The notes under the pieces: generated by a model
Database searches by the model: none
What the model saw: only the letters and a program-made list of their open reading frames with translations
What the model was told of the DNA's origin: nothing
Translations under genes and position numbers: made by a program
In this document: positions 1-38,127 of the stretch, piece by piece
Layout of the letters: every line of letters begins with the position of its first letter
Numbering within the stretch: the first letter of the stretch is position 1
DNA from: Mycobacteriales bacterium
GTDB lineage: Bacteria; Actinomycetota; Actinomycetes; Mycobacteriales; SCTD01
Length of the DNA stretch: 38,127 nucleotides
Reading direction: 5' to 3'
Assembly (NCBI GenBank): GCA_046593875.1
Contig: JBKJQQ010000004.1
Coordinates: 1-38,127 of the forward strand

Positions 1-110
1 ACGGCACCACGCCCGCGAGCCTGACCCTGGGGTCGACGGCCGCGCAGTCGCAGACGACCTCCGACGGGCCGGCGTGGGACTCCCTGCACACCTTCGACTG
101 CGACGGCTGA
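1..110 (+). CDS. 3' end of an unidentified CDS entering from the left edge (ends ...SLHTFDCDG)
   Basis: The frame beginning at nt 3 is open up to TGA at 108-110. Every third codon position is G/C, which is the coding signature of this genome. It is not in the ORF track because it has no start in the window. Too short for a product call. Confidence 0.35.
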   Translation, partial: GTTPASLTLGSTAAQSQTTSDGPAWDSLHTFDCDG

Positions 111-246
111 CAGCCTGCCGGCGATCCCCTAGCGGGCACCTCGCCTGCGGGAGTCGCGAGCGCCCTCCTGGCTTCCGGTGTCGAGGGGCGGGCTCGAGGG
201 GTGGGCCCAGATCAGGCGCCGGGGGGCGAGTCCCAGACGCCGGCTG

Positions 247-468
247 TCCGCGTACTCCATCGTCTCGGATGTCATCCAGCCGTGCCCTACGCCGCACCCG
301 CACGGCGAGGTTGCGCTGGCCTGGGCCTGCTACCAGCAACTGCGCACGATCTACGGCGGCAGCGAGGCCATCAACATGCTCATCGAGGCGCAGCACTCGA
401 TCACGCCGCCGCCCACGACCAGGACGGACGCCGAGCGCCGCTCACCGTCGAGGAAGGACGGCGACTGA
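247..468 (+). pseudogene. Possible transposase C-terminal remnant (ISL3-like)
   Basis: The frame of ORF 178..468 has high GC3 and reads ...HPHGEVALAWACYQQLRTIYGG.... This resembles the xEVxxAWxxYQxLRxxY block I associate with ISL3/IS1557-type transposases. There is no credible N-terminus or start. It lies next to inverted repeats. Recognition is from memory only. Confidence 0.2.
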
Positions 469-554
469 CCTCAGCACGCGACGACAGCGGCACCTGCCGC
501 CTGCCCGGTGCCGCGGGAGGGCAAGTCAGCGCCGTGCCTCTCCTTCTCCGGCGC

Positions 555-685
555 GGTGATCGCACCCGCCAGGGTGCGGTCACCCAAGGACGAGGAACGT
601 CCGCTCATGCCGCGAGGGGCGTAGCGGTGGCGCCTTCGACGAGTCGCCGGCGGCCCGTGCATCCACCCTGGCGGGTGCGATCACC
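555..685. repeat. 131-bp unit bounded by a perfect 22-bp inverted repeat (MITE-like or IS-end-like, or a long hairpin)
   Basis: GGTGATCGCACCCGCCAGGGTG at 555-576 is the exact reverse complement of CACCCTGGCGGGTGCGATCACC at 664-685, with 87 bp between them. The 16-nt core recurs at 9848-9863. Confidence 0.85.
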
Positions 686-715
686 TGCACCTGCACCTGC
701 ACCTGCACCTGCACC
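682..715. repeat. Hexanucleotide microsatellite (CACCTG), about 5.7 copies
   Basis: Read directly: cacctg x5 followed by cacc. It starts inside the right arm of the 22-bp inverted repeat. Confidence 0.95.
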
Positions 716-754
716 GGGCAGCGGGCAGCGGGCAGCGGGCAGCGGGCAGCGGGC
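716..754 (+). repeat. Heptanucleotide microsatellite (GGGCAGC), about 5.6 copies; G-quadruplex-capable on the + strand
   Basis: Read directly: gggcagc x5 followed by gggc. This gives six GGG tracts with 4-nt CAGC loops. It abuts the hexamer array with no spacer. Confidence 0.95.
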
Positions 755-817
755 CAGAACGGGCAGGGCTTCTGCAAGGCTGCGCCGTCCCGGACCCGAC
801 GTCGGTGCGTACGCCGG

Positions 818-1774
818 TCAGGCGGGGTGTGTGGTCTCAGGCTGGCACGGCTGATTTTTATCTGCGGATTGCGGCCGAGTTGCGCGGGTCACGAACTCTT
901 GGACGGCGGCGCTGACCGCGGCAACCCCCTCGATGTCAGCGTGACCGACACCGGGGACAATAAAAAGGCGGGCCGTGGGTGCCACGGTGGCCAACTGGTG
1001 GGCGTCGGTGACCGGCACGACCTGATCCAGCTCGCCGTGGATGAGCAGGACGGGCATGGTCAGCGTCGGCAGGGTGGTCAGCGGGGCGAAGGCGGCGAAA
1101 CGCATCCCGATGGCGTGCTCGACGTAGCGCAGCGCGAGCCAACGGACGGCCCCCGGCAGGTGTGCGCTTAGCACAAGCCGGGTCATGACGGCGCGGGGCT
1201 CGGCCATGCAGGACAGGCTCACTACGCCGGCGACACCCGGGTCACGATGAGCCGTGAGCAGGCAGGCCCCCGCGCCGACGGAGTGCCCAACCAGGACGAT
1301 GCGGGCCGGGTCTACCAGCGGGTGAGCGCGCAGCCAACGCAACCCTGCCGCGACGTCCGCGGCGAAGTGCGGCATCGAGGTGATGGCGGAGTCGTCGCTG
1401 CGCCCATGAGAGCGAGCGTCCATCAGCAACGTGTGCAGGCCGGCCTCGCGCATCGGTGCCGCGAGCGGCACCATGTCGAGCGCGCTGCCGCCCCAGCCGT
1501 GCATGACCAGCGCGGCCGGGCCTGGCTCAAGTGCCGCTCCGCCGGTCAGGAACCATCCGCGCAGCCGGGCGTTGCCGGGCCCGGGCACACCGACGTCGAG
1601 CGCGCCCGGGACACCGCACAGCGCGGCGGTCCCTCGGCGCGCCCGGGGGCGCCCGAACCGGCCGCGGACATGACGGCTCCCGCTGATACCCAGAGCAGGT
1701 AGCACGATGAGGGCGGCAGCAAGGACGACGCCTGATCGCGTCGCCGTCGCCGTGCGTTGGTCGCCGATCCTCAC
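818..1774 (-). CDS. Alpha/beta hydrolase with an N-terminal membrane anchor
   Basis: Motifs: HGWGGS oxyanion region, nucleophile elbow GHSVGAG, C-terminal GVGHAD. Hydrophobic N-terminus GVVLAAALIVLPALG. I place the start at GTG 1774, which overlaps the upstream methyltransferase stop as GTGA. The ORF track extends to 1828. Confidence 0.8.
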   Translation of the reverse strand: MRIGDQRTATATRSGVVLAAALIVLPALGISGSRHVRGRFGRPRARRGTAALCGVPGALDVGVPGPGNARLRGWFLTGGAALEPGPAALVMHGWGGSALDMVPLAAPMREAGLHTLLMDARSHGRSDDSAITSMPHFAADVAAGLRWLRAHPLVDPARIVLVGHSVGAGACLLTAHRDPGVAGVVSLSCMAEPRAVMTRLVLSAHLPGAVRWLALRYVEHAIGMRFAAFAPLTTLPTLTMPVLLIHGELDQVVPVTDAHQLATVAPTARLFIVPGVGHADIEGVAAVSAAVQEFVTRATRPQSADKNQPCQPETTHPA

Positions 1775-2412
1775 TGACTCACGGACGCGCTGCTCTTGAC
1801 CGCGACGCCGAGGAACAGATGTCCCCATGGTCGGGCCAGTCGTGGACCACGCATCTGGTCAGTGCTCATGTCCTGGATCGCGAACCCGACATCGGCGACG
1901 ATCTGGTCGACCTGCCGGTCGAGGTTGCAGCCGCCGGCCACGTGCTGCTGGACCCCGTTGAGCCGGTGTTGCCAGCGAGCGGTGCGCGGCTCGGGGGACA
2001 GGCCGTGCTCGAGAAAGTGGAACCGGCCGCCGGGCCGAAGCACCCGGTGCAGTTCGCGTAGCGCGCGGGTCGGGTCCGGGATGGTGCACAGCGTGAACGT
2101 GCTCAGCGCCATGTCGGCAGAGTCGTCCGGCAACGGCAGGGATTGCCCGTCGAGGCCGACGAAGGTGATCGCTGCCGGTGCGGCCTCGACGCGGCCGGCC
2201 GCGAGCTTGCGGGCCACCATCGAGGGTTCCACGGCGTACACGGTGTGCACTGCCGTCGGGTACAGCGGCACGTTGAGCCCTGACCCGAAGCCGATCTCAA
2301 CGACCTCGCCCCGCAGCCCGGCGACCGCGCGTTCCCTGTGGCGTCGGACCACTCCGGTCCCCAGCGCCACGTCCGTCAGCCGGGGTAGAAGGTGTTCTGC
2401 CCAGATGTGCAC
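1771..2412 (-). CDS. Class I SAM-dependent methyltransferase (Methyltransf_11-like)
   Basis: SAM motif I VVEIGFGSGLN. Post-I/II region LRPGGRFHFLEHG. High GC3. Confidence 0.85.
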   Translation of the reverse strand: MHIWAEHLLPRLTDVALGTGVVRRHRERAVAGLRGEVVEIGFGSGLNVPLYPTAVHTVYAVEPSMVARKLAAGRVEAAPAAITFVGLDGQSLPLPDDSADMALSTFTLCTIPDPTRALRELHRVLRPGGRFHFLEHGLSPEPRTARWQHRLNGVQQHVAGGCNLDRQVDQIVADVGFAIQDMSTDQMRGPRLARPWGHLFLGVAVKSSASVSQ

Positions 2413-2469
2413 GGCCCTGTTCCTCTCTGTACGGCGCGAGCGGTCACCCGCTCGCTCACTGTGGGTTCT

Positions 2470-3054
2470 TCAGGTGTCGCGGCGATCGAGGGGGACGCCG
2501 CAGTTGACGCCGACGCCTTCCATCGCTGCTTCCAGGGGCACGTCGAGAGCGCTGGCGACGGTGGTCGTGTAGCGCATGAGCGCCACCGCTGCGACGATCT
2601 CGACGATCTCCGCGTCGGTCCATCCGATCTGGCGCAGGTCATCGGTCATCTGATCGGTGACGGCCGCCGGGCGCCGTCCGACGACCCGGGCGAAGTCCAC
2701 GGCGGCGTTGTCCTTGTCCGACAGTCGCGCGGAGGGCTTGCCTTCGATCACCTCGAGGCACTCCGCGCGGCTCCACTGCTTGCCGAGCAGGGCGAGCATG
2801 TGCGCGGCGGTGCAGTACTCACACTCCACCTCGTGCGCGGTGACTGCGAAGAAGACCCGCTTGAGCTCTTCGCGGATGGTGCCCTCGCTGGCTGTGGCCA
2901 GGCTCAGCGTCCACAGTGCGTCGGTCGTCTCTGGCAGGTGTCCCAGTCCCTTCTGCAGGCCCGGGACCATCTGGTAGTAGGCCTTCACGCGGTCGAAGAC
3001 GTCCTTGGTCTTTCCCGTTGCCTGGTCGGGCTCGATCAGTGCGGTGCGTGCCAT
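2470..3054 (-). CDS. Carboxymuconolactone decarboxylase / AhpD-like family protein
   Basis: AhpD-core signature CxxCxxxH, seen as ECEYCTAAH. Start moved to ATG 3054 (MARTALIEP...), which has a GAGGAG SD 6-7 nt upstream. The upstream part of the track ORF is R/P-rich junk. Confidence 0.8.
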   Translation of the reverse strand: MARTALIEPDQATGKTKDVFDRVKAYYQMVPGLQKGLGHLPETTDALWTLSLATASEGTIREELKRVFFAVTAHEVECEYCTAAHMLALLGKQWSRAECLEVIEGKPSARLSDKDNAAVDFARVVGRRPAAVTDQMTDDLRQIGWTDAEIVEIVAAVALMRYTTTVASALDVPLEAAMEGVGVNCGVPLDRRDT

Positions 3055-3107
3055 GGTGAAACTCCTCTGCGGTGATGGTGAGAGTGCGGGAAGGCTTGCT
3101 GAACCCT

Positions 3108-4037
3108 TTACGCGCAGGTTCCGTTCGGGGGGCCTGAGGCTGCGACGCCGCGGGAGGTGCTGCCGGTCTCGACGGGCAGGGCGGGGTCGGCGCCCCATTC
3201 CTGCCAGGACCCGTCGTAGAGGCTCACGTTCTCGTAGCCGAGCGGGTAAAGCACGAATAGGTCAAAGGCGCCGTAGGTGCCGGAGCCGCAGTAGGTGAGG
3301 ACCTGTTGGCGCGGGCTGACGCCGGCGTTTCGCCAGAGATCAGCCAGGACCTCGGCGGGCAGCAAGGTCTGGGAGAGCGGGTCCACGTTGTCGGGGGCGG
3401 GGACGTTGACGGCCGTCGGGATGTGTCCGGCCCGGTGGGTCGAGAACAGACAGGCGTCGCCGGCGTAGAACGGCGCCGGGAGCGCGTCGACGATGCACAC
3501 CTCAGCGCGCCCGATCCCCTCCTGCACCTGCTCGCGGGTCGCGCTGAGCTCACTTCTGCGGCGGGGGTGGAAGTGTGCCGGCTCGATCACCCTCGTGTCG
3601 GTCTGGATCTCCCGGCTCTCGGCGAGCCACGCGGTCAGACCACCGTTCAGGAGCTTCACCGCGTCGTGGCCGTAGTAGCGCAGTGCCCACCACAGTCGGG
3701 CAGCCCAGGTCCCGCCACGATCGTCGTAAACGACCACGGTGGTGTCGTCCCCGACGCCGAGCCGGCCCATCAAGGCCCCGAACCGCTCAGGGGACAGGAT
3801 GTTCCTCGGGACCGGGTCATCGGGATCGGCCAGGTCGGCCAGGACATCCACGAAAAGCGCCCCCGGGATGTGCCCTTCGTTGTACGCGTCGAGCCCCGAA
3901 GCACCGTGGAAGGTGCCGTCCGCGTCAGCACGGACCCCGTAGCGCAAGTCCACGATCCGCACTGTCGGGTCGTCCAGGTGCTCGGCCAACCACTGCGTGC
4001 TGGCGAGAACCTCGGGGTGCCGGTAGCCCCCGCTCAT
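3108..4037 (-). CDS. sseA: Two-domain rhodanese sulfurtransferase (3-mercaptopyruvate/thiosulfate sulfurtransferase type)
   Basis: Tandem rhodanese architecture. N-terminus is ...TQWLAEHLDDPTVRIVD.... The active-site loop CGSGTYG sits in the second domain. The start ATG overlaps the TetR stop (ATGA at 4035-4039). Confidence 0.85.
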   Translation of the reverse strand: MSGGYRHPEVLASTQWLAEHLDDPTVRIVDLRYGVRADADGTFHGASGLDAYNEGHIPGALFVDVLADLADPDDPVPRNILSPERFGALMGRLGVGDDTTVVVYDDRGGTWAARLWWALRYYGHDAVKLLNGGLTAWLAESREIQTDTRVIEPAHFHPRRRSELSATREQVQEGIGRAEVCIVDALPAPFYAGDACLFSTHRAGHIPTAVNVPAPDNVDPLSQTLLPAEVLADLWRNAGVSPRQQVLTYCGSGTYGAFDLFVLYPLGYENVSLYDGSWQEWGADPALPVETGSTSRGVAASGPPNGTCA

Positions 4038-4708
4038 CAGCGAACCACCCGCCGTGCCGGCGTAGCGGGATCGGTCCGCTTGCGCGGGGACGCCGGAGCC
4101 GCCTGCTCACTCCCCACGTAGGCGCAGATCATGTCGGCCATCGCCTCATGGAACTGCTCGGGGTCCACCGAGGCCGGCTGCGCCTGCCACTGCACGACCA
4201 GCCCGTCATTCAACGCCAGCAGCAGCCGGCACGTGCGGTCCACGTCCAGATCCGCACGCACCAGGCCCTGCATCTTCGCGTGGGACAGGAAACGTCCCAA
4301 TGCCGCGGCACAGTGATCGAACATCGTCGCTGCCGCGTCGCGCGCCCAGACGCTGCGGCTCGACAGCGCCCAGAACTCGGCGAACAGCGGCGACCACGTC
4401 GGGTCGGTGCGGCACGAAGACCACGACGAATCCAGAATGCACAAAATGCTCTCGCGGAAGGACAGCCCAGGTGCGAGCTGGGCTGCGGTCTCCGAGATCC
4501 GCCGGTTCACCTGCTCCAGCAGAATCGTCTGGAACAAGTTCTCCTTGCTGGTGAAGTGCCCATAGAGCGCGCCCTTCGCGATCCCGCACTCCGCCGTGAT
4601 CTCCTCGACCTTCGCCGCCTCATAACCACGACGAGCGAACACGACCGCAGCCGCGTCGAGGATCTTCGCGCGGGTCTGCTCCTTGCGCTGCTGCGGCAAC
4701 GTCGCCAT
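4037..4708 (-). CDS. TetR/AcrR family transcriptional regulator
   Basis: N-terminal HTH: RAKILDAAAVVFARRGYEAAKVEEITAECGIAKGALYGHFTSKENLF. Start set at ATG 4708 (MATLPQQRKE...). A perfect palindrome lies 36 bp upstream. Confidence 0.85.
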   Translation of the reverse strand: MATLPQQRKEQTRAKILDAAAVVFARRGYEAAKVEEITAECGIAKGALYGHFTSKENLFQTILLEQVNRRISETAAQLAPGLSFRESILCILDSSWSSCRTDPTWSPLFAEFWALSSRSVWARDAAATMFDHCAAALGRFLSHAKMQGLVRADLDVDRTCRLLLALNDGLVVQWQAQPASVDPEQFHEAMADMICAYVGSEQAAPASPRKRTDPATPARRVVR

Positions 4709-4743
4709 GCCCACGTCCTCGTCTCGACCCGATCCATCCGTAT

Positions 4744-4767
4744 GCCTGACTGACCGGTCAGTCAGGC
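4744..4767. promoter_or_regulatory. 24-bp perfect palindrome; candidate TetR operator
   Basis: GCCTGACTGACCGGTCAGTCAGGC is its own reverse complement. It lies 36 bp upstream of the TetR start codon, at the head of the five-gene operon on the minus strand. Confidence 0.6.
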
Positions 4768-5311
4768 TACAACGGCAGGCACCGAACGTCCACCCACTGC
4801 CGTTCTCCTCGGTGGGAGAGGCGGGTTGCGGATGACGGCGCTCCTGTTTTTTCGCTCCCGCGCAGTAGGACGAGCACCCGCAGCGGCGTAGGACGTCCGC
4901 CAGGCCCACCGGCCGGGTGGGACTTCTTGGCTGGCTTCCTCCAGGCCGTCAGAACAGCCCAGGCGCCGGTGGCGCGCAGCGTCATCGTGACGACCGGCAT
5001 TGTTAGCCCGGTGGCCCGCTGCCGGCCTGATAGTCGACGCGTTGAACATCAGGGACCAGTCCCGCCGAGGGCGACGACCGAGCCGCTCCCGGCCACTCAG
5101 GCCGGGACAAGCGGGTGCGGTGCCTTCTGCAACTGATCATGAGATAGATACAACTGACTCGTGATCCTGGGCCACTCCGATCTACGCTTCGTACAGATCT
5201 TCAGCGCTGCTCGCACCCGCCCCGGTGCGCCGGGGACGACCGGCCGGCGGCTGCTGGCCCCGCCTGTGGTCGGCGAGGACAGTCTTTTGCCCCTACAACG
5301 AGGTGGCAGAC

Positions 5312-6233
5312 ATGACTGGGCAGACTGATGACGCGCTGATGCTGATGGAGCGGGCCGTGGCTTCACGCGATCCGCTGGAACTTGCTCTGGCAGGGTTCCT
5401 GTCGGCCTACAAGGGCCGGACGTTCGACAAGCAACGCCGAGTCATCAAGCACTACGTAGACTGGTGCCTGCAGAACGACCTGCCGCCGCTGCAGGCGAAG
5501 CGCCCGCACATCGAGCTGTTCGTCCGCCGGGGCGAGACCCAGCCGTGGTCGGAGTCCTACATCTGCCAGCACTTCATCGGCGTCCAGTCCTTCTACAAGA
5601 CCTGCGTGCGCGACGACTTGCTGCTTCGAAACCCCTGCCGAGTTCGTGGCCGCGCCTCCCGTCAACGAGGAAGGTCAGCAGCGGACGTTCCTCTCGCCGC
5701 TGGAGTTCGCCGCCTTCCTAGATGCATCACGCAAGGCCGGACCGGTCGAGCATGCCGCCGCCGCGCTGATGGGCCTGTCCGGCCTTCGGGTCGCCGAGAT
5801 GTGCAGCCTGCGGGTCGAGTCACTGAGCCAGGACGGCGGCTACGACAGCCTCACGATCATCGGCAAGGGCGGCAAGCCCGCCGACATCCCGCTCCCGGTG
5901 CCGGTCATGCGCGCCGTCCACGTCGTCGTAGAGGGCCGCACGAGTGGGCCCCTGTTGCGCAACCGAGCCCGGGAACGCGCTGACCACTCTGGACGCCCGG
6001 CGCATGGTGAACCGCATCGCAAACACGGCCGGGTGCAGGCACATCACTCCGCATGGCCTGCGCCGCACCTCCTGCACCGCCGGGCTGGTCAGCGGCGTCC
6101 CGATGCGCGACATGCAGATCGCGTGCGGCACGCCGACCCCCGCACCACCGGCTTGTACGACATGGCCAAGAACAACAAGGACCGGCACGCCAGCCACCGC
6201 GTCGCGTCGTTCCTCGCCGGCATGACCGGGTAA
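5312..6233 (+). pseudogene. Tyrosine recombinase / phage-type integrase, disrupted by at least 3 frameshifts
   Basis: The N-terminal SAM-like domain is in frame 2 (MTGQTDD...LLLRNP). The catalytic domain continues in frame 0 (AEFVAAPPVNEEGQQRTFLSPLEF...GLSGLRVAEMCSLRV...). It then runs in frame 1 (GNALTTLDARRMVNRIANTAG.RHITPHGLRRT...MQIACG) and returns to frame 0 (HADPRTTGLYDMAKNN...). Shifts are near 5636, about 5970 and about 6128. R, HxxR, H and Y catalytic residues are all recognisable. Confidence 0.8.
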
Positions 6234-6354
6234 GCACTTCGGCTGGCGGGTGGCATCAGCGGCGTAGAGCCGGCGTTCGGTCCGACATAGAAGACGATGA
6301 CGTTGTGGTGGGCGCCTACCGGCGGGCTCGCTGCGATCGTGACGCTCAGGGTCG

Positions 6355-7020
6355 TCAGACCGTACGTGCGGTGGGGAGTGCGGCTGCGGCCCATTCCGGG
6401 AAGCCGTCGACCAGCCGTAGGGCACTTCGTCCAGCGGCCGATAGCCGGCGTACCGCGTCGTCGGCGTAGATGCAGTACGGCCCGCGACAGTAGGCAACCA
6501 CGACTAAATCCGCCGGCAGGTCCCGCAGCCACGGCTCAAGCTCGCCGGGTGGCACGTTGACGGCGCTCGGGATGTGTCCGGCTTCGTACTCAGCCGGCGG
6601 CCGCACGTCCAGCACGACGACGTCCCCCGCCCGGAGGCGGACGGCCAGTTCGTCGCGTCCGATGGTCGCCAGTTGCGTCCGGTCGCCGAGGTAGGCATCG
6701 GCAAGCTCGTCGAGCTGCGCTACGTGCTCGGCCGCGACGTCCCGCATCGCCCGCCACAGCGCGCCGACCTGCTCGCTGGCCAGCGAGTAGAACACCCGGG
6801 TGCCGTCCCGGCGGGTGCGGACCAGCCCGGCGCGCAGCAGCTGCTGCAGGTGCTGAGAGGTGTTTGCGACGCTCTGGTCGATCTGCCCGGCCAGGTCCTC
6901 GACTCGGCGCTCGCCCTGGGCGAGCACGTCCACGATCTCGGCACGCCGGCCGTTGCCGAGCGCCTTGGCGACGGACGCGAGCCCCTCGTACAGCGCATCC
7001 TTGGCGTGACGATCTCCCAC
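6355..7020 (-). CDS. ArsR/SmtB-family transcriptional regulator fused to a C-terminal rhodanese domain
   Basis: wHTH: VEDLAGQIDQSVANTSQHLQQLLRAGLVRTRRDGTRVFYSL. Rhodanese: VVVLDVRPPAEYEAGHIPSAVNVP...VVAYCRGPYC. GTG start with a GAGGAGG SD. Confidence 0.85.
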   Translation of the reverse strand: MGDRHAKDALYEGLASVAKALGNGRRAEIVDVLAQGERRVEDLAGQIDQSVANTSQHLQQLLRAGLVRTRRDGTRVFYSLASEQVGALWRAMRDVAAEHVAQLDELADAYLGDRTQLATIGRDELAVRLRAGDVVVLDVRPPAEYEAGHIPSAVNVPPGELEPWLRDLPADLVVVAYCRGPYCIYADDAVRRLSAAGRSALRLVDGFPEWAAAALPTARTV

Positions 7021-7030
7021 CCTTACCTCC

Positions 7031-7087
7031 TCAAGCGATCGTTTGACAATACACCTGACCGCTGGCAGTCTTCAAGTACTTACTTGA
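7031..7087. promoter_or_regulatory. Divergent control region with two related TCAAG...CTTGA-type palindromes (candidate ArsR-rhodanese operators)
   Basis: TCAAGCGATCGTTTGA at 7031-7046 has 14 of 16 positions symmetric. TCAAGTACTTACTTGA at 7072-7087 is 7-2-7 symmetric. TTGACA lies at 7043-7048. The region is flanked on each side by a GAGGAGG SD. Confidence 0.45.
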
Positions 7088-7105
7088 TGAGGAGGCGTGG
7101 CGGTG

Positions 7106-8452
7106 ATGGAGACGATTCCCGTGGTCGACGACGGCCTGGGCAACACGACCTGGTTGGTCGATCTGGGCGAGGGACGGGCGCTGGCGGTCGATGCCTCGCG
7201 TGACCTGCGTGCTGTGCAGCAGACGGTGCAGGCGCGGGGGCTCGAGATGGCCTTCGCGGCCGACACGCATCTGCATGCCGACTTCGTCACTGGGGCGGTC
7301 GACCTGGCGCGGTCCGGGGCGACGCTGCTCGCCTCGGCGGCTGGCGGTCGCGAGTACCCGCACACCGGCCTGCACGATGGTGACGAGATCGACCTGGGTG
7401 GCCTGACGCTGCGGGCGCTGGCCACCCCGGGTCACACCGACGAGCACCTGTCGTTCCTGTTACTGGACGGCACCCGTCCGCTCGGGGTGTTCACGGGCGG
7501 GTCGCTCATCGTCGGCGCCGCAGCGCGCACCGATCTGGTGAGTCCGGAGCGGACCGAGGAGCTGACGCGGGCGCAGTGGCGCTCGCTGCAGCGGCTGGTC
7601 ACGCTGCCCGACGACGTGCAGGTGTGGCCGACGCACGGCGCCGGCTCATTCTGCTCGGCGCCTCCCGGGGCGGAACGCAGCAGCACCATCGGGCGGGAGA
7701 AGGCGAGCAACGCGCTGCTGCGCGCCGGCAGCGAGAACGCCTTCGTCGCTGCGCTGCTGGGCGGACTCGGGTCCTACCCCGCCTACTTCCGCCGCCTGGG
7801 CGAGGTCAACCGGCGCGGCCCTGTCCCGGTGGACCGCGCCCCGACGCTGAGCGCGCAGACACCGCAGCAGGTCTCCGCCGCAGCCGATAGCGGCGCGCTC
7901 GTCATCGACGTCCGGCCAGTGACCGCGTTCGCCGCAGGACACATCGCCGCCGCCGTCTCCATCCCGTTGCGGCCGGTGTTCGCCACCTGGCTCGGCTGGA
8001 CCACCGGGCTCGAGACGCCGCTGGTGTTCGTCCGCGACGCCGGCCAGGACCCTGACGAGATCGTCTGGCAGGCGCGCAAGATCGGATACGAGAACCTCGT
8101 CGGCGAGCTCGACGGCGGAATGGCCGCCTGGTCGGCGGCAGGACTGCCGGTGCGGACCACCACTGTGCTCGGCGCCGACGAGCTGGACGGTCGAGCGATC
8201 GTCGACGTGCGCCAGCGCAGCGAGTTCGCCACCGGACACGTGCCCGAGGCCGCCAACGTCGAGCTCGGCGCGCTGGCCGAGGGCGCACCCGCTGACGTCG
8301 GAGCGGGCGTGGCCGTCATGTGCGGGCACGGGGAGCGGGCGATGACCGCCGTGAGCCTGCTCGAACGCGCCGGCCACGACGACGTCGCCGTGGTCGTCGC
8401 CGGGCCCGACGACTGGGCGCAGGCAACCGGCCGCGCCGTGGCCCAGTCGTGA
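7106..8452 (+). CDS. MBL-fold metallohydrolase fused to two rhodanese domains (persulfide dioxygenase-sulfurtransferase type)
   Basis: MBL motifs THLHADF (HxHxD) and TPGHTDEH. First rhodanese has no Cys in its loop (VFVRDAGQD). Second has the catalytic loop CGHGERA. ATG 7106 is preferred over the track start 7097 because the GAGGAGG SD ends at 7095. Confidence 0.8.
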   Translation: METIPVVDDGLGNTTWLVDLGEGRALAVDASRDLRAVQQTVQARGLEMAFAADTHLHADFVTGAVDLARSGATLLASAAGGREYPHTGLHDGDEIDLGGLTLRALATPGHTDEHLSFLLLDGTRPLGVFTGGSLIVGAAARTDLVSPERTEELTRAQWRSLQRLVTLPDDVQVWPTHGAGSFCSAPPGAERSSTIGREKASNALLRAGSENAFVAALLGGLGSYPAYFRRLGEVNRRGPVPVDRAPTLSAQTPQQVSAAADSGALVIDVRPVTAFAAGHIAAAVSIPLRPVFATWLGWTTGLETPLVFVRDAGQDPDEIVWQARKIGYENLVGELDGGMAAWSAAGLPVRTTTVLGADELDGRAIVDVRQRSEFATGHVPEAANVELGALAEGAPADVGAGVAVMCGHGERAMTAVSLLERAGHDDVAVVVAGPDDWAQATGRAVAQS

Positions 8453-9747
8453 GCGCCTCGCCACGCGGCGCGACCGTGAACACCGCGCCGATCCGGCTGG
8501 GACTGCGGGCGAACGCCGCGCAGTTCACCTTGCTCGTCGCGGTCAACGCCCTGGTCGGCGGGATGCTCGGCCAGGAGCGCACCGTCCTGCCGCTGCTGGC
8601 CGAGCAGGAGTTCGGGCTGACCGGCTTTACCGTCGCGACCACGTTCATCGTCGCGTTCGGCCTGACCAAGGCAGTCACCAACTTCGCTGCCGGCGCGCTG
8701 TCCGACCGCTACGGCCGCAAGCCGGTCCTGGTCGCCGGTTGGCTCGTCGGCCTCCCCGTGCCGCTGCTGCTCATATTCGCACCCAGCTGGGGCTGGGTGG
8801 TCTTCGCCAACGTGCTGCTCGGCGTCAACCAAGGCCTGACCTGGTCCACCACGGTCATCATGAAGATCGACCTGGTCGGACCGGCGCGCCGCGGCCTGGC
8901 GATGGGCCTCAACGAGGCCGCCGGCTACCTCGCCGTCGGCGCCACCGCGCTGGCCACCGGCTACATCGCCGCCCAGCACGGCCTGCGGCCGGCCCCGTTC
9001 TTCCTCGGCCTGGCGTTCGTCGCCCTCGGCCTCGGACTGTCGGCCACGGTCGTGCAGGAAACTCGCGACTACGCCCGGCTCGAGGCCGCTACGCATGCGC
9101 CCGTTGCGCGTACTGACGGGCGGGCGCACCAGCCCGAGGACCTGAGCACTCGGCAGGTCTTCCGACGAACCACCTTCAGCGAGCCGGCGCTGTCCTCGGT
9201 TAGCCAGGCCGGACTGGTCAACAACCTCAACGACGGGCTGGCCTGGGGGTTGTTCCCGCTGCTGTTCGCCTCCGCCGGCCTGTCCGTCGCACGAATCGGT
9301 GTGTTGGCTGCGCTCTACCCAGCCGTGTGGGGCCTGGGTCAGCTGGTCACCGGCGCCGCCTCCGACCGACTCGGCCGCAAGAACCTCATTGTCGCCGGCA
9401 TGCTGCTGCAGGCCGCCGCCCTCGCGCTCGTCGCCGCTGTCGACAGCTTCGCGCTCTGGGCCGTCGCCGCCGTCACGCTCGGCGTCGGCACCGCGCTGGT
9501 CTACCCCACCCTGCTGGCCGCGATAGGCGACGTCGCCCACCCGGCCTGGCGGGCCCGGTCCATCGGCGTCTACCGGCTCTGGCGCGACGCCGGCTTCGCC
9601 GTCGGCGCGCTGCTCGGCGGCATCATCGCCGATTTCTACGGCCTGCGCACGGCAGTCGCCGTCGTCGCCGCCATCACAGCCGCCTCCGGACTGCTCGTCG
9701 CCATCCGGATGTACGAAACGCACCAACCCGTCCCGAACAACACCTAG
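8449..9747 (+). CDS. MFS transporter
   Basis: Twelve-TM-like hydrophobic pattern. MFS loop motif GALSDRYGRKPVL, repeated as GAASDRLGRKNLI in the second half. GTG start overlaps the upstream stop (GTGA at 8449-8452). The earlier part of the track ORF is R-rich shadow. Confidence 0.8.
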   Translation: MSASPRGATVNTAPIRLGLRANAAQFTLLVAVNALVGGMLGQERTVLPLLAEQEFGLTGFTVATTFIVAFGLTKAVTNFAAGALSDRYGRKPVLVAGWLVGLPVPLLLIFAPSWGWVVFANVLLGVNQGLTWSTTVIMKIDLVGPARRGLAMGLNEAAGYLAVGATALATGYIAAQHGLRPAPFFLGLAFVALGLGLSATVVQETRDYARLEAATHAPVARTDGRAHQPEDLSTRQVFRRTTFSEPALSSVSQAGLVNNLNDGLAWGLFPLLFASAGLSVARIGVLAALYPAVWGLGQLVTGAASDRLGRKNLIVAGMLLQAAALALVAAVDSFALWAVAAVTLGVGTALVYPTLLAAIGDVAHPAWRARSIGVYRLWRDAGFAVGALLGGIIADFYGLRTAVAVVAAITAASGLLVAIRMYETHQPVPNNT

Positions 9748-9847
9748 CGCAGCGGGTCCGCTCATCGGCAAAGCCGGACGTTCCCTCCTCGCCACCTGCG
9801 TTCGCTATCTGGCTGACTAGAAGATCGGACCCGCCGGGACTCGCCGA

Positions 9848-9863
9848 GGTGATCGCACCCGCC
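9848..9863 (+). repeat. Third copy of the GGTGATCGCACCCGCC core seen at 555 and 670
   Basis: Exact 16-nt match to 555-570, in the same orientation. It lies about 100 bp downstream of the MFS stop in a 0.5-kb stretch with no convincing gene. Confidence 0.8.
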
Positions 9864-10260
9864 CGTTGCTGAGCAGGAGCTCGCGCGGTCGGAGCAGATT
9901 CCACGGGAGGCGTCAGATATCCGCGCCGTCCCTCTCGTCGTTCTCGGAAGGCGCTGGGGCGGTGAGAAGCACTCCGGTGCGCGACCGTCAGCGCGCTCCG
10001 TAGGTCGTGTCGCCCGGCCGCTTGTTCTCCTGGACGACCTTCATGCGCAGCTCCGCGCATCCCCCTGCTAGTTGTAGTCGTCGGAGCGCCACCCAGAGTC
10101 GCGTTGTCGCGGTGCGCCCAGGCCGCCGAGAAGCAGCCCGCGTACGCGCACGGCGTCCGAGGCAGACGTGTCCGCGATTCACGGATGCTTGACCCGGGCG
10201 GGCGTCAGGAAGACTCTGCGCAGGACGGCATACGGGGGTGTGCCACGGACTGGGGGGCCC

Positions 10261-10950
10261 ATGACGAGTACGGATCGCGCGCGAAGCTACGTCGTCGCCG
10301 GGGCAGCGTTGTTGTCGCCCTTGCTGCTCGCGGCGGCCTTCTTGGTGTCACCTGCCGATCCTCCCGGGCCGCCTGAAGAGCTCATGGCCTTCATCGCCGA
10401 GCAGCCCGACCGCTGGTACGCCGGACAGCTGCTGCTCGCCCTCGGCTTCGTGCTGCTGGGGGCTGTCGCACTCGCGACCGCGATGCTGGTGCGGGCCCGG
10501 GGAGGCGCACTCGCGACGGCTGGAGCCCTGCTGCTGCTCATCGGCGGGACGGCGTTCGGGGCCGCGATGTTCATGTACGGCGGCACGGCGTACCTCAACG
10601 CGACGAACGCGACGTTGACGGATGGGGCCGGTGTCGCCTTTCAGGCGGCGGCCGAGGACTCCGGTGCTCTCGGCGCGCCGTTCCCGATCGGGTTCTTCGG
10701 CATCATCATCGGTGTGGTGCTGTGTGCGCTCGCGCTGTGGCGGTCGGGTGCCGTCGCCTGGTGGCAGGCACTTCTGCTGGGACTGCTGCCGGCGGCCATC
10801 TTCGGAGGCTTTGAGGCCCCCTACGGGGTGGGCGCCGCTTTGTGCGTCGGCGTCTTGGTCGGCGTGGTCGCCGTGGCGCGGGCGCTTGTCCGCCAGCCGG
10901 ACGGGGGCACGGTGGCTTCTGCCGCCGACCGGGCGGCGGTCTACGCCTGA
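10261..10950 (+). CDS. Hypothetical polytopic membrane protein
   Basis: High GC3 and about 6 hydrophobic segments. ATG 10261 is preceded by a GGGGGG SD. No catalytic motif recognised. Confidence 0.6.
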   Translation: MTSTDRARSYVVAGAALLSPLLLAAAFLVSPADPPGPPEELMAFIAEQPDRWYAGQLLLALGFVLLGAVALATAMLVRARGGALATAGALLLLIGGTAFGAAMFMYGGTAYLNATNATLTDGAGVAFQAAAEDSGALGAPFPIGFFGIIIGVVLCALALWRSGAVAWWQALLLGLLPAAIFGGFEAPYGVGAALCVGVLVGVVAVARALVRQPDGGTVASAADRAAVYA

Positions 10951-11226
10951 CCGACCCAGCGCGCACGCTGCCGACCCGCACGCCGATGGACCATCAGACG
11001 CTTGGAAGGGACGCCTCGTCTGCGCGCCGTGCGCCGTCGGCTCATGCTGGCTAGGAGGTGCTTGCACCCGCCCCGGTGTAGGCGCGGAGCGGCCGACCGG
11101 GAGTCGGCAGACGTCCGCTCTATGCCGCATAGCGGGTCCATCCCTCGCGCCGCTCTCCAGCGCGGGGGTCGACGAGTTAGGCGAGGCCTGGTGAGGTCTC
11201 GCCAGGAGCCCAGATGGCATCATGCG

Positions 11227-11258
11227 TCCCCTGCTCTGACCGGCTGAGCTACCGGCCC
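11227..11258 (-). pseudogene. Truncated tRNA gene: 5' half only (acceptor 5' strand, D-arm, 5' anticodon stem)
   Basis: The minus strand reads GGGCCGG-TA-GCTC-AGCCGGTCA-GAGC-A-GGGGA, a canonical tRNA 5' half. It continues CGCATGA-TGCCA, a degenerate anticodon arm with CAT at the anticodon position. No T-arm (GGTTCGA-type) or 3' acceptor strand follows. Confidence 0.5.
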
Positions 11259-11259
11259 G

Positions 11260-11294
11260 TGCGATGCGTCATCGCAGTCCAGACGGGCCTGGAC
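11260..11294 (-). terminator. Two adjacent GC hairpins downstream of the M56 peptidase gene
   Basis: TGCGATG-cgt-CATCGCA at 11260-11276 and GTCCAG-acgggc-CTGGAC at 11277-11294. No U-tract follows either. Confidence 0.3.
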
Positions 11295-11379
11295 TCTCTC
11301 GCCGGGTGCTGGAGCCGCCGAGCCCCTGACCCCTTCGGCGCGGCCCGGGCGGAGGCACGCCCGTCGGAGGATCGCTGGG

Positions 11380-12327
11380 CTACCGCGCCTGGCTGCTGGT
11401 GTAGCTCTGGCGGGCCTGCTCGAACTGGACCTCGGTGTGCCGGGCCAGCCCCAGAGCGCTGGCCGCGGTCAGGATCGTGAGGCCCACGACGGCCGCGCGC
11501 AGCGCCAGGTGCCGTCGTGGGGCAGGCGCGAGCAGGGCCCGCACCCGGTCACCTGCGCTACCGCGGACCGCTCCGAGGACGACGGACTGCAGCGGCCCCG
11601 CCGCGAAGTCGGGTGCAGGCGCGCTGGCAAGGCTGGCGCGCGCCAGAGCCTGCGCCGCGGTGCGACGGCTCCCGACCTGCCGGGCGGCGTCTTCGTCGGC
11701 CCAGCGCTCGACCGCAGCGACGACGGCCGTGGTCAGCGGACCGAGCAGGGGGTTCGCCGCGACGGCGAGCTCAGTGAGCTGGACGTAGAGATGGTGCCGG
11801 TGTCGCAGATGGGAGTGCTCGTGGGCGAGCAGGACACGCTGCTCGGCAGGGGGCAGGGCCGCGAGCATCGCCGTGGACACGACGATGCGCCCGCGCCAGC
11901 CGGGCAGGGTGAAGGCGTCGGGGCGCTCGTCGTCCACGATGATCAGACCGGCGTCCCCCGGGCCCAAGGCGCGGCACGTGAGCTGCGAGGCAGTGAGGTC
12001 GCGCCCCGCGGCGACCAGGCGCAGTACCGCAGCACCCAGGAGGACAGCCACGACAGCAGCGACGGGCCAGCCGACGACGGGGGGCAGCGGCACGGTGCTG
12101 TGCACCTGCTCGGCCGACCACTGGCCTCGGGCCGCCAGGACCGGCAGCTGCGCCAGCGCGTCGAAGGCCAGGACCGCCAGGACGAACCCGCAGCTGACCG
12201 CCGTGACCAGGCCGGCACCGGTCAGCAGCCGTGCGGTCGCCCGCGGCGGCAGCCGCGAGCCCAGCCGGCACGCGGTCCCGCGGAGCAGCAGGGCGGCGAT
12301 CAGCGGGACAGCAGCCAGCGGGTCCAT
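11380..12327 (-). CDS. M56-family (BlaR1/MecR1-like) membrane metalloprotease sensor
   Basis: Zinc motif HEHSHLRHRHH (HExxH) after N-terminal TM segments. The start lies 1 nt after the stop of the BlaI-family gene. Confidence 0.8.
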   Translation of the reverse strand: MDPLAAVPLIAALLLRGTACRLGSRLPPRATARLLTGAGLVTAVSCGFVLAVLAFDALAQLPVLAARGQWSAEQVHSTVPLPPVVGWPVAAVVAVLLGAAVLRLVAAGRDLTASQLTCRALGPGDAGLIIVDDERPDAFTLPGWRGRIVVSTAMLAALPPAEQRVLLAHEHSHLRHRHHLYVQLTELAVAANPLLGPLTTAVVAAVERWADEDAARQVGSRRTAAQALARASLASAPAPDFAAGPLQSVVLGAVRGSAGDRVRALLAPAPRRHLALRAAVVGLTILTAASALGLARHTEVQFEQARQSYTSSQAR

Positions 12328-12328
12328 C

Positions 12329-12727
12329 TCAGTCGACGGGCTGACCGGCGGGACCCGGCTCGGTCGGGCGCAGGAGGTCAGCGAGCAGCTGCTCGTCCCC
12401 GGGTCCGAGGTCGGCGACGAAGTGCGCCAGCGCGGAGGCCCGGTCCGGACCGGCCGCCAGCAGCTGGCTCATCCGCCGGCCGGTGAGGGCCGCGGCGACG
12501 TCCTTCTCGGCGGTGACCAGGCTGTAGGCGTAGGACCGGCCGGCCGACTCCCGGCGCAGCGCGCCCTTCCCGACGAGCCGGCTCAGCGTGGTCATGACCG
12601 TGGTGTAGGCCAGGCCGTCGCCGAGCTCGGCCTGCGTCTGTCCCGGCGTCAGCGGGCGGCCGGCAGCGGCCAGGACAGCGAGCACCCGGCGCTCCAGCTC
12701 CCCCCGGCCCCGACGCGGTGCCCCCAT
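12329..12727 (-). CDS. blaI: BlaI/MecI/CopY-family transcriptional repressor
   Basis: About 130-aa winged-helix protein: GELERRVLAVLAAAGRPLTPGQTQAELGDGLAYTTVMTTLSRLVGKGALRR. Paired with the M56 sensor immediately downstream. Confidence 0.8.
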   Translation of the reverse strand: MGAPRRGRGELERRVLAVLAAAGRPLTPGQTQAELGDGLAYTTVMTTLSRLVGKGALRRESAGRSYAYSLVTAEKDVAAALTGRRMSQLLAAGPDRASALAHFVADLGPGDEQLLADLLRPTEPGPAGQPVD

Positions 12728-12738
12728 GATCCTCCGAT

Positions 12739-12776
12739 CTACTACTGACTCAGTGGTACTGTCCGGACGGTAGTAG
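12739..12776. promoter_or_regulatory. Candidate BlaI operator region in a divergent promoter
   Basis: Inverted heptamers CTACTAC at 12739-45 and GTAGTAG at 12770-76. They enclose the palindromes ACTGA-C-TCAGT and GTCCGGAC. This is a locally AT-richer patch between blaI and the ABC operon. Confidence 0.4.
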
Positions 12777-12822
12777 TCAAGACTGCCACACCACCCGGCG
12801 GCAGCAGCGACGAGGAGACCAC

Positions 12823-13785
12823 GTGACCGAGATCGCCGTGGACGCGCGCGGACTCGTCAAGCGGTACGGCCAGCTGACGGCGGTGGACGGCGTGGACCTG
12901 AGGGTCGGGGTGGGCGAGGTCTACGGGCTATTGGGACCCAACGGCGCGGGCAAGACCACGTTCCTGCGGATGCTGTTCGGGCTGATCCGGCCCGATGAGG
13001 GGACGCTGGAGGTCCTCGGCCGCACCTGGGCGAGCGACGGGCCACGAGCGCTGGAAGGCGTGGCCGGCTTCCTGGAGAGCCCGAAGTTCTACCCCTACCT
13101 GTCCGGCCGCACGAACCTCGAGCTGCTCGCCCAGCTCGACGGTGGCGGCGCCGTCGGCCGGGTCGACGAGGTCCTCGCGACCGTGGACCTGGCCCGCCGC
13201 GACCGGGACAAGGTCAAGGGCTACAGCTTCGGCATGCGCCAGCGCCTGGGGGTCGCCGCCGCACTGCTGCGCGACCCGCTGCTGCTCGTGCTCGACGAAC
13301 CGGCCAACGGCCTGGACCCGGCGGGCATCCGGGACATGCGCGCACTGGTCAAGCGGCTCGCCGCACGCGGCCTGACGGTCCTGCTCAGCTCGCACAACAT
13401 GGACGAGGTCGAAGACATCTGCGACCACGTCACGATCATGAAGTCCGGGTCGGTGGCCTACCACGGCACGATCGCCGCGCTCCGCGAACGGGCGCCGGAA
13501 CCGGCACACCTGCTGCGCAGCAGCGACGACGGCGCAGCGCTGGCCCGGGCCGCCGACCACCCCGACCTGGCTGTCGCCGCCTCCCCCGACGGGCCCGGCC
13601 TCGCCGTCCGCGGATCCCAGGCGGCGCTGGACCACTACGTCCGCGACCTCGTCGGCGCCGACCTGGCGATCCGGGCCCTGAGCCTGTCCGAGGCGCCGCT
13701 CGAGTCGCTGTTCTTCCTGCTCACCGAGTCCGCACCGGACACCAGCGCCGAGCTCCGGAGCACCGCTGCTGGAGCAGGCCGGTGA
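12823..13785 (+). CDS. ABC transporter ATP-binding protein
   Basis: Walker A GPNGAGKTT. Signature-like YSFGMRQRL. Walker B LLVLDEP. H-loop SSHNM. Confidence 0.9.
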   Translation: MTEIAVDARGLVKRYGQLTAVDGVDLRVGVGEVYGLLGPNGAGKTTFLRMLFGLIRPDEGTLEVLGRTWASDGPRALEGVAGFLESPKFYPYLSGRTNLELLAQLDGGGAVGRVDEVLATVDLARRDRDKVKGYSFGMRQRLGVAAALLRDPLLLVLDEPANGLDPAGIRDMRALVKRLAARGLTVLLSSHNMDEVEDICDHVTIMKSGSVAYHGTIAALRERAPEPAHLLRSSDDGAALARAADHPDLAVAASPDGPGLAVRGSQAALDHYVRDLVGADLAIRALSLSEAPLESLFFLLTESAPDTSAELRSTAAGAGR

Positions 13786-14657
13786 CCGCCCTCCGGACCG
13801 AGCCCAGCCGCCCGGCACAGGCCCGCCCTTCGGGCAGCCGGCGACCGGGCCTGCTCACCGCCTACCGCTTCGAGCTGACCAAGCTCGCCGCCCAGGCCCG
13901 CGCCCGCTACGCCCTGCTCGGCTGCCTGCTCGCCCCGGTGCTGGTCGTCCTGGTCCTCGACGGTCAGGGCCGTCCACCCAAGGACACCCTGTTCGGCCGG
14001 CACATCCACGCGAGCGGCTACGCCGTGCCGCTGCTGCTGCTCGGCTTCGCCGCCCAGTGGGTGCTGCCCCTGCTGACCAGCCTGGTCGCCGGCGACATCT
14101 TCGCCAGCGAGGACTCCCACGGCACGTGGAAGACCATCCTGACCCGGTCGGTCAGCCGCGGCCGGATCTTCGCCGCCAAGACCCTGGTCTGCGCCACGTA
14201 CGCCGTGCTCGTGCTCGTCGTCCTGGCCACCAGCACGACCGTGGCCAGTACGACGCTCGTCGGCACGCAGGACCTCATCGGCCTGTCCGGGCAGCTGATC
14301 CCCGGCGCCGACGCCGCTCGCCTCGTGGTGCAGGCGTGGGCGACGGCCCTGCCACCGCTGCTGGCCTTCACCAGCCTGGCGATCCTGCTGTCCGTGCTCA
14401 GCCGCAACCCCGCCGTCGGCGTCGTCGCGCCGATCGTGATCGGCTTCGTCCTGCAGCTCGTCGGGTCCCTCGGCGGCCTCGACCTGCCGCGCCGGCTCCT
14501 GCTCACCACCCCGTTCGAGGCCTGGCACGGCCTGCTCGTCGCCCAGCCGTTCACGGCGCCGTTGTGGCAGGGGTTGGCCGTGTCGACCGCCTGGTGCGGG
14601 GTCTGCCTGGCCGTGGCCCACATGGTCCTGCGTCGTCGCGACATCACGGGAGGATGA
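13782..14657 (+). CDS. ABC-2 type transporter permease
   Basis: The GTG start overlaps the ATPase stop (GTGA). About six hydrophobic segments. Confidence 0.75.
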   Translation: MTALRTEPSRPAQARPSGSRRPGLLTAYRFELTKLAAQARARYALLGCLLAPVLVVLVLDGQGRPPKDTLFGRHIHASGYAVPLLLLGFAAQWVLPLLTSLVAGDIFASEDSHGTWKTILTRSVSRGRIFAAKTLVCATYAVLVLVVLATSTTVASTTLVGTQDLIGLSGQLIPGADAARLVVQAWATALPPLLAFTSLAILLSVLSRNPAVGVVAPIVIGFVLQLVGSLGGLDLPRRLLLTTPFEAWHGLLVAQPFTAPLWQGLAVSTAWCGVCLAVAHMVLRRRDITGG

Positions 14658-15139
14658 GCATGACCCCCACCCACCGCAGGCGCCTGCTGTCCACTGCCGC
14701 CCTGGCCGGCGCGGTGTCCGTGGGCCTGACGGGCTGCAGCAGCAGCATCACTCGCCCCCGGGTCGAGGCCGCCCTGCTGCCCGCCTTCACCGAGCTCTAC
14801 CTCCAGCAGGCCGCCATCCTCGGGCACACCGAGGTCACCCGAGCATCGATGGCGGCGACCGACGACTGCGACAAGGGCGGACCCACGCTGCCCGACGTCG
14901 GCGTCGGCGCCGACTGGATCTGCATGATCCACTGGACCGATGACCAGGGGATGAAGCAGGACGGGAAGTTCGAGCTGCAGATCCGCAGCAACTCCTGCTA
15001 CACCGCCACCGGTCCGTCCCGCATCACCGGCACCGTCATGATCACTGACATCCACGGCGTCGACGTGCCCAACCCCGTCTTCGAGTTCGACGGCTGCTTC
15101 GATCCCGACGCGGCCGTCCCGGCCGGACCGACGACGTGA
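14654..15139 (+). CDS. Lipoprotein, function unknown, Cys-rich
   Basis: The ATG overlaps the permease stop (ATGA). Signal peptide plus lipobox RRRLLSTAALAGAVSVGLTGC. Four further Cys. High GC3. It lies in the tail of track ORF 14057..15139. Confidence 0.7.
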   Translation: MSMTPTHRRRLLSTAALAGAVSVGLTGCSSSITRPRVEAALLPAFTELYLQQAAILGHTEVTRASMAATDDCDKGGPTLPDVGVGADWICMIHWTDDQGMKQDGKFELQIRSNSCYTATGPSRITGTVMITDIHGVDVPNPVFEFDGCFDPDAAVPAGPTT

Positions 15140-15182
15140 GCGACTCGGGTCAGGACCTCCTGCTCCGCGCCAGGTCTCGGAC

Positions 15183-16598
15183 GTGAGCGCCCTGCTGGAC
15201 GGGTTGCTCGGACTGGCCAGTCCCTGGGGCTACCTGCTGGTCGCCCTGCTGGCCGGCCTGGAGGCTGCGGCGTTCGTCGGCCTGGTCATCCCCGGGGAGG
15301 CCGCGATGCTGCTCGGCGGGGTCCTTGCCTCCACCGGCCGGGCCAGCCTGCCGGTGATGATGGCCTGCGCCGCCGTGGGCGCCGTCCTCGGCGACTCTGC
15401 CGGGTACGAGATGGGCCGCCGGTTCAGCGAGCCGCTGCGCGCCAGCCGGCTCGGCCGGCGGATCGGGGTGCAGCGATGGGACGACGCTGAGCAGTACGTC
15501 CGCCGGCGCGGTGGCCGGGCGGTGTTCCTGGGCCGGTTCGTCGGCGTGCTGCGCGCCCTGGTGCCCTTCGTCGCCGGCGCGAGCCGGATGCCCTACCGGA
15601 GGTTTCTGCCCTACAACGCCCTCGGCGCGGTCATCTGGGCGCCCGGCCTGGTCTACCTCGGCTTCCTGGCCGGACACTCCTACCGACGCGTCGAGCAGCT
15701 CGCCGGACGCGCCAGTCTGCTGCTGGCCGTCGCCGTCGTGGTGCTCGGCGTCGTCGCCGTGGTCGGGCGCTGGATCAGCCGGCACCCCGAGCGCGCCCTG
15801 GCACCGTTGCGGCGCCTGGCCGCCCGTCCTGTCGTGCTGCGGATCCGTGGCCGCTACGCCCGACAGCTGGCCTTCCTGGCCGCCCGGCTCAGCCCGGCGG
15901 GCGCCCTCGGGCTGGCACTGACGACACAGCTGGCTCTCCTGGCCCTGCTGGGCGCGGTCTTCGGCGCCGTCACCGAGGACGTCCTGGCCGGCAACGAGAT
16001 CGTCCGCATCGACAGCCCGGTCTCCCGCTTCCTGATCGACCACCGCGAGCCGTGGCTGACCTCCGCCATGCGCCTGATCACCGCGCTCGGCGGCATCCAC
16101 GTCCTCGTCCCGCTGCTGCTGGCCGTCGGACTGCTGGCCCGGTGGCGGCAGAGCAGCTGGCGACCGCTGGTGCTGCTCGCCCTGACCACCACAGGTGCGG
16201 TGGTGGCCAGCGCCAGCATCAAGCTGCTCATCGCCCGGCCTCGTCCTACCGCCGACTCACTGGTCGGCGCGCTCGGGTACGGCTTTCCGTCCGGACACAG
16301 CACCCAGGCCGCCGCGGCCTGGCTCGCGGTCGCTCTGGTCCTGGGTTCGATGACACGCAGCACGGCGGCGCGCGTCACCCTCGGCTCCGCCGCCCTGTCC
16401 GTCGTCGTGCTGGTCGGGGTCTCCCGCATCTACCTCGGCGTGCACGAACCGACCGACGTCCTGGGCGGCTGGGCCCTTGGCGCCCTGTGGCTGTGCGCCG
16501 TACTCACCGCTCTGCACCTGCTGCAGCACCGCGCCGACCTCCGCCACGCGGGCGCGGCCCCCGCCCCGGGCGCCCGTTCCGTGCGGGTGCGGGGTTGA
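15183..16598 (+). CDS. Bifunctional DedA-family / PAP2-family phosphatase membrane protein
   Basis: The N-terminal half has the DedA signature (GRFVGVLRALVPFVAGASRMPYRRFLPYNALGAVIWAP). The C-terminal half has all three PAP2 motifs: KLLIARPRP, PSGHS, SRIYLGVHEPTDV. Confidence 0.85.
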   Translation: MSALLDGLLGLASPWGYLLVALLAGLEAAAFVGLVIPGEAAMLLGGVLASTGRASLPVMMACAAVGAVLGDSAGYEMGRRFSEPLRASRLGRRIGVQRWDDAEQYVRRRGGRAVFLGRFVGVLRALVPFVAGASRMPYRRFLPYNALGAVIWAPGLVYLGFLAGHSYRRVEQLAGRASLLLAVAVVVLGVVAVVGRWISRHPERALAPLRRLAARPVVLRIRGRYARQLAFLAARLSPAGALGLALTTQLALLALLGAVFGAVTEDVLAGNEIVRIDSPVSRFLIDHREPWLTSAMRLITALGGIHVLVPLLLAVGLLARWRQSSWRPLVLLALTTTGAVVASASIKLLIARPRPTADSLVGALGYGFPSGHSTQAAAAWLAVALVLGSMTRSTAARVTLGSAALSVVVLVGVSRIYLGVHEPTDVLGGWALGALWLCAVLTALHLLQHRADLRHAGAAPAPGARSVRVRG

Positions 16599-16824
16599 CG
16601 GGCGGCCCTGTTCGGTGCGCTGCCGGCGGGCGACCGCCCCGCTGGAGCACGTGGCGAGACGAGCTCTGTCGCCTGGGCGGGCCGCGGCGCTCCACGCCTT
16701 CGTCCCACTCGGCGTCGATCGCCCGCAACTGCTCCGCCGCTTCGCAGCCGCCCGGCGGCGTACGCTCCCCCGGCCGCCGACCCACCGCCGACCGGGCGGC
16801 GCAGGCCGCAGGGGGGAGCGGAGG

Positions 16825-18525
16825 ATGGACGCCGAGGCCCGGCTGCCCGCGCAGTCGCCCAGCGCCCAGATGCGGGCGCGTCCCGCGACCGGAACCAGCA
16901 CCGTCGACGAGCTGAACCTGCTGCGCTCGGCCGTCGAAGGCGGGCTGGACGGCATGGTCGTCGTCTCCGCCGACGGCGTCATGATCACCAACAACCTGCG
17001 CTTCCAGGAGATCTGGCCGATCCCACCCGAGGTCGTGACCAGCGGCTCGGACGAGGCGGCGCTGCACTCCGTGCTCGACAAGCTGGTCGAGCCCGACGCC
17101 TTCCTCACACGCGTCCACGAGCTCTACCAGCAGGCGTCCGGCTCCTCACGCGACGAGCTGCTGCTCCGCGACGGACGCGTGCTCGACCGCTACGGCACCG
17201 CACTGCACGACGACGGCGGCGCCTACATCGGCTGGGCCTGGTTCTTCCGCGACGTCACCTCCGAGCGCGCTGCGGCCATCGACGCGGGCCGCCTTGGAGC
17301 GCTGGTCGCGGTGGCGCAGGAGCTCGGCGAGGCACGCGACGAGGACGACGTACTGGCCGTGGTGGCCGGGCTGGGGGCGAGCGTGCTGGGGGCGCAGGGT
17401 GTCGCCCTCTGCCTCCGCACCGAGACGCCCCACCTGCTCCGCACGGTGGCGACGGCCTTCTTCGACGAGGGCGTACGGAACGCGGTCGCCGAGATCCCCG
17501 ACGACGCGGACCTCCCGATCGCCCGCACGGCCCGCACGGGCGAGGCGCTGTTCTACCTGGACCGGGACGACGCCGTTGCCGAGTTCCCAGGGAGTGCAGC
17601 GCTGTACGAGCAGGCGCGGACGCGCGCGTCTGCCGTCGTCCCGTTGAGCGCGCAGACGGGCACCTTCGGGGCGCTCGCCGTCGCGTTCGAGCAGCCCAAC
17701 GCCTGGCGTCCCGCTGACCGAAACCTCCTGCAGGCGCTGAGTGCCCTGACCGCGCAGACCCTCCAGCGACTGTCGGCGCGCCGGGCCGAGCAGGTGGCCC
17801 ACGCCGCCGTGCGCCGGCTGTCCGAGACGCTCCAGCGCAGTCTGCTCACCGCGCCCCCGCACACCGACGCGTACGAGCTCGCGGTGCGCTACCAGCCGGC
17901 GGCGCAGGAGGCCCAGGTCGGCGGCGACTGGTACGACGCCTTCTCCATCGGCGGAGACCGCATGACGCTGGTCGTCGGCGACGTCGCCGGCCACGACCGC
18001 AACGCCGCCGCCGCGATGGCCCAGGTGCGCAACGTCCTGCGCGGGGTGGCGCAGACGCTGGGCGAGCCGCCCGGCGCCGTGCTCCGCGCGCTCGACCTCG
18101 CCCTCGACCGGCTGGAGGTGGCCGCCCTCGCCACCGCCGTGCTCTGCCAGGTCGAGCCGGCAGCCGACGGCGCCCTGCTCCTGCGCTGGTCGAACGCCGG
18201 CCACCCGCCCCCGCTCCTGGTGCACCCGGACGGAAGCGCCGAGCTCCTCTCGACCGATCCCGAGATGCTGCTGGGCATCTCGCCGGGTGACGACCGGTCC
18301 GACCACACCTCCGTCCTGCCGCCGGGGGCCACGCTGGTGCTCTACACCGACGGCATCGTCGAGCGGCGGGACCACGCACTGGACGTCGGGCTCGAGCGGC
18401 TGCGCCAGACCGCTGCGGAGCTGCACCGCCTGAGCCCGGACGACCTGTGCGACGGCTTGCTCGAGCTGCTCGCGGCGGGCGCCGAGGACGACGTGGCCCT
18501 GCTCGTGCTGCGGGTCCGCGCGTGA
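16825..18525 (+). CDS. PAS-GAF-PP2C (SpoIIE/RsbU-type) serine phosphatase
   Basis: PAS-like N-terminus (LLRSAVEGGLDGMVVVSADGVMITNN). A central GAF-like region. PP2C/SpoIIE motifs GGDWYDAF and VVGDVAGHD, ending ...DDVALLVLR. ATG 16825 has a GGAGCGGAGG SD. Confidence 0.8.
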   Translation: MDAEARLPAQSPSAQMRARPATGTSTVDELNLLRSAVEGGLDGMVVVSADGVMITNNLRFQEIWPIPPEVVTSGSDEAALHSVLDKLVEPDAFLTRVHELYQQASGSSRDELLLRDGRVLDRYGTALHDDGGAYIGWAWFFRDVTSERAAAIDAGRLGALVAVAQELGEARDEDDVLAVVAGLGASVLGAQGVALCLRTETPHLLRTVATAFFDEGVRNAVAEIPDDADLPIARTARTGEALFYLDRDDAVAEFPGSAALYEQARTRASAVVPLSAQTGTFGALAVAFEQPNAWRPADRNLLQALSALTAQTLQRLSARRAEQVAHAAVRRLSETLQRSLLTAPPHTDAYELAVRYQPAAQEAQVGGDWYDAFSIGGDRMTLVVGDVAGHDRNAAAAMAQVRNVLRGVAQTLGEPPGAVLRALDLALDRLEVAALATAVLCQVEPAADGALLLRWSNAGHPPPLLVHPDGSAELLSTDPEMLLGISPGDDRSDHTSVLPPGATLVLYTDGIVERRDHALDVGLERLRQTAAELHRLSPDDLCDGLLELLAAGAEDDVALLVLRVRA

Positions 18526-18609
18526 GCGCGGTGCTGCACCTGCCGGGGCGCCCGTCCTCGGCGCCGGAGGCACCTCGCGTCGGGGACGGCTCGCTCCGCC
18601 TCGTGCCTC

Positions 18610-19758
18610 TCAGGCGGCCTTGAGGCCCTCGACCTCGGACGAGGCGACCGGCGCGGAACCGCGCTCGGCACCGAAGACCTCGTTCGGCAGCGACAGGGCG
18701 AAGATCTTGGCCCAGGCCGACGCGAGCTGCTTGGGGAACGGCCCCGTCGCGTAGGTCAGGCCGTACCGCTCGAAGATCTCCTGCACCTTCGGGGCGATCT
18801 CCTTGTAGCGGTTGCTCGGCAGGTCCGGGTAGAGGTGGTGCTCGACCTGGAAGGACAGGTTGCCGGTCATGAGGTGCAGCAGGGGACCACCAGAGATGTT
18901 CGCGGCACCCAGCATCTGGCGCAGGTACCACTCTCCGCGGGTCTCGCCGTCGATGGACTTCTTCTCGAAGGTCTCGACGCCGTAGGGGAAGTGGCCACAC
19001 ATGATGACCGAGTGGGTCCACACGTTGCGGGCGACGTTCGCCGTGACGTTGGCGGCCAGCGTGGTCAGCGCCGACGGGCCGGACAGCAGCGGGTGCACCA
19101 GGTAGTCGCGGGTGGCCTGCTTGCGGACCTTCCCGAGGACGGCACCGAGCTGCTTCTTGAACAGCGCCTTGTCCTTGCGGCCCTTGACGACCTTGCCGAT
19201 CTCGAGGTCGTACGCCGCGATGCCGTACTCGAACATCAGCATGTTCACGAAGTTGTAGAGCGGCTGGCCCAGCAGGTACGGGCTCCAGCGCTGGTCCTCG
19301 TCGACCCGCATGATCCCGTAGCCGAGGTCGTTGTCGCGCCCGAGCACGTTGGTGAAGGTGTGGTGGATCTGGTTGTGCGAGTGCTTCCACATGTCCGACG
19401 GGGTGGCGTTGTCCCACTCCCAGCTGGTCGAGTGCACCTTCGGGTCGCGCATCCAGTCCCACTGGCCGTGCATGACGTTGTGCCCGATCTCCATGTTCTC
19501 GAGGATCTTCGCGACCGAGAGGCCGGCCGTGCCCGCGAGCCAGGCGGGCGGGAACAGCGAGAACAGCAGGACCGCGCGGCTGCTCAGCTCGATCTTGCGC
19601 TGGGCGTCGATGACCTTGCGGATGTACGCCGCGTCGCGCTCGCCGCGGCTGGCCAGCACCTGCTCGCGGATGGCGTCGAGCTCACGACCGATCTGCTCGA
19701 TGTCCTCGGCGGACAGATGGGCGATCGGGTTGTGCTTCTTCTTCTGGATGGCCGTCAT
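18610..19758 (-). CDS. desA3: Membrane acyl-CoA (stearoyl-CoA delta-9 type) fatty-acid desaturase, DesA3-like
   Basis: Histidine boxes HNVMH, HNQIHH and QVEHHLYPDLPSNR. Blocks ENMEIGHNVMHGQWDWM and HLYPDLPSNR match my memory of M. tuberculosis DesA3. Start at ATG 19758 (MTAIQKKKHNP...). The upstream 280 codons of the track ORF are shadow. Confidence 0.85.
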   Translation of the reverse strand: MTAIQKKKHNPIAHLSAEDIEQIGRELDAIREQVLASRGERDAAYIRKVIDAQRKIELSSRAVLLFSLFPPAWLAGTAGLSVAKILENMEIGHNVMHGQWDWMRDPKVHSTSWEWDNATPSDMWKHSHNQIHHTFTNVLGRDNDLGYGIMRVDEDQRWSPYLLGQPLYNFVNMLMFEYGIAAYDLEIGKVVKGRKDKALFKKQLGAVLGKVRKQATRDYLVHPLLSGPSALTTLAANVTANVARNVWTHSVIMCGHFPYGVETFEKKSIDGETRGEWYLRQMLGAANISGGPLLHLMTGNLSFQVEHHLYPDLPSNRYKEIAPKVQEIFERYGLTYATGPFPKQLASAWAKIFALSLPNEVFGAERGSAPVASSEVEGLKAA

Positions 19759-19769
19759 GTCGATCTCCT

Positions 19770-20873
19770 CTACAGCTCGATGTCGCACGCGCCGGCGGCA
19801 GCCGAGACGCAGGTCTGGATCAGGACGCCGTCGCCCTCGGCGGCGGTGGTGAGGGTGCCGTCGCGCAGGTCGCGGACCGCGCCCGAGCGCAGCGGCACGA
19901 CGCAGCCGAAGCAGATGCCCATCCGGCAGCCGGACGGCATGAGCACGCCCGCGGCCTCGCCGGCGTCGAGCAGCGCGGTCGCGCCGTCGGCGTCGACGGT
20001 GACGGCCTGGACGCTGAAGCTGACGGTGCCGCCCTCCCCGGTCACGAGGACCCGGGGCCGGAAGCGCTCGATGTGCAGGCTGTCGGACAGCCCGGCCGCG
20101 GCGAAGTGCTCCTCGATCGCGTCGAGCATGCCGGTCGGGCCGCACGCCCAGGTCTGCCGCTCCGCGAGGTCGGGGACCAGGGCGGCCAGCTCGTCCACGC
20201 TGAGCATCCCGTCGGTGTCGGTGTGCTTCTCGACCAGCCGGATCCGCCCGTCGAGCGCGAGCTGACGCAGCTCTCCGGCGAAGACGACGTCGGTGGCGGT
20301 GGGCGCCGAGTGCACGAGCACGACGTCCTCGAGCTCGGCTGTCCCTTCCGAGAAGGCGTTGCGCAGCATCCCCATGACGGGCGTGATGCCGCTGCCGCCC
20401 GTGACGAACAGGACCTTGGCGGGGCGGGTCGCGGGGAGCACGAAGTCGCCGGCAGCCTGGTCGAGCTGCAGCACCAGGCCGGGCGCGGCCCGGCGCACGA
20501 GGTGGTTGCTGACGACGCCGTCCGGGATGGCCTTCACCGTGATGGCGATGCAGCCGTCGGCGCGGTCGACCGGCGAGGTCAGCGAGTACGTCCGCCACTG
20601 CCGGACGCCGTTGACGTCGACGCCGATGCGGACGTACTGGCCGGGTACGTGCCCGCGCCAGCCGCGACCGGGGCGGATCACGATGCTGATGGCGTCGCGC
20701 GTCTCGGGGTGGACGGCCACGACGCGGCCGCGCAGGTCGTCGCTGTTGCGCAGCGGGTCGAGCAGGTCGACGAAGTCGCTCGGGACGAGCGGCGTGGCGA
20801 TGAGCTCGGCGAGCTGCGCGGCGCGCTCGCGCAGCCGTCCGAGGACGGGGGGAGCTGAGGCGGGTGCGGTCAT
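19770..20873 (-). CDS. FAD/NAD(P)-binding ferredoxin-reductase-type oxidoreductase with a C-terminal 2Fe-2S domain (Rv3230c-like desaturase partner)
   Basis: Flavin motif RTYSLTS. NAD motif GGSGITP. 2Fe-2S cysteines as CRMGICFGC...C. It sits 11 bp upstream of desA3 on the same strand. Confidence 0.8.
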   Translation of the reverse strand: MTAPASAPPVLGRLRERAAQLAELIATPLVPSDFVDLLDPLRNSDDLRGRVVAVHPETRDAISIVIRPGRGWRGHVPGQYVRIGVDVNGVRQWRTYSLTSPVDRADGCIAITVKAIPDGVVSNHLVRRAAPGLVLQLDQAAGDFVLPATRPAKVLFVTGGSGITPVMGMLRNAFSEGTAELEDVVLVHSAPTATDVVFAGELRQLALDGRIRLVEKHTDTDGMLSVDELAALVPDLAERQTWACGPTGMLDAIEEHFAAAGLSDSLHIERFRPRVLVTGEGGTVSFSVQAVTVDADGATALLDAGEAAGVLMPSGCRMGICFGCVVPLRSGAVRDLRDGTLTTAAEGDGVLIQTCVSAAAGACDIEL

Positions 20874-20933
20874 GGGAGAACCATCCCCGTCAGAGGGGGT
20901 CGGGTGCTGCGTCCACGGCGTACGAGTCGACGG

Positions 20934-20964
20934 CCCGTAGTTGTGGCGGCAGCACAACTACGGG
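20934..20964. promoter_or_regulatory. Perfect 12-7-12 inverted repeat in the reductase-desA3 / plsC divergent region
   Basis: CCCGTAGTTGTG at 20934-45, spacer gcggcag, CACAACTACGGG at 20953-64. The arms are exact reverse complements. It lies 61 bp upstream of the reductase start. Confidence 0.5.
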
Positions 20965-21067
20965 ACGTGTGCAGGGCCTGCGACGCGTCAAACCCGGCGT
21001 GATGCATGCGCCGGACCGCGAAGGGCCTCCCTGCCGGACTCGGGCCGCTAGGTTCGCCGACGTGGGG

Positions 21068-21817
21068 ATGCGCGTCCTGTCGACCGTCTTCTGGGCGTTC
21101 GTCGTCGTGAGCTCGGTGCTGCTGCTCCCCGGAGCGGTCCTGCTGTGGGCCCTCACGGCGCCGTTCGGACGCCGACGCGTGCTGCTGCACCTCTACACCT
21201 GCTTCTGGGCCTCGCTCTACACCTGGTGCAACCCGCTGTGGCCGGTCACGGTCCGCGGGCGCGAGCACGTCAAGCGCGGCGCGACGTACGTCATGGTCGC
21301 CAACCACTTGTCCCTGCTCGACATCCTGGTGCTGTTCCGACTCTTCCGGCACTTCACGTGGGTGAGCAAGGCGGAGAACTTCCGGGTGCCGGTGGTCGGC
21401 TGGAACATGCGCCTCAACGCCTACATCCCCCTGCGGCGCGGCGACCGCGACAGCGTTGCCGCCATGCTCGCGACCGCCGAGAGCGACCTGCGCGACGGCA
21501 CGTCCGTGATGATCTTCCCGGAGGGCACCCGCTCGCGGGACGGCCGGCTCAAGCCGTTCAAGGCCGGAGCGTTCGAGCTCGCCGTCGGCACAGGCCATCC
21601 GGTGCTGCCGATCGTCGTCGGCGGCACCGGGGACGCCCTGCCCGCGCGTGGTTTCGTCCTGCGCGGGCGGCACCGGATCACCTTGACCGTGCTGCCCCCG
21701 ATTCCGTCGCAGGACCAGGACCCGGCAGCGCTGCTGGAGCAGACCCGCTCCGCGATCGCGGCGGAGCAGGGCGTCGGTCTGCGGACTTCTGCGACGAGAC
21801 GCTCGCCGGAGCCGTAG
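21068..21817 (+). CDS. plsC: 1-acyl-sn-glycerol-3-phosphate (lysophospholipid) acyltransferase
   Basis: HX4D motif as NHLSLLD. Also FPEGTRS. N-terminal TM segment. ATG 21068. Confidence 0.8.
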   Translation: MRVLSTVFWAFVVVSSVLLLPGAVLLWALTAPFGRRRVLLHLYTCFWASLYTWCNPLWPVTVRGREHVKRGATYVMVANHLSLLDILVLFRLFRHFTWVSKAENFRVPVVGWNMRLNAYIPLRRGDRDSVAAMLATAESDLRDGTSVMIFPEGTRSRDGRLKPFKAGAFELAVGTGHPVLPIVVGGTGDALPARGFVLRGRHRITLTVLPPIPSQDQDPAALLEQTRSAIAAEQGVGLRTSATRRSPEP

Positions 21818-21831
21818 CGACGGTCAGGCGG

Positions 21832-22341
21832 TCAGGTGCCCTCAGGACTCCGCAGCGCCCGAAGGGCGAGACCGACCAGGACGAAGACGATCCCGAGTCC
21901 CATGGCCATCGCGGCGATACCGAAGCTGACAACGCTGGTGAACAGGCTGGCCCGCAGGAAGCTGCCGTCCATGACGATCGCGCGGACCGGGTCCTCCCGG
22001 TCGAGCTCGGCGTAGGTCTTGCCGGCGCCGAAGGTCAGCGAGTGCTTCTCGATGACCTGCGCCTGGGCGTACGCGGTGAACGGCCCGTCCACCGGCTGTC
22101 CAGCGAAGCGGGCCGCGTCCACGGCGACGGTGATGTTCTCGTCCGCCAGGTTGCTCTGCACCGTGGCCCAGGTGCCGGCACCGGCCAGGCCGAGGACGAG
22201 CCCTGCCGCGACCACCAGGGCTCCGAGGAGCCCGACCCGCTGGTCGGTCCGCGACGGAGACGGTGTCGAGCGCTCGAGTCGCGCGGTGGTCACCGGGGTG
22301 AGGTCAGTGCTCGCGACGTACGGGGCTGCGGTGCTGGTCAT
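21832..22341 (-). CDS. Hypothetical bitopic membrane protein
   Basis: High GC3. GGAGG SD before ATG 22341. One TM near the N-terminus and one near the C-terminus flank a soluble domain. No motif recognised. Confidence 0.55.
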   Translation of the reverse strand: MTSTAAPYVASTDLTPVTTARLERSTPSPSRTDQRVGLLGALVVAAGLVLGLAGAGTWATVQSNLADENITVAVDAARFAGQPVDGPFTAYAQAQVIEKHSLTFGAGKTYAELDREDPVRAIVMDGSFLRASLFTSVVSFGIAAMAMGLGIVFVLVGLALRALRSPEGT

Positions 22342-22456
22342 GCCGGCCTCCGGGCTCGTGCTGTTCCGGTCGCCGGGCCGCACCAGGCGGTGCTCGGGTC
22401 ACGTGGCTCGACGGTGTCCCGGCGTAGACGCTAGATCGCGGAGGCGCTTGCTCACA

Positions 22457-22470
22457 GGGACTTTCGTCCC
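22457..22470. promoter_or_regulatory. DosR/DevR-box-like palindrome GGGACTTTCGTCCC
   Basis: GGGAC-N4-GTCCC matches 13 of 14 positions of the core of the M. tuberculosis DosR consensus (GGGACTWWAGTCCC). It lies in the divergent region between the membrane-protein gene and the PPOX/Acg/USP genes. Confidence 0.45.
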
Positions 22471-22679
22471 GTCCTGATCATCCATCGGTCCCGACGGACC
22501 TCGCGCGGTCGGCGCCGTACGGCAGCTGCCCGGCGAGGGCGATGCGGGACCTTCGCCTCTGCCGAGCGCGCCGAGGAGACGGCAGTCTCGATGGACGACG
22601 AGCGGGCGGAAGCGCCGTTGCGGTTCGTCGACGAAGGCACCCCGAGGTGGGTCCGCGCCGAGCTGGACGGGAGTCCGTC

Positions 22680-23351
22680 ATGCCTGATCTCCGCCTGAGC
22701 GCCCTGCCCGGGAGCCTGCTCCGCCTGGCCGGGCAGCACGGCTCCTCCGCCGTCGCCAACGCCGCCGCGGCCGCAGGCGCGCTCAGTGCCGCGGTGCGGG
22801 AACGCGGCGACCTCACCCATCGGCTCCTGCACGAGGCCGCCACCAGCCCGGACGCCGGCTCGCTCTCCGTGCTCACCGACCACACCTGCTGGGAACTGCT
22901 GGCCACCAGGGACGTGGGCCGGCTCGCCTACATCGCGAGGCAGGGCGTGCCGGACATCGTGCCGGTGAACTACGTCCTGCTCCACGGCGACGTGCTCATC
23001 CGCTCCGGCCCGGGCCCGAAGCTGCAGGCCGCGGAACGCCAGGACCTGGTGGCCTTCGAGGTCGACGACCTGGACGCGGCCGACCGGTCGGGCTGGTCGG
23101 TCGTCGTCCACGGCCGGGCGACGCGGCTGTCGTGGGCAGAGCAGCAGCACCTCGGTCTCAGCCCCCCGCCGGACGGCGCGCCGTGGGCGGACGGGCCCCG
23201 CCGGCAGGTGATCCGCATCAGCCCGCGCCGGGTCACCGGTCGGCGGATCGGCGGCGCCCCGGGCCGCGAGCCGGAGTCCCCGTCTGGGCGGACGTCCCCG
23301 CAGGACGGGACCTTCGGTCCTGTTCCCGTGCCTTGCCGAGATGGAGGCTGA
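22680..23351 (+). CDS. Pyridoxamine 5'-phosphate oxidase-family (flavin/F420-binding split-barrel) protein
   Basis: PPOX-like core CWELLATRDVGRLAYIARQGVPDIVPVNYVLLHGDVLIRSG...AFEVDD...GWSVVVHGRA. GC3 rises sharply from ATG 22680. An alternative GTG start exists at 22869. Confidence 0.7.
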   Translation: MPDLRLSALPGSLLRLAGQHGSSAVANAAAAAGALSAAVRERGDLTHRLLHEAATSPDAGSLSVLTDHTCWELLATRDVGRLAYIARQGVPDIVPVNYVLLHGDVLIRSGPGPKLQAAERQDLVAFEVDDLDAADRSGWSVVVHGRATRLSWAEQQHLGLSPPPDGAPWADGPRRQVIRISPRRVTGRRIGGAPGREPESPSGRTSPQDGTFGPVPVPCRDGG

Positions 23352-23355
23352 GCGC

Positions 23356-24459
23356 ATGACGACGACGTACGCCACCGCGCCGACGTGGCCGGCCGAGCCC
23401 GGACCGACGTCCTCCGTCACGGCCCGGCTGGACTGGTACGCGGCGACCGCCCGCTGGGCGCCGTCCAAGCACAACAGCCAGCCGTGGCGGTTCGTGGTCA
23501 CCGACGACGCCCTGGAGGTCTGGGCGGACCCGTCCCGGTCGCTCGTCGAGACCGACGCCCATCGCCGTGAGCTCGTGCTGTCCTGCGGCGCGGCCATGCA
23601 CCTCGCCGGCGTTGCGGCCCGCGCTCACGGCGTGGCGCCGCTGATCGTGCTCTTCCCGGACGGCCCAGGAGGTTGCGTCGCCCGTCTTGTCGAACGCGGC
23701 CCATGGCAGGTGACTCCGGCAGACCGGGCCCTGCTGCTCGCCGTACCGCGTCGTCGCACCGACCGTGGACCGCTGGACGCGCTCGGGCTGGCCCCGGCAC
23801 TGGCGTTCGAGCTGCAGGACGTCGCCGAAGCACTCGGGTGCGAGCTGCGTCTCGTGGCATCGCCTTGGGCCCGGGCGACGCTGGCCGAGCTGGTGGCACG
23901 CGCCGACCGCCTGCTCGTCCGCGCCCGCGGACCGGAGCGCGAGCTGTCCGCGTGGCTGCGCGCGCCCGGTGACCTCCGCGGCGACGGCGTGCCGTCGGAC
24001 CACACGCGCGGACCCGCCGCCTCCTACCGGGCCGAGTACGTGCAGCGCGACTTCTCGACGCGCAGCTCGACGCCGTCGCAGGACCGGCCGGGAGCAGACC
24101 GCCCCCTCCTGGCGGTGCTGTGCACGGCGACCGACGGCAATCACGACCACGCCCGGGCCGGCGCCGCACTGATAGCGGTACTGCTCCACGCCACGGTCGC
24201 CGGTGCGAACGCGTCCTTCCTCAACCAGCCGGTCGAGCACCCCGAGATGCGGCAGGTGCTCCGCGAGCAGCTCCAGCTCGACGGTCACCCCCAGCTCGTC
24301 CTGCGCCTGGGCGCAGGAGGAGAGGTCACACCTCCCCCGCGCCGGAGGCAGACCGACCTGGTCTTCCGCAGCGGGCACGGCGACGTACGACCGGCCGCAG
24401 CGACAGCGGACCAGCAGCACAGGGCGGACCCCGCCCACCGAGGGCAGGAGCACGCATGA
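23356..24459 (+). CDS. acg: Acg-family FMN-binding nitroreductase-like protein
   Basis: APSKHNSQPWRF, RRRTDRGP and the C-terminal ...LGAGGEVTPPPRRRQTDLVF parallel M. tuberculosis Acg (Rv2032) as I recall it. ATG 23356 has a GGAGG SD 8 nt upstream. Confidence 0.8.
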   Translation: MTTTYATAPTWPAEPGPTSSVTARLDWYAATARWAPSKHNSQPWRFVVTDDALEVWADPSRSLVETDAHRRELVLSCGAAMHLAGVAARAHGVAPLIVLFPDGPGGCVARLVERGPWQVTPADRALLLAVPRRRTDRGPLDALGLAPALAFELQDVAEALGCELRLVASPWARATLAELVARADRLLVRARGPERELSAWLRAPGDLRGDGVPSDHTRGPAASYRAEYVQRDFSTRSSTPSQDRPGADRPLLAVLCTATDGNHDHARAGAALIAVLLHATVAGANASFLNQPVEHPEMRQVLREQLQLDGHPQLVLRLGAGGEVTPPPRRRQTDLVFRSGHGDVRPAAATADQQHRADPAHRGQEHA

Positions 24460-24598
24460 CGACCACGGCCCATCACCGGCCGCACTCGGCCGACCAGCCG
24501 ATGCGCCACCTGCGCCCGCTGTCCGCAGACCTGGACCAGGGGGCGCCGACCGACGGCGTCCGCACCGCCGACCGCCTCACGGCGACAGGAGCACGCTC

Positions 24599-25459
24599 AT
24601 GAAGAACGAGATCATCGTCGGGGTCGACCCGACCCCGTCCGGCGTCGCCGCTCTGGAATGGGCTCTCACCGAGGCGGTCTCGACGGGCGCACCCGTCCTC
24701 GCCCTGCGCGCGTGGAGTCCCACCGCGATGGCCGTCGAGGCCTACACCTACGCCCCTGCCGACGTAGACCCGATGGAGTCGGCGACAGCCCAGCTCGTCG
24801 CCGACGAGCAGCTCAAGCTCGCCATCGAGCGCGTCCCTGGCGCAGAAGCGCTCGCCACGACCGCCAGCGCCGTCCTCGGCTCCGCCGCGCAGGTCCTCGT
24901 CGAGCACAGCACGCCGCACTCGACGGTCGTCGTGGGCTGCTGCAGTCACCGGGCCCTGTCCCGTGCCGTCCTCGGCTCGGTCAGCTCCTCGGTCCTGCAC
25001 CACGCCGCCGGTCCGGTCACGATCGTCCCGGCGCCCCGCACGACCGATCAGAGCGCGCCGCGGGTCATCGTCGGGATGGACCACTCCCGAGACGCACGCA
25101 GGGCGTTGGCCGCTGCCGTCGAGCAGGCCGGCCGGCGCGGGGCGACCCTCGTGCCGGTCTACGTCCGCGAGCCGCTGGTCCTGCCCCGCGGTGGGCCGCA
25201 CGCCCCGGACATCGCACTCCTGGAGGACAGCGAGCGACACCTGCTCGACGCCGAGGCACGGGCCGCAGGCGGCACGGACGTGCGCAGCCAGATCCTCACG
25301 GGCAACCCCGTCGCACGACTGCTGGAGCTCGCCCGACCGCAGGACCTGCTCGTCCTGGGATCCCGCGGTCGCGGAGGCTTCGCCGCACTGCTGCTCGGAT
25401 CGACGAGCACCCAGGTCGCGCAGCACGCACCCTGCCCCGTCCTGGTGATCCGCCCCTGA
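24599..25459 (+). CDS. Tandem-domain universal stress protein
   Basis: Two USP domains. The second carries the ATP-binding motif VLGSRGRGGFAALLLGSTSTQVAQHAPCPVLVI. AGGAG SD before ATG 24599. It lies in the tail of track ORF 24203..25459. Confidence 0.85.
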   Translation: MKNEIIVGVDPTPSGVAALEWALTEAVSTGAPVLALRAWSPTAMAVEAYTYAPADVDPMESATAQLVADEQLKLAIERVPGAEALATTASAVLGSAAQVLVEHSTPHSTVVVGCCSHRALSRAVLGSVSSSVLHHAAGPVTIVPAPRTTDQSAPRVIVGMDHSRDARRALAAAVEQAGRRGATLVPVYVREPLVLPRGGPHAPDIALLEDSERHLLDAEARAAGGTDVRSQILTGNPVARLLELARPQDLLVLGSRGRGGFAALLLGSTSTQVAQHAPCPVLVIRP

Positions 25460-25609
25460 CCCGCGCCCGTTGGGTCGCCGTCCGATGAGCACCGTCGGGC
25501 AGCGACCGCCGGCGACGGGACCAAAGCCCCTGTTGCGCCGGGCATGTGGCGGGGACGCTGGCTCGACCGGTCGGGTCCCTGACCGGTGTGACAGAGGGGT
25601 TGTGCAGCG

Positions 25610-25873
25610 ATGATGTGGTACTGGCACGACGACGCCGGCTGGGCCGGCTGGTCCCTGATGCTCTTCTCCATGCTGGTGTTCTGGGCGCTCCTGGCCTGGG
25701 GCGTCTGGGCTGTGCTCCGAGTCGGGAACACGGCAGGTTCCGCCGAGCACAGCCCCGAGCAGGTCCTGCGACACCGGTTTGCCTCCGGTGAGATCGACGC
25801 GGACACCTACGAGAGCGCCCAGGCCACGCTGGCGGACCGGCACCTCCTCGGCGCTCGGGCTCCACTGCACTGA
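25610..25873 (+). CDS. Small membrane protein with a C-terminal SHOCT domain
   Basis: One TM (WSLMLFSMLVFWALLAWGVWAVL), then RHRFASGEIDADTYESAQATLA, typical of SHOCT. Confidence 0.7.
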   Translation: MMWYWHDDAGWAGWSLMLFSMLVFWALLAWGVWAVLRVGNTAGSAEHSPEQVLRHRFASGEIDADTYESAQATLADRHLLGARAPLH

Positions 25874-25892
25874 GGCCGGCGGGACGCCGGCC
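25874..25892 (+). terminator. GC hairpin immediately after the SHOCT gene stop
   Basis: GGCCGGCG-gga-CGCCGGCC: a perfect 8-bp stem with a 3-nt loop, starting 1 nt after the TGA. No U-tract, which is common in high-GC actinobacteria. Confidence 0.5.
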
Positions 25893-25933
25893 CGTGAGGA
25901 AGCGCGCGGCGAGCAGGCGCCGTCGGGGGGCAC

Positions 25934-25965
25934 GAGGAGCAGCCTGCGTGTGCAGGCCGCTCCTC
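25934..25965 (-). terminator. Long hairpin downstream of the convergent 798-aa gene
   Basis: GAGGAGC-A-GCCTGC gtgt GCAGGC-C-GCTCCTC: 13 paired positions with one A/C mismatch. It lies 14 nt beyond the stop at 25979. Confidence 0.5.
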
Positions 25966-25978
25966 GGGCCCCGTCGGA

Positions 25979-28375
25979 TCAGAAGACGAGCAGGGAGCGG
26001 ACGTTGCTCGCCCCGGGGGCGTTCTGCAGGTCCTGGCCGGTGCGGACGACGAAGCCGAAGCGGCCGGTCCCGGTGAATCTGCGGTCGATCGTCCAGGTAC
26101 CGGTGCGGGCGTCGGCGCGCACTTGCGAGGTGAGCACCTCCCGGCCGCTGCCGGTGATGCGGTAGAGGCTGATGATCAGGCCACCGGCGCGGGCCGGCAG
26201 GCTGTCACCGGTGAACCGGTAGGTCCGCACGCCGGTGCGCTCGACGGCGAGACTCAGCGCGGTGCGCACGTTGAGCACGACCGACGGGCCCGCGTCGCAG
26301 CCGCGCTGCTTGGCGTAGAGCCGTGTGTTCGCCGGCGGCACGATGGTGAACCGCGCCACGCCGTCTGCGCCCAGCTCGGCCGATCGCACCACCCGGAAGG
26401 TGGTGCTGGGGCGGGTGTAGGCGAGCAGGTCGACGACGCTGTTCGGCGTACCGGTGACCGTCACCTGAGCAGCCCCCGTCGCGGTGATCGTGCCCCGGTC
26501 GAGCTGCACCGTCTCCGGTCCCTGACAGGGGGAACCGCTGGCCGGGCCGGAGGCAGACGGACTCGGCGAAGCCGTACGGCCGTTGCTGACGGTGATGCGG
26601 CGCGGAGCGCTTGTCGTCTGCAGCCCGGAGGGGTCCGTGGCGACGGCGGTGACCGTGTGCGTGCCGTCGCTCAGCGTCGTGGTGTCGAACGCGGTGGAGT
26701 AGCTCGCGCCGGCGCCGAAGGGCGACCCGGAGTCCGGCGTGGTGTCCGTGCCGACGGGCCGGCCGTCGACGCGGAACTCCACCGAGGTGATCCCCCGGCC
26801 GTCGGAGGCCTGCGCCGTCAAGGTCACCGTGCCGGTGGCGGTGGCGCCCTCCGCCGGGGCGGTCACCGCGACCTTGGGCGGCGTCACGTCGGTGTTGCGG
26901 TAGACGAACACACCGCTGCCGCCGGAGAACTGGATGAAGCCACGGGAGATGGACGGCTGGCCGACGCCGGTGCCGGGCCGGTCGACGTTGGTGGCGAACT
27001 CCGAGAACTCGGCGCCGGTGACAGCACTGCCGTCACTGATCCGGAACACCACCTGGTCGGCGTTGTCCCGCGTGACGTAGCCGAAGTCGCCGGAGGCAGC
27101 GGCGGTGGTCTGGGCGAAGCCGGTCGTGCCGGGCGACAGCGAGGTGGCGCTGAGCTGCCCGGCGGGGGCCAGCGCGGCGGTGTCGAGCAGGAACAGGTTG
27201 GCGCTCGTCGTGACGACGACCTTCGCCTCGGTCAGGGTCGGCTCAGACTCCTGCTCGACGGCCAGCGCCGGGGCGGGCGTCCCTTCCACGTCGCGGGTCT
27301 GGAGCGACTCGAGCGACGTTCCGCTCGGGCGCAGCTTGTGCACGGTCGTGCCGGTGCCGTTCGCCGCAGCGACGTACACGAACGGCGCGGTCTTGACCTC
27401 GCCGGTCGGGTTCGGGGTGTTGCCGTCCGGCATCACCGGGACCGACGGGGTCTGGAACCGCTGCCCGGGAACGGAGAACGACGGGCCGGCGACGCTGAGG
27501 TCCGCCGCCCGGAAGCTGCGGACGCCGCCTTGTGCGCCGACGACGATGAAGGGCGTCGAGGTGCCGGCAACGTCGAAGAAGGCGAGCGTCGGGCTGGCCA
27601 GCGGGGTCGCGTCGATGTCGCCGGAGTTCGTGGCGGCCGCGCCGTTGACGGTGGAGGACGACGCGGCGGCGCTGCCCACGATCGGCACCCGGAATATGCG
27701 GGCATCGGTGGGATCGGTGTCCCTGCTGGCGACGAAGTAGATGACCCGGCTGCCGTCGGCGGCGGGGCCGGTGGCGACCAGGCTGGAGTTGACGGTGAAC
27801 CCGTCCGTCCCCGCGACGTCGACGTCGGCGCGCACCCGGGTTCCGGTGGCCTCATCGATCTGGGCGATCTCGATGTCCGCGGCGCCGGCCGTGTCGTCGT
27901 CGTCGTTGTGGACGGCGAGCAGCTGGCCCAGGCCCATCGCGGTGGAGGTGCTGCCGAACGAGACGCTGCCGCCGTTGCCGCCCGGCACGGTGCTGCGGGT
28001 ACCGAACACGTCACGTTCGGCGTCGGTCTCGACGGCCTCGAGGATGTCGATGCCCTCCTCGGGTCCGACCGGGGCACCGGTGCCGAGCACCTGCAGGTGC
28101 ACGAAGCCGTCCCGCGTGCCGAACTCGACGCGCTGGGTCGCCGGCGAGCCGCTGGAGGTCACGATCGAGGTCTTGACGAACTGCTCGGTCGGGGCGCTCT
28201 TCTCGTACACCGCGGTCAGCGGCAGCACGCCCTCGTCGACGGGCTGGTAACCGGATCGGCCGTTGTCACCGCCGAAGAAGGGCCAGTGGACGGCCTGCGC
28301 GGCCGGCGCGCCAGCGGCGACGGTGGCGAGCGCGAGTGCGCCCACGAGCGTCGTGCGGGTGAGGTGCGTGGTCAA
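25979..28375 (-). CDS. Large secreted protein with a bacterial Ig-like domain; function unknown
   Basis: TTG start with a GGAGAGG SD. Signal peptide MTTHLTRTTLVGALALATVAAGAPAAQA/VH. T/S/G/A-rich beta-type composition. Ig-like segment VTAPAEGATATGTVTLTAQASDGRGITSVEFRVDGRPVG...DGTHTVTAVATD. Confidence 0.75.
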   Translation of the reverse strand: MTTHLTRTTLVGALALATVAAGAPAAQAVHWPFFGGDNGRSGYQPVDEGVLPLTAVYEKSAPTEQFVKTSIVTSSGSPATQRVEFGTRDGFVHLQVLGTGAPVGPEEGIDILEAVETDAERDVFGTRSTVPGGNGGSVSFGSTSTAMGLGQLLAVHNDDDDTAGAADIEIAQIDEATGTRVRADVDVAGTDGFTVNSSLVATGPAADGSRVIYFVASRDTDPTDARIFRVPIVGSAAASSSTVNGAAATNSGDIDATPLASPTLAFFDVAGTSTPFIVVGAQGGVRSFRAADLSVAGPSFSVPGQRFQTPSVPVMPDGNTPNPTGEVKTAPFVYVAAANGTGTTVHKLRPSGTSLESLQTRDVEGTPAPALAVEQESEPTLTEAKVVVTTSANLFLLDTAALAPAGQLSATSLSPGTTGFAQTTAAASGDFGYVTRDNADQVVFRISDGSAVTGAEFSEFATNVDRPGTGVGQPSISRGFIQFSGGSGVFVYRNTDVTPPKVAVTAPAEGATATGTVTLTAQASDGRGITSVEFRVDGRPVGTDTTPDSGSPFGAGASYSTAFDTTTLSDGTHTVTAVATDPSGLQTTSAPRRITVSNGRTASPSPSASGPASGSPCQGPETVQLDRGTITATGAAQVTVTGTPNSVVDLLAYTRPSTTFRVVRSAELGADGVARFTIVPPANTRLYAKQRGCDAGPSVVLNVRTALSLAVERTGVRTYRFTGDSLPARAGGLIISLYRITGSGREVLTSQVRADARTGTWTIDRRFTGTGRFGFVVRTGQDLQNAPGASNVRSLLVF

Positions 28376-28417
28376 GGTGGACCTCTCCTGTACGGACCCG
28401 CGGGGATGCGGATCTCA

Positions 28418-28452
28418 GGAACAGGCACGTACCCGAAGGCCGTCCGGTTCAC
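28418..28452. promoter_or_regulatory. Candidate face-to-face ECF-type promoters
   Basis: On the + strand, GGAAC at 28418-22 is followed 18 nt later by CGTC at 28441-44. On the - strand, TGAACC (28452-47) is followed about 17 nt later by CGT (28429-27). Both resemble the AAC-N16-18-CGT architecture of ECF promoters. Confidence 0.3.
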
Positions 28453-28516
28453 CTCCACCCGCCGCCTGGGATCCTGCAGGGTGAACCGGAGCGCGCCGCC
28501 GTCCGTGTCCCCGAGG

Positions 28517-29029
28517 GTGGAGGACGCGGATGCGGCGCTGGTGCGGTTGCTGCACGAGGAGCACGCCGGGCCGCTGTACGCCTTCTGCGTGCGCTTCACC
28601 GGCGATCCGCAACGGGCCGAGGACGTCGTGCAGGAGGTCTTCCTCCGGGCGTGGCGCAGCCTGTCGAGCGCAGACCTCCGGACCCGGCCGGTCCGGCCCT
28701 GGCTTCTCCACATCGCGCGCAACCTGCTCACCGACGCCCACCGGGCGCAGGGCTCGCGGCCCGTCCTGGTGGACGACGAACGGGCGCTGCACGCGGTCGC
28801 CGCAGCCGACGAGCTCGACCGGGCAGTGCAGGCCTGGCAGGTCGCCGCGGCACTGGCCCGCCTGACCCGCGAGCACCGCGAGGTCCTGGTCTCAGCGCAC
28901 TGGCTCGGCCGGAGTGTCGCGGAGACAGCAGCCGCGCTGGGCATCCCGGCCGGAACGGTCAAGTCCCGGACCTACTACGCGGTACGGGCGCTGAAGCTCG
29001 TCCTCGAGGAGATGGGAGTGGAGTCGTGA
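28517..29029 (+). CDS. ECF (sigma-70 family group IV) RNA polymerase sigma factor
   Basis: Region 2: RAEDVVQEVFLRAW. Region 4 HTH: REVLVSAHWLGRSVAETAAALGIPAGTVKSRTYYAVRALK. Only the last about 170 codons of track ORF 26123..29029 are real. The start is uncertain: GTG 28517, with alternatives at 28481 and 28541. Confidence 0.8.
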   Translation: MEDADAALVRLLHEEHAGPLYAFCVRFTGDPQRAEDVVQEVFLRAWRSLSSADLRTRPVRPWLLHIARNLLTDAHRAQGSRPVLVDDERALHAVAAADELDRAVQAWQVAAALARLTREHREVLVSAHWLGRSVAETAAALGIPAGTVKSRTYYAVRALKLVLEEMGVES

Positions 29030-29718
29030 CGCACGAGCAGCAGCGCTGGCTGGCGTCCTACGTCCTGGGAGCGCTCAGCCCCACGGACCGGCGGCAGCTC
29101 GACGCGCACCTGCCCACCTGCCCCGCCTGCCGCGAGGAGCTGGCGACCTACGCCGGCCTGCCAGGACTGCTGTCCCGGCTCGACCTGGTCGAAGCGACCG
29201 GCGGCACGCTGCTCCCGCCCCCGACCCTGCTCCCGGCCGTGCTCGCCGCCGTCGAGGCCGAGCGCTCGACCCACCGTCGGCGGCTCATGCGCTGGCGAAC
29301 GGTCGCCGCCGGGTCCTCGGCGGTTGTCGCTGCAGCCGCCGTCGCCGGCGTCCTGGCCGTGACCGGAGGAGAGGCGGCACCCGAGCGCCAGCCCCTGGTC
29401 GCCGCAGCGGGCGTGGGCGCGTCCGGGAGCGTCTCGTTCCAGGCTCGTCCGTGGGGCACCGAGCTCCAGCTCCGACTGGCAGGCCTCCCGACTTCGGACG
29501 GCTATGCCGCGTACGCCGTCGACGACCAGGGGGTGCGAACGCTGGCAGCACGCTGGGGCTCCACGCCCGGACGCAGCGCGAACGTGCCTGCGACCACGGC
29601 CCTCTCACCCTCCGCCCTGTCCCAGATCATCATCGAGACGACCGACGGGGCGCTGATCCTGTCCCTCGGGGCGTCGGCATCTAGCCGGGCTCTTCTCGGC
29701 ACGGCGGGTTGGCCGTGA
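29026..29718 (+). CDS. Zinc-binding (ZAS-type) anti-sigma factor, single-pass membrane
   Basis: The GTG start overlaps the sigma stop (GTGA). HxxxCxxC motif as HLPTCPAC. Central TM WRTVAAGSSAVVAAAAVAGVLAV. Extracytoplasmic C-terminal domain. Confidence 0.75.
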   Translation: MTHEQQRWLASYVLGALSPTDRRQLDAHLPTCPACREELATYAGLPGLLSRLDLVEATGGTLLPPPTLLPAVLAAVEAERSTHRRRLMRWRTVAAGSSAVVAAAAVAGVLAVTGGEAAPERQPLVAAAGVGASGSVSFQARPWGTELQLRLAGLPTSDGYAAYAVDDQGVRTLAARWGSTPGRSANVPATTALSPSALSQIIIETTDGALILSLGASASSRALLGTAGWP

Positions 29719-29893
29719 CGGGTGCCACGGCTTGCGCCCGGCGACTAGCCTCAATAACGTCCGCCGCCAGATGTCCGTACATCAAGCCGGGAGGCCGCCC
29801 GATGGCGAGTACGAGCGCCGTGGCACGCAGCAGAGGCAGCGGGGCGATCCCGGAGGACCGTAGGCCGGACGTCGACGAGTCCGCGGCACGTCC

Positions 29894-31162
29894 ATGAGCC
29901 GCTGGCACCTGCGCGACCTGACCGACCGCGATCTGGAGAGCGCCGTCGCGTTGGACGCCCTGTCCAGCACCGTCGCTCAGCCCGCGCTGTTCCCCCTTGC
30001 CGACGTCGTCGCGAGCCTGGTGGCGGGACAGCCCGCGGTCGCGGCGGAGGTGGGCGGGCAGATGGTGGGTGTCGCTGTCGGCCGGCTCGACCGTGAGCGG
30101 GGCTGGATCCTGCGGATGACCCTTCACCCGCAGTGGCGGGGCCGCGGGCTCGGAAGTGAGCTGCTCGCCCACCTGGAGCACCGACTGGTCGCCGCAGGTG
30201 CCCGCAGGTTGACGTGCGTTCTGCCGCGCGGCGAGACGGGCAGCGAGGCGCTGCTGAACTCCGGCTTCGCCGCGAGGGACGACGTGACGTGGTTCGACAA
30301 GCTCGAGCAGGTGCGGACCGAGGATGTCGAGGCGGCAGCTGCGCTGGGGGGTGTCATCCCGCCGTCGAACCTCTGGGCCAAGGTCGAGGGGATGACGCAG
30401 GAGAAGGCAGTCATCGACCGTCGTGTGGTGCTTCCGCTCGCGCACCGCGGCCTGGCCGAGGAGCACGGGGTGCGTGAGCCCCGCGCCGTGATGCTCTTCG
30501 GCCCGCCAGGCACGGGAAAGACGACCTTCGCTCGCGCGATCGCCAGCCGCTTGAGCTGGCCGTTCGTGGAGCTCTTCCCCTCGCGCCTGGCGGGTGCGAG
30601 CGGCGGCCTGGCCAGCGGGCTGTCCGACGCCTTCTCCACCCTTGCCCGGATGGAGCACGTGCTGGTGTTCATCGACGAGGTAGAGGAGATCGCCGCCGAC
30701 CGCGCCACCACGGGCGCGGACATCGGGGTCGTCAACGAGCTCCTGAAGGCCATCGTGGCCTTCCGTGAACGTCCTGACCGGCTGCTCGTCTGCGCCACGA
30801 ACAGCATCCGCAGCCTGGATGCGGCCTTCCTGCGGCACGGGCGCTTCGACTACGTGCTCCCGATCGGCCCGCCCGATGCCGACGCCCGGGGCGCGCTCTG
30901 GCGTCGCGCCGCCGAGGACACCGGAGCCGACCTCGACCTGGACCGTCTCGCGGCCGCGAGCGAGGGACTGACGCCGGCCGACATCGGCCACGCCAGCCAG
31001 CAGGTCGCCGCTCGCTCCTTCGAGTCCACGCTGTCCAGCGGCCGACGGCAGCCGACCACGACGGAGGACTTCCTGGACGCCATCGCCGCCACGCGCCCCA
31101 CCCTCACCGCAGAGGACGTCGAGCGCTTCCGGGACGACGTGGTCCGCTACGAGCGATCGTGA
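29894..31162 (+). CDS. GNAT N-acetyltransferase fused to a classical AAA+ ATPase
   Basis: GNAT acetyl-CoA motif LHPQWRGRGLGSELL. AAA+ Walker A GPPGTGKTT. Walker B VFIDEVEE. Sensor-1 region CATNS. Arg-finger region LRHGRFDYVLPIGPPD. Confidence 0.8.
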   Translation: MSRWHLRDLTDRDLESAVALDALSSTVAQPALFPLADVVASLVAGQPAVAAEVGGQMVGVAVGRLDRERGWILRMTLHPQWRGRGLGSELLAHLEHRLVAAGARRLTCVLPRGETGSEALLNSGFAARDDVTWFDKLEQVRTEDVEAAAALGGVIPPSNLWAKVEGMTQEKAVIDRRVVLPLAHRGLAEEHGVREPRAVMLFGPPGTGKTTFARAIASRLSWPFVELFPSRLAGASGGLASGLSDAFSTLARMEHVLVFIDEVEEIAADRATTGADIGVVNELLKAIVAFRERPDRLLVCATNSIRSLDAAFLRHGRFDYVLPIGPPDADARGALWRRAAEDTGADLDLDRLAAASEGLTPADIGHASQQVAARSFESTLSSGRRQPTTTEDFLDAIAATRPTLTAEDVERFRDDVVRYERS

Positions 31163-31184
31163 ACGCGCCGTACGGGTCGCTGCT

Positions 31185-31793
31185 TCAGACCGGGACGGCG
31201 CTCCCGCGCACCACCGGGCGCACGAAGGGGACCGGCACGGGCAGCACATCCCGGCGCAGGTCGCGGACGTCGAAGCCCGCCGCGAGCAGCAGGTCCGACG
31301 TGGGGCGGACGAGGGAGCAGCCACCGCCGATGCGGGACCAGGCGGGTGCGACGACTCCTTGAGCCCTGCGCAGGAGGCTCCCGTGGTCGGCGGCGACGTG
31401 CTCGATCAGGTGCAGCCTGCCGCCCGGTCGCAGGACGCGGCGCACCTCCTCGAGCGCTCGATCGAGTCTGCGCACCGAGCAAAGCACGAGGGTGCTGACG
31501 ACCGCGTCGACACTGGCGTCGGCCAGGGGCAGGCGCGAGGCGGAGCCGGCCAGCACCAGCAGCCGCGGGTCGTGGGACGCGCGAGTGGCGAGCAGGCCGC
31601 GCATCCTCGGATCCGGTTCCAAGAGCAGTAGCCGCTGCACTTCCGGGCCGTAGGCGGACAGATTCGCGCCGGTCCCCGCGCCGATCTCCAGCACGACTCC
31701 GGAGACGTCCTGCAGCAGCTCTCGGCGCCACGTGTGCAGAGCGCGCCGCTCGGCGCCGGCGAGGGCCCGGTCGTAGAGCCGGGCGCTCAGCAC
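31185..31793 (-). CDS. Class I SAM-dependent methyltransferase (paralog-like of 1771..2412)
   Basis: VLEIGAGTGANL and LRPGGRLHLIEHV. Same layout as the gene at 1771..2412, including the GGC..L.R block. GTG start. Confidence 0.8.
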   Translation of the reverse strand: MLSARLYDRALAGAERRALHTWRRELLQDVSGVVLEIGAGTGANLSAYGPEVQRLLLLEPDPRMRGLLATRASHDPRLLVLAGSASRLPLADASVDAVVSTLVLCSVRRLDRALEEVRRVLRPGGRLHLIEHVAADHGSLLRRAQGVVAPAWSRIGGGCSLVRPTSDLLLAAGFDVRDLRRDVLPVPVPFVRPVVRGSAVPV

Positions 31794-31977
31794 ACGAAGC
31801 AGGTCAGGCTCGTCCAGACAGCGAAGACGCCGCTACCGGCCAGGCCCAGCAGCGGTCGCACCGGCAGCGTCGCGGCTGCTTGTCCTGCCGCGGGCTCTGC
31901 CACGGCCTCTGCTCCTGCTGCCAGGGCCCGAGAGGGGTGGTTCGACGTCTCGACGGCGTCGAGGTCCACGCAGACCG

Positions 31978-33327
31978 TCACGGGGCGGTGATCGTGAAAC
32001 CGGCCTTCTCGGCGTTGTCGTAGTCGTCGTCGATGTGCACGACCGGGTGCTCCGCCCGGTCGAGCAGGCTCGCAGCGATGCTGGCCCGGAAGCCGCTGGC
32101 GCAGTGCACCCACACCTTGTCCGACGGCACCTCGGCCAGCCGGTCCTGCAGCTCGCTGAGCGGGATGTGCACCGAGCCCTCGATGAAGCCGTGCGCGCGC
32201 TCGTCGTCGCGGCGCACGTCCAGGACGACCGCGCCCGGCTCCGCGGCGACCTGCTGGAAGTCGGCGACGGAGTAAGAGCGCATGTCGATGCCGTCGGCGA
32301 GTGAGTCCAGCTCGCCCGTCGCGGCGCCGGCCGGTCGCTCGATCCCGATGCGCACCAGCTGCCGCTGCGCGTCCGCGATCTGCTCGGGGCTCTCGCCGAT
32401 CAGCGTGACCGGCTCCCCCCACGGGACGATCCAGCCGACGTAGGTCGAGAACTGGGTCCCCATCGCCACCGACACCGTGCCGGCGAGGTGCCGGCCTGCG
32501 TACGTCGAACGGTCCCGGAGGTCGACGACCCACTCGCCGGCCCGGATCCGCGCGGCGAGCTCGGTCGGGTCGACGGGGGTGGCCGGTGACAGGTCCGGGG
32601 CGTCCGGCCCCTCGGCGTTGCGCGGTCCCATGTAGGCGTAGTAGGTGGGGTAGCCGGTCAGGCCGGCGACGAGCCGGTCGACGAACGCCTGCTCGTCGTC
32701 CTCGAGCAGCGCGTCGTTGCGGCTCTTCTCGGTCCCGATGGTGCTGTCGCTGCCGCCGCTGGCCCCACCGGAGGAGCAGAAGCTGCCGAAGCCGTGGGTC
32801 GGGTACACCGGCGTCTCGTCCGGGAGCAGGTCGGCCAGCCGGCGGGCGGAGCGCCACTGCTTGCGGGTGAGCTCGTCGGTACGGTCCGTGCCGAGCAGGT
32901 CGGTGCGCCCGACGCTTCCGTACAGCAGCGAACCGCCGGTGAACACGGCGGCCGGACCCTCACCGTCACTGATGACGTAGGACACGTGGGTGTCGGTGTG
33001 TCCGGGGGTCTCGAGGACCCGGACGGTCATGGTGCCGGCCGACAGGTCGTCACCGTCGTGCACGGCGCACCGCTCGAAGGACACCTCGTCGCGACCGGCC
33101 ACCACGTAGGTCGCACCGGTCTTGCGGGCCAGCGCCAGGCCACCGGTGACGTAGTCGTTGTGCAGGTGGGTCTCGACCACCAGCGTCGCGGTCACCCCCA
33201 GCTCGCCCAGCAGGCTCTCCACGCGATCGAGATCGCGCTGTGGGTCGACGACGACAGCGCACGTCCCGTCACTGACGACGTAGCTCCGGTCGCCCAGGTC
33301 CGGTGTCTCGATCACGTCGACGCGCAT
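31978..33327 (-). CDS. MBL-fold metallohydrolase fused to two rhodanese domains (paralog of 7106..8452)
   Basis: THLHNDY (HxHxD) and TPGHTDTH. First rhodanese loop lacks Cys (LIGESPEQ). Second has VHCASGFRAS. ATG 33327 has a GGAGG SD. Collinear similarity to 7106..8452 is visible by eye. Confidence 0.8.
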   Translation of the reverse strand: MRVDVIETPDLGDRSYVVSDGTCAVVVDPQRDLDRVESLLGELGVTATLVVETHLHNDYVTGGLALARKTGATYVVAGRDEVSFERCAVHDGDDLSAGTMTVRVLETPGHTDTHVSYVISDGEGPAAVFTGGSLLYGSVGRTDLLGTDRTDELTRKQWRSARRLADLLPDETPVYPTHGFGSFCSSGGASGGSDSTIGTEKSRNDALLEDDEQAFVDRLVAGLTGYPTYYAYMGPRNAEGPDAPDLSPATPVDPTELAARIRAGEWVVDLRDRSTYAGRHLAGTVSVAMGTQFSTYVGWIVPWGEPVTLIGESPEQIADAQRQLVRIGIERPAGAATGELDSLADGIDMRSYSVADFQQVAAEPGAVVLDVRRDDERAHGFIEGSVHIPLSELQDRLAEVPSDKVWVHCASGFRASIAASLLDRAEHPVVHIDDDYDNAEKAGFTITAP

Positions 33328-33451
33328 GCTGCCTCCAGGTGAAGTGTCGTTGCTCCTTGTCCGTACATTAGTGTCGGGAGCCTCCTCCCGCAAGGCCCCC
33401 GGGCAGGGCTGCTGCCCGCCGACGACGAAAGGCAGCGTGAGAACGTCCGAC

Positions 33452-35239
33452 ATGCCCAGCACCTCCGGTCGGCCGCGCAGCGCCCCCGCCGGTGGTCGCG
33501 GGCGGCAGGTCCTTCTGACGGTCGTCCCAGCCTCCAGGTGGCTGCTGTCGTACCGCCGCGAGTTCCTGCGCCGCGACATCCCGGCAGGCCTTACCGTCGC
33601 GGTGCTGCTGATCCCCCAGTCGATGGCCTACGCCGCCCTGGCAGGGATGCCGCCCGAGGCGGGCCTCTACTCGGCGATCGTGTCTCTGCTGGTCTACGCC
33701 GCGCTCGGGAGCAGCAGCTTCATCTCCGTAGGACCGGTCGCGATCGACTCGCTCCTGGTCGCCGCGGCAGTCGGACCCCTCGCGCAGGGCGACACGACGC
33801 TGTACGTCGCCGCGGCCGGGGTGCTCGCCGTGATGACCGGGCTGATCCAGCTGGCTCTCGGGACGTTACGGCTCGGCGCCCTCGTCAACTTCCTCTCCGT
33901 GCCCGTCATCAGCGGCTTCACCTCGGCCGCGGCCATCACGATCGGCGCCAGCCAGGTCAAGGACCTGCTCGGTCTCGACGTGCCCAAGGGGCAGGGCAGC
34001 AGCTTCCTCGACACGCTCCGGGCGACGCTCGCTGCAGCGGACACCGTGCACGCGCTCACTGCGCTGATCGCCGGCATCACCCTCGTGACGCTGGTCGCTG
34101 CGCGGCGCCTCGTCCCCCGGGTGCCTGCCGCGCTCGTCGTCGTGGCGCTCTCGACGGCCGCCGTAGCCCTGCTGCGCCTGGACGCTGACGGCGTCACGAT
34201 CCTGGGCGAGGTACCTGCGGGCCTCCCGCGGCTCGTCGTCCCGAGCCTCGACGTCGACCTCGCCCGGCAGCTGCTGCCCGCCGCGTTGACCATTGCCGTG
34301 ATCTCGTACATGGAGAGCATCAGCACGGCCAAGGCCTTCGCCACCCGCACGCGCACGCGGGTGCAGCCCAACCAGGAGCTGCTGGCCGTCGGGGCAGCCA
34401 ACCTCGCCGCCGGGTTGTTCCGGGGCTTCTCCGTCGCCGGCGGGTTCTCCCGGGGCGCCGTCAACTTCCGCGCGGGCGCCAAGACGCAGCTGTCCGGCGT
34501 CACCGCAGCAGCCGTCCTGCTCGTGGCGGTCGCCTTCCTCACGCCGCTGTTCTTCTACCTGCCCAAAGCCGTCCTGGCCGCCGTGATCGTCGTCGCGGTC
34601 GCCTCCCTCGTCGACGTCCGCGGGGCCCGACGGATCCTGCGCGTGCAGCGGGCCGACGGGATCGGCCTGCTGGTGACCTTCTTCGCCACGCTCCTCGTCG
34701 GCGTCGCGCAAGGTCTGGCCGTGGGGGTGGCCGCCAGCCTGCTCGTCTTCATCGCCCGCACCGCTCGCCCGCACGTCGTCGAGGTGGGGCGCGTCAAGGG
34801 GACAGCGCGCTACCGCAACGTGGAGCGCTGGGCCACCCGCACCGACGACCGCGTCGCCATCCTGCGCATGGACGGCCCGCTGTACTTCGCCAACGCCCGC
34901 TTCTTCGAGCAGCGGGCGCAGGCGCTGGTCGGCGACCGGCCCCTCGTCGAGCACCTGGTCGTCGTGGCGAGCGGGATCGGCGACATCGACGCGAGCGGTA
35001 CGGAGCTGCTCATCGAGCTGGACGACGAGCTGAAGGACGGCGGGGTGCAGCTGCACCTGGTCACCGTTCGCGGCCCCGTGCGGGACACCCTGGCCAACAC
35101 CGACCTGTGGGAGGCGATGCTGACCTCCGGACGCATCCACACCACCATCGAGGCAGCGGTGCGCGCCATCGCTGGACCGAACGGGTCCCCGCTGCTCAAG
35201 CCCGACGACGAGGTCTCCTCGCCTGCGGACCTGGTCTGA
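33452..35239 (+). CDS. SulP-family anion transporter with a C-terminal STAS domain
   Basis: SulP N-terminal signature GLTVAVLLIPQSMAYAALAGMPPEAGLYSA. Multiple TMs. STAS-like C-terminus (VAILRMDGPLYFANARFF...IDASGTELLIELDDELKDGGVQLHLV). Confidence 0.85.
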   Translation: MPSTSGRPRSAPAGGRGRQVLLTVVPASRWLLSYRREFLRRDIPAGLTVAVLLIPQSMAYAALAGMPPEAGLYSAIVSLLVYAALGSSSFISVGPVAIDSLLVAAAVGPLAQGDTTLYVAAAGVLAVMTGLIQLALGTLRLGALVNFLSVPVISGFTSAAAITIGASQVKDLLGLDVPKGQGSSFLDTLRATLAAADTVHALTALIAGITLVTLVAARRLVPRVPAALVVVALSTAAVALLRLDADGVTILGEVPAGLPRLVVPSLDVDLARQLLPAALTIAVISYMESISTAKAFATRTRTRVQPNQELLAVGAANLAAGLFRGFSVAGGFSRGAVNFRAGAKTQLSGVTAAAVLLVAVAFLTPLFFYLPKAVLAAVIVVAVASLVDVRGARRILRVQRADGIGLLVTFFATLLVGVAQGLAVGVAASLLVFIARTARPHVVEVGRVKGTARYRNVERWATRTDDRVAILRMDGPLYFANARFFEQRAQALVGDRPLVEHLVVVASGIGDIDASGTELLIELDDELKDGGVQLHLVTVRGPVRDTLANTDLWEAMLTSGRIHTTIEAAVRAIAGPNGSPLLKPDDEVSSPADLV

Positions 35240-35291
35240 CAGCAGCCCTGTCGTCCATCGCCGAACCCACCCGCGTAGAGCAGGAGCAGCC

Positions 35292-35780
35292 TTGACCCCA
35301 CCCCCAGGTCCCGGCGCCGCGCCGCCCCCCCGTCCCCCGTTGCGAGACGGCGAGTGCGCCCGGCGGCTCGGCCGACAGCCGACGGAGAGCATCGAGGGCG
35401 GGTTCGCCGTGGTGCTCAACTGCATCGACGGGCGAGCCCAGCAACCCCTTCTGGACTGGGTGCGCTCCCAGTACGACGTCGACTACGCAGACGTCGTCAC
35501 CGAGCCCGGGATCGACGCCCTGCTCGCGGCAGCACCACCGACCGCGCGAGATGCCGTGCTGGACAAGGTGTGCGTGTCCCGACTGGCGCACCTGTCGTGC
35601 TACCTCGTGGTCGCCGGTCATCACGACTGCGCCGCCAACCCGGTGCCCCGCCCCGTGCACGAGGAGCAGATCCGCGTCGCCGTGGCTTGGCTGCGCACCG
35701 CCCTGCCCCGCTTCGAGGTCGCCGGGGTGTACCTGGACGAGACGTGGTCGGCCTGCCCCGTCGCCGACGGCACGGGTTGA
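35292..35780 (+). CDS. Small beta-carbonic-anhydrase-like protein (putative Zn site CxDxR...HxxC)
   Basis: The TTG start is preceded by an AGGAG SD 5 nt upstream. NCIDGR and VVAGHHDCAAN align conceptually with the beta-CA CxDxR and GHxxC zinc-ligand motifs. High GC3. The protein is much shorter than canonical beta-CAs. Confidence 0.5.
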   Translation: MTPPPGPGAAPPPRPPLRDGECARRLGRQPTESIEGGFAVVLNCIDGRAQQPLLDWVRSQYDVDYADVVTEPGIDALLAAAPPTARDAVLDKVCVSRLAHLSCYLVVAGHHDCAANPVPRPVHEEQIRVAVAWLRTALPRFEVAGVYLDETWSACPVADGTG

Positions 35781-35796
35781 GGGGAACCTGCGCGCC

Positions 35797-37011
35797 GTGC
35801 TGACCCCGGTCCCCGTGTGGCACGACGTCGTCCAGTCGCTGGTCCGGCCGCTGCCCGCCCGGCACGTGGCGCTCGCCGACGCAGAGGGTTGCCTGCTCGA
35901 GAGCGCCGTGTCCGCGCTGCACCCGTTGCCGCCGTTCGACGCCTCGGCGATGGACGGCTACGCGGTCCGGGCCGGCGACGTCCGGGGGGCCGGGCCGGCG
36001 CATCCGGTACGGCTGCGCGTCATCGCCTCCGCTCCCGCCGGCCACCCCGTCGGGGCGGTCGTCGGTGCCGGAGAGGCTGTCCGGATCCTGACCGGAGGGC
36101 AGCTGCCCCGCGGTGCCGATTCCGTCGTGGCCGTGGAGTCCACCGACGGCGGGCGGCAGGTGGTGGCCGTCCGCGAGGCCGTCGGGCCCGGCCGGCACGT
36201 CCGTCGGGCCGGCGAGGACCTGGCTCAGGGTGCTCACGTCCTCCTGCCGGGACGGGTCGTCGGCCCGGGACAGGTCGCCGCGGCCGCTGCGGCCGGGCAC
36301 GCCACCCTGCAGGTGGTGCCGCGACCACGGGTGGTGGTCGTGTCGACTGGCGACGAGCTCGTCGCACCCGGCGACCCGCTGGCGCCAGGCCAGCTGCCGG
36401 ACAGCAACGCCGCCGGGCTGGCCGCGGCGGTCCGTCTCGCGGGTGGCCGAGCCACCGTCCTGCGATGCGGGGACGACCCGCGGCTGCTCCGCCGGTTGCT
36501 GGCTCAGGCAGCAACGACCGCAGACCTCGTGCTCACCAGCGGAGGCATCAGCGCCGGTGAGGAGAACGACGTCGTCAAGGCCGCGCTGACAGGCGGTCCG
36601 GTGCGGTTCGTGAACGTCGCCATGCAGCCGGGCTCGCCCCAGGCGGCGGGCACCGTCGACGGAGTTCCCTTCGTCGGGTTGCCCGGCAACCCGGTCTCAG
36701 CGTTCGTGTCCTTCACCGTCTTCGTCCGCCCCCTGCTGCGATGCTTGCGCGGATTGGGCCCGGAGCCGGCGGCAGGCCCGGTCGAGCTGACGGCTCCTGT
36801 CGACCCCCATCCGGTGAAGACGCGCTACGTCGGCGCCAGGTGGGTCGCCGATGGCGGCCGCTCCAAGGCGGCGCCGCACCCGCGCCAAGGCAGCCACCTG
36901 ATGACGCTGCTCGCCGACGCGGACCTGCTGCTCGAGCTCGCACCCGGGGCGCAGCCGCACGCAGCGGGCTCCCTCGTCCCCGCTCGCCGCCTCGATGGCG
37001 ACACGAGCTAG
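35797..37011 (+). CDS. moeA: Molybdopterin molybdenumtransferase
   Basis: PPFDASAMDGYAV, VLTSGGISAGEENDVV and GLPGNPVSAFV are hallmark MoeA blocks. The GTG 35797 start lies within track ORF 35551..37011. Confidence 0.85.
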   Translation: MLTPVPVWHDVVQSLVRPLPARHVALADAEGCLLESAVSALHPLPPFDASAMDGYAVRAGDVRGAGPAHPVRLRVIASAPAGHPVGAVVGAGEAVRILTGGQLPRGADSVVAVESTDGGRQVVAVREAVGPGRHVRRAGEDLAQGAHVLLPGRVVGPGQVAAAAAAGHATLQVVPRPRVVVVSTGDELVAPGDPLAPGQLPDSNAAGLAAAVRLAGGRATVLRCGDDPRLLRRLLAQAATTADLVLTSGGISAGEENDVVKAALTGGPVRFVNVAMQPGSPQAAGTVDGVPFVGLPGNPVSAFVSFTVFVRPLLRCLRGLGPEPAAGPVELTAPVDPHPVKTRYVGARWVADGGRSKAAPHPRQGSHLMTLLADADLLLELAPGAQPHAAGSLVPARRLDGDTS

Positions 37012-37092
37012 AAAAGTCCGGACAACCCTTGCGGAACCCCGGCGTCACCGCCTAGCGTCCGGCCGAGGCTGTCGCCGCTCGAAGGGAATCGG

Positions 37093-38127
37093 ATGCACCC
37101 CGTGGAACAGCAGGAACGCCCGGTCCGCTGGCTCAAGGTCCTCGACCAGACCAAGTGCATCGGCTGCCACGCCTGCACGACGGCCTGCAAGAGCGAGAAC
37201 GAGGTGCCTGTCGGCGTGACCCGGACCTACGTCAAGTCCGTCGACGTCGGGGTGTTCCCGCAGGTCCGCCGAGCCTTCCAGGTGACCCGCTGCAACCAGT
37301 GCACCGACGCACCCTGCGTCACCGCGTGCCCGACGCAGGCGATGTACAAGCGACCCGACGGGATCGTCGACTTCGACAAGGACATCTGCATCGGCTGCAA
37401 GGCGTGCATGGCCGCCTGCCCGTACGACGCGATCTTCATCAACCCCGAGGACCACTCCGCGGAGAAGTGCAACCTGTGCGCGCACCGCATCGACGTCGGC
37501 CTCGAGCCGGCCTGCGTCACGGTGTGCCCGACCGAGGCCATCCTGGTCGGCGACCTGAACGACCCCACGTCGAAGGTGGCAAAAGCCGTCCAGCGGCAGC
37601 CGGCCCTGGTGCGGCGCCCGGAGAAGGAGACCGGCCCGGGCGTGTTCTACCTGGGCGCGCACCAAGCCACGCTCGACCCGCTGGGCGCCACCCGCCCGGA
37701 CGGCGGCCTCTACGCCTGGGCCACCCAGGGTCAGCCAGGCCCGCAGCTGGTGCCCTCCGGGCACCCGGACCGAGCCCGCTCGTCGGCAGCGGCGCTGCTG
37801 TCCTACGACATCCCGCACTTCGCCCCGTGGGGGTGGCGGGTCAGCCTCTACACCTGGACCAAGAGCATCGCGGCCGGCGCCTTCCTGGTCGCGGTCGTGA
37901 TGGCGCTGGTCGGTCTGCTGGACTTCGGCGACGACACCGTCCGCTTCGCCGCGCCGCTGCTTGCGCTCGCCTTCCTCGGCGTCACCGGCGTGCTGCTCAT
38001 CTGGGACCTCAAGCACCCGACGCGCTTCTACCTGATCTTCACCCGGCACCACTGGAAGAGCTGGCTGGTCCGCGGGTCCTTCATCATCGGGGCCTACGGC
38101 GCCCTGGTCGTGGCCTACCTCGGTGCC
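37093..38127 (+). CDS. Four-cluster 4Fe-4S ferredoxin-type subunit fused to an NrfD/PsrC-like membrane domain (partial; continues past the window)
   Basis: Not in the ORF track because it has no stop in the window. ATG 37093 has a GAAGGGA SD. The frame stays open for 345 codons to the window edge. Cys clusters: CIGCHACTTAC, CNQCTDAPCVTACP, CIGCKACMAACP, CNLCAHRIDVGLEPACVTVCP. Hydrophobic helices follow (WRVSLYTWTKSIAAGAFLVAVVMALVGLL...). The 335-aa minus-strand ORF at 37045..38052 is its shadow. Confidence 0.8.
   Translation, partial: MHPVEQQERPVRWLKVLDQTKCIGCHACTTACKSENEVPVGVTRTYVKSVDVGVFPQVRRAFQVTRCNQCTDAPCVTACPTQAMYKRPDGIVDFDKDICIGCKACMAACPYDAIFINPEDHSAEKCNLCAHRIDVGLEPACVTVCPTEAILVGDLNDPTSKVAKAVQRQPALVRRPEKETGPGVFYLGAHQATLDPLGATRPDGGLYAWATQGQPGPQLVPSGHPDRARSSAAALLSYDIPHFAPWGWRVSLYTWTKSIAAGAFLVAVVMALVGLLDFGDDTVRFAAPLLALAFLGVTGVLLIWDLKHPTRFYLIFTRHHWKSWLVRGSFIIGAYGALVVAYLGA

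Follow-up and report, generated by a model that had tools for sequence, protein, structure and literature searches.

The locus described here raises the question of where a signal could enter an ArsR/SmtB-type regulator whose DNA-binding half contains no cysteine, and what that signal might be. It occupies positions 6355-9747 of a 38,127-nt stretch of DNA from a Mycobacteriales bacterium (GCA_046593875.1 JBKJQQ010000004.1), the whole of which was examined and is referred to as the window. The regulator gene is divergent from a gene for an MBL protein with two rhodanese domains (MBL-Rhod-Rhod), which is followed by an MFS transporter gene, and the gap separating these divergent genes contains two 16-bp palindromes. 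The features are as follows.

6355..7020, minus strand: regulator gene, 221 aa, ArsR/SmtB wHTH with C-terminal rhodanese (open reading frame, Pfam, NCBIfam, AF2)
6688..7020, minus strand: wHTH DNA-binding and dimerization half, about residues 1-111, Cys-free (PDB match, AF2 secondary structure)
6367..6669, minus strand: rhodanese domain, about residues 118-218 (Pfam Rhodanese, 1.4e-15; structural matches)
6472..6489, minus strand: codons of the active-site loop C178-R-G-P-Y-C183 (direct reading of the sequence)
7028..7049, no strand assigned: putative operator O1, core TCAAGCGATCGTTTGA at 7031-7046 (motif scan, conserved consensus)
7069..7090, no strand assigned: putative operator O2, core TCAAGTACTTACTTGA at 7072-7087 (motif scan, conserved spacing)
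7046..7075, minus strand: putative regulator promoter (layout recurs in related loci)
7097..8452, plus strand: CstB-like MBL / pseudo-rhodanese / rhodanese gene, 451 aa (full-length PDB matches, Pfam)
8449..9747, plus strand: MFS transporter gene, 432 aa, no Cys (Pfam MFS_1; overlap read from the sequence)

Several lines of evidence support the description of the regulator as an ArsR wHTH that lacks Cys and is joined to a rhodanese domain. Membership of the ArsR/SmtB family is seen in matches to NCBIfam HTH_metalloreg (75.3 bits, cut-off 55), Pfam HTH_5 (residues 25-68, 38.4 bits, cut-off 22) and Pfam HTH_20 (28.8 bits, cut-off 27). Matches in the PDB include HlyU, CzrA, SmtB, CadC and NolR, and the best match of the wHTH half is Mb0332(1-100) (2kko/3gw2, 7e-19, 46% identity). 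An AF2 model (pLDDT 81) places a long α5 helix at residues 83-111; the model is a monomer and so is silent on allostery. The first 177 residues of the translated sequence are free of Cys, and the α2/α5 Cys pair of BigR/SqrR is therefore absent; the BigR equivalog model NF040642, whose cut-off is 155 bits, gives a score of 41.7. On these two grounds a sensor of the BigR/SqrR type (SSN cluster 4 of Giedroc and co-workers) was rejected for this protein. Because the wHTH is Cys-free, the signal would be received in the fused rhodanese.

The rhodanese half spans residues 123-212 in Pfam (58 bits, cut-off 22.2) and holds the only cysteines of the protein, C178 and C183, both within AYCRGPYCIY. The original prediction had placed the sole Cys pair in the loop CRGPYC of a C-terminal rhodanese and the regulator outside the BigR/SqrR type, and both statements hold. 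In the AF2 model C178 directly follows a strand (residues 173-177), and in alignments it matches the loop Cys of both BH2092 and 3tp9. The top Foldseek match is BH2092 of B. halodurans, a solved rhodanese that also carries the loop CxGPxC, and the further structural matches are lp_1913, YgaP (5hbl, 5hbo) and the rhodanese domains of 3tp9. With this fold and loop Cys the domain is predicted to be catalytically competent for sulfur transfer.

The architecture defines a family of 382 clusters at 50% identity in the library searched (E<=1e-30), from which 131 diverse representatives were drawn as an unbiased sample. In that sample C178 is retained in 122, R179 in 121, G180 in 118 and C183 in 110, so that both loop cysteines belong to the family signature YCRGP[Y/F]C; the N-terminal half is Cys-free in 86. 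The window protein has the features of the Rv0324 type, namely an ArsR wHTH at the N-terminus followed by a rhodanese whose loop reads Y-C-R-G-x-x-C at the C-terminus. The family crosses phyla and includes Rv0324 of M. tuberculosis and members encoded on plasmids of Rhodococcus, Bacillota and lactic acid bacteria.

Gene neighborhoods and operators were surveyed in 80 related loci covering 778 kb. MBL and/or MFS genes adjoin the regulator in 64 of them: MBL is kept in 53, and MFS, the most constant partner, in 61, ten of these having no MBL nearby. The divergent MBL-MFS arrangement of the window recurs in 32 loci, and a co-directional one in 16 more. The linkage of regulator, MBL and MFS is thus conserved in most related loci. 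On a Cytobacillus plasmid the gene order is REG-MBL-MFS-DUF302-rhodanese, a cysteine desulfurase and a PLP sulfur enzyme are found as neighbors elsewhere, and on R. opacus pROB01 the module adjoins a CsoR-TauE-MBL sulfide module, a side-by-side placement that suggests that the two module types are not redundant.

These neighborhoods bear on an alternative in which a dimer would use its four loop cysteines to bind a soft metal, As(III), Sb(III), Se or Te in the manner of classical ArsR/SmtB proteins, the rhodanese being Acr2-like or selenium-handling. Membership of the ArsR/SmtB family and weak NCBIfam matches to the ChrE and seleno-rhodanese models point in this direction. In three related loci an ArsM-like methyltransferase is divergent from the regulator (195-214 bits, below the cut-off of 263 of the arsenite methyltransferase subfamily model), a pairing that also counts against a sulfur signal. 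However, no ars, cad, czc or acr3 gene adjoins the regulator in the window or in any of the 80 loci surveyed, and every match to a specific metal-sensor equivalog model in NCBIfam falls far under its cut-off. The loop lacks the C-X5-R of Acr2/Cdc25, with I, V or A after X5, and neither a CstB-like nor a thioredoxin-type regulon fits metal efflux. A metal or metalloid sensor is accordingly very unlikely.

A second alternative is a general thiol-oxidation switch, similar to RexT or the 2-Cys redox sensors, in which a C178/C183 disulfide or oxidation of C178 would report peroxide, hypochlorite, diamide or electrophiles without specificity for sulfane sulfur. On about 100 plasmids of lactic acid bacteria a homolog of the regulator heads a trx-trxB-dsbA-trxA operon encoding thioredoxin, thioredoxin reductase, DsbA and an oxidoreductase, a cluster read as an oxidative-stress cluster (PMC8190607), and the five-residue spacing of the Cys pair would allow a disulfide. 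This regulon is as compatible with general disulfide stress as with sulfane sulfur and does not discriminate between them, because thioredoxin systems reduce persulfides too. Against the alternative, the partner most often conserved is an MBL that resembles persulfide dioxygenases and carries rhodanese domains, other sulfur genes often lie near the regulator (DUF302, rhodanese, cysteine desulfurase and neighbors belonging to a TauE module), and the rhodanese fold of the receptor is complete and has an Arg in its catalytic loop, an enzyme site made for sulfane sulfur. We consider an unspecific thiol switch unlikely.

The region between the divergent genes is where the regulator would be expected to act. 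It measures 76 bp with the MBL start at GTG 7097 and 85 bp with ATG 7106, so that the predicted 85-bp control region holds for the second start and not for the first; GTG 7103 or ATG 7106 is the probable start because the Shine-Dalgarno sequence GAGGAGG lies at 7089-7095. The two related palindromes described in the original prediction, at 7031-7046 and 7072-7087, are the only matches to TCAA-N8-TTGA in the 38 kb, where 0.02 would be expected by chance, and their starts are 41 bp apart. O1 abuts the Shine-Dalgarno sequence of the regulator (CCTCC, 7026-7030) and overlaps a TTGACA hexamer at 7043-7048 oriented towards the MBL operon; O2 abuts that of the MBL gene. In 77 of the 80 related loci the motif occurs no more than 200 nt upstream of the regulator, and this upstream zone holds 120 of the 128 matches in their 778 kb, the others lying mostly still within the module. 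These 120 sites give the 22-bp consensus T-NN-TCAAG-N6-CTTGA-NN-A. Divergent loci usually have two sites and co-directional loci one, a spacing of 41-42 bp is kept in 33 of the 43 two-site loci, and the core motif also lies upstream of distant homologs on Bacillota and Enterobacter plasmids. This pattern supports the view that both palindromes are conserved predicted operators. A strict sigma-70 consensus scan of the intergenic region found no promoter. A candidate promoter for the regulator has its -35 element (TTGAAG, 7070-7075) within O2 and, after an 18-nt spacer, its -10 element (TATTGT, 7046-7051) touching O1. The same layout, with a -35 element in the distal operator and TAnnnT 16-18 nt on, is seen in 26 of 40 two-site loci, and the predicted overlap of promoter and operator appears to be conserved.

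The enzyme aligns end to end with the MBL-rhodanese structures 3tp9 (1e-70) and 3r2u (2e-46) and has the architecture of the CstB type III PDO-sulfurtransferase, an MBL domain followed by an inactive and an active rhodanese. The predicted layout is accordingly borne out: residues 58-63 read HLHADF, the middle rhodanese has the loop VRDAGQD and no Cys, and the loop of the C-terminal rhodanese reads MCGHGERA. Its key residues are H58, H60, D62, H113, H180, C186 and C409, and both cysteines of CstB (C201 and C408) are retained, as C186 in HGAGSFC and C409 in MCGHGERA. The 2-His-1-Asp iron site is incomplete: of the equivalents of ETHE1 H79, H135 and D154, H58 and H113 are present and the Asp is replaced by Gly135. 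Motif 4 correspondingly reads FTGG, as compared with FSGD in CstB (3r2u) and 3tp9 and FTGD in BpPRF, and Gly occupies this position in 43 of 55 regulator-linked homologs. Pfam finds Rhodanese twice in the enzyme and no Lactamase_B match at E 0.01 or better; with the NCBIfam Blh model, whose cut-off is 625 bits, the score is 36. The profile search proposed with the original prediction was therefore successful for HTH_5, HTH_20 and Rhodanese and fell short for Lactamase_B. Given Gly135, the Lactamase_B miss and the low Blh score, persulfide dioxygenase activity is not assured; the earlier label 'dioxygenase-type' stands as homology to CstB-type proteins, and is weakened by the replacement of the canonical Asp ligand.

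The MFS gene can begin at GTG 8449, overlapping the MBL stop codon TGA at 8450-8452, which agrees with the predicted GTGA coupling. The protein belongs to the superfamily (Pfam MFS_1, 166 bits, cut-off 33.4, 1.4e-48), and no specific NCBIfam subfamily model is matched above its cut-off. The nearest solved structures, NorA (9e-7) and YajR, are distant; the ortholog in the Cytobacillus plasmid module is 48% identical. That this transporter is the most constant partner, even where MBL is missing nearby, would fit a module that mainly induces an exporter when thiosulfate or sulfite builds up, the anion being sensed by the rhodanese loop through a sulfurtransferase reaction or by binding. The loop begins C-R like that of thiosulfate sulfurtransferase (CRKGVT), and the rhodanese domain, taken alone, has its best sequence match in the PDB to a thiosulfate sulfurtransferase, 1yt8. 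Yet reaction with thiosulfate yields the same Cys-persulfide, so that this explanation overlaps our main model rather than excluding it, and the regulator shows no sequence sign of an anion-only binding mode. The known regulators of PDO operons, CstR, SqrR and BigR, respond to persulfides rather than oxidized products. Sensing of the product anions therefore seems improbable.

Taken together, these observations lead us to favor, with middling confidence, an autoregulated repressor at the head of a three-gene sulfur-stress module, and the sensing step that we infer is capture of sulfane sulfur by the rhodanese Cys, which would free the DNA. A dimer would bind the two 22-bp palindromes, which at 41 bp apart would lie on the same face of the DNA. 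Each operator would overlap the -35-like hexamer of one divergent unit and abut the ribosome-binding site of the other, and transcription of each unit would be expected to start at the operator beside its own ribosome-binding site. With operators so placed over both units, binding would repress the regulator gene and the MBL-rhodanese/MFS operon alike. Cys178, in the catalytic position of an Arg-containing loop resembling that of thiosulfate sulfurtransferase, may take sulfane sulfur from low-molecular-weight persulfides or polysulfides, possibly also thiosulfate, to form Cys-SSH. In most family members a di-, tri- or polysulfide link could then be completed by Cys183, which lies five residues further along, where the next helix begins; this residue is missing in about 10% of the unbiased sample, so that the Cys-Cys bridge cannot be universal and may not be obligatory. 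The altered loop and helix would act through the long α5/linker helix on the DNA-binding domains so that the repressor leaves the DNA, the derepressed CstB-like enzyme would clear persulfide sulfur as sulfite or thiosulfate, and the MFS protein would probably export this product.

The rhodanese could instead be non-sensory, either a tethered sulfurtransferase or a module for dimerization or partner docking, the repressor being constitutive or controlled otherwise. In many cases such domains act as scaffolds, whether catalytic or inactive, as does that in the middle of the neighboring enzyme, and allostery in the regulator is itself a prediction. But an autoregulating ArsR protein with conserved operators and an invariant reactive-site motif in its only extra domain is most simply a one-component sensor; it has no other ligand site, and its wHTH lacks every known Cys-involving ArsR inducer site. 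We regard a non-sensory role as the least probable of the readings considered.

Comparison with known systems places the sulfane-sulfur model in context. SqrR and BigR are likewise ArsR wHTH repressors divergent from or adjacent to genes for persulfide dioxygenase/rhodanese and sulfur transporters, and a Cys pair is presumed to mediate derepression by sulfane sulfur in them as in the window regulator; however, they sense through cysteines in α2 and α5 of the wHTH (PMC10054925), whereas here the pair lies in the fused rhodanese loop. CstR-CstB of S. aureus and ScCsoR-ScPDO-TauE of S. coelicolor resemble the module in setting a repressor over a type III PDO-rhodanese fusion and an exporter, and ScPDO, an actinobacterial relative, is active with GSSH (PMC7533328). 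They differ in that CstR and ScCsoR have the CsoR fold and the exporter is TauE, in place of an ArsR-rhodanese and an MFS protein, and the window enzyme has Gly for the Asp iron ligand of CstB-type proteins. RexT, the Anabaena peroxide sensor over trxA2, is an ArsR protein with a vicinal Cys redox switch whose control of thioredoxin genes parallels the thioredoxin-operon members on lactic acid bacteria plasmids, but in RexT the wHTH carries the cysteines in α3 (PMC10054925), and a rhodanese domain is lacking. BH2092 (3NHV/3O3W), with the loop CWGPAC (C-x-G-P-x-C), is the closest solved relative of the putative sensor domain, although it is a stand-alone rhodanese with neither a DNA-binding domain nor a known function. 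In E. coli an ArsR-family regulator, YgaV, is paired with a rhodanese, YgaP, whose catalytic Cys is persulfidated or nitrosylated. These are separate proteins of one operon, and YgaV retains SqrR-like cysteines; the window regulator combines both functions in one chain and lacks the wHTH cysteines.

As a class the fusion was already known, since Rv0324/Mb0332 is a member with the same two-domain architecture, the loop AYCRGAYC and an N-terminal domain 46% identical to that of the window protein; structures 2KKO and 3GW2 cover this domain (residues 1-100 of Mb0332). Rv0324 is known solely through systems-level studies, of bedaquiline tolerance for example, and a literature search found neither an inducer or mechanism described for it nor a paper on the mechanism of the family, in line with the original prediction. 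In M. tuberculosis, unlike the window, neither MBL nor MFS adjoins the gene, and its upstream palindrome is of the type TTCCAA...TTGGAA rather than TCAAG...CTTGA. The recurring gene trio and operator point to a widespread kind of candidate reactive-sulfur sensor, of which Rv0324 of M. tuberculosis would be one.

The module comprises a regulator gene, two intergenic palindromes, and a divergent pair of genes for a CstB-like MBL-Rhod-Rhod enzyme (MBL below) and an MFS transporter:

6355-7020, minus strand: ArsR-rhodanese regulator, 221 aa, GTG start with GGAGG 5 nt upstream
7031-7046, regulator-enzyme intergenic region: palindrome TCAAGCGATCGTTTGA
7072-7087, regulator-enzyme intergenic region: palindrome TCAAGTACTTACTTGA
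7097-8452, plus strand: CstB-like enzyme, 451 aa, divergent from the regulator
8449-9747, plus strand: MFS transporter (Pfam MFS_1, 166 bits), GTG start at 8449 overlapping the TGA stop of the MBL gene at 8450-8452

The original prediction of an ArsR regulator whose sole cysteines lie in a fused rhodanese domain is borne out by the open reading frame and by its Pfam matches, with HTH_5 and HTH_20 at residues 22-70 and Rhodanese at residues 123-212; the protein also scores 75 bits against the NCBIfam ArsR/SmtB subfamily model, whose cut-off is 55. It contains exactly two cysteines, C178 and C183, within AYCRGPYCIY (loop peptide AYCRGPYCIYADDAVR; codons 6472-6489). The AF2 model (mean pLDDT 81) has a canonical winged helix-turn-helix (wHTH) and a long α5 (residues 83-111) that continues into the rhodanese domain, where C178 directly follows the strand at 173-177 and C183 lies in the first turn of the next helix. 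Solved structures match one domain or the other, none both: the N-terminal half comes closest to Mb0332(1-100) of M. bovis (2KKO/3GW2, 46% identity), the C-terminal half to BH2092 (3NHV/3O3W), a stand-alone rhodanese with the loop CWGPAC, of the same C-x-G-P-x-C pattern as that of the regulator. Membership of the BigR/SqrR family is ruled out by the absence of α2/α5 cysteines and a score below the cut-off, and an Acr2/Cdc25-type arsenate reductase loop (C-X5-R) by the loop sequence itself.

The fusion belongs to a large family that databases label generically as 'metalloregulator ArsR/SmtB'. Searched exhaustively with HMMER, 1.84 billion representatives yielded relatives in 382 clusters at 50% identity when E<=1e-30 was required and in 2316 when the limit was relaxed to E<=1e-10; at 90% identity the family has at least 8000 clusters. 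Conservation was judged from this search rather than from the 80 collected loci (L001-L080), in which loop conservation would be circular because the recruiting patterns include VAYCRGP. Among 131 full-length sequences (the query and 130 representatives 38-57% identical to it), C178 is kept in 122, R179 in 121, G180 in 118, P181 in 94 and C183 in 110 (about 84% of the family), and the N-terminal half is devoid of cysteine in 86; these counts define a signature Y-C-R-G-P-[Y/F]-C on a usually cysteine-free wHTH. The same search recovered three giant proteins (P0129, 2327 aa; P0131, 1197 aa; P0150, 1654 aa) in which a unit resembling regulator residues 102-213 (linker helix and rhodanese) is repeated 8-16 times in tandem. 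Judged by the translated M. tuberculosis locus, Rv0324 is a member of the family, with an HTH, a rhodanese and the loop AYCRGAYC; its rhodanese half was read from the genome, homology matches to the 2kko fragment being truncated or frameshifted variants only. Neither MBL nor MFS lies beside Rv0324 at this locus. Rv0324 is implicated in bedaquiline tolerance, and the literature that mentions it consists of systems-level network or drug-tolerance studies. The sensing mechanism of the fusion class does appear uncharacterised, as originally proposed, in that no mechanism paper was found in the full-text literature, a search that left most subscription journals out of reach and so is not proof of absence.

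The two related palindromes predicted in the control region are present, and on comparative grounds they are conserved, predicted operators. TCAA-N8-TTGA matches twice in the 38-kb window versus 0.02 expected by chance. A comparison set of 80 genomic loci with regulator homologs (51-75% identity, mostly Actinomycetota) carries the motif no more than 200 nt upstream of the regulator in 77 cases (77 of the 78 with enough upstream sequence); of 128 matches across 778 kb of related loci, this zone accounts for 120. The remaining eight mostly still fall inside the module, as at the MBL-MFS junction in locus L076 or as two copies 42 bp apart in L014. From the 120 sites we derive the consensus T-NN-TCAAG-N6-CTTGA-NN-A. 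Divergent loci usually have two sites, with starts 41-42 bp apart in 33 of 43, a spacing of four helical turns; co-directional loci have a single site at about -20. A second regulon member within the window was set aside, since the 22-bp consensus finds no further copy there even at 2 mismatches.

Not all family members share this operator. The palindrome upstream of Rv0324 (L081, the M. tuberculosis locus, 5960-6000) is of the type TTCCAA-N(6-8)-TTGGAA, as is that of a regulator beside an MBL-MFS pair on an R. opacus plasmid (L083, 4940-4995), which marks the Rv0324-like subclade (loop CRGAYC) and suggests that recognition helix and operator have co-diverged within the family. The TCAA-N8-TTGA core is also found upstream of distant regulators on plasmids of Bacillota and Enterobacter.

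The placement of the operators fits control of both transcription units. Of the two halves of the distal operator, the one closer to the regulator gene is a -35-like TTGAA[T/C/G], followed after 16-18 nt by TAnnnT abutting the proximal operator, a layout seen in the window and in 26 of 40 two-site loci; the flank of the proximal operator is a perfect TTGACA pointing to the enzyme operon in 31 of the 40, window included. Because a strict sigma-70 consensus scan of 6300-10200 returned no promoter, the regulator and enzyme promoters are putative, assigned by the looser, conserved TTGAAx-16/18-TAnnnT pattern; neither pattern assigns a -10 element to the promoter in the MBL direction. Each operator overlaps the -35-like hexamer of one unit and adjoins the ribosome-binding site of the other, where the transcription start of that other unit is expected. 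This predicted geometry matches classical repression of both divergent units together with autoregulation, and that the regulator represses both units from the two palindromes is very probable.

The gene trio is itself a conserved module. The window arrangement, with MBL-Rhod-Rhod and MFS divergent from the regulator, recurs in 32 of the 80 loci, and all three genes run in one direction in 16; where both partners are present they are nearly always adjacent and co-oriented. The MFS gene is kept beside the regulator in 61 loci and the MBL gene in 53. As the most constant partner, the transporter could point to a sensor of thiosulfate or sulfite, as could the opening C-R of the loop, which resembles that of thiosulfate sulfurtransferases; we nevertheless regard such a sensor as quite unlikely. 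Among the neighbours in loci lacking MBL and MFS are a NifS/IscS-type cysteine desulfurase, a thioredoxin-like protein, and a PLP-dependent enzyme whose likeness to the Cys/Met-metabolism family was judged by eye only. In three loci (L027, L037 and L048) an ArsM-like SAM methyltransferase at about 5000-5900 replaces MBL/MFS as the divergent partner, scoring 195-214 bits versus the 263-bit cut-off of the arsenite methyltransferase subfamily model; its substrate could be sulfide, selenide or arsenite. These neighbours lend something to a metal or metalloid sensor, but metal-efflux genes are absent and the regulator loop is not of the Acr2 type, so that we consider this reading very unlikely.

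Regulator homologs also occur on 198 plasmid records. R. opacus B4 pROB01 (L083, 5001-10000) carries an identical module (enzyme 63% and MFS 66% identical to those of the window) back to back with a module of CsoR-type regulator, DUF2892, DUF302, TauE/SafE and MBL, placing two differently regulated sulfur-oxidation cassettes side by side. A Cytobacillus plasmid combines the regulator with a short MBL, an MFS 48% identical to that of the window, methyltransferases, DUF302 and a rhodanese, and on an Enterobacter Tn3-type element the regulator is divergent from an unrelated MFS. On about 100 plasmids of Lactiplantibacillus, Leuconostoc, Weissella and relatives the regulator heads an operon of thioredoxin, thioredoxin reductase (trxB), DsbA, thioredoxin (trxA) and an FAD-oxidoreductase, with a perfect palindrome, CTATTCAATAAATTATTTGAATAG, at about -30; the homolog, as on L. 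plantarum pRS20D_B (L085, 3977-8498), has the loop CRGRLC. A plasmid survey described this Lactobacillaceae cluster, 'arsR-trxA-trxB-frnE-gshR', as 'arsR' plus oxidative-stress genes, the rhodanese domain going unmentioned (PMC8190607). A thioredoxin regulon would suit a switch responding non-specifically to thiol oxidation, which we judge unlikely overall; persulfide or polysulfide stress is the single signal that best accounts for the combined regulon set.

The enzyme partner is CstB-like with one departure. Its alignment with the solved MBL-rhodanese-rhodanese structures 3tp9 (1e-70) and 3r2u (2e-46) spans the full length, and together with the motif HLHADF and the C-terminal MCGHGERA (C409) this confirms the predicted MBL(HxHxD-F)-Rhod-Rhod architecture divergent from the regulator. 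C186, in HGAGSFC, corresponds to the second conserved cysteine of the CstB type. The middle rhodanese, described as inactive with an Asp loop, is indeed Cys-less, whereas 'Asp loop' is only approximate for VRDAGQD. The gene stands as predicted on the plus strand, and because GAGGAGG lies at 7089-7095 its start is more likely GTG 7103 or ATG 7106; translational coupling to MFS through GTGA holds. Of the predicted domains, profile searches recovered HTH_5/HTH_20, Rhodanese and MFS_1, whereas Lactamase_B did not reach E 0.01 on the enzyme and the Blh equivalog model fell far below its cut-off.

Persulfide dioxygenases bind iron through an Asp in motif 4 (F[ST]GD), D154 in ETHE1. Where 3tp9 and 3r2u read FSGD, the window enzyme has Gly135 (FTGG, codon about 7499-7501), so that 'dioxygenase-type' is a putative label from CstB-type homology, with one defining feature changed. 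Glycine occupies this position in 43 of 55 regulator-linked MBLs, in the window paralog at 31978-33579 and in both L083 MBLs (3530-4909 and 6604-7956, including that of the pROB01 CsoR/TauE module), a recurrence more suggestive of a trait of the clade than of decay. All Gly-class sequences keep the second His of HxH, where a short Asp-containing class often has Gln; that the Gly class has shifted to a 3-His metal site is speculation from these residues. Activity has been measured for the actinobacterial type III persulfide dioxygenase SCO0618 (PMC7533328). The Asp-to-Gly change is a separate lead for metalloenzymology.

The surroundings of the module (window G+C 72%) include the following genes:

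3108-4037, minus strand: two-domain rhodanese, 3-mercaptopyruvate sulfurtransferase-like (166 bits versus a cut-off of 250)
4037-4909, minus strand: TetR-family regulator, directly upstream of this rhodanese
5225-6233, plus strand: tyrosine recombinase (phage-integrase family), split over overlapping frames 5225-5983 and 5646-6233
11380-12727, minus strand: BlaR1/M48-M56-like membrane peptidase, following a BlaI/Penicillinase_R repressor gene
31978-33579, minus strand: second CstB-like MBL-rhodanese, 533 aa, 36% identical to the first
33326-35239, plus strand: SulP sulfate permease/STAS, divergent from the CstB-like paralog
35292-35780, plus strand: putative carbonic anhydrase, after the SulP-STAS gene

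The two-domain rhodanese lies 2.3 kb from the module and might supply sulfane sulfur endogenously. The recombinase, probably a frameshifted remnant, directly adjoins the regulator gene and is the only hint of horizontal acquisition, which we set aside given unremarkable composition (no clear break around the module) and the lack of any tRNA in the window; Geodermatophilaceae (Blastococcus, Geodermatophilus) supply the closest homologs of the regulator. An unrelated sensor-repressor pair of the BlaI/BlaR-like kind lies just downstream of the module, and an ABC transporter is also found on that side. No TCAA-N8-TTGA occurs near the second CstB-like gene, which, with no operator elsewhere in the window, is not an obvious regulator target and is probably controlled differently.

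The best-supported model, to which we give an even chance, is a one-component repressor that senses sulfane sulfur through C178/C183; repression at the palindromes is much more secure than this assignment of inducer and residues. Regulator dimers on both operators would silence both transcription units. With none of the Cys-based ArsR inducer sites in the wHTH and an invariant, enzyme-type reactive site in the sole added domain, the signal is most simply received at C178; that the rhodanese domain has no part in sensing is the least probable reading of all. A rhodanese cysteine at the C178 position forms a persulfide from sulfane-sulfur donors. C183 may then attack this persulfide, or a second one, to form a di-, tri- or polysulfide link, and the α5/linker helix would be the obvious conduit to the DNA-binding domains. 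The response would be the CstB-like enzyme and transporter here; lactic acid bacteria would instead produce the thioredoxin system, and other bacteria sulfur-mobilising enzymes. A broader joint reading, held only tentatively and somewhat improbable as a whole, is that ArsR-rhodanese proteins form a distinct, phylum-spanning class of one-component reactive-sulfur sensors with the enzyme-type rhodanese site YCRGPxC as receptor in place of cysteines in the DNA-binding fold. The window module would be the archetype of this class, which would extend to Rv0324 and the plasmid-borne thioredoxin operons of food lactobacilli, and the partner enzyme may be a hitherto unrecognised kind of persulfide dioxygenase without the Asp ligand, perhaps with a 3-His site.

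The interest of the family lies in its size and spread, its defined operator and regulon, its links to Rv0324 and to plasmids of food bacteria, and the ease with which it can be tested, the handles being the operator pair 41-42 bp apart, the regulon of CstB-like enzyme and MFS, and residues C178/C183. It connects three separately annotated things: an actinobacterial sulfur module, Rv0324, and the 'arsR-trx' cluster of Lactobacillaceae plasmids. If the broader reading is true, H2S or persulfides from host or bacterium would be linked to the Rv0324 drug-tolerance regulon.

The SqrR/BigR and CstR systems likewise join a repressor to a persulfide dioxygenase-rhodanese and an exporter, and the window module would work alike, but its regulator belongs to neither family; the E. 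coli pair YgaV-YgaP is a split analogue of the ArsR-rhodanese fusion. The regulator is, with roughly equal probability for and against, an ArsR-family reactive-sulfur sensor whose receptor has moved into a fused sulfurtransferase domain. To our knowledge, the known bacterial sulfane-sulfur sensors (CstR, SqrR/BigR, FisR and the repurposed OxyR/MarR types) all sense via cysteines of the core fold; taking over an entire sulfurtransferase active site for sensing would, if true, be a different design.

Follow-up and report, generated by a model that had tools for sequence, protein, structure and literature searches.

The window, by which we mean the whole stretch of 38,127 nucleotides that was analysed, carries between positions 11380 and 16598 six open reading frames of 89–95% GC at third codon positions. 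The host is a high-GC soil actinobacterium, the DNA having been assembled from soil metagenomes, and we think with moderate confidence that the locus is an envelope-stress or defence locus organized around a proteolytic switch. Its features are as follows.

11380 to 12327, minus strand: sensor-less membrane zinc protease (M48/M56 superfamily), 315 aa, from Pfam, motifs and hydropathy
12329 to 12727, minus strand: BlaI/MecI-family winged-helix repressor, 132 aa, Pfam Penicillinase_R
12740 to 12758, no strand assigned: putative operator O1, a 19-bp dyad, TACTAC-TGACTCA-GTGGTA
12757 to 12775, no strand assigned: putative operator O2, a 19-bp dyad, TACTGT-CCGGACG-GTAGTA
12823 to 13785, plus strand: ABC ATPase of the DrrA / lantibiotic-protection type, 320 aa, Pfam ABC_tran
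13782 to 14657, plus strand: ABC-2 permease, 291 aa, Pfam ABC2_membrane_4, about six hydrophobic segments
14654 to 15139, plus strand: lipoprotein of an unannotated family, 161 aa, lipobox LTG/C (cleavage before the cysteine)
15183 to 16598, plus strand: DedA-PAP2 fusion, 471 aa, Pfam VTT and PAP2

Upon rereading the sequence, all six frames were found where the original prediction had placed them, together with the overlaps, gaps and motifs it had described. The stop codon of blaI (12329–12331) and the start codon of the protease gene (12325–12327) are separated by 1 nt. On the opposite strand the ATPase and permease genes share a GTGA overlap (13782–13785), the permease and lipoprotein genes share an ATGA overlap (14654–14657), and the lipoprotein gene, which stops at 15139, is followed after 43 nt by the fusion gene, which starts at 15183. 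The two groups of genes diverge from an intergenic region of 95 bp (12728–12822), and no terminator-like site occurs within 11200–17000.

The repressor is matched by Penicillinase_R (PF03965) at 67.9 bits, against a gathering cutoff of 22.6, and its nearest solved homologue is the M. tuberculosis BlaI protein Rv1846c (PDB 2G9W, E 4.5e-8). Assignment to the CopY/TcrY copper type was considered and rejected: the CopY_TcrY model TIGR02698 gives a weak match of 24.6 bits against an equivalog cutoff of 121.95 (NCBIfam), and the protein contains no cysteine in its 132 residues and therefore lacks the C-terminal cysteine metal site of CopY. The protease encoded beside it had been described as an M56 sensor with an HEHSH motif. 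The motif is present (residues 169–173) and is accompanied by ERWAD (ExxAD, 207–211), both invariant in 32 homologues, and in the loci compared the orthologues are invariably paired with blaI. The family and the sensor, however, did not hold, as Peptidase_M48 scores 37.1 bits, above its cutoff of 20.3, whereas Peptidase_M56 reaches 22.3 bits and falls below its cutoff of 31. Hydropathy places hydrophobic segments at 4–22, 40–58, 89–107 and 274–292, and because the chain ends 23 residues past the last of these there is no penicillin-binding sensor domain; Pfam likewise returned no match to the transpeptidase-like domain PF00905. The family profile of the protease matches the M48/HtpX structures 3C37 and 3CQB, no BlaR1 structure is among its PDB matches, and a PDB search with the single protease sequence gave no match. 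By its scores the protein resembles M48 peptidases, and strictly speaking it does not qualify as a sensor of the BlaR1 type.

The divergent intergenic region had been noted for its inverted heptamers, CTACTAC (12739–12745) and GTAGTAG (12770–12776). These are indeed present, but are in fact the outer edges of two tandem 19-bp dyads of the form TACTAC-N7-GTRGTA, which overlap by 2 nt. O1 sits 13 nt upstream of the blaI ATG and is the sole exact match to the pattern in the 38-kb window, where shuffled sequences lead one to expect none; apart from O1 and O2, the window has no site that comes within two mismatches of TACTAC-N6-8-GTAGTA. Among the actinobacterial loci that we compared (designated by L numbers), O1 is conserved in L013, L095, L097, L098 and L104 and the second dyad also in L095 and L097; the dyads align with the regions upstream of orthologous blaI genes, and in the 1.05 Mb of sequence fetched for the comparison the pattern is confined to blaI loci. 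Palindromic dyads preceding the repressor's own gene are predicted operators, and the view that the regulator pair shares these putative operators with the divergent ABC-permease-lipoprotein operon is supported at the level of sequence.

Of the genes in that operon, the ATPase is matched by ABC_tran (89 bits) and the permease by ABC2_membrane_4 (PF12730, 53.9 bits), both above the Pfam gathering cutoffs. The best NCBIfam models for the ATPase are TIGR03740 (lantibiotic protection), at 205.5 bits against a cutoff of 309.75, and DrrA, at 194 bits against 312, while the MutG model scores the permease at 24.4 bits against 117. Membership of the BcrAB or LanFEG type was rejected, since no NCBIfam subfamily cutoff is reached and only the general ABC_tran and ABC2_membrane_4 assignments stand. 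The lipoprotein has four conserved cysteines (C72, C90, C115 and C148) and no Pfam or NCBIfam family, and each of its 179 homologues is named 'hypothetical'; its AF2 model (pLDDT 83) has no fold match in the PDB (best E 0.067). A LanI-type identity (SpaI or NisI) was also rejected, there being no family or fold match and only the lipobox as a common feature. In each of five loci checked the lipoprotein gene comes after the same ABC and permease genes. The trio probably exports, or shields the cell from, a compound that acts on the membrane or the cell wall, and by analogy a bacitracin-type function of the locus is plausible.

The DedA-PAP2 fusion is in itself not novel: such fusions have been published (Roney and Rudner, 10.1101/2022.02.03.479048; PMC9881974), and the protein is a member of the NCBI/PGAP family 'bifunctional DedA family/phosphatase PAP2 family protein', with the named members P0034, P0047, P0071, P0084 and P0113 being 53–61% identical over 91–98% of its length and all carrying PF09335 and PF01569. 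The VTT/DedA domain scores 79 bits against a cutoff of 33.9 and the PAP2 domain 69 bits, above its gathering cutoff. The predicted layout comprises a DedA/VTT portion (about 1–200), an arginine-rich cytoplasmic linker (200–240) and a six-helix PAP2 portion (241–457). The PAP2 motifs, K347-x6-R354-P355, P369-S-G-H372 and S414-R-x5-H421-x3-D425, are kept in 25–28 of 28 homologues. In the DedA half E39, D71, R118 and R124 do not vary among 28 sequences, the two arginines corresponding to R130 and R136 of YghB by inference from PMC9881974. Equivalog status as UptA was tried for this half and rejected, as both NCBIfam cutoffs are unmet (NF052604, 67.4 bits against 250; NF052605, 56.8 against 300); the equivalogs SepP, PRK11837 and PgpB are likewise all far below their cutoffs for the fusion. 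In a Foldseek search with the AF2 model (pLDDT 77), matches to the PAP2 half include B. subtilis PgpB (5JKI, E 7e-7, TM 0.79) and LpxE (6EBU). Judged by charge bias, which is conserved in 28 homologues, the linker (10 K/R), the C-tail and the loops 324–331 and 390–399 lie inside and the three PAP2 catalytic motifs outside; the positive-inside rule thus predicts an outward-facing PAP2 site.

The blaI and protease genes, with the divergent ABC, permease and lipoprotein genes, form a conserved five-gene module that reaches Frankia. Identities to the window proteins are 85% (BlaI), 84% (ABC), 86% (permease) and 86% (lipoprotein) in L095, 92% (BlaI) and 88% (ABC) in L097, and 67% (BlaI) and 71% (ABC) in Frankia sp. 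R82 (L104); the permease is 86–91% identical in L095 and L106 and 57–60% identical in L104 and L108. The fusion lies downstream of the lipoprotein gene in L106 and L107, which are the closest relatives, and is absent from L095, a relative at similar distance whose module proteins are about 85% identical. Judged from these gene orders, the fusion is an optional tail of the module. The locus had been pictured as a self-contained module, and a fixed unit of that kind does not survive comparison: L095 lacks the fusion, L108 and L119 carry the ABC-permease-lipoprotein cassette with an OmpR-type two-component system in place of BlaI, and most fusions are found without BlaI in their vicinity.

Related regulator pairs do recur beside genes for recycling of the lipid carrier. 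L013 has the pair divergent from a PAP2 gene that is followed by a DedA-PAP2 gene, in L101 the operator directly precedes a PAP2 gene, and in L098 the pair accompanies a DedA gene next to a GT2/TarS-like glycosyltransferase gene. On Streptomyces plasmids the pair adjoins PAP2 and UppP (L109), UppP (L110, where the divergent operon encodes two glycosyltransferases, a polysaccharide deacetylase and UppP), PAP2 (L111 and L114), DedA and two PAP2 genes behind two TCTAC-N6-GTAGA dyads (L112), and UppP with FtsW (L113). Some of these carrier-recycling genes have an operator of their own. When loci were sampled from the regulator side, 8 of 12 placed PAP2, UppP or DedA genes next to the pair, in a small sample whose members are not all independent (L109 and L114 being almost identical), against none of 75 genes in control regions comprising 100 kb from two of the same Streptomyces plasmids. 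The association is thus seen from the regulator side but not from that of the fusion, as about 11 of 13 lineages of sampled DedA-PAP2 fusions have no BlaI nearby. PAP2 and UppP are unrelated families with the same activity and both appear as cargo, which points to polyprenyl-PP dephosphorylation as the function they have in common; this interchange lends indirect support to undecaprenyl- or decaprenyl-PP as the PAP2 substrate. Each of the two cargo types, the ABC-permease-lipoprotein cassette and the carrier-lipid recycling genes (PAP2, UppP, DedA), is also found alone next to related regulator pairs, and the window is a composite of both. Comparative genomics thus speaks for a regulatory connection to recycling of the carrier lipid. 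We found no paper describing a BlaI/protease pair linked to polyprenyl-PP phosphatase or DedA genes, and the recurrence of the pair beside such genes in many other actinobacteria suggests a control circuit.

It is reasonable to postulate how such a circuit may operate in the window. The BlaI-family repressor would bind the two tandem dyads in the divergent region and shut off both its own blaI-protease operon and the operon opposite. Upon an envelope signal the protease, which lacks an extracellular sensor and whose catalytic domain is cytoplasmic, would cleave and inactivate the repressor, by analogy with BlaR1/BlaI. Derepression would yield the translationally coupled ATPase and permease and the small, disulfide-rich lipoprotein, with the fusion presumably co-transcribed. 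The PAP2 half might then dephosphorylate polyprenyl-PP on the outer face of the membrane, and the UptA-like DedA half may return polyprenyl-P to the inner face. We consider this proposal as a whole, a BlaI-protease switch over an ABC cassette and a fused carrier-recycling enzyme, somewhat better than an even bet.

Other explanations may be weighed against it. The BlaI circuit may comprise the ABC-permease-lipoprotein cassette alone, with the DedA-PAP2 gene being a housekeeping gene that is expressed independently and lies downstream by chance. The scan of the 38-kb window found no operator within two mismatches for the fusion itself, and given this and the fusion-free module of L095, the argument for co-regulation in the window comes down to the 43-bp gap and the shared strand. 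Most fusions elsewhere adjoin other genes (DUF1232, ChrB_N or MFS), and two 2-nt deletions near the 5' end of the fusion gene disrupt its reading frame in L106 and L107, which suggests relaxed selection in that lineage. However, the absence of a terminator-like site between the lipoprotein and fusion genes, the recurrence of the module-fusion arrangement in those same two loci, and the beyond-chance association of regulator pairs with PAP2, UppP or DedA all speak against an independent neighbour, and we regard this explanation as unlikely, though deserving of weight.

A second alternative is that the locus does not serve antibiotic defence but is an inducible surface-glycopolymer or envelope-remodelling unit, in which the ABC-2 transporter would export a polyprenyl-PP-linked product and PAP2 and DedA would recycle the carrier. 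Lipid-linked glycopolymers are exported by ABC-2 transporters elsewhere (TagGH, Wzm/Wzt), and the glycosyltransferase and deacetylase genes of L110 and the glycosyltransferase neighbour of DedA in L098 fit such a role. UptA genes, moreover, occur within glycosylation operons (Roney and Rudner, 10.1101/2022.02.03.479048). Against this, no glycosyltransferase lies beside the module in the window, the TagG/Wzm-type ABC2_membrane model is not among the Pfam matches of the permease, which is of the ABC2_membrane_4 type, the best ATPase matches are to resistance subfamilies (lantibiotic protection and DrrA), and the cassette is found with either BlaI or a two-component system as its regulator, an exchange often seen among detoxification modules; a glycopolymer role seems to us distinctly improbable. 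Last, the locus might be read as a BlaI/BlaR1 system of the classical kind, which senses beta-lactams, or the repressor as a copper regulator of the CopY type. The BlaI/MecI/CopY family of the repressor and its weak CopY_TcrY match might be cited in favour, but this reading is already contradicted by domain content (no penicillin-binding domain in the protease, no beta-lactamase or PBP gene in the module, no cysteine in the repressor and a CopY equivalog score far from its cutoff) and merits scarcely any credence.

The preferred reading, a BlaI-protease switch over an ABC cassette and a carrier-recycling enzyme, has relatives among known systems. With BlaI/BlaR1 and MecI/MecR1 (Staphylococcus aureus, Bacillus licheniformis) the window shares a winged-helix repressor whose operon also encodes a membrane HEXXH zinc protease, two tandem palindromic TAC...GTA-type dyads in the divergent promoter region and, presumably, proteolytic derepression; it differs in its M48-like protease without an extracellular penicillin-binding sensor, and in a cargo of ABC exporter, lipoprotein and carrier-recycling enzyme rather than beta-lactamase or PBP2a. 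The sensor-less pairs Rv1846c/Rv1845c of M. tuberculosis, which include the closest solved homologue of our repressor, and CenIR of C. difficile (PMC13492132) likewise have a BlaR-like protease without a transpeptidase domain and an envelope-related role. In the CenIR paper (PMC13492132) the targets of CenIR are given as a peptidoglycan hydrolase and an exported protein, and the mycobacterial system is said to have been linked to energy metabolism in M. abscessus. Neither, however, is reported beside PAP2, UppP, DedA or the ABC cassette seen here.

In the bacitracin operons bcrABC (B. licheniformis) and bcrR-bcrABD (Enterococcus faecalis), an undecaprenyl-PP phosphatase, either PAP2-type BcrC or UppP-type BcrD, accompanies an ABC ATPase with its ABC-2-type permease, and the regulator is a membrane-associated sensor-regulator. 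The window would parallel this combination of ATPase, permease and phosphatase, but its regulator is a repressor-protease pair and not BcrR or an ECF sigma factor, it adds a predicted DedA flippase half and a lipoprotein, and no NCBIfam equivalog cutoff is reached. LanFEG with LanI and the Bce-type ABC/two-component modules similarly unite an ABC-2 exporter with a small lipoprotein; the ATPase finds its best family match, below the subfamily cutoff, in lantibiotic protection, and in L108 and L119 the same cassette stands beside a two-component system of the OmpR type. The window lipoprotein, however, has neither a sequence nor a fold relative detectable in the PDB, and unlike BceB the permease has no large extracellular domain. 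With UptA and the published DedA-PAP2 fusions the domain order and conserved residues are the same and there is no structural difference; what is new for the fusion is only where it sits, as the last gene of an operon opposite a regulator of the BlaI type.

All six open reading frames of the original prediction are present in the window sequence, arranged as follows.

11380-12327, minus strand: membrane zinc protease of 315 aa, 1 nt after blaI
12329-12727, minus strand: BlaI-family repressor of 132 aa (Pfam Penicillinase_R, 67.9 bits)
12823-13785, plus strand: ABC ATPase, across a 95-bp gap from blaI
13782-14657, plus strand: ABC-2 permease, in GTGA overlap with the ATPase gene
14654-15139, plus strand: lipoprotein, in ATGA overlap with the permease gene
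15183-16598, plus strand: DedA-PAP2 fusion of 471 aa, 43 bp beyond the lipoprotein gene

Third-position GC is 89-95% in all of these genes and as such gives no indication that the fusion is a recent import. Downstream of the protease gene lies a predicted membrane protein of 260 aa (10168-10950) matching no Pfam family. The locus was found in soil and rock metagenome DNA runs only, with no RNA among the runs that hold it.

The inverted CTACTAC/GTAGTAG heptamers predicted for the divergent intergenic region (12728-12822) are indeed there, but each is better described as the outer end of one of two adjoining 19-bp dyads, which we designate O1 and O2.

12740-12758: O1, putative BlaI operator, TACTAC-TGACTCA-GTGGTA, starting 13 nt from the blaI ATG
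12757-12775: O2, putative BlaI operator, TACTGT-CCGGACG-GTAGTA

These are the only sites in the 38-kb window with at most two mismatches from TACTAC-N6-8-GTAGTA, and the strict pattern TACNAC-N5-9-GTNGTA, looked for in 1.05 Mb of fetched DNA, is confined to blaI loci. Furthermore, the regions upstream of blaI can be aligned among the loci L095, L104 (Frankia sp. R82) and L097, and the conserved part is the dyads. The half-sites drift among lineages (TACTAC/GTAGTA, TCTAC/GTAGA, TTCTAT/ATAGAA and CTTAC/GTAAG; L109:4170-4200, L114:4170-4200, L110:4370-4470, L116:4140-4180); the dyad architecture is maintained despite this drift, frequently in two or three copies per promoter.

Relatives were traced in public assemblies from protease, lipoprotein and fusion queries. 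The blaI-protease pair divergent from the ATPase, permease and lipoprotein genes recurs as an identical five-gene arrangement in L095 (BlaI 85%, protease 67%, ATPase 84%, permease 86% and lipoprotein 86% identity) and in Frankia sp. R82 (BlaI 67%, ATPase 71%, permease 60%, lipoprotein 53%), and the junction between blaI and the ABC genes is visible on the short contig of L097 (BlaI 92%). An unannotated family of disulfide-rich lipoproteins emerges from this comparison and accompanies one type of ABC-2 exporter: in five of the five loci examined, the lipoprotein gene comes after an ATPase and a permease gene of the same kind. The family comprises about 180 clustered sequences, every one annotated 'hypothetical', and is marked by a lipobox and four conserved cysteines; neither Pfam nor NCBIfam holds a model for it, and a fold search of the PDB with the AF2 model (pLDDT 83) returned no credible match. 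Two motifs, CDKGGPKVAD-GPGADWIC and DVPNPVFEFDGCFDP, are strongly conserved in the family alignment (A3; window 14654-15139), and members with about 100 additional residues also exist (256-280 aa). In L108 and L119 the ABC-permease-lipoprotein trio stands opposite an OmpR-type two-component system and not BlaI/protease. L095, which has no fusion, carries both kinds of regulator: genes for an OmpR-type response regulator and a histidine kinase (7936-9926) come directly after the protease gene, overlapping it by 4 nt, and place a two-component system in one operon with the BlaI/protease pair beside the same ABC cassette. These loci mark the trio as a cassette with an exchangeable regulator.

The regulator pair is also met beside genes that recycle the polyprenyl-phosphate carrier of cell-wall synthesis. 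L013 has one operon made up of a PAP2 gene and, after it, a DedA-PAP2 fusion homologue (63% identity); a blaI-protease pair, 57% and 42% identical to that of the window, is transcribed divergently from it, and the same dyad lies between both operons. A tblastn search of plasmids with the protease gave ten matches, and the eight annotated ones were read (L109-L116; L109-L114 are Streptomyces plasmid loci).

Genes beside the regulator pair in other loci
L101: PAP2 gene 103 bp after the protease gene, TACTAC-N8-GTAGTA directly ahead of it
L098 (Actinopolymorpha): stand-alone DedA gene adjoining the pair
L109: blaI-M48 divergent from PAP2 and UppP
L110: blaI-M56-MFS divergent from glycosyltransferases and UppP
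L111 and L114: blaI-M56 or blaI-M48 divergent from PAP2
L112: ABC, permease and two-component system, then blaI-M56, then DedA, PAP2 and PAP2
L113: LspA, FtsW, UppP and an unannotated DedA-PAP2-like frame

Ahead of DedA in L112 are two TCTAC-N6-GTAGA dyads resembling the one ahead of blaI. The L113 frame (680-1749; plasmid of Streptomyces sp. CdTB01) is matched in three pieces, 2.5 kb from a blaI-M48 pair; it has no feature in the plasmid's gene table and is possibly a pseudogene. L115 and L116 have no PAP2, UppP or DedA gene beside the pair. Within this small sample, such a gene lies within 5 kb in 8 of 12 regulator-side loci (7/11 with the near-identical L109 and L114 counted once). As a control, 100 kb of arbitrarily chosen sequence from two of these plasmids was read, and its 75 annotated genes included no PAP2, UppP or DedA gene. 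PAP2 and UppP are non-homologous, share the same activity and appear as alternative cargo, which is the best available argument for polyprenyl pyrophosphate as the relevant substrate. In a midpoint-rooted tree of 15 proteases, recycling-gene cargo falls on both sides of the root, and the ABC cassette falls solely within one well-supported subclade, which includes the window. This distribution suggests, for a small sample, that the link to carrier recycling is the older and that the cassette was recruited later. Our literature search returned no paper linking BlaI-type regulators to PAP2, UppP or DedA genes, or to the ABC-lipoprotein cassette of the window.

The single polypeptide joining DedA to PAP2 is present with complete motifs, but this architecture is already published, and NCBI uses the name 'bifunctional DedA family/phosphatase PAP2 family protein' for the family. 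In the PAP2 half the motifs read K347-x6-RP355, PSGH369-372 and SR414-x5-H421-x3-D425, and E39, D71, R118 and R124 of the DedA half are invariant. In the AF2 model (pLDDT 77), an amphipathic linker joins the DedA half to a PAP2 half of six helices, and the latter can be superposed on B. subtilis PgpB (5JKI, E 7e-7, TM 0.79, 32% identity) as well as LpxE. Across 28 homologues, the mean number of K and R residues is 10 in the linker (200-240), 1.6 in loop 324-331, 2.1 in loop 390-399 and 4.3 in the C-terminal tail, and loop 264-304 is acidic. Applied to these counts, the positive-inside rule predicts that all three catalytic motifs face outward and not to the cytoplasm, the orientation needed to dephosphorylate released carrier and that which the original prediction anticipated.

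The evidence that the fusion belongs to the module is mixed. In the two closest relatives, L106 and L107 (permease 91%, lipoprotein 86%), it follows the lipoprotein gene as in the window, and in the similarly diverged L095 a convergent DUF2254 gene takes its place. Two 2-nt deletions, identical in these two independent soil samples (L106:1790-1960, L107:990-1160, against window 15183-15290), disrupt the first 35 or so codons of the fusion in L106 and L107; as they would put its N-terminal membrane helix out of frame, it is there either a pseudogene or has a later start. In L100, which has the nearest fusion homologue (83%), all that is left of the lipoprotein gene ahead of the fusion is its C-terminal end, a frameshifted stretch (L100:531-632) covering residues 134-161; this suggests that the lineage has lost its ABC-lipoprotein cassette there or rearranged it. 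An assembly-contig scan for the fusion gave 7 loci, mostly short, and a metagenome scan with the fusion alignment gave mainly distant PAP2-only matches and few full-length fusions. ChrB_N and DUF1232 genes recur directly beside fusions and near BlaI/protease pairs (L008-L011, about 4028-5067 in L008; L013:2789-3770; L098:11657-12579; L108:1571-2002), accompanied in L098 by a chromate transporter. When the fusion is taken as the starting point, its neighbours in most lineages are other genes, with no BlaI among them. The neighbourhood is conserved in its five-gene core (L095, L104), with the fusion present in some relatives and absent in others. The window scan found no operator of the fusion's own at the two-mismatch threshold; sigma-70 promoter and intrinsic terminator scans of 11200-17000, which are uninformative for a 72% GC actinobacterium, returned none, including between the lipoprotein gene and the fusion. 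Co-transcription of these two genes is plausible from their arrangement, and we consider it rather unlikely that the fusion is merely a neighbour of the module.

The regulator proved only in part to be the BlaR1-type M56 sensor of the original prediction. An HEHSH protease does lie beside blaI (HEHSH169-173, ERWAD207-211), but it passes the Pfam cut-off for Peptidase_M48 (37.1 against 20.3), falls below that for M56 (22.3 against 31) and has no sensor domain. A profile of 32 homologues matched M48/HtpX structures in the PDB and no BlaR1; phmmer with the single sequence matched nothing there. Since the chain stops 23 residues past its last hydrophobic segment, the protease is of the sensor-less 'BlaR-like' type. 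According to a 2026 survey (PMC13492132), a transpeptidase-type (beta-lactam) sensor is present in only about 6% of annotated BlaR-like proteases, sensor-less forms being the majority. Few of the remainder have an assigned signal or regulon. The nearest solved relative of the repressor is M. tuberculosis BlaI (2G9W).

It is reasonable to postulate, given the conservation of the operators, that BlaI would bind O1 and O2 and repress both divergent promoters. By analogy, an envelope cue would activate the cytoplasmic-facing zinc protease, and BlaI would be cleaved; as the protease has no sensor domain, this cue is most likely read within the membrane or through a partner protein. Induction would then extend to the ABC exporter and lipoprotein and, through read-through transcription, to the fusion of phosphatase and flippase; carrier-lipid turnover would rise, and the offending compound would be removed or shielded. 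More broadly, we tentatively advance the possibility that the sensor-less BlaI/M48-M56 pair is widely used by actinobacteria to regulate the polyprenyl-phosphate carrier cycle by feedback, the protease reading the state of the cycle within the membrane and cleaving the repressor, thereby raising phosphatase, flippase and exporter levels. Candidate cues are a build-up of polyprenyl pyrophosphate, sequestration of the carrier and the activity of the neighbouring ABC transporter. That the unit instead provides inducible glycopolymer export with carrier recycling, and not defence, appears improbable to us. A classical beta-lactam or copper sensor is contradicted by the domain content and most improbable: the protease has no sensor domain for beta-lactams, and the repressor no cysteine for CopY-type metal sensing.

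Bacitracin and the amphomycin-class lipopeptides both target carrier recycling. An inducible carrier-recycling circuit in soil actinomycetes, large Streptomyces plasmids included, would bear on intrinsic resistance and on the self-protection of antibiotic producers. For one large actinobacterial group, the window locus and its relatives offer a testable assignment, namely control of carrier-regenerating enzymes with an ABC exporter-lipoprotein cassette. Every part of the locus, the published fusion among them, is of a known kind. If the feedback switch is true, the orphan 'BlaR-like' sensors would gain a ligand class and a physiological role.

Follow-up and report, generated by a model that had tools for sequence, protein, structure and literature searches.

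The window, a stretch of 38,127 nucleotides from a member of the Mycobacteriales, appears to end inside the operon of a three-module complex iron-sulfur molybdoenzyme. We read this locus, with a probability of about 0.55, as encoding a SoeABC-like sulfite:menaquinone oxidoreductase in which the B and C subunits are fused and which is served by a SulP transporter that exports the oxyanion, a reading drawn from the anatomy of the predicted proteins and from gene context. The enzyme would be a widespread, unstudied, membrane-bound Mo enzyme that is found beside persulfide-oxidizing genes in many soil bacteria and that most likely turns toxic sulfite into sulfate. Literature searches found no published description of such a complex or locus, and the gene order, as the preliminary description had stated, matched no described operon. 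The features of this part of the window are as follows.

31978..33324, minus strand: putative CstB-like persulfide dioxygenase-sulfurtransferase gene, MBL-Rhod-Rhod (Pfam and PDB alignment)
33325..33451, no strand: intergenic region separating the divergent CstB-like and SulP genes (conserved blocks shared with L089, L090, and L095)
33452..35239, plus strand: SulP-STAS gene for a SulP/SLC26-family anion transporter (Pfam and NCBIfam)
35292..35780, plus strand: gene for a predicted minimal beta-carbonic-anhydrase-like (CA-like) protein (Pro_CA_2) of 162 aa (Pfam, AF2, and Foldseek)
35797..37011, plus strand: gene for a predicted MoeA-family molybdopterin molybdotransferase paralog, GTG start (Pfam)
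37012..37092, plus strand: conserved leader 5' of the Fe-S/NrfD gene (homology to L085)
37093..38127, plus strand: Fe-S/NrfD fusion gene, the N-terminal 345 codons of approximately 511 aa, cut by the window end (Pfam)

An ORF check placed the five genes, with gaps of 52, 16, and 81 nt, where the preliminary description had put them, and Pfam matches for all five agreed with the identities given there; for SulP, a GTG at 33437 is an alternative possible start. No terminator-like site was found in the gene run, which, given the high GC content of the genome, counts only weakly toward cotranscription.

The last gene encodes a polypeptide with Pfam matches to both Fer4_11 and NrfD. Its Fe-S part starts at the first residue, with no signal peptide ahead of it, carries four Cys groups (CIGCHACTTAC, CNQCTDAPCVTAC, CIGCKACMAAC, and CNLC...CVTVC), and among solved structures was closest to PsrB (2vpw_B, E 1.8e-47), with ArrB also among the closest. 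The membrane part was closest to ActC and PsrC (2vpw_C, TMt 0.74), and a map of its helices and loop charges gave an 8-helix anchor of the NrfD/PsrC type with loops that obey the positive-inside rule. The fusion is thus predicted to be a four-cluster, cytoplasmic ferredoxin of the PsrB/NrfC type joined to a quinone-binding NrfD/PsrC-type anchor. The full-length relative P0122 was 94% identical to the fusion in the window. Proteins of approximately 510 aa that contain both Fe-S and NrfD parts were present at 74 of 80 related loci, and relatives of the fusion made up at least 7994 clusters at 90% identity; because it recurs in this way, the fusion is not an artifact. Searches with both subunits each gave at least approximately 8000 clusters, the best 120 listed being 73 to 95% identical. 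The JGI and NCBI names of family members were generic only, none of them being SoeA, and one submitter had named member P0226 "tetrathionate reductase subunit B precursor." The leader upstream of the fusion gene is homologous to the 84 nt that separate SulP from the Fe-S/NrfD gene in locus L085; it had no Rfam match, and the stability of its predicted fold was not unusual (z = -0.84).

The preliminary description had suggested that a catalytic MopB gene might lie a short way beyond the window and had expected its product to carry a TAT signal. The first of these proposals was borne out by relatives. In two contigs that are colinear with the window (L172 and L171, approximately 90% nucleotide identity), a gene for a 978-aa MopB protein starts 10 nt past the fusion gene and is followed by genes for a NarJ-like chaperone and then an Mrp/NBP35 ATPase, and L089 has the same MopB start. 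Among 74 related loci, drawn from at least seven phyla, 73 had a MopB gene directly after the Fe-S/NrfD gene, and a NarJ-like gene was present in 59 of the 80 loci, often together with Mrp/NBP35. The second proposal failed, as a TAT-like N terminus was found on none of 73 catalytic subunits, that of L172 included; the conserved N-terminal tail of MopB includes a vestigial Arg-Arg but no export signal. Because MopB has no TAT signal and the Fe-S part no signal peptide, the catalytic and Fe-S side of the Mo complex is predicted to face the cytoplasm. The Cys of the motif HTNVCSAAGR, the Mo ligand, aligned with PsrA Cys173 and with the corresponding Cys of ArrA, and the closest solved structures to MopB were ArrA (top) and PsrA (E 1.1e-32). 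The best NCBIfam match of MopB was PhsA, with a score of 194.3 versus a cut-off of 694, and TtrA scored 117.8 versus 1750; the Fe-S/NrfD protein scored 177.8 for TtrB versus a cut-off of 416, with NrfC also among its top matches. SoeA was absent from the NCBIfam matches, the PDB matches, the plasmid collection, and the named representatives. Pfam results for the window and for L009, L085, and L172 together contained all three modules: a Mo-bisPGD A subunit with an N-terminal Cys motif, a four-cluster Fe-S protein, and NrfD.

The divergent gene upstream of SulP had Pfam matches to Lactamase_B and Rhodanese, with a layout of an MBL domain, a degenerate rhodanese, and then a catalytic rhodanese. 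The alignment of its product with PDB 3tp9 was full length (E 2e-59), and residues 22-437 aligned with residues 49-462 of Staphylococcus aureus 3r2u (E 3.5e-49), which we take to be CstB. The metal motif HLHND aligned with HIHAD of 3r2u, and the C-terminal CASGFR motif (VHCASGFRAS) with VHCQSGIRSS, whereas scores for the NCBIfam equivalogs Blh and GloB were below their cut-offs. This colinear architecture identifies the product as a putative CstB-like persulfide dioxygenase-sulfurtransferase. In the intergenic region 33325..33451, alignment with L089, L090, and L095 revealed conserved blocks, among them TTGTCCGTACATTAGTG (approximately 33357-33373), and neither a sigma-70 consensus site nor an inverted repeat was found there.

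We then compared the surroundings of the complex in the 80 related loci, of which 54 are at least 15 kb long. In 27 of the 54 long loci (31 of the 80 overall), no more than 10 kb separated a CstB-like gene from the Fe-S/NrfD gene, a frequency far above the approximately 1% expected by chance from a rough estimate for a gene with one to three copies in a genome of 5 to 6 Mb. Among the long loci, CsoR-like genes were present in 12, SQR-like and DsrE-like genes in 8 each, ArsR in 6, TusA in 5, and TauE in 4, and 29 had a sulfur-handling gene of any kind. The row on pRHL3 of Rhodococcus jostii RHA1 reads trx, MBL, ArsR, two DUF202 genes, MBL, DsrE, TusA, Fe-S/NrfD, MopB, and Mrp; Thermomicrobium roseum has a CsoR-family regulator immediately 5' of the complex; and a Myxococcota locus, with a MopB that is 46% identical, has a sigma-54 activator, MBL-Rhod, two YeeE-like genes, Fe-S/NrfD, and MopB. 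At L085 and L174, SulP, with or without the CA-like gene, adjoins two LbpA genes, DsrE, Rieske, a Fer4+CCG protein gene, and EtfAB, a set that agrees with the published make-up of type II sHdr clusters (PMC11094781). The hosts are largely aerobes of the Actinomycetota, Acidobacteriota, Gemmatimonadota, Chloroflexota, and haloarchaea, with carriers also in the Myxococcota, and cultured carriers include R. jostii RHA1 (pRHL3), Mycolicibacterium chlorophenolicum, Gordonia, Microlunatus, Leekyejoonella, and T. roseum. The link to sulfur made in the preliminary description held up: around the complex, genes of the CstB-like, SQR, TusA, DsrE, and sHdr types recur across phyla, as do regulators of the persulfide type.

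The three genes between the CstB-like gene and the fusion gene had a more limited distribution. SulP matched Sulfate_transp (E 1.8e-106) and STAS in Pfam and scored 448.6 for TIGR00815 (cut-off, 380.45); as BicA (161 versus 880) or DauA (221.6 versus 614) it fell far under the NCBIfam cut-offs. We propose that it exports sulfate, sulfite, or thiosulfate. The CA-like protein matched Pro_CA_2 (PF20393, E 1.4e-35, 122.7 bits versus a cut-off of 30) and had no PDB relative at the sequence level. Its homologs conserve CxDxR and HxxC, and C44, D46, R48, H110, and C113, which would form the Zn ligands and the Asp-Arg dyad, are invariant or nearly so. In a Foldseek search of the PDB with its AF2 model (pLDDT 90.1), the top 19 matches were all beta-CAs (best, 1g5c, E 2.3e-5, TM approximately 0.5), and the protein is thus a putative carbonic anhydrase with a predicted beta-CA fold, from the Pro_CA_2 branch. 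The MoeA gene has MoeA_N, MoCF_biosynth, and MoeA_C but was below the cut-offs for MoeA_actino (366/560), Glp (351/475), and PRK10680 (279/440), and probably encodes a divergent MoeA paralog. Only close relatives (L088-L096, L171, and L172) have it at this position.

These distributions bear on the leading alternative, in which the modules are merely juxtaposed: SulP and the CA-like protein would handle bicarbonate or another anion, MoeA would take part in cofactor synthesis generally, and functional ties would be limited to the Fe-S/NrfD-MopB pair and the CstB-like gene. Relative to L085, the CA-like gene and MoeA (window 35212-37012) form an indel of 1.8 kb, which is probably a lineage-specific insert. 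Pairs of SulP and Pro_CA_2 recur separately in unrelated genomes and contexts (L133, L137, and L156), also without any Mo enzyme, and Pro_CA_2 relatives of approximately 40% identity adjoin desaturase-like and other genes. Reportedly, SulP-CA fusions and pairs were already a known theme for Felce and Saier in 2004. The preliminary description had suggested that these genes form one integrated pathway; the tie to sulfur and the Fe-S/NrfD-MopB pair stood up, but a single ancient unit did not, with SulP present beside the complex at only 4 of the 80 loci and the CA-like gene at none. On the other hand, orthologous SulP genes precede the Fe-S/NrfD gene in L085 (80% identical and directly 5'), L171, L172, L173, and L089; SulP and a CA-like gene close the sHdr-type cluster of L174; distant SulP genes adjoin PDO genes in L065, L070, and L080; other anion carriers hold the same position elsewhere (ClC at 8 loci, TauE at 4); and the gaps between SulP, the CA-like gene, and MoeA are just 52 and 16 nt. 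We therefore regard simple juxtaposition as unlikely, though deserving serious consideration.

Under the preferred reading, that of a SoeABC-like sulfite:menaquinone oxidoreductase, sulfide or persulfide stress would generate low-molecular-weight or carrier-bound persulfides, which the divergently encoded CstB-like dioxygenase-rhodanese would turn into sulfite or thiosulfate in the cytoplasm, a part that a type II sHdr-like system may play in relatives. A Cys-ligated Mo-bisPGD subunit of approximately 978 aa, docked cytoplasmically on the four-cluster ferredoxin and its fused NrfD/PsrC quinone anchor, would then oxidize sulfite to sulfate, the two electrons reaching menaquinone by way of the Fe-S chain, with the same reaction and orientation as in SoeABC. 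SulP-STAS would export the oxyanion, possibly in exchange for bicarbonate, and the adjacent beta-CA-like protein would interconvert bicarbonate and CO2. Maturation would fall to the Mrp/NBP35 ATPase and the NarJ-like chaperone, joined in this lineage by a dedicated MoeA paralog. Several observations count against this reading. The order of BC fusion, A, and chaperone differs from the published soeA-soeB-soeC, PhsA is the best NCBIfam match, though far below its cut-off, and SulP and the CA-like gene are missing beside the complex in most lineages, while their pairing also occurs apart from it. In addition, the end product of CstB is thiosulfate and not free sulfite, and the TusA and DsrE genes directly 5' in RHA1 mean that the substrate could be carrier bound.

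These last two points also favor an alternative in which the complex oxidizes another cytoplasmic sulfur substrate, either thiosulfate made by CstB or sulfane sulfur delivered by TusA/DsrE, in place of sHdr, rDsr, or PDO. The DsrE and TusA genes of RHA1 are codirectional with the complex, a DsrE-like gene lies 3' of the chaperone gene in L063, L065, and L080, the Myxococcota locus has YeeE-like transporter genes, and PhsA is the top family score. We know of no Mo-bisPGD enzyme that acts on protein persulfides. Many loci lack carrier genes, TusA or DsrE being present in 5 to 9 of the 80, and the complex co-occurs with sulfite makers (PDO and sHdr-like systems), whose sulfite this alternative would leave as an unprocessed intermediate; we consider it rather unlikely. 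A "Soe-like cluster 2" whose substrate is not known has been described in Thioalkalivibrio and counts in its favor (PMC6620896). Its boldest form, which we hold to be quite doubtful, is a new catalytic type that carries out an oxygen-independent, quinone-reducing cytoplasmic oxidation of thiosulfate or TusA/DsrE-bound sulfane sulfur, with SulP and the mini-CA as a sulfate:bicarbonate exchanger. Such an enzyme would be a third cytoplasmic system for sulfane-sulfur oxidation besides rDsr and sHdr and would be among the most widespread sulfur-oxidizing enzymes of aerobic soil bacteria and haloarchaea.

The preliminary description had named a quinol-dependent polysulfide, thiosulfate, or tetrathionate reductase of the Psr, Phs, or Ttr kind, for which the closest solved relatives (PsrABC and ArrAB), the top NCBIfam matches (PhsA, TtrB, and NrfC), and the submitter's name for P0226 all speak. 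The catalytic subunits lack TAT signals and the Fe-S domain a signal peptide, however, all of the PhsA, TtrA, and TtrB scores are far below their cut-offs, and the hosts are mostly aerobes in which the complex neighbors oxygen-dependent dioxygenases and SQR, which together make a reductase very unlikely. A nonsulfur substrate, such as arsenite, arsenate, selenate, or another oxyanion, is highly improbable: ArrA is the top solved homolog, ArsR-family regulators occur near the complex in RHA1 and in the first locus of the window, and a Thioalkalivibrio Soe-like enzyme has been proposed as an arsenite oxidase (PMC6620896), but here the rhodanese and MBL genes adjoin ArsR-family genes or are fused to them, which is the BigR/SqrR pattern, the loci that were read showed no ars genes, and the recurrent neighbors (CstB-like, SQR, TusA, DsrE, and LbpA) are sulfur specific.

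The use of SQR and persulfide dioxygenase to detoxify sulfide is widespread among aerobic heterotrophs, and surveys seek SorAB, SUOX, SoeABC, or Apr/Sat. To our knowledge, sulfite removal is rarely accounted for in the Actinomycetota, Acidobacteriota, Gemmatimonadota, Chloroflexota, and haloarchaea. If the complex provides the missing sulfite:quinone step, sulfide detoxification in soil bacteria would be tied to respiratory energy gain, metagenome-based inventories of sulfur-cycle genes would change, and a natural single-chain B-C fusion would be available for studying NrfD-type anchors that are turned toward the cytoplasm. The cultured carriers make the family directly testable.

Among named systems, SoeABC is cytoplasm facing, lacks TAT, and is anchored by NrfD (PMC8076601; PMC6620896). 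The SoeABC of Allochromatium vinosum and Aquifex aeolicus shares with the complex described here a Mo-bisPGD subunit with an N-terminal Fe-S Cys motif, a four-cluster ferredoxin, a heme-free NrfD anchor, the absence of TAT, a cytoplasmic catalytic side, and a position downstream of cytoplasmic sulfite-forming systems, a likeness between the published description and the genes found here rather than between SoeA sequences (Alvin_2491 and aq_1234). In SoeABC the soeA, soeB, and soeC genes are separate and the hosts are classical sulfur oxidizers, whereas here the order is BC fusion, A, NarJ-like, and often Mrp/NBP35 (A directly after the fusion in 73/74 loci) and the hosts are Actinomycetota, Acidobacteriota, Gemmatimonadota, Chloroflexota, Myxococcota, and haloarchaea. 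Among solved homologs, Thermus thermophilus PsrABC (PDB 2vpw-2vpz) ranked first or joint first for all three modules, and it shares the Cys Mo ligand. Psr, Phs, and Ttr are TAT-exported, periplasm-facing reductases with separate B and C subunits, unlike the B-C fusion here, and membership in this group was rejected on the lack of TAT on the catalytic subunit and on scores below the equivalog cut-offs. The cst operon of S. aureus (CstR, TauE, CstA, CstB, and SQR) and the BigR/SqrR/FisR PDO operons have in common with the loci described here a CstB-like enzyme, a nearby anion exporter, and persulfide-type regulators (CsoR-like, ArsR-like, or sigma-54). Those operons end at thiosulfate or sulfite, which is then exported, whereas window-type loci add a quinone-linked Mo enzyme and vary in their carrier (SulP, ClC, or TauE). 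SulP is known fused to or paired with beta-carbonic anhydrases, as in Mycobacterium tuberculosis Rv3273, and here too SulP-STAS is followed within 52 nt by a predicted beta-CA-fold protein with Zn ligands; this protein is a minimal Pro_CA_2 (approximately 125-aa core) and not a classical Pro_CA, and in the window lineage the pair lies within sulfur-oxidation clusters. Finally, NarGHJI is likewise a cytoplasm-facing Mo-bisPGD enzyme with a NarJ-family chaperone, and NarG has a parallel N-terminal tail with a vestigial Arg-Arg and no export signal; Nar has a diheme cytochrome b anchor and an Asp ligand, whereas the complex described here has a heme-free NrfD domain as its anchor and a Cys ligand.

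Listing and translation of the ORFs in the window (G+C content, ~72%) bore out all five genes that the preliminary description had assigned to a sulfur locus, together with the gaps between them. Pfam matches were obtained for each gene as follows.

31978-33324, minus strand: MBL-rhodanese gene of the persulfide dioxygenase (PDO) type (CstB-like); Lactamase_B and Rhodanese
33452-35239, plus strand: SulP-STAS gene; Sulfate_transp (E value, 1.8e-106) and STAS
35292-35780, plus strand: carbonic anhydrase (CA)-like gene of 162 codons; Pro_CA_2 (E value, 1.4e-35)
35797-37011, plus strand: MoeA gene with a GTG start; all three MoeA domains
from 37093, plus strand: Fe-S/NrfD fusion gene, its frame open to the window end; Fer4_11 and NrfD

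The four plus-strand genes form a run with spacings of 52, 16, and 81 nt. The CstB-like protein aligned end to end with PDB entries 3tp9 and 3r2u (the latter from S. aureus, which we take to be CstB), and both its HxHxD motif and its C-terminal rhodanese Cys were aligned. In NCBIfam comparisons, SulP exceeded the TIGR00815 cut-off and fell well short of the equivalogs BicA and DauA, and MoeA fell below every equivalog cut-off, including those of MoeA_actino and the divisome protein Glp. The ferredoxin part of the fusion contains four Cys groups and lacks a signal peptide.

The view past the window end was provided by colinear relatives that are ~90% identical. Two contigs reached via homologues of the CA-like gene, L171 and L172, were colinear with window positions 31780 to 38122 at ~90% nucleotide identity. 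The gene order in L171 was GNAT-AAA, CstB-like (minus strand), SulP, Pro_CA_2, MoeA, and Fe-S/NrfD (511 aa), after which the first part of a further gene is present. In L172, a 978-aa molybdenum subunit with Molybdop_Fe4S4, Molybdopterin, and Molydop_binding domains begins 10 nt 3' of the fusion gene and is followed by a NarJ-family chaperone (307 aa) and then an Mrp/NBP35 ATPase (368 aa); the opposite strand carries genes for a GntR regulator and another SulP. A metagenome contig, L089, had the identical gene order and the identical start of the molybdenum subunit. The catalytic subunit that had been predicted to lie just past the window is therefore present at that position in the nearest relatives (L172, L171, and L089). 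The GNAT-AAA gene of the window (29894-31162) encodes a fusion of a GNAT acetyltransferase with an AAA+ ATPase, and its orthologue lies near the molybdoenzyme locus in L171 (upstream), L085 (downstream, 73% identity), and L035 (50% identity), despite rearrangements.

When genomes were scanned with the Fe-S/NrfD fragment, 80 loci (69 to 87% identity) were recovered from Actinomycetota, Acidobacteriota, Gemmatimonadota, Dormibacterota, and one contig binned as Burkholderiales. ORF clustering placed a ~520-aa fusion protein directly 5' of a ~980-aa MopB protein in 73 of 74 loci, and these two genes are a conserved core. A NarJ-like gene was found in 59 to 61 of the 80 loci (61 by tblastn), Mrp/NBP35 in 17, and MoeA beside the complex in only 4. 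A ~400-aa gene after the chaperone (cluster 6) was considered as MoeA and ruled out, since BLAST identified it as Mrp/NBP35, and a ~290-aa antisense cluster (cluster 5) is, from its composition, probably an ORF-calling artefact over the chaperone gene. A LysR-family regulator adjoins the operon in 38 of the 80 loci, making it the commonest neighbor after the chaperone.

Members of the family were also present in the megaplasmid of Thermomicrobium roseum (60% identity), plasmid pRHL3 of Rhodococcus jostii RHA1 (57%), haloarchaeal replicons (~50%), and a Myxococcota contig (46%). At least 8,000 and at least 7,994 protein clusters fell below the E-value limit in the two subunit searches, and the best 120 clusters of each were 73 to 95% identical and carried generic names only. 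A sister group with 33 to 38% identity has the B, C, and A genes unfused in unchanged order; its members are Azoarcus sp. KH32C pAZKH, a Sulfurovum mangrovi plasmid, and contig L169. In the first two of these three loci, the B, C, and A genes are followed by a TorD-like chaperone gene, small hypothetical genes, and a gene for another 4Fe-4S protein of ~370 aa, none of which was seen in L169. The Azoarcus locus adjoins a sigma-54 two-component system and a PhnD/SsuA-type binding protein. On a 48.7-kb ENA contig, Fer4, NrfD, and the three MopB domains occur together in one predicted protein of 1,479 aa (P0037), which represents either a triple fusion of B, C, and A or an artefact of read-through or gene calling.

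The catalytic subunit had been expected to carry a TAT signal, and this expectation failed: a TAT-like N terminus was found in 0 of 73 catalytic subunits. These proteins have in common a hydrophilic tail of ~70 residues (…ERARRVSAARKDVEARGETFYQG…) ahead of the CxxCxxxC motif. The tail carries an Arg-Arg pair (ERARRVSAARKDVEARGE...) in L172 (5480-5700) and in all 73 orthologues (L001-L080); it is not a TAT signal and, by analogy with NarG, may be a vestigial signal bound by the NarJ-like chaperone. Among solved structures, the catalytic subunit was closest to ArrA and PsrA, and the Fe-S domain was closest to PsrB and ArrB. The predicted molybdenum ligand is a Cys, with HTNVCSAAGR aligning with PsrA Cys173. 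AF2 modelled the membrane domain of the full-length fusion with confidence, with eight helices that matched ActC and PsrC (2vpw_C; TMt, 0.74), whereas the cofactor-dependent Fe-S domain was poorly modelled (pLDDT below 50). The Fe-S domain is N-terminal and has no signal for export, and the loop between TM2 and TM3 is rich in Arg/Lys. Taken together, these features suggest a cytoplasmic location for the redox chain and the active site.

Sulfur-handling genes recur around the complex across loci, which upholds the sulfur link proposed in the preliminary description. In the 54 genome loci that span 15 kb or more, a CstB-like gene was present in 27, a CsoR-family regulator in 12, SQR-like and DsrE-like genes in 8 each, ClC in 7, ArsR in 6, TusA in 5, and TauE in 4. 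The row in RHA1 pRHL3, where the complex has the locus tags RHA1_RS43840/43835, consists of trx, MBL, ArsR, two DUF202 genes, MBL, DsrE, TusA, the fusion, MopB, and Mrp. A CsoR-type regulator lies immediately upstream of the complex in T. roseum, and the Myxococcota locus has a sigma-54 activator, an MBL-Rhod gene, and two YeeE-like genes upstream. In the T. roseum transcriptome supplement, trd_A0629 ("4Fe-4S"), which was not matched to a gene of the complex, is 1.56-fold up in stationary phase. In L085, whose fusion protein is 94% identical, two LbpA genes, DsrE, Rieske, and Mrp genes precede the orthologous SulP and complex; conserved upstream ORFs of 326, 318, and 238 aa had no Pfam match. 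In L174, this type of set runs on into a Fer4+CCG protein (750 to 839 aa in the L085/L174 set; regions L085 1-8000 and L174 10500-20471), EtfAB, and a radical-SAM gene. The make-up of the L174 set matches that published for type II sHdr clusters, most reports of which come from Chloroflexota, Actinobacteriota, and Bacillota (PMC11094781). In both of these close relatives, L085 and L174, SulP, with or without the CA-like gene, abuts this gene set.

Another sulfur locus is located at window positions 3108-9747.

3108-4037, minus strand: two-domain rhodanese
4037-4909, minus strand: TetR regulator
6355-7020, minus strand: ArsR-HTH fused to a rhodanese domain, divergent from the next gene
7097-8452, plus strand: second CstB-like paralogue, 38% identical to that at 31978-33324
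to 9747: MFS transporter, after the second CstB-like paralogue

The ArsR/MBL/MFS trio also occurs in RHA1 pRHL3. In the window, the ArsR-rhodanese protein could act as the persulfide sensor of both sulfur loci. A 195-aa ORF (5646-6233) between the TetR and ArsR-rhodanese genes had a weak, partial Phage_integrase match (E value, 1.2e-5, below the cut-off) and may be a mobile-element remnant. Farther along, a Peptidase_M48/M56 (BlaR1-like) membrane protease gene (11380-12327, minus strand), the member covered by the domain scan, is preceded by a 133-aa ORF (12329-12727, minus strand), and the two look like a BlaI/BlaR-type pair.

The proposal that the run is a single pathway unit held in part: SulP lies beside the fusion in L085 as well, but the block made up of the CA-like gene and MoeA differs between lineages. 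By blastn, window positions 33551-35211 (SulP) and 37013-38126 (leader and fusion) were homologous to L085, whereas 35212-37012, which covers the 3' end of SulP together with the CA-like gene and MoeA, corresponded to only 30 bp there; the CA-like gene and MoeA thus constitute a lineage-specific insertion or deletion. At least nine metagenome contigs (CA-like identity down to ~57 to 60%) preserve the full order, as do L171 and L172, and contig L173 has SulP and the CA-like gene next to the complex but lacks MoeA. The SulP/Pro_CA_2 pair recurs in unrelated contexts (L133, L137, and L156). Among metagenomic Pro_CA_2 relatives at ~40% identity (L097-L167), the adjoining gene encodes a fatty-acid-desaturase-like membrane protein in 17 loci and a ~730-aa multi-pass membrane protein in 16; the family in general is therefore not tied to SulP or sulfur genes. 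The CA-like protein retains CxDxR and HxxC, and its AF2 model (pLDDT, 90) matched beta-CAs best in the PDB, with a TM score of only ~0.5.

Gene spacing makes co-transcription of the run plausible. Neither sigma-70-like promoters nor intrinsic terminators were found in 31700-38127, and a search of the run's intergenic regions for inverted repeats was negative; a 13-nt inverted-repeat pair lies at 31841-31887, past the 3' end of the CstB-like gene. Rfam gave no match in the locus, the Moco riboswitch included. The 81-nt leader before the fusion gene is conserved with L085, and its predicted fold was not significant or unusually structured. The divergent CstB-like/SulP region contains conserved blocks common to L089, L090, and L095.

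Sulfite is a cytoplasmic product of PDO-type and sHdr-type systems alike. Given this source of sulfite and hosts that are mostly aerobes, the best-supported reading of the complex is a sulfite:menaquinone oxidoreductase, which would oxidize sulfite to sulfate with menaquinone and so finish sulfur oxidation. In the window's lineage, SulP would carry the oxyanion of this pathway; ClC and TauE occupy similar positions at other loci. The CA-like protein could be a SulP partner, possibly for bicarbonate exchange, and MoeA looks like a dedicated cofactor-insertion paralogue.

Full-text literature searches returned no description of the fused complex or its gene order, in agreement with the initial failure to recognize a described operon. 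Matches from a plasmid-collection tblastn were limited to family members, relatives with unfused B-C-A genes (Azoarcus and Sulfurovum), and partial N-terminal matches. No SoeA model was among the NCBIfam matches and no SoeA among the PDB matches, and no SoeA-named protein appeared in an exhaustive representative search or among cluster names. Two things make the complex of interest: it is abundant, and it can be tested in cultured carriers such as R. jostii RHA1, Mycolicibacterium chlorophenolicum, and T. roseum. Among solved structures, it most closely resembles PsrABC; it differs from Psr, Phs, and Ttr in having no TAT signal, and its equivalog scores for PhsA, TtrA, and TtrB were far below the curated NCBIfam cut-offs. 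For SoeABC, a cytoplasm-facing orientation opposite to that of Psr, Phs, and Ttr has been proposed (PMC8076601; PMC6620896). The complex is like SoeABC in its probable cytoplasmic orientation and proposed chemistry, a likeness that does not extend to the soeA-B-C gene order, since here a B-C fusion precedes A. Overall, the complex can be described as a complex iron-sulfur molybdoenzyme with fused B and C subunits and an accompanying chaperone, probably facing the cytoplasm and linked to persulfide oxidation.
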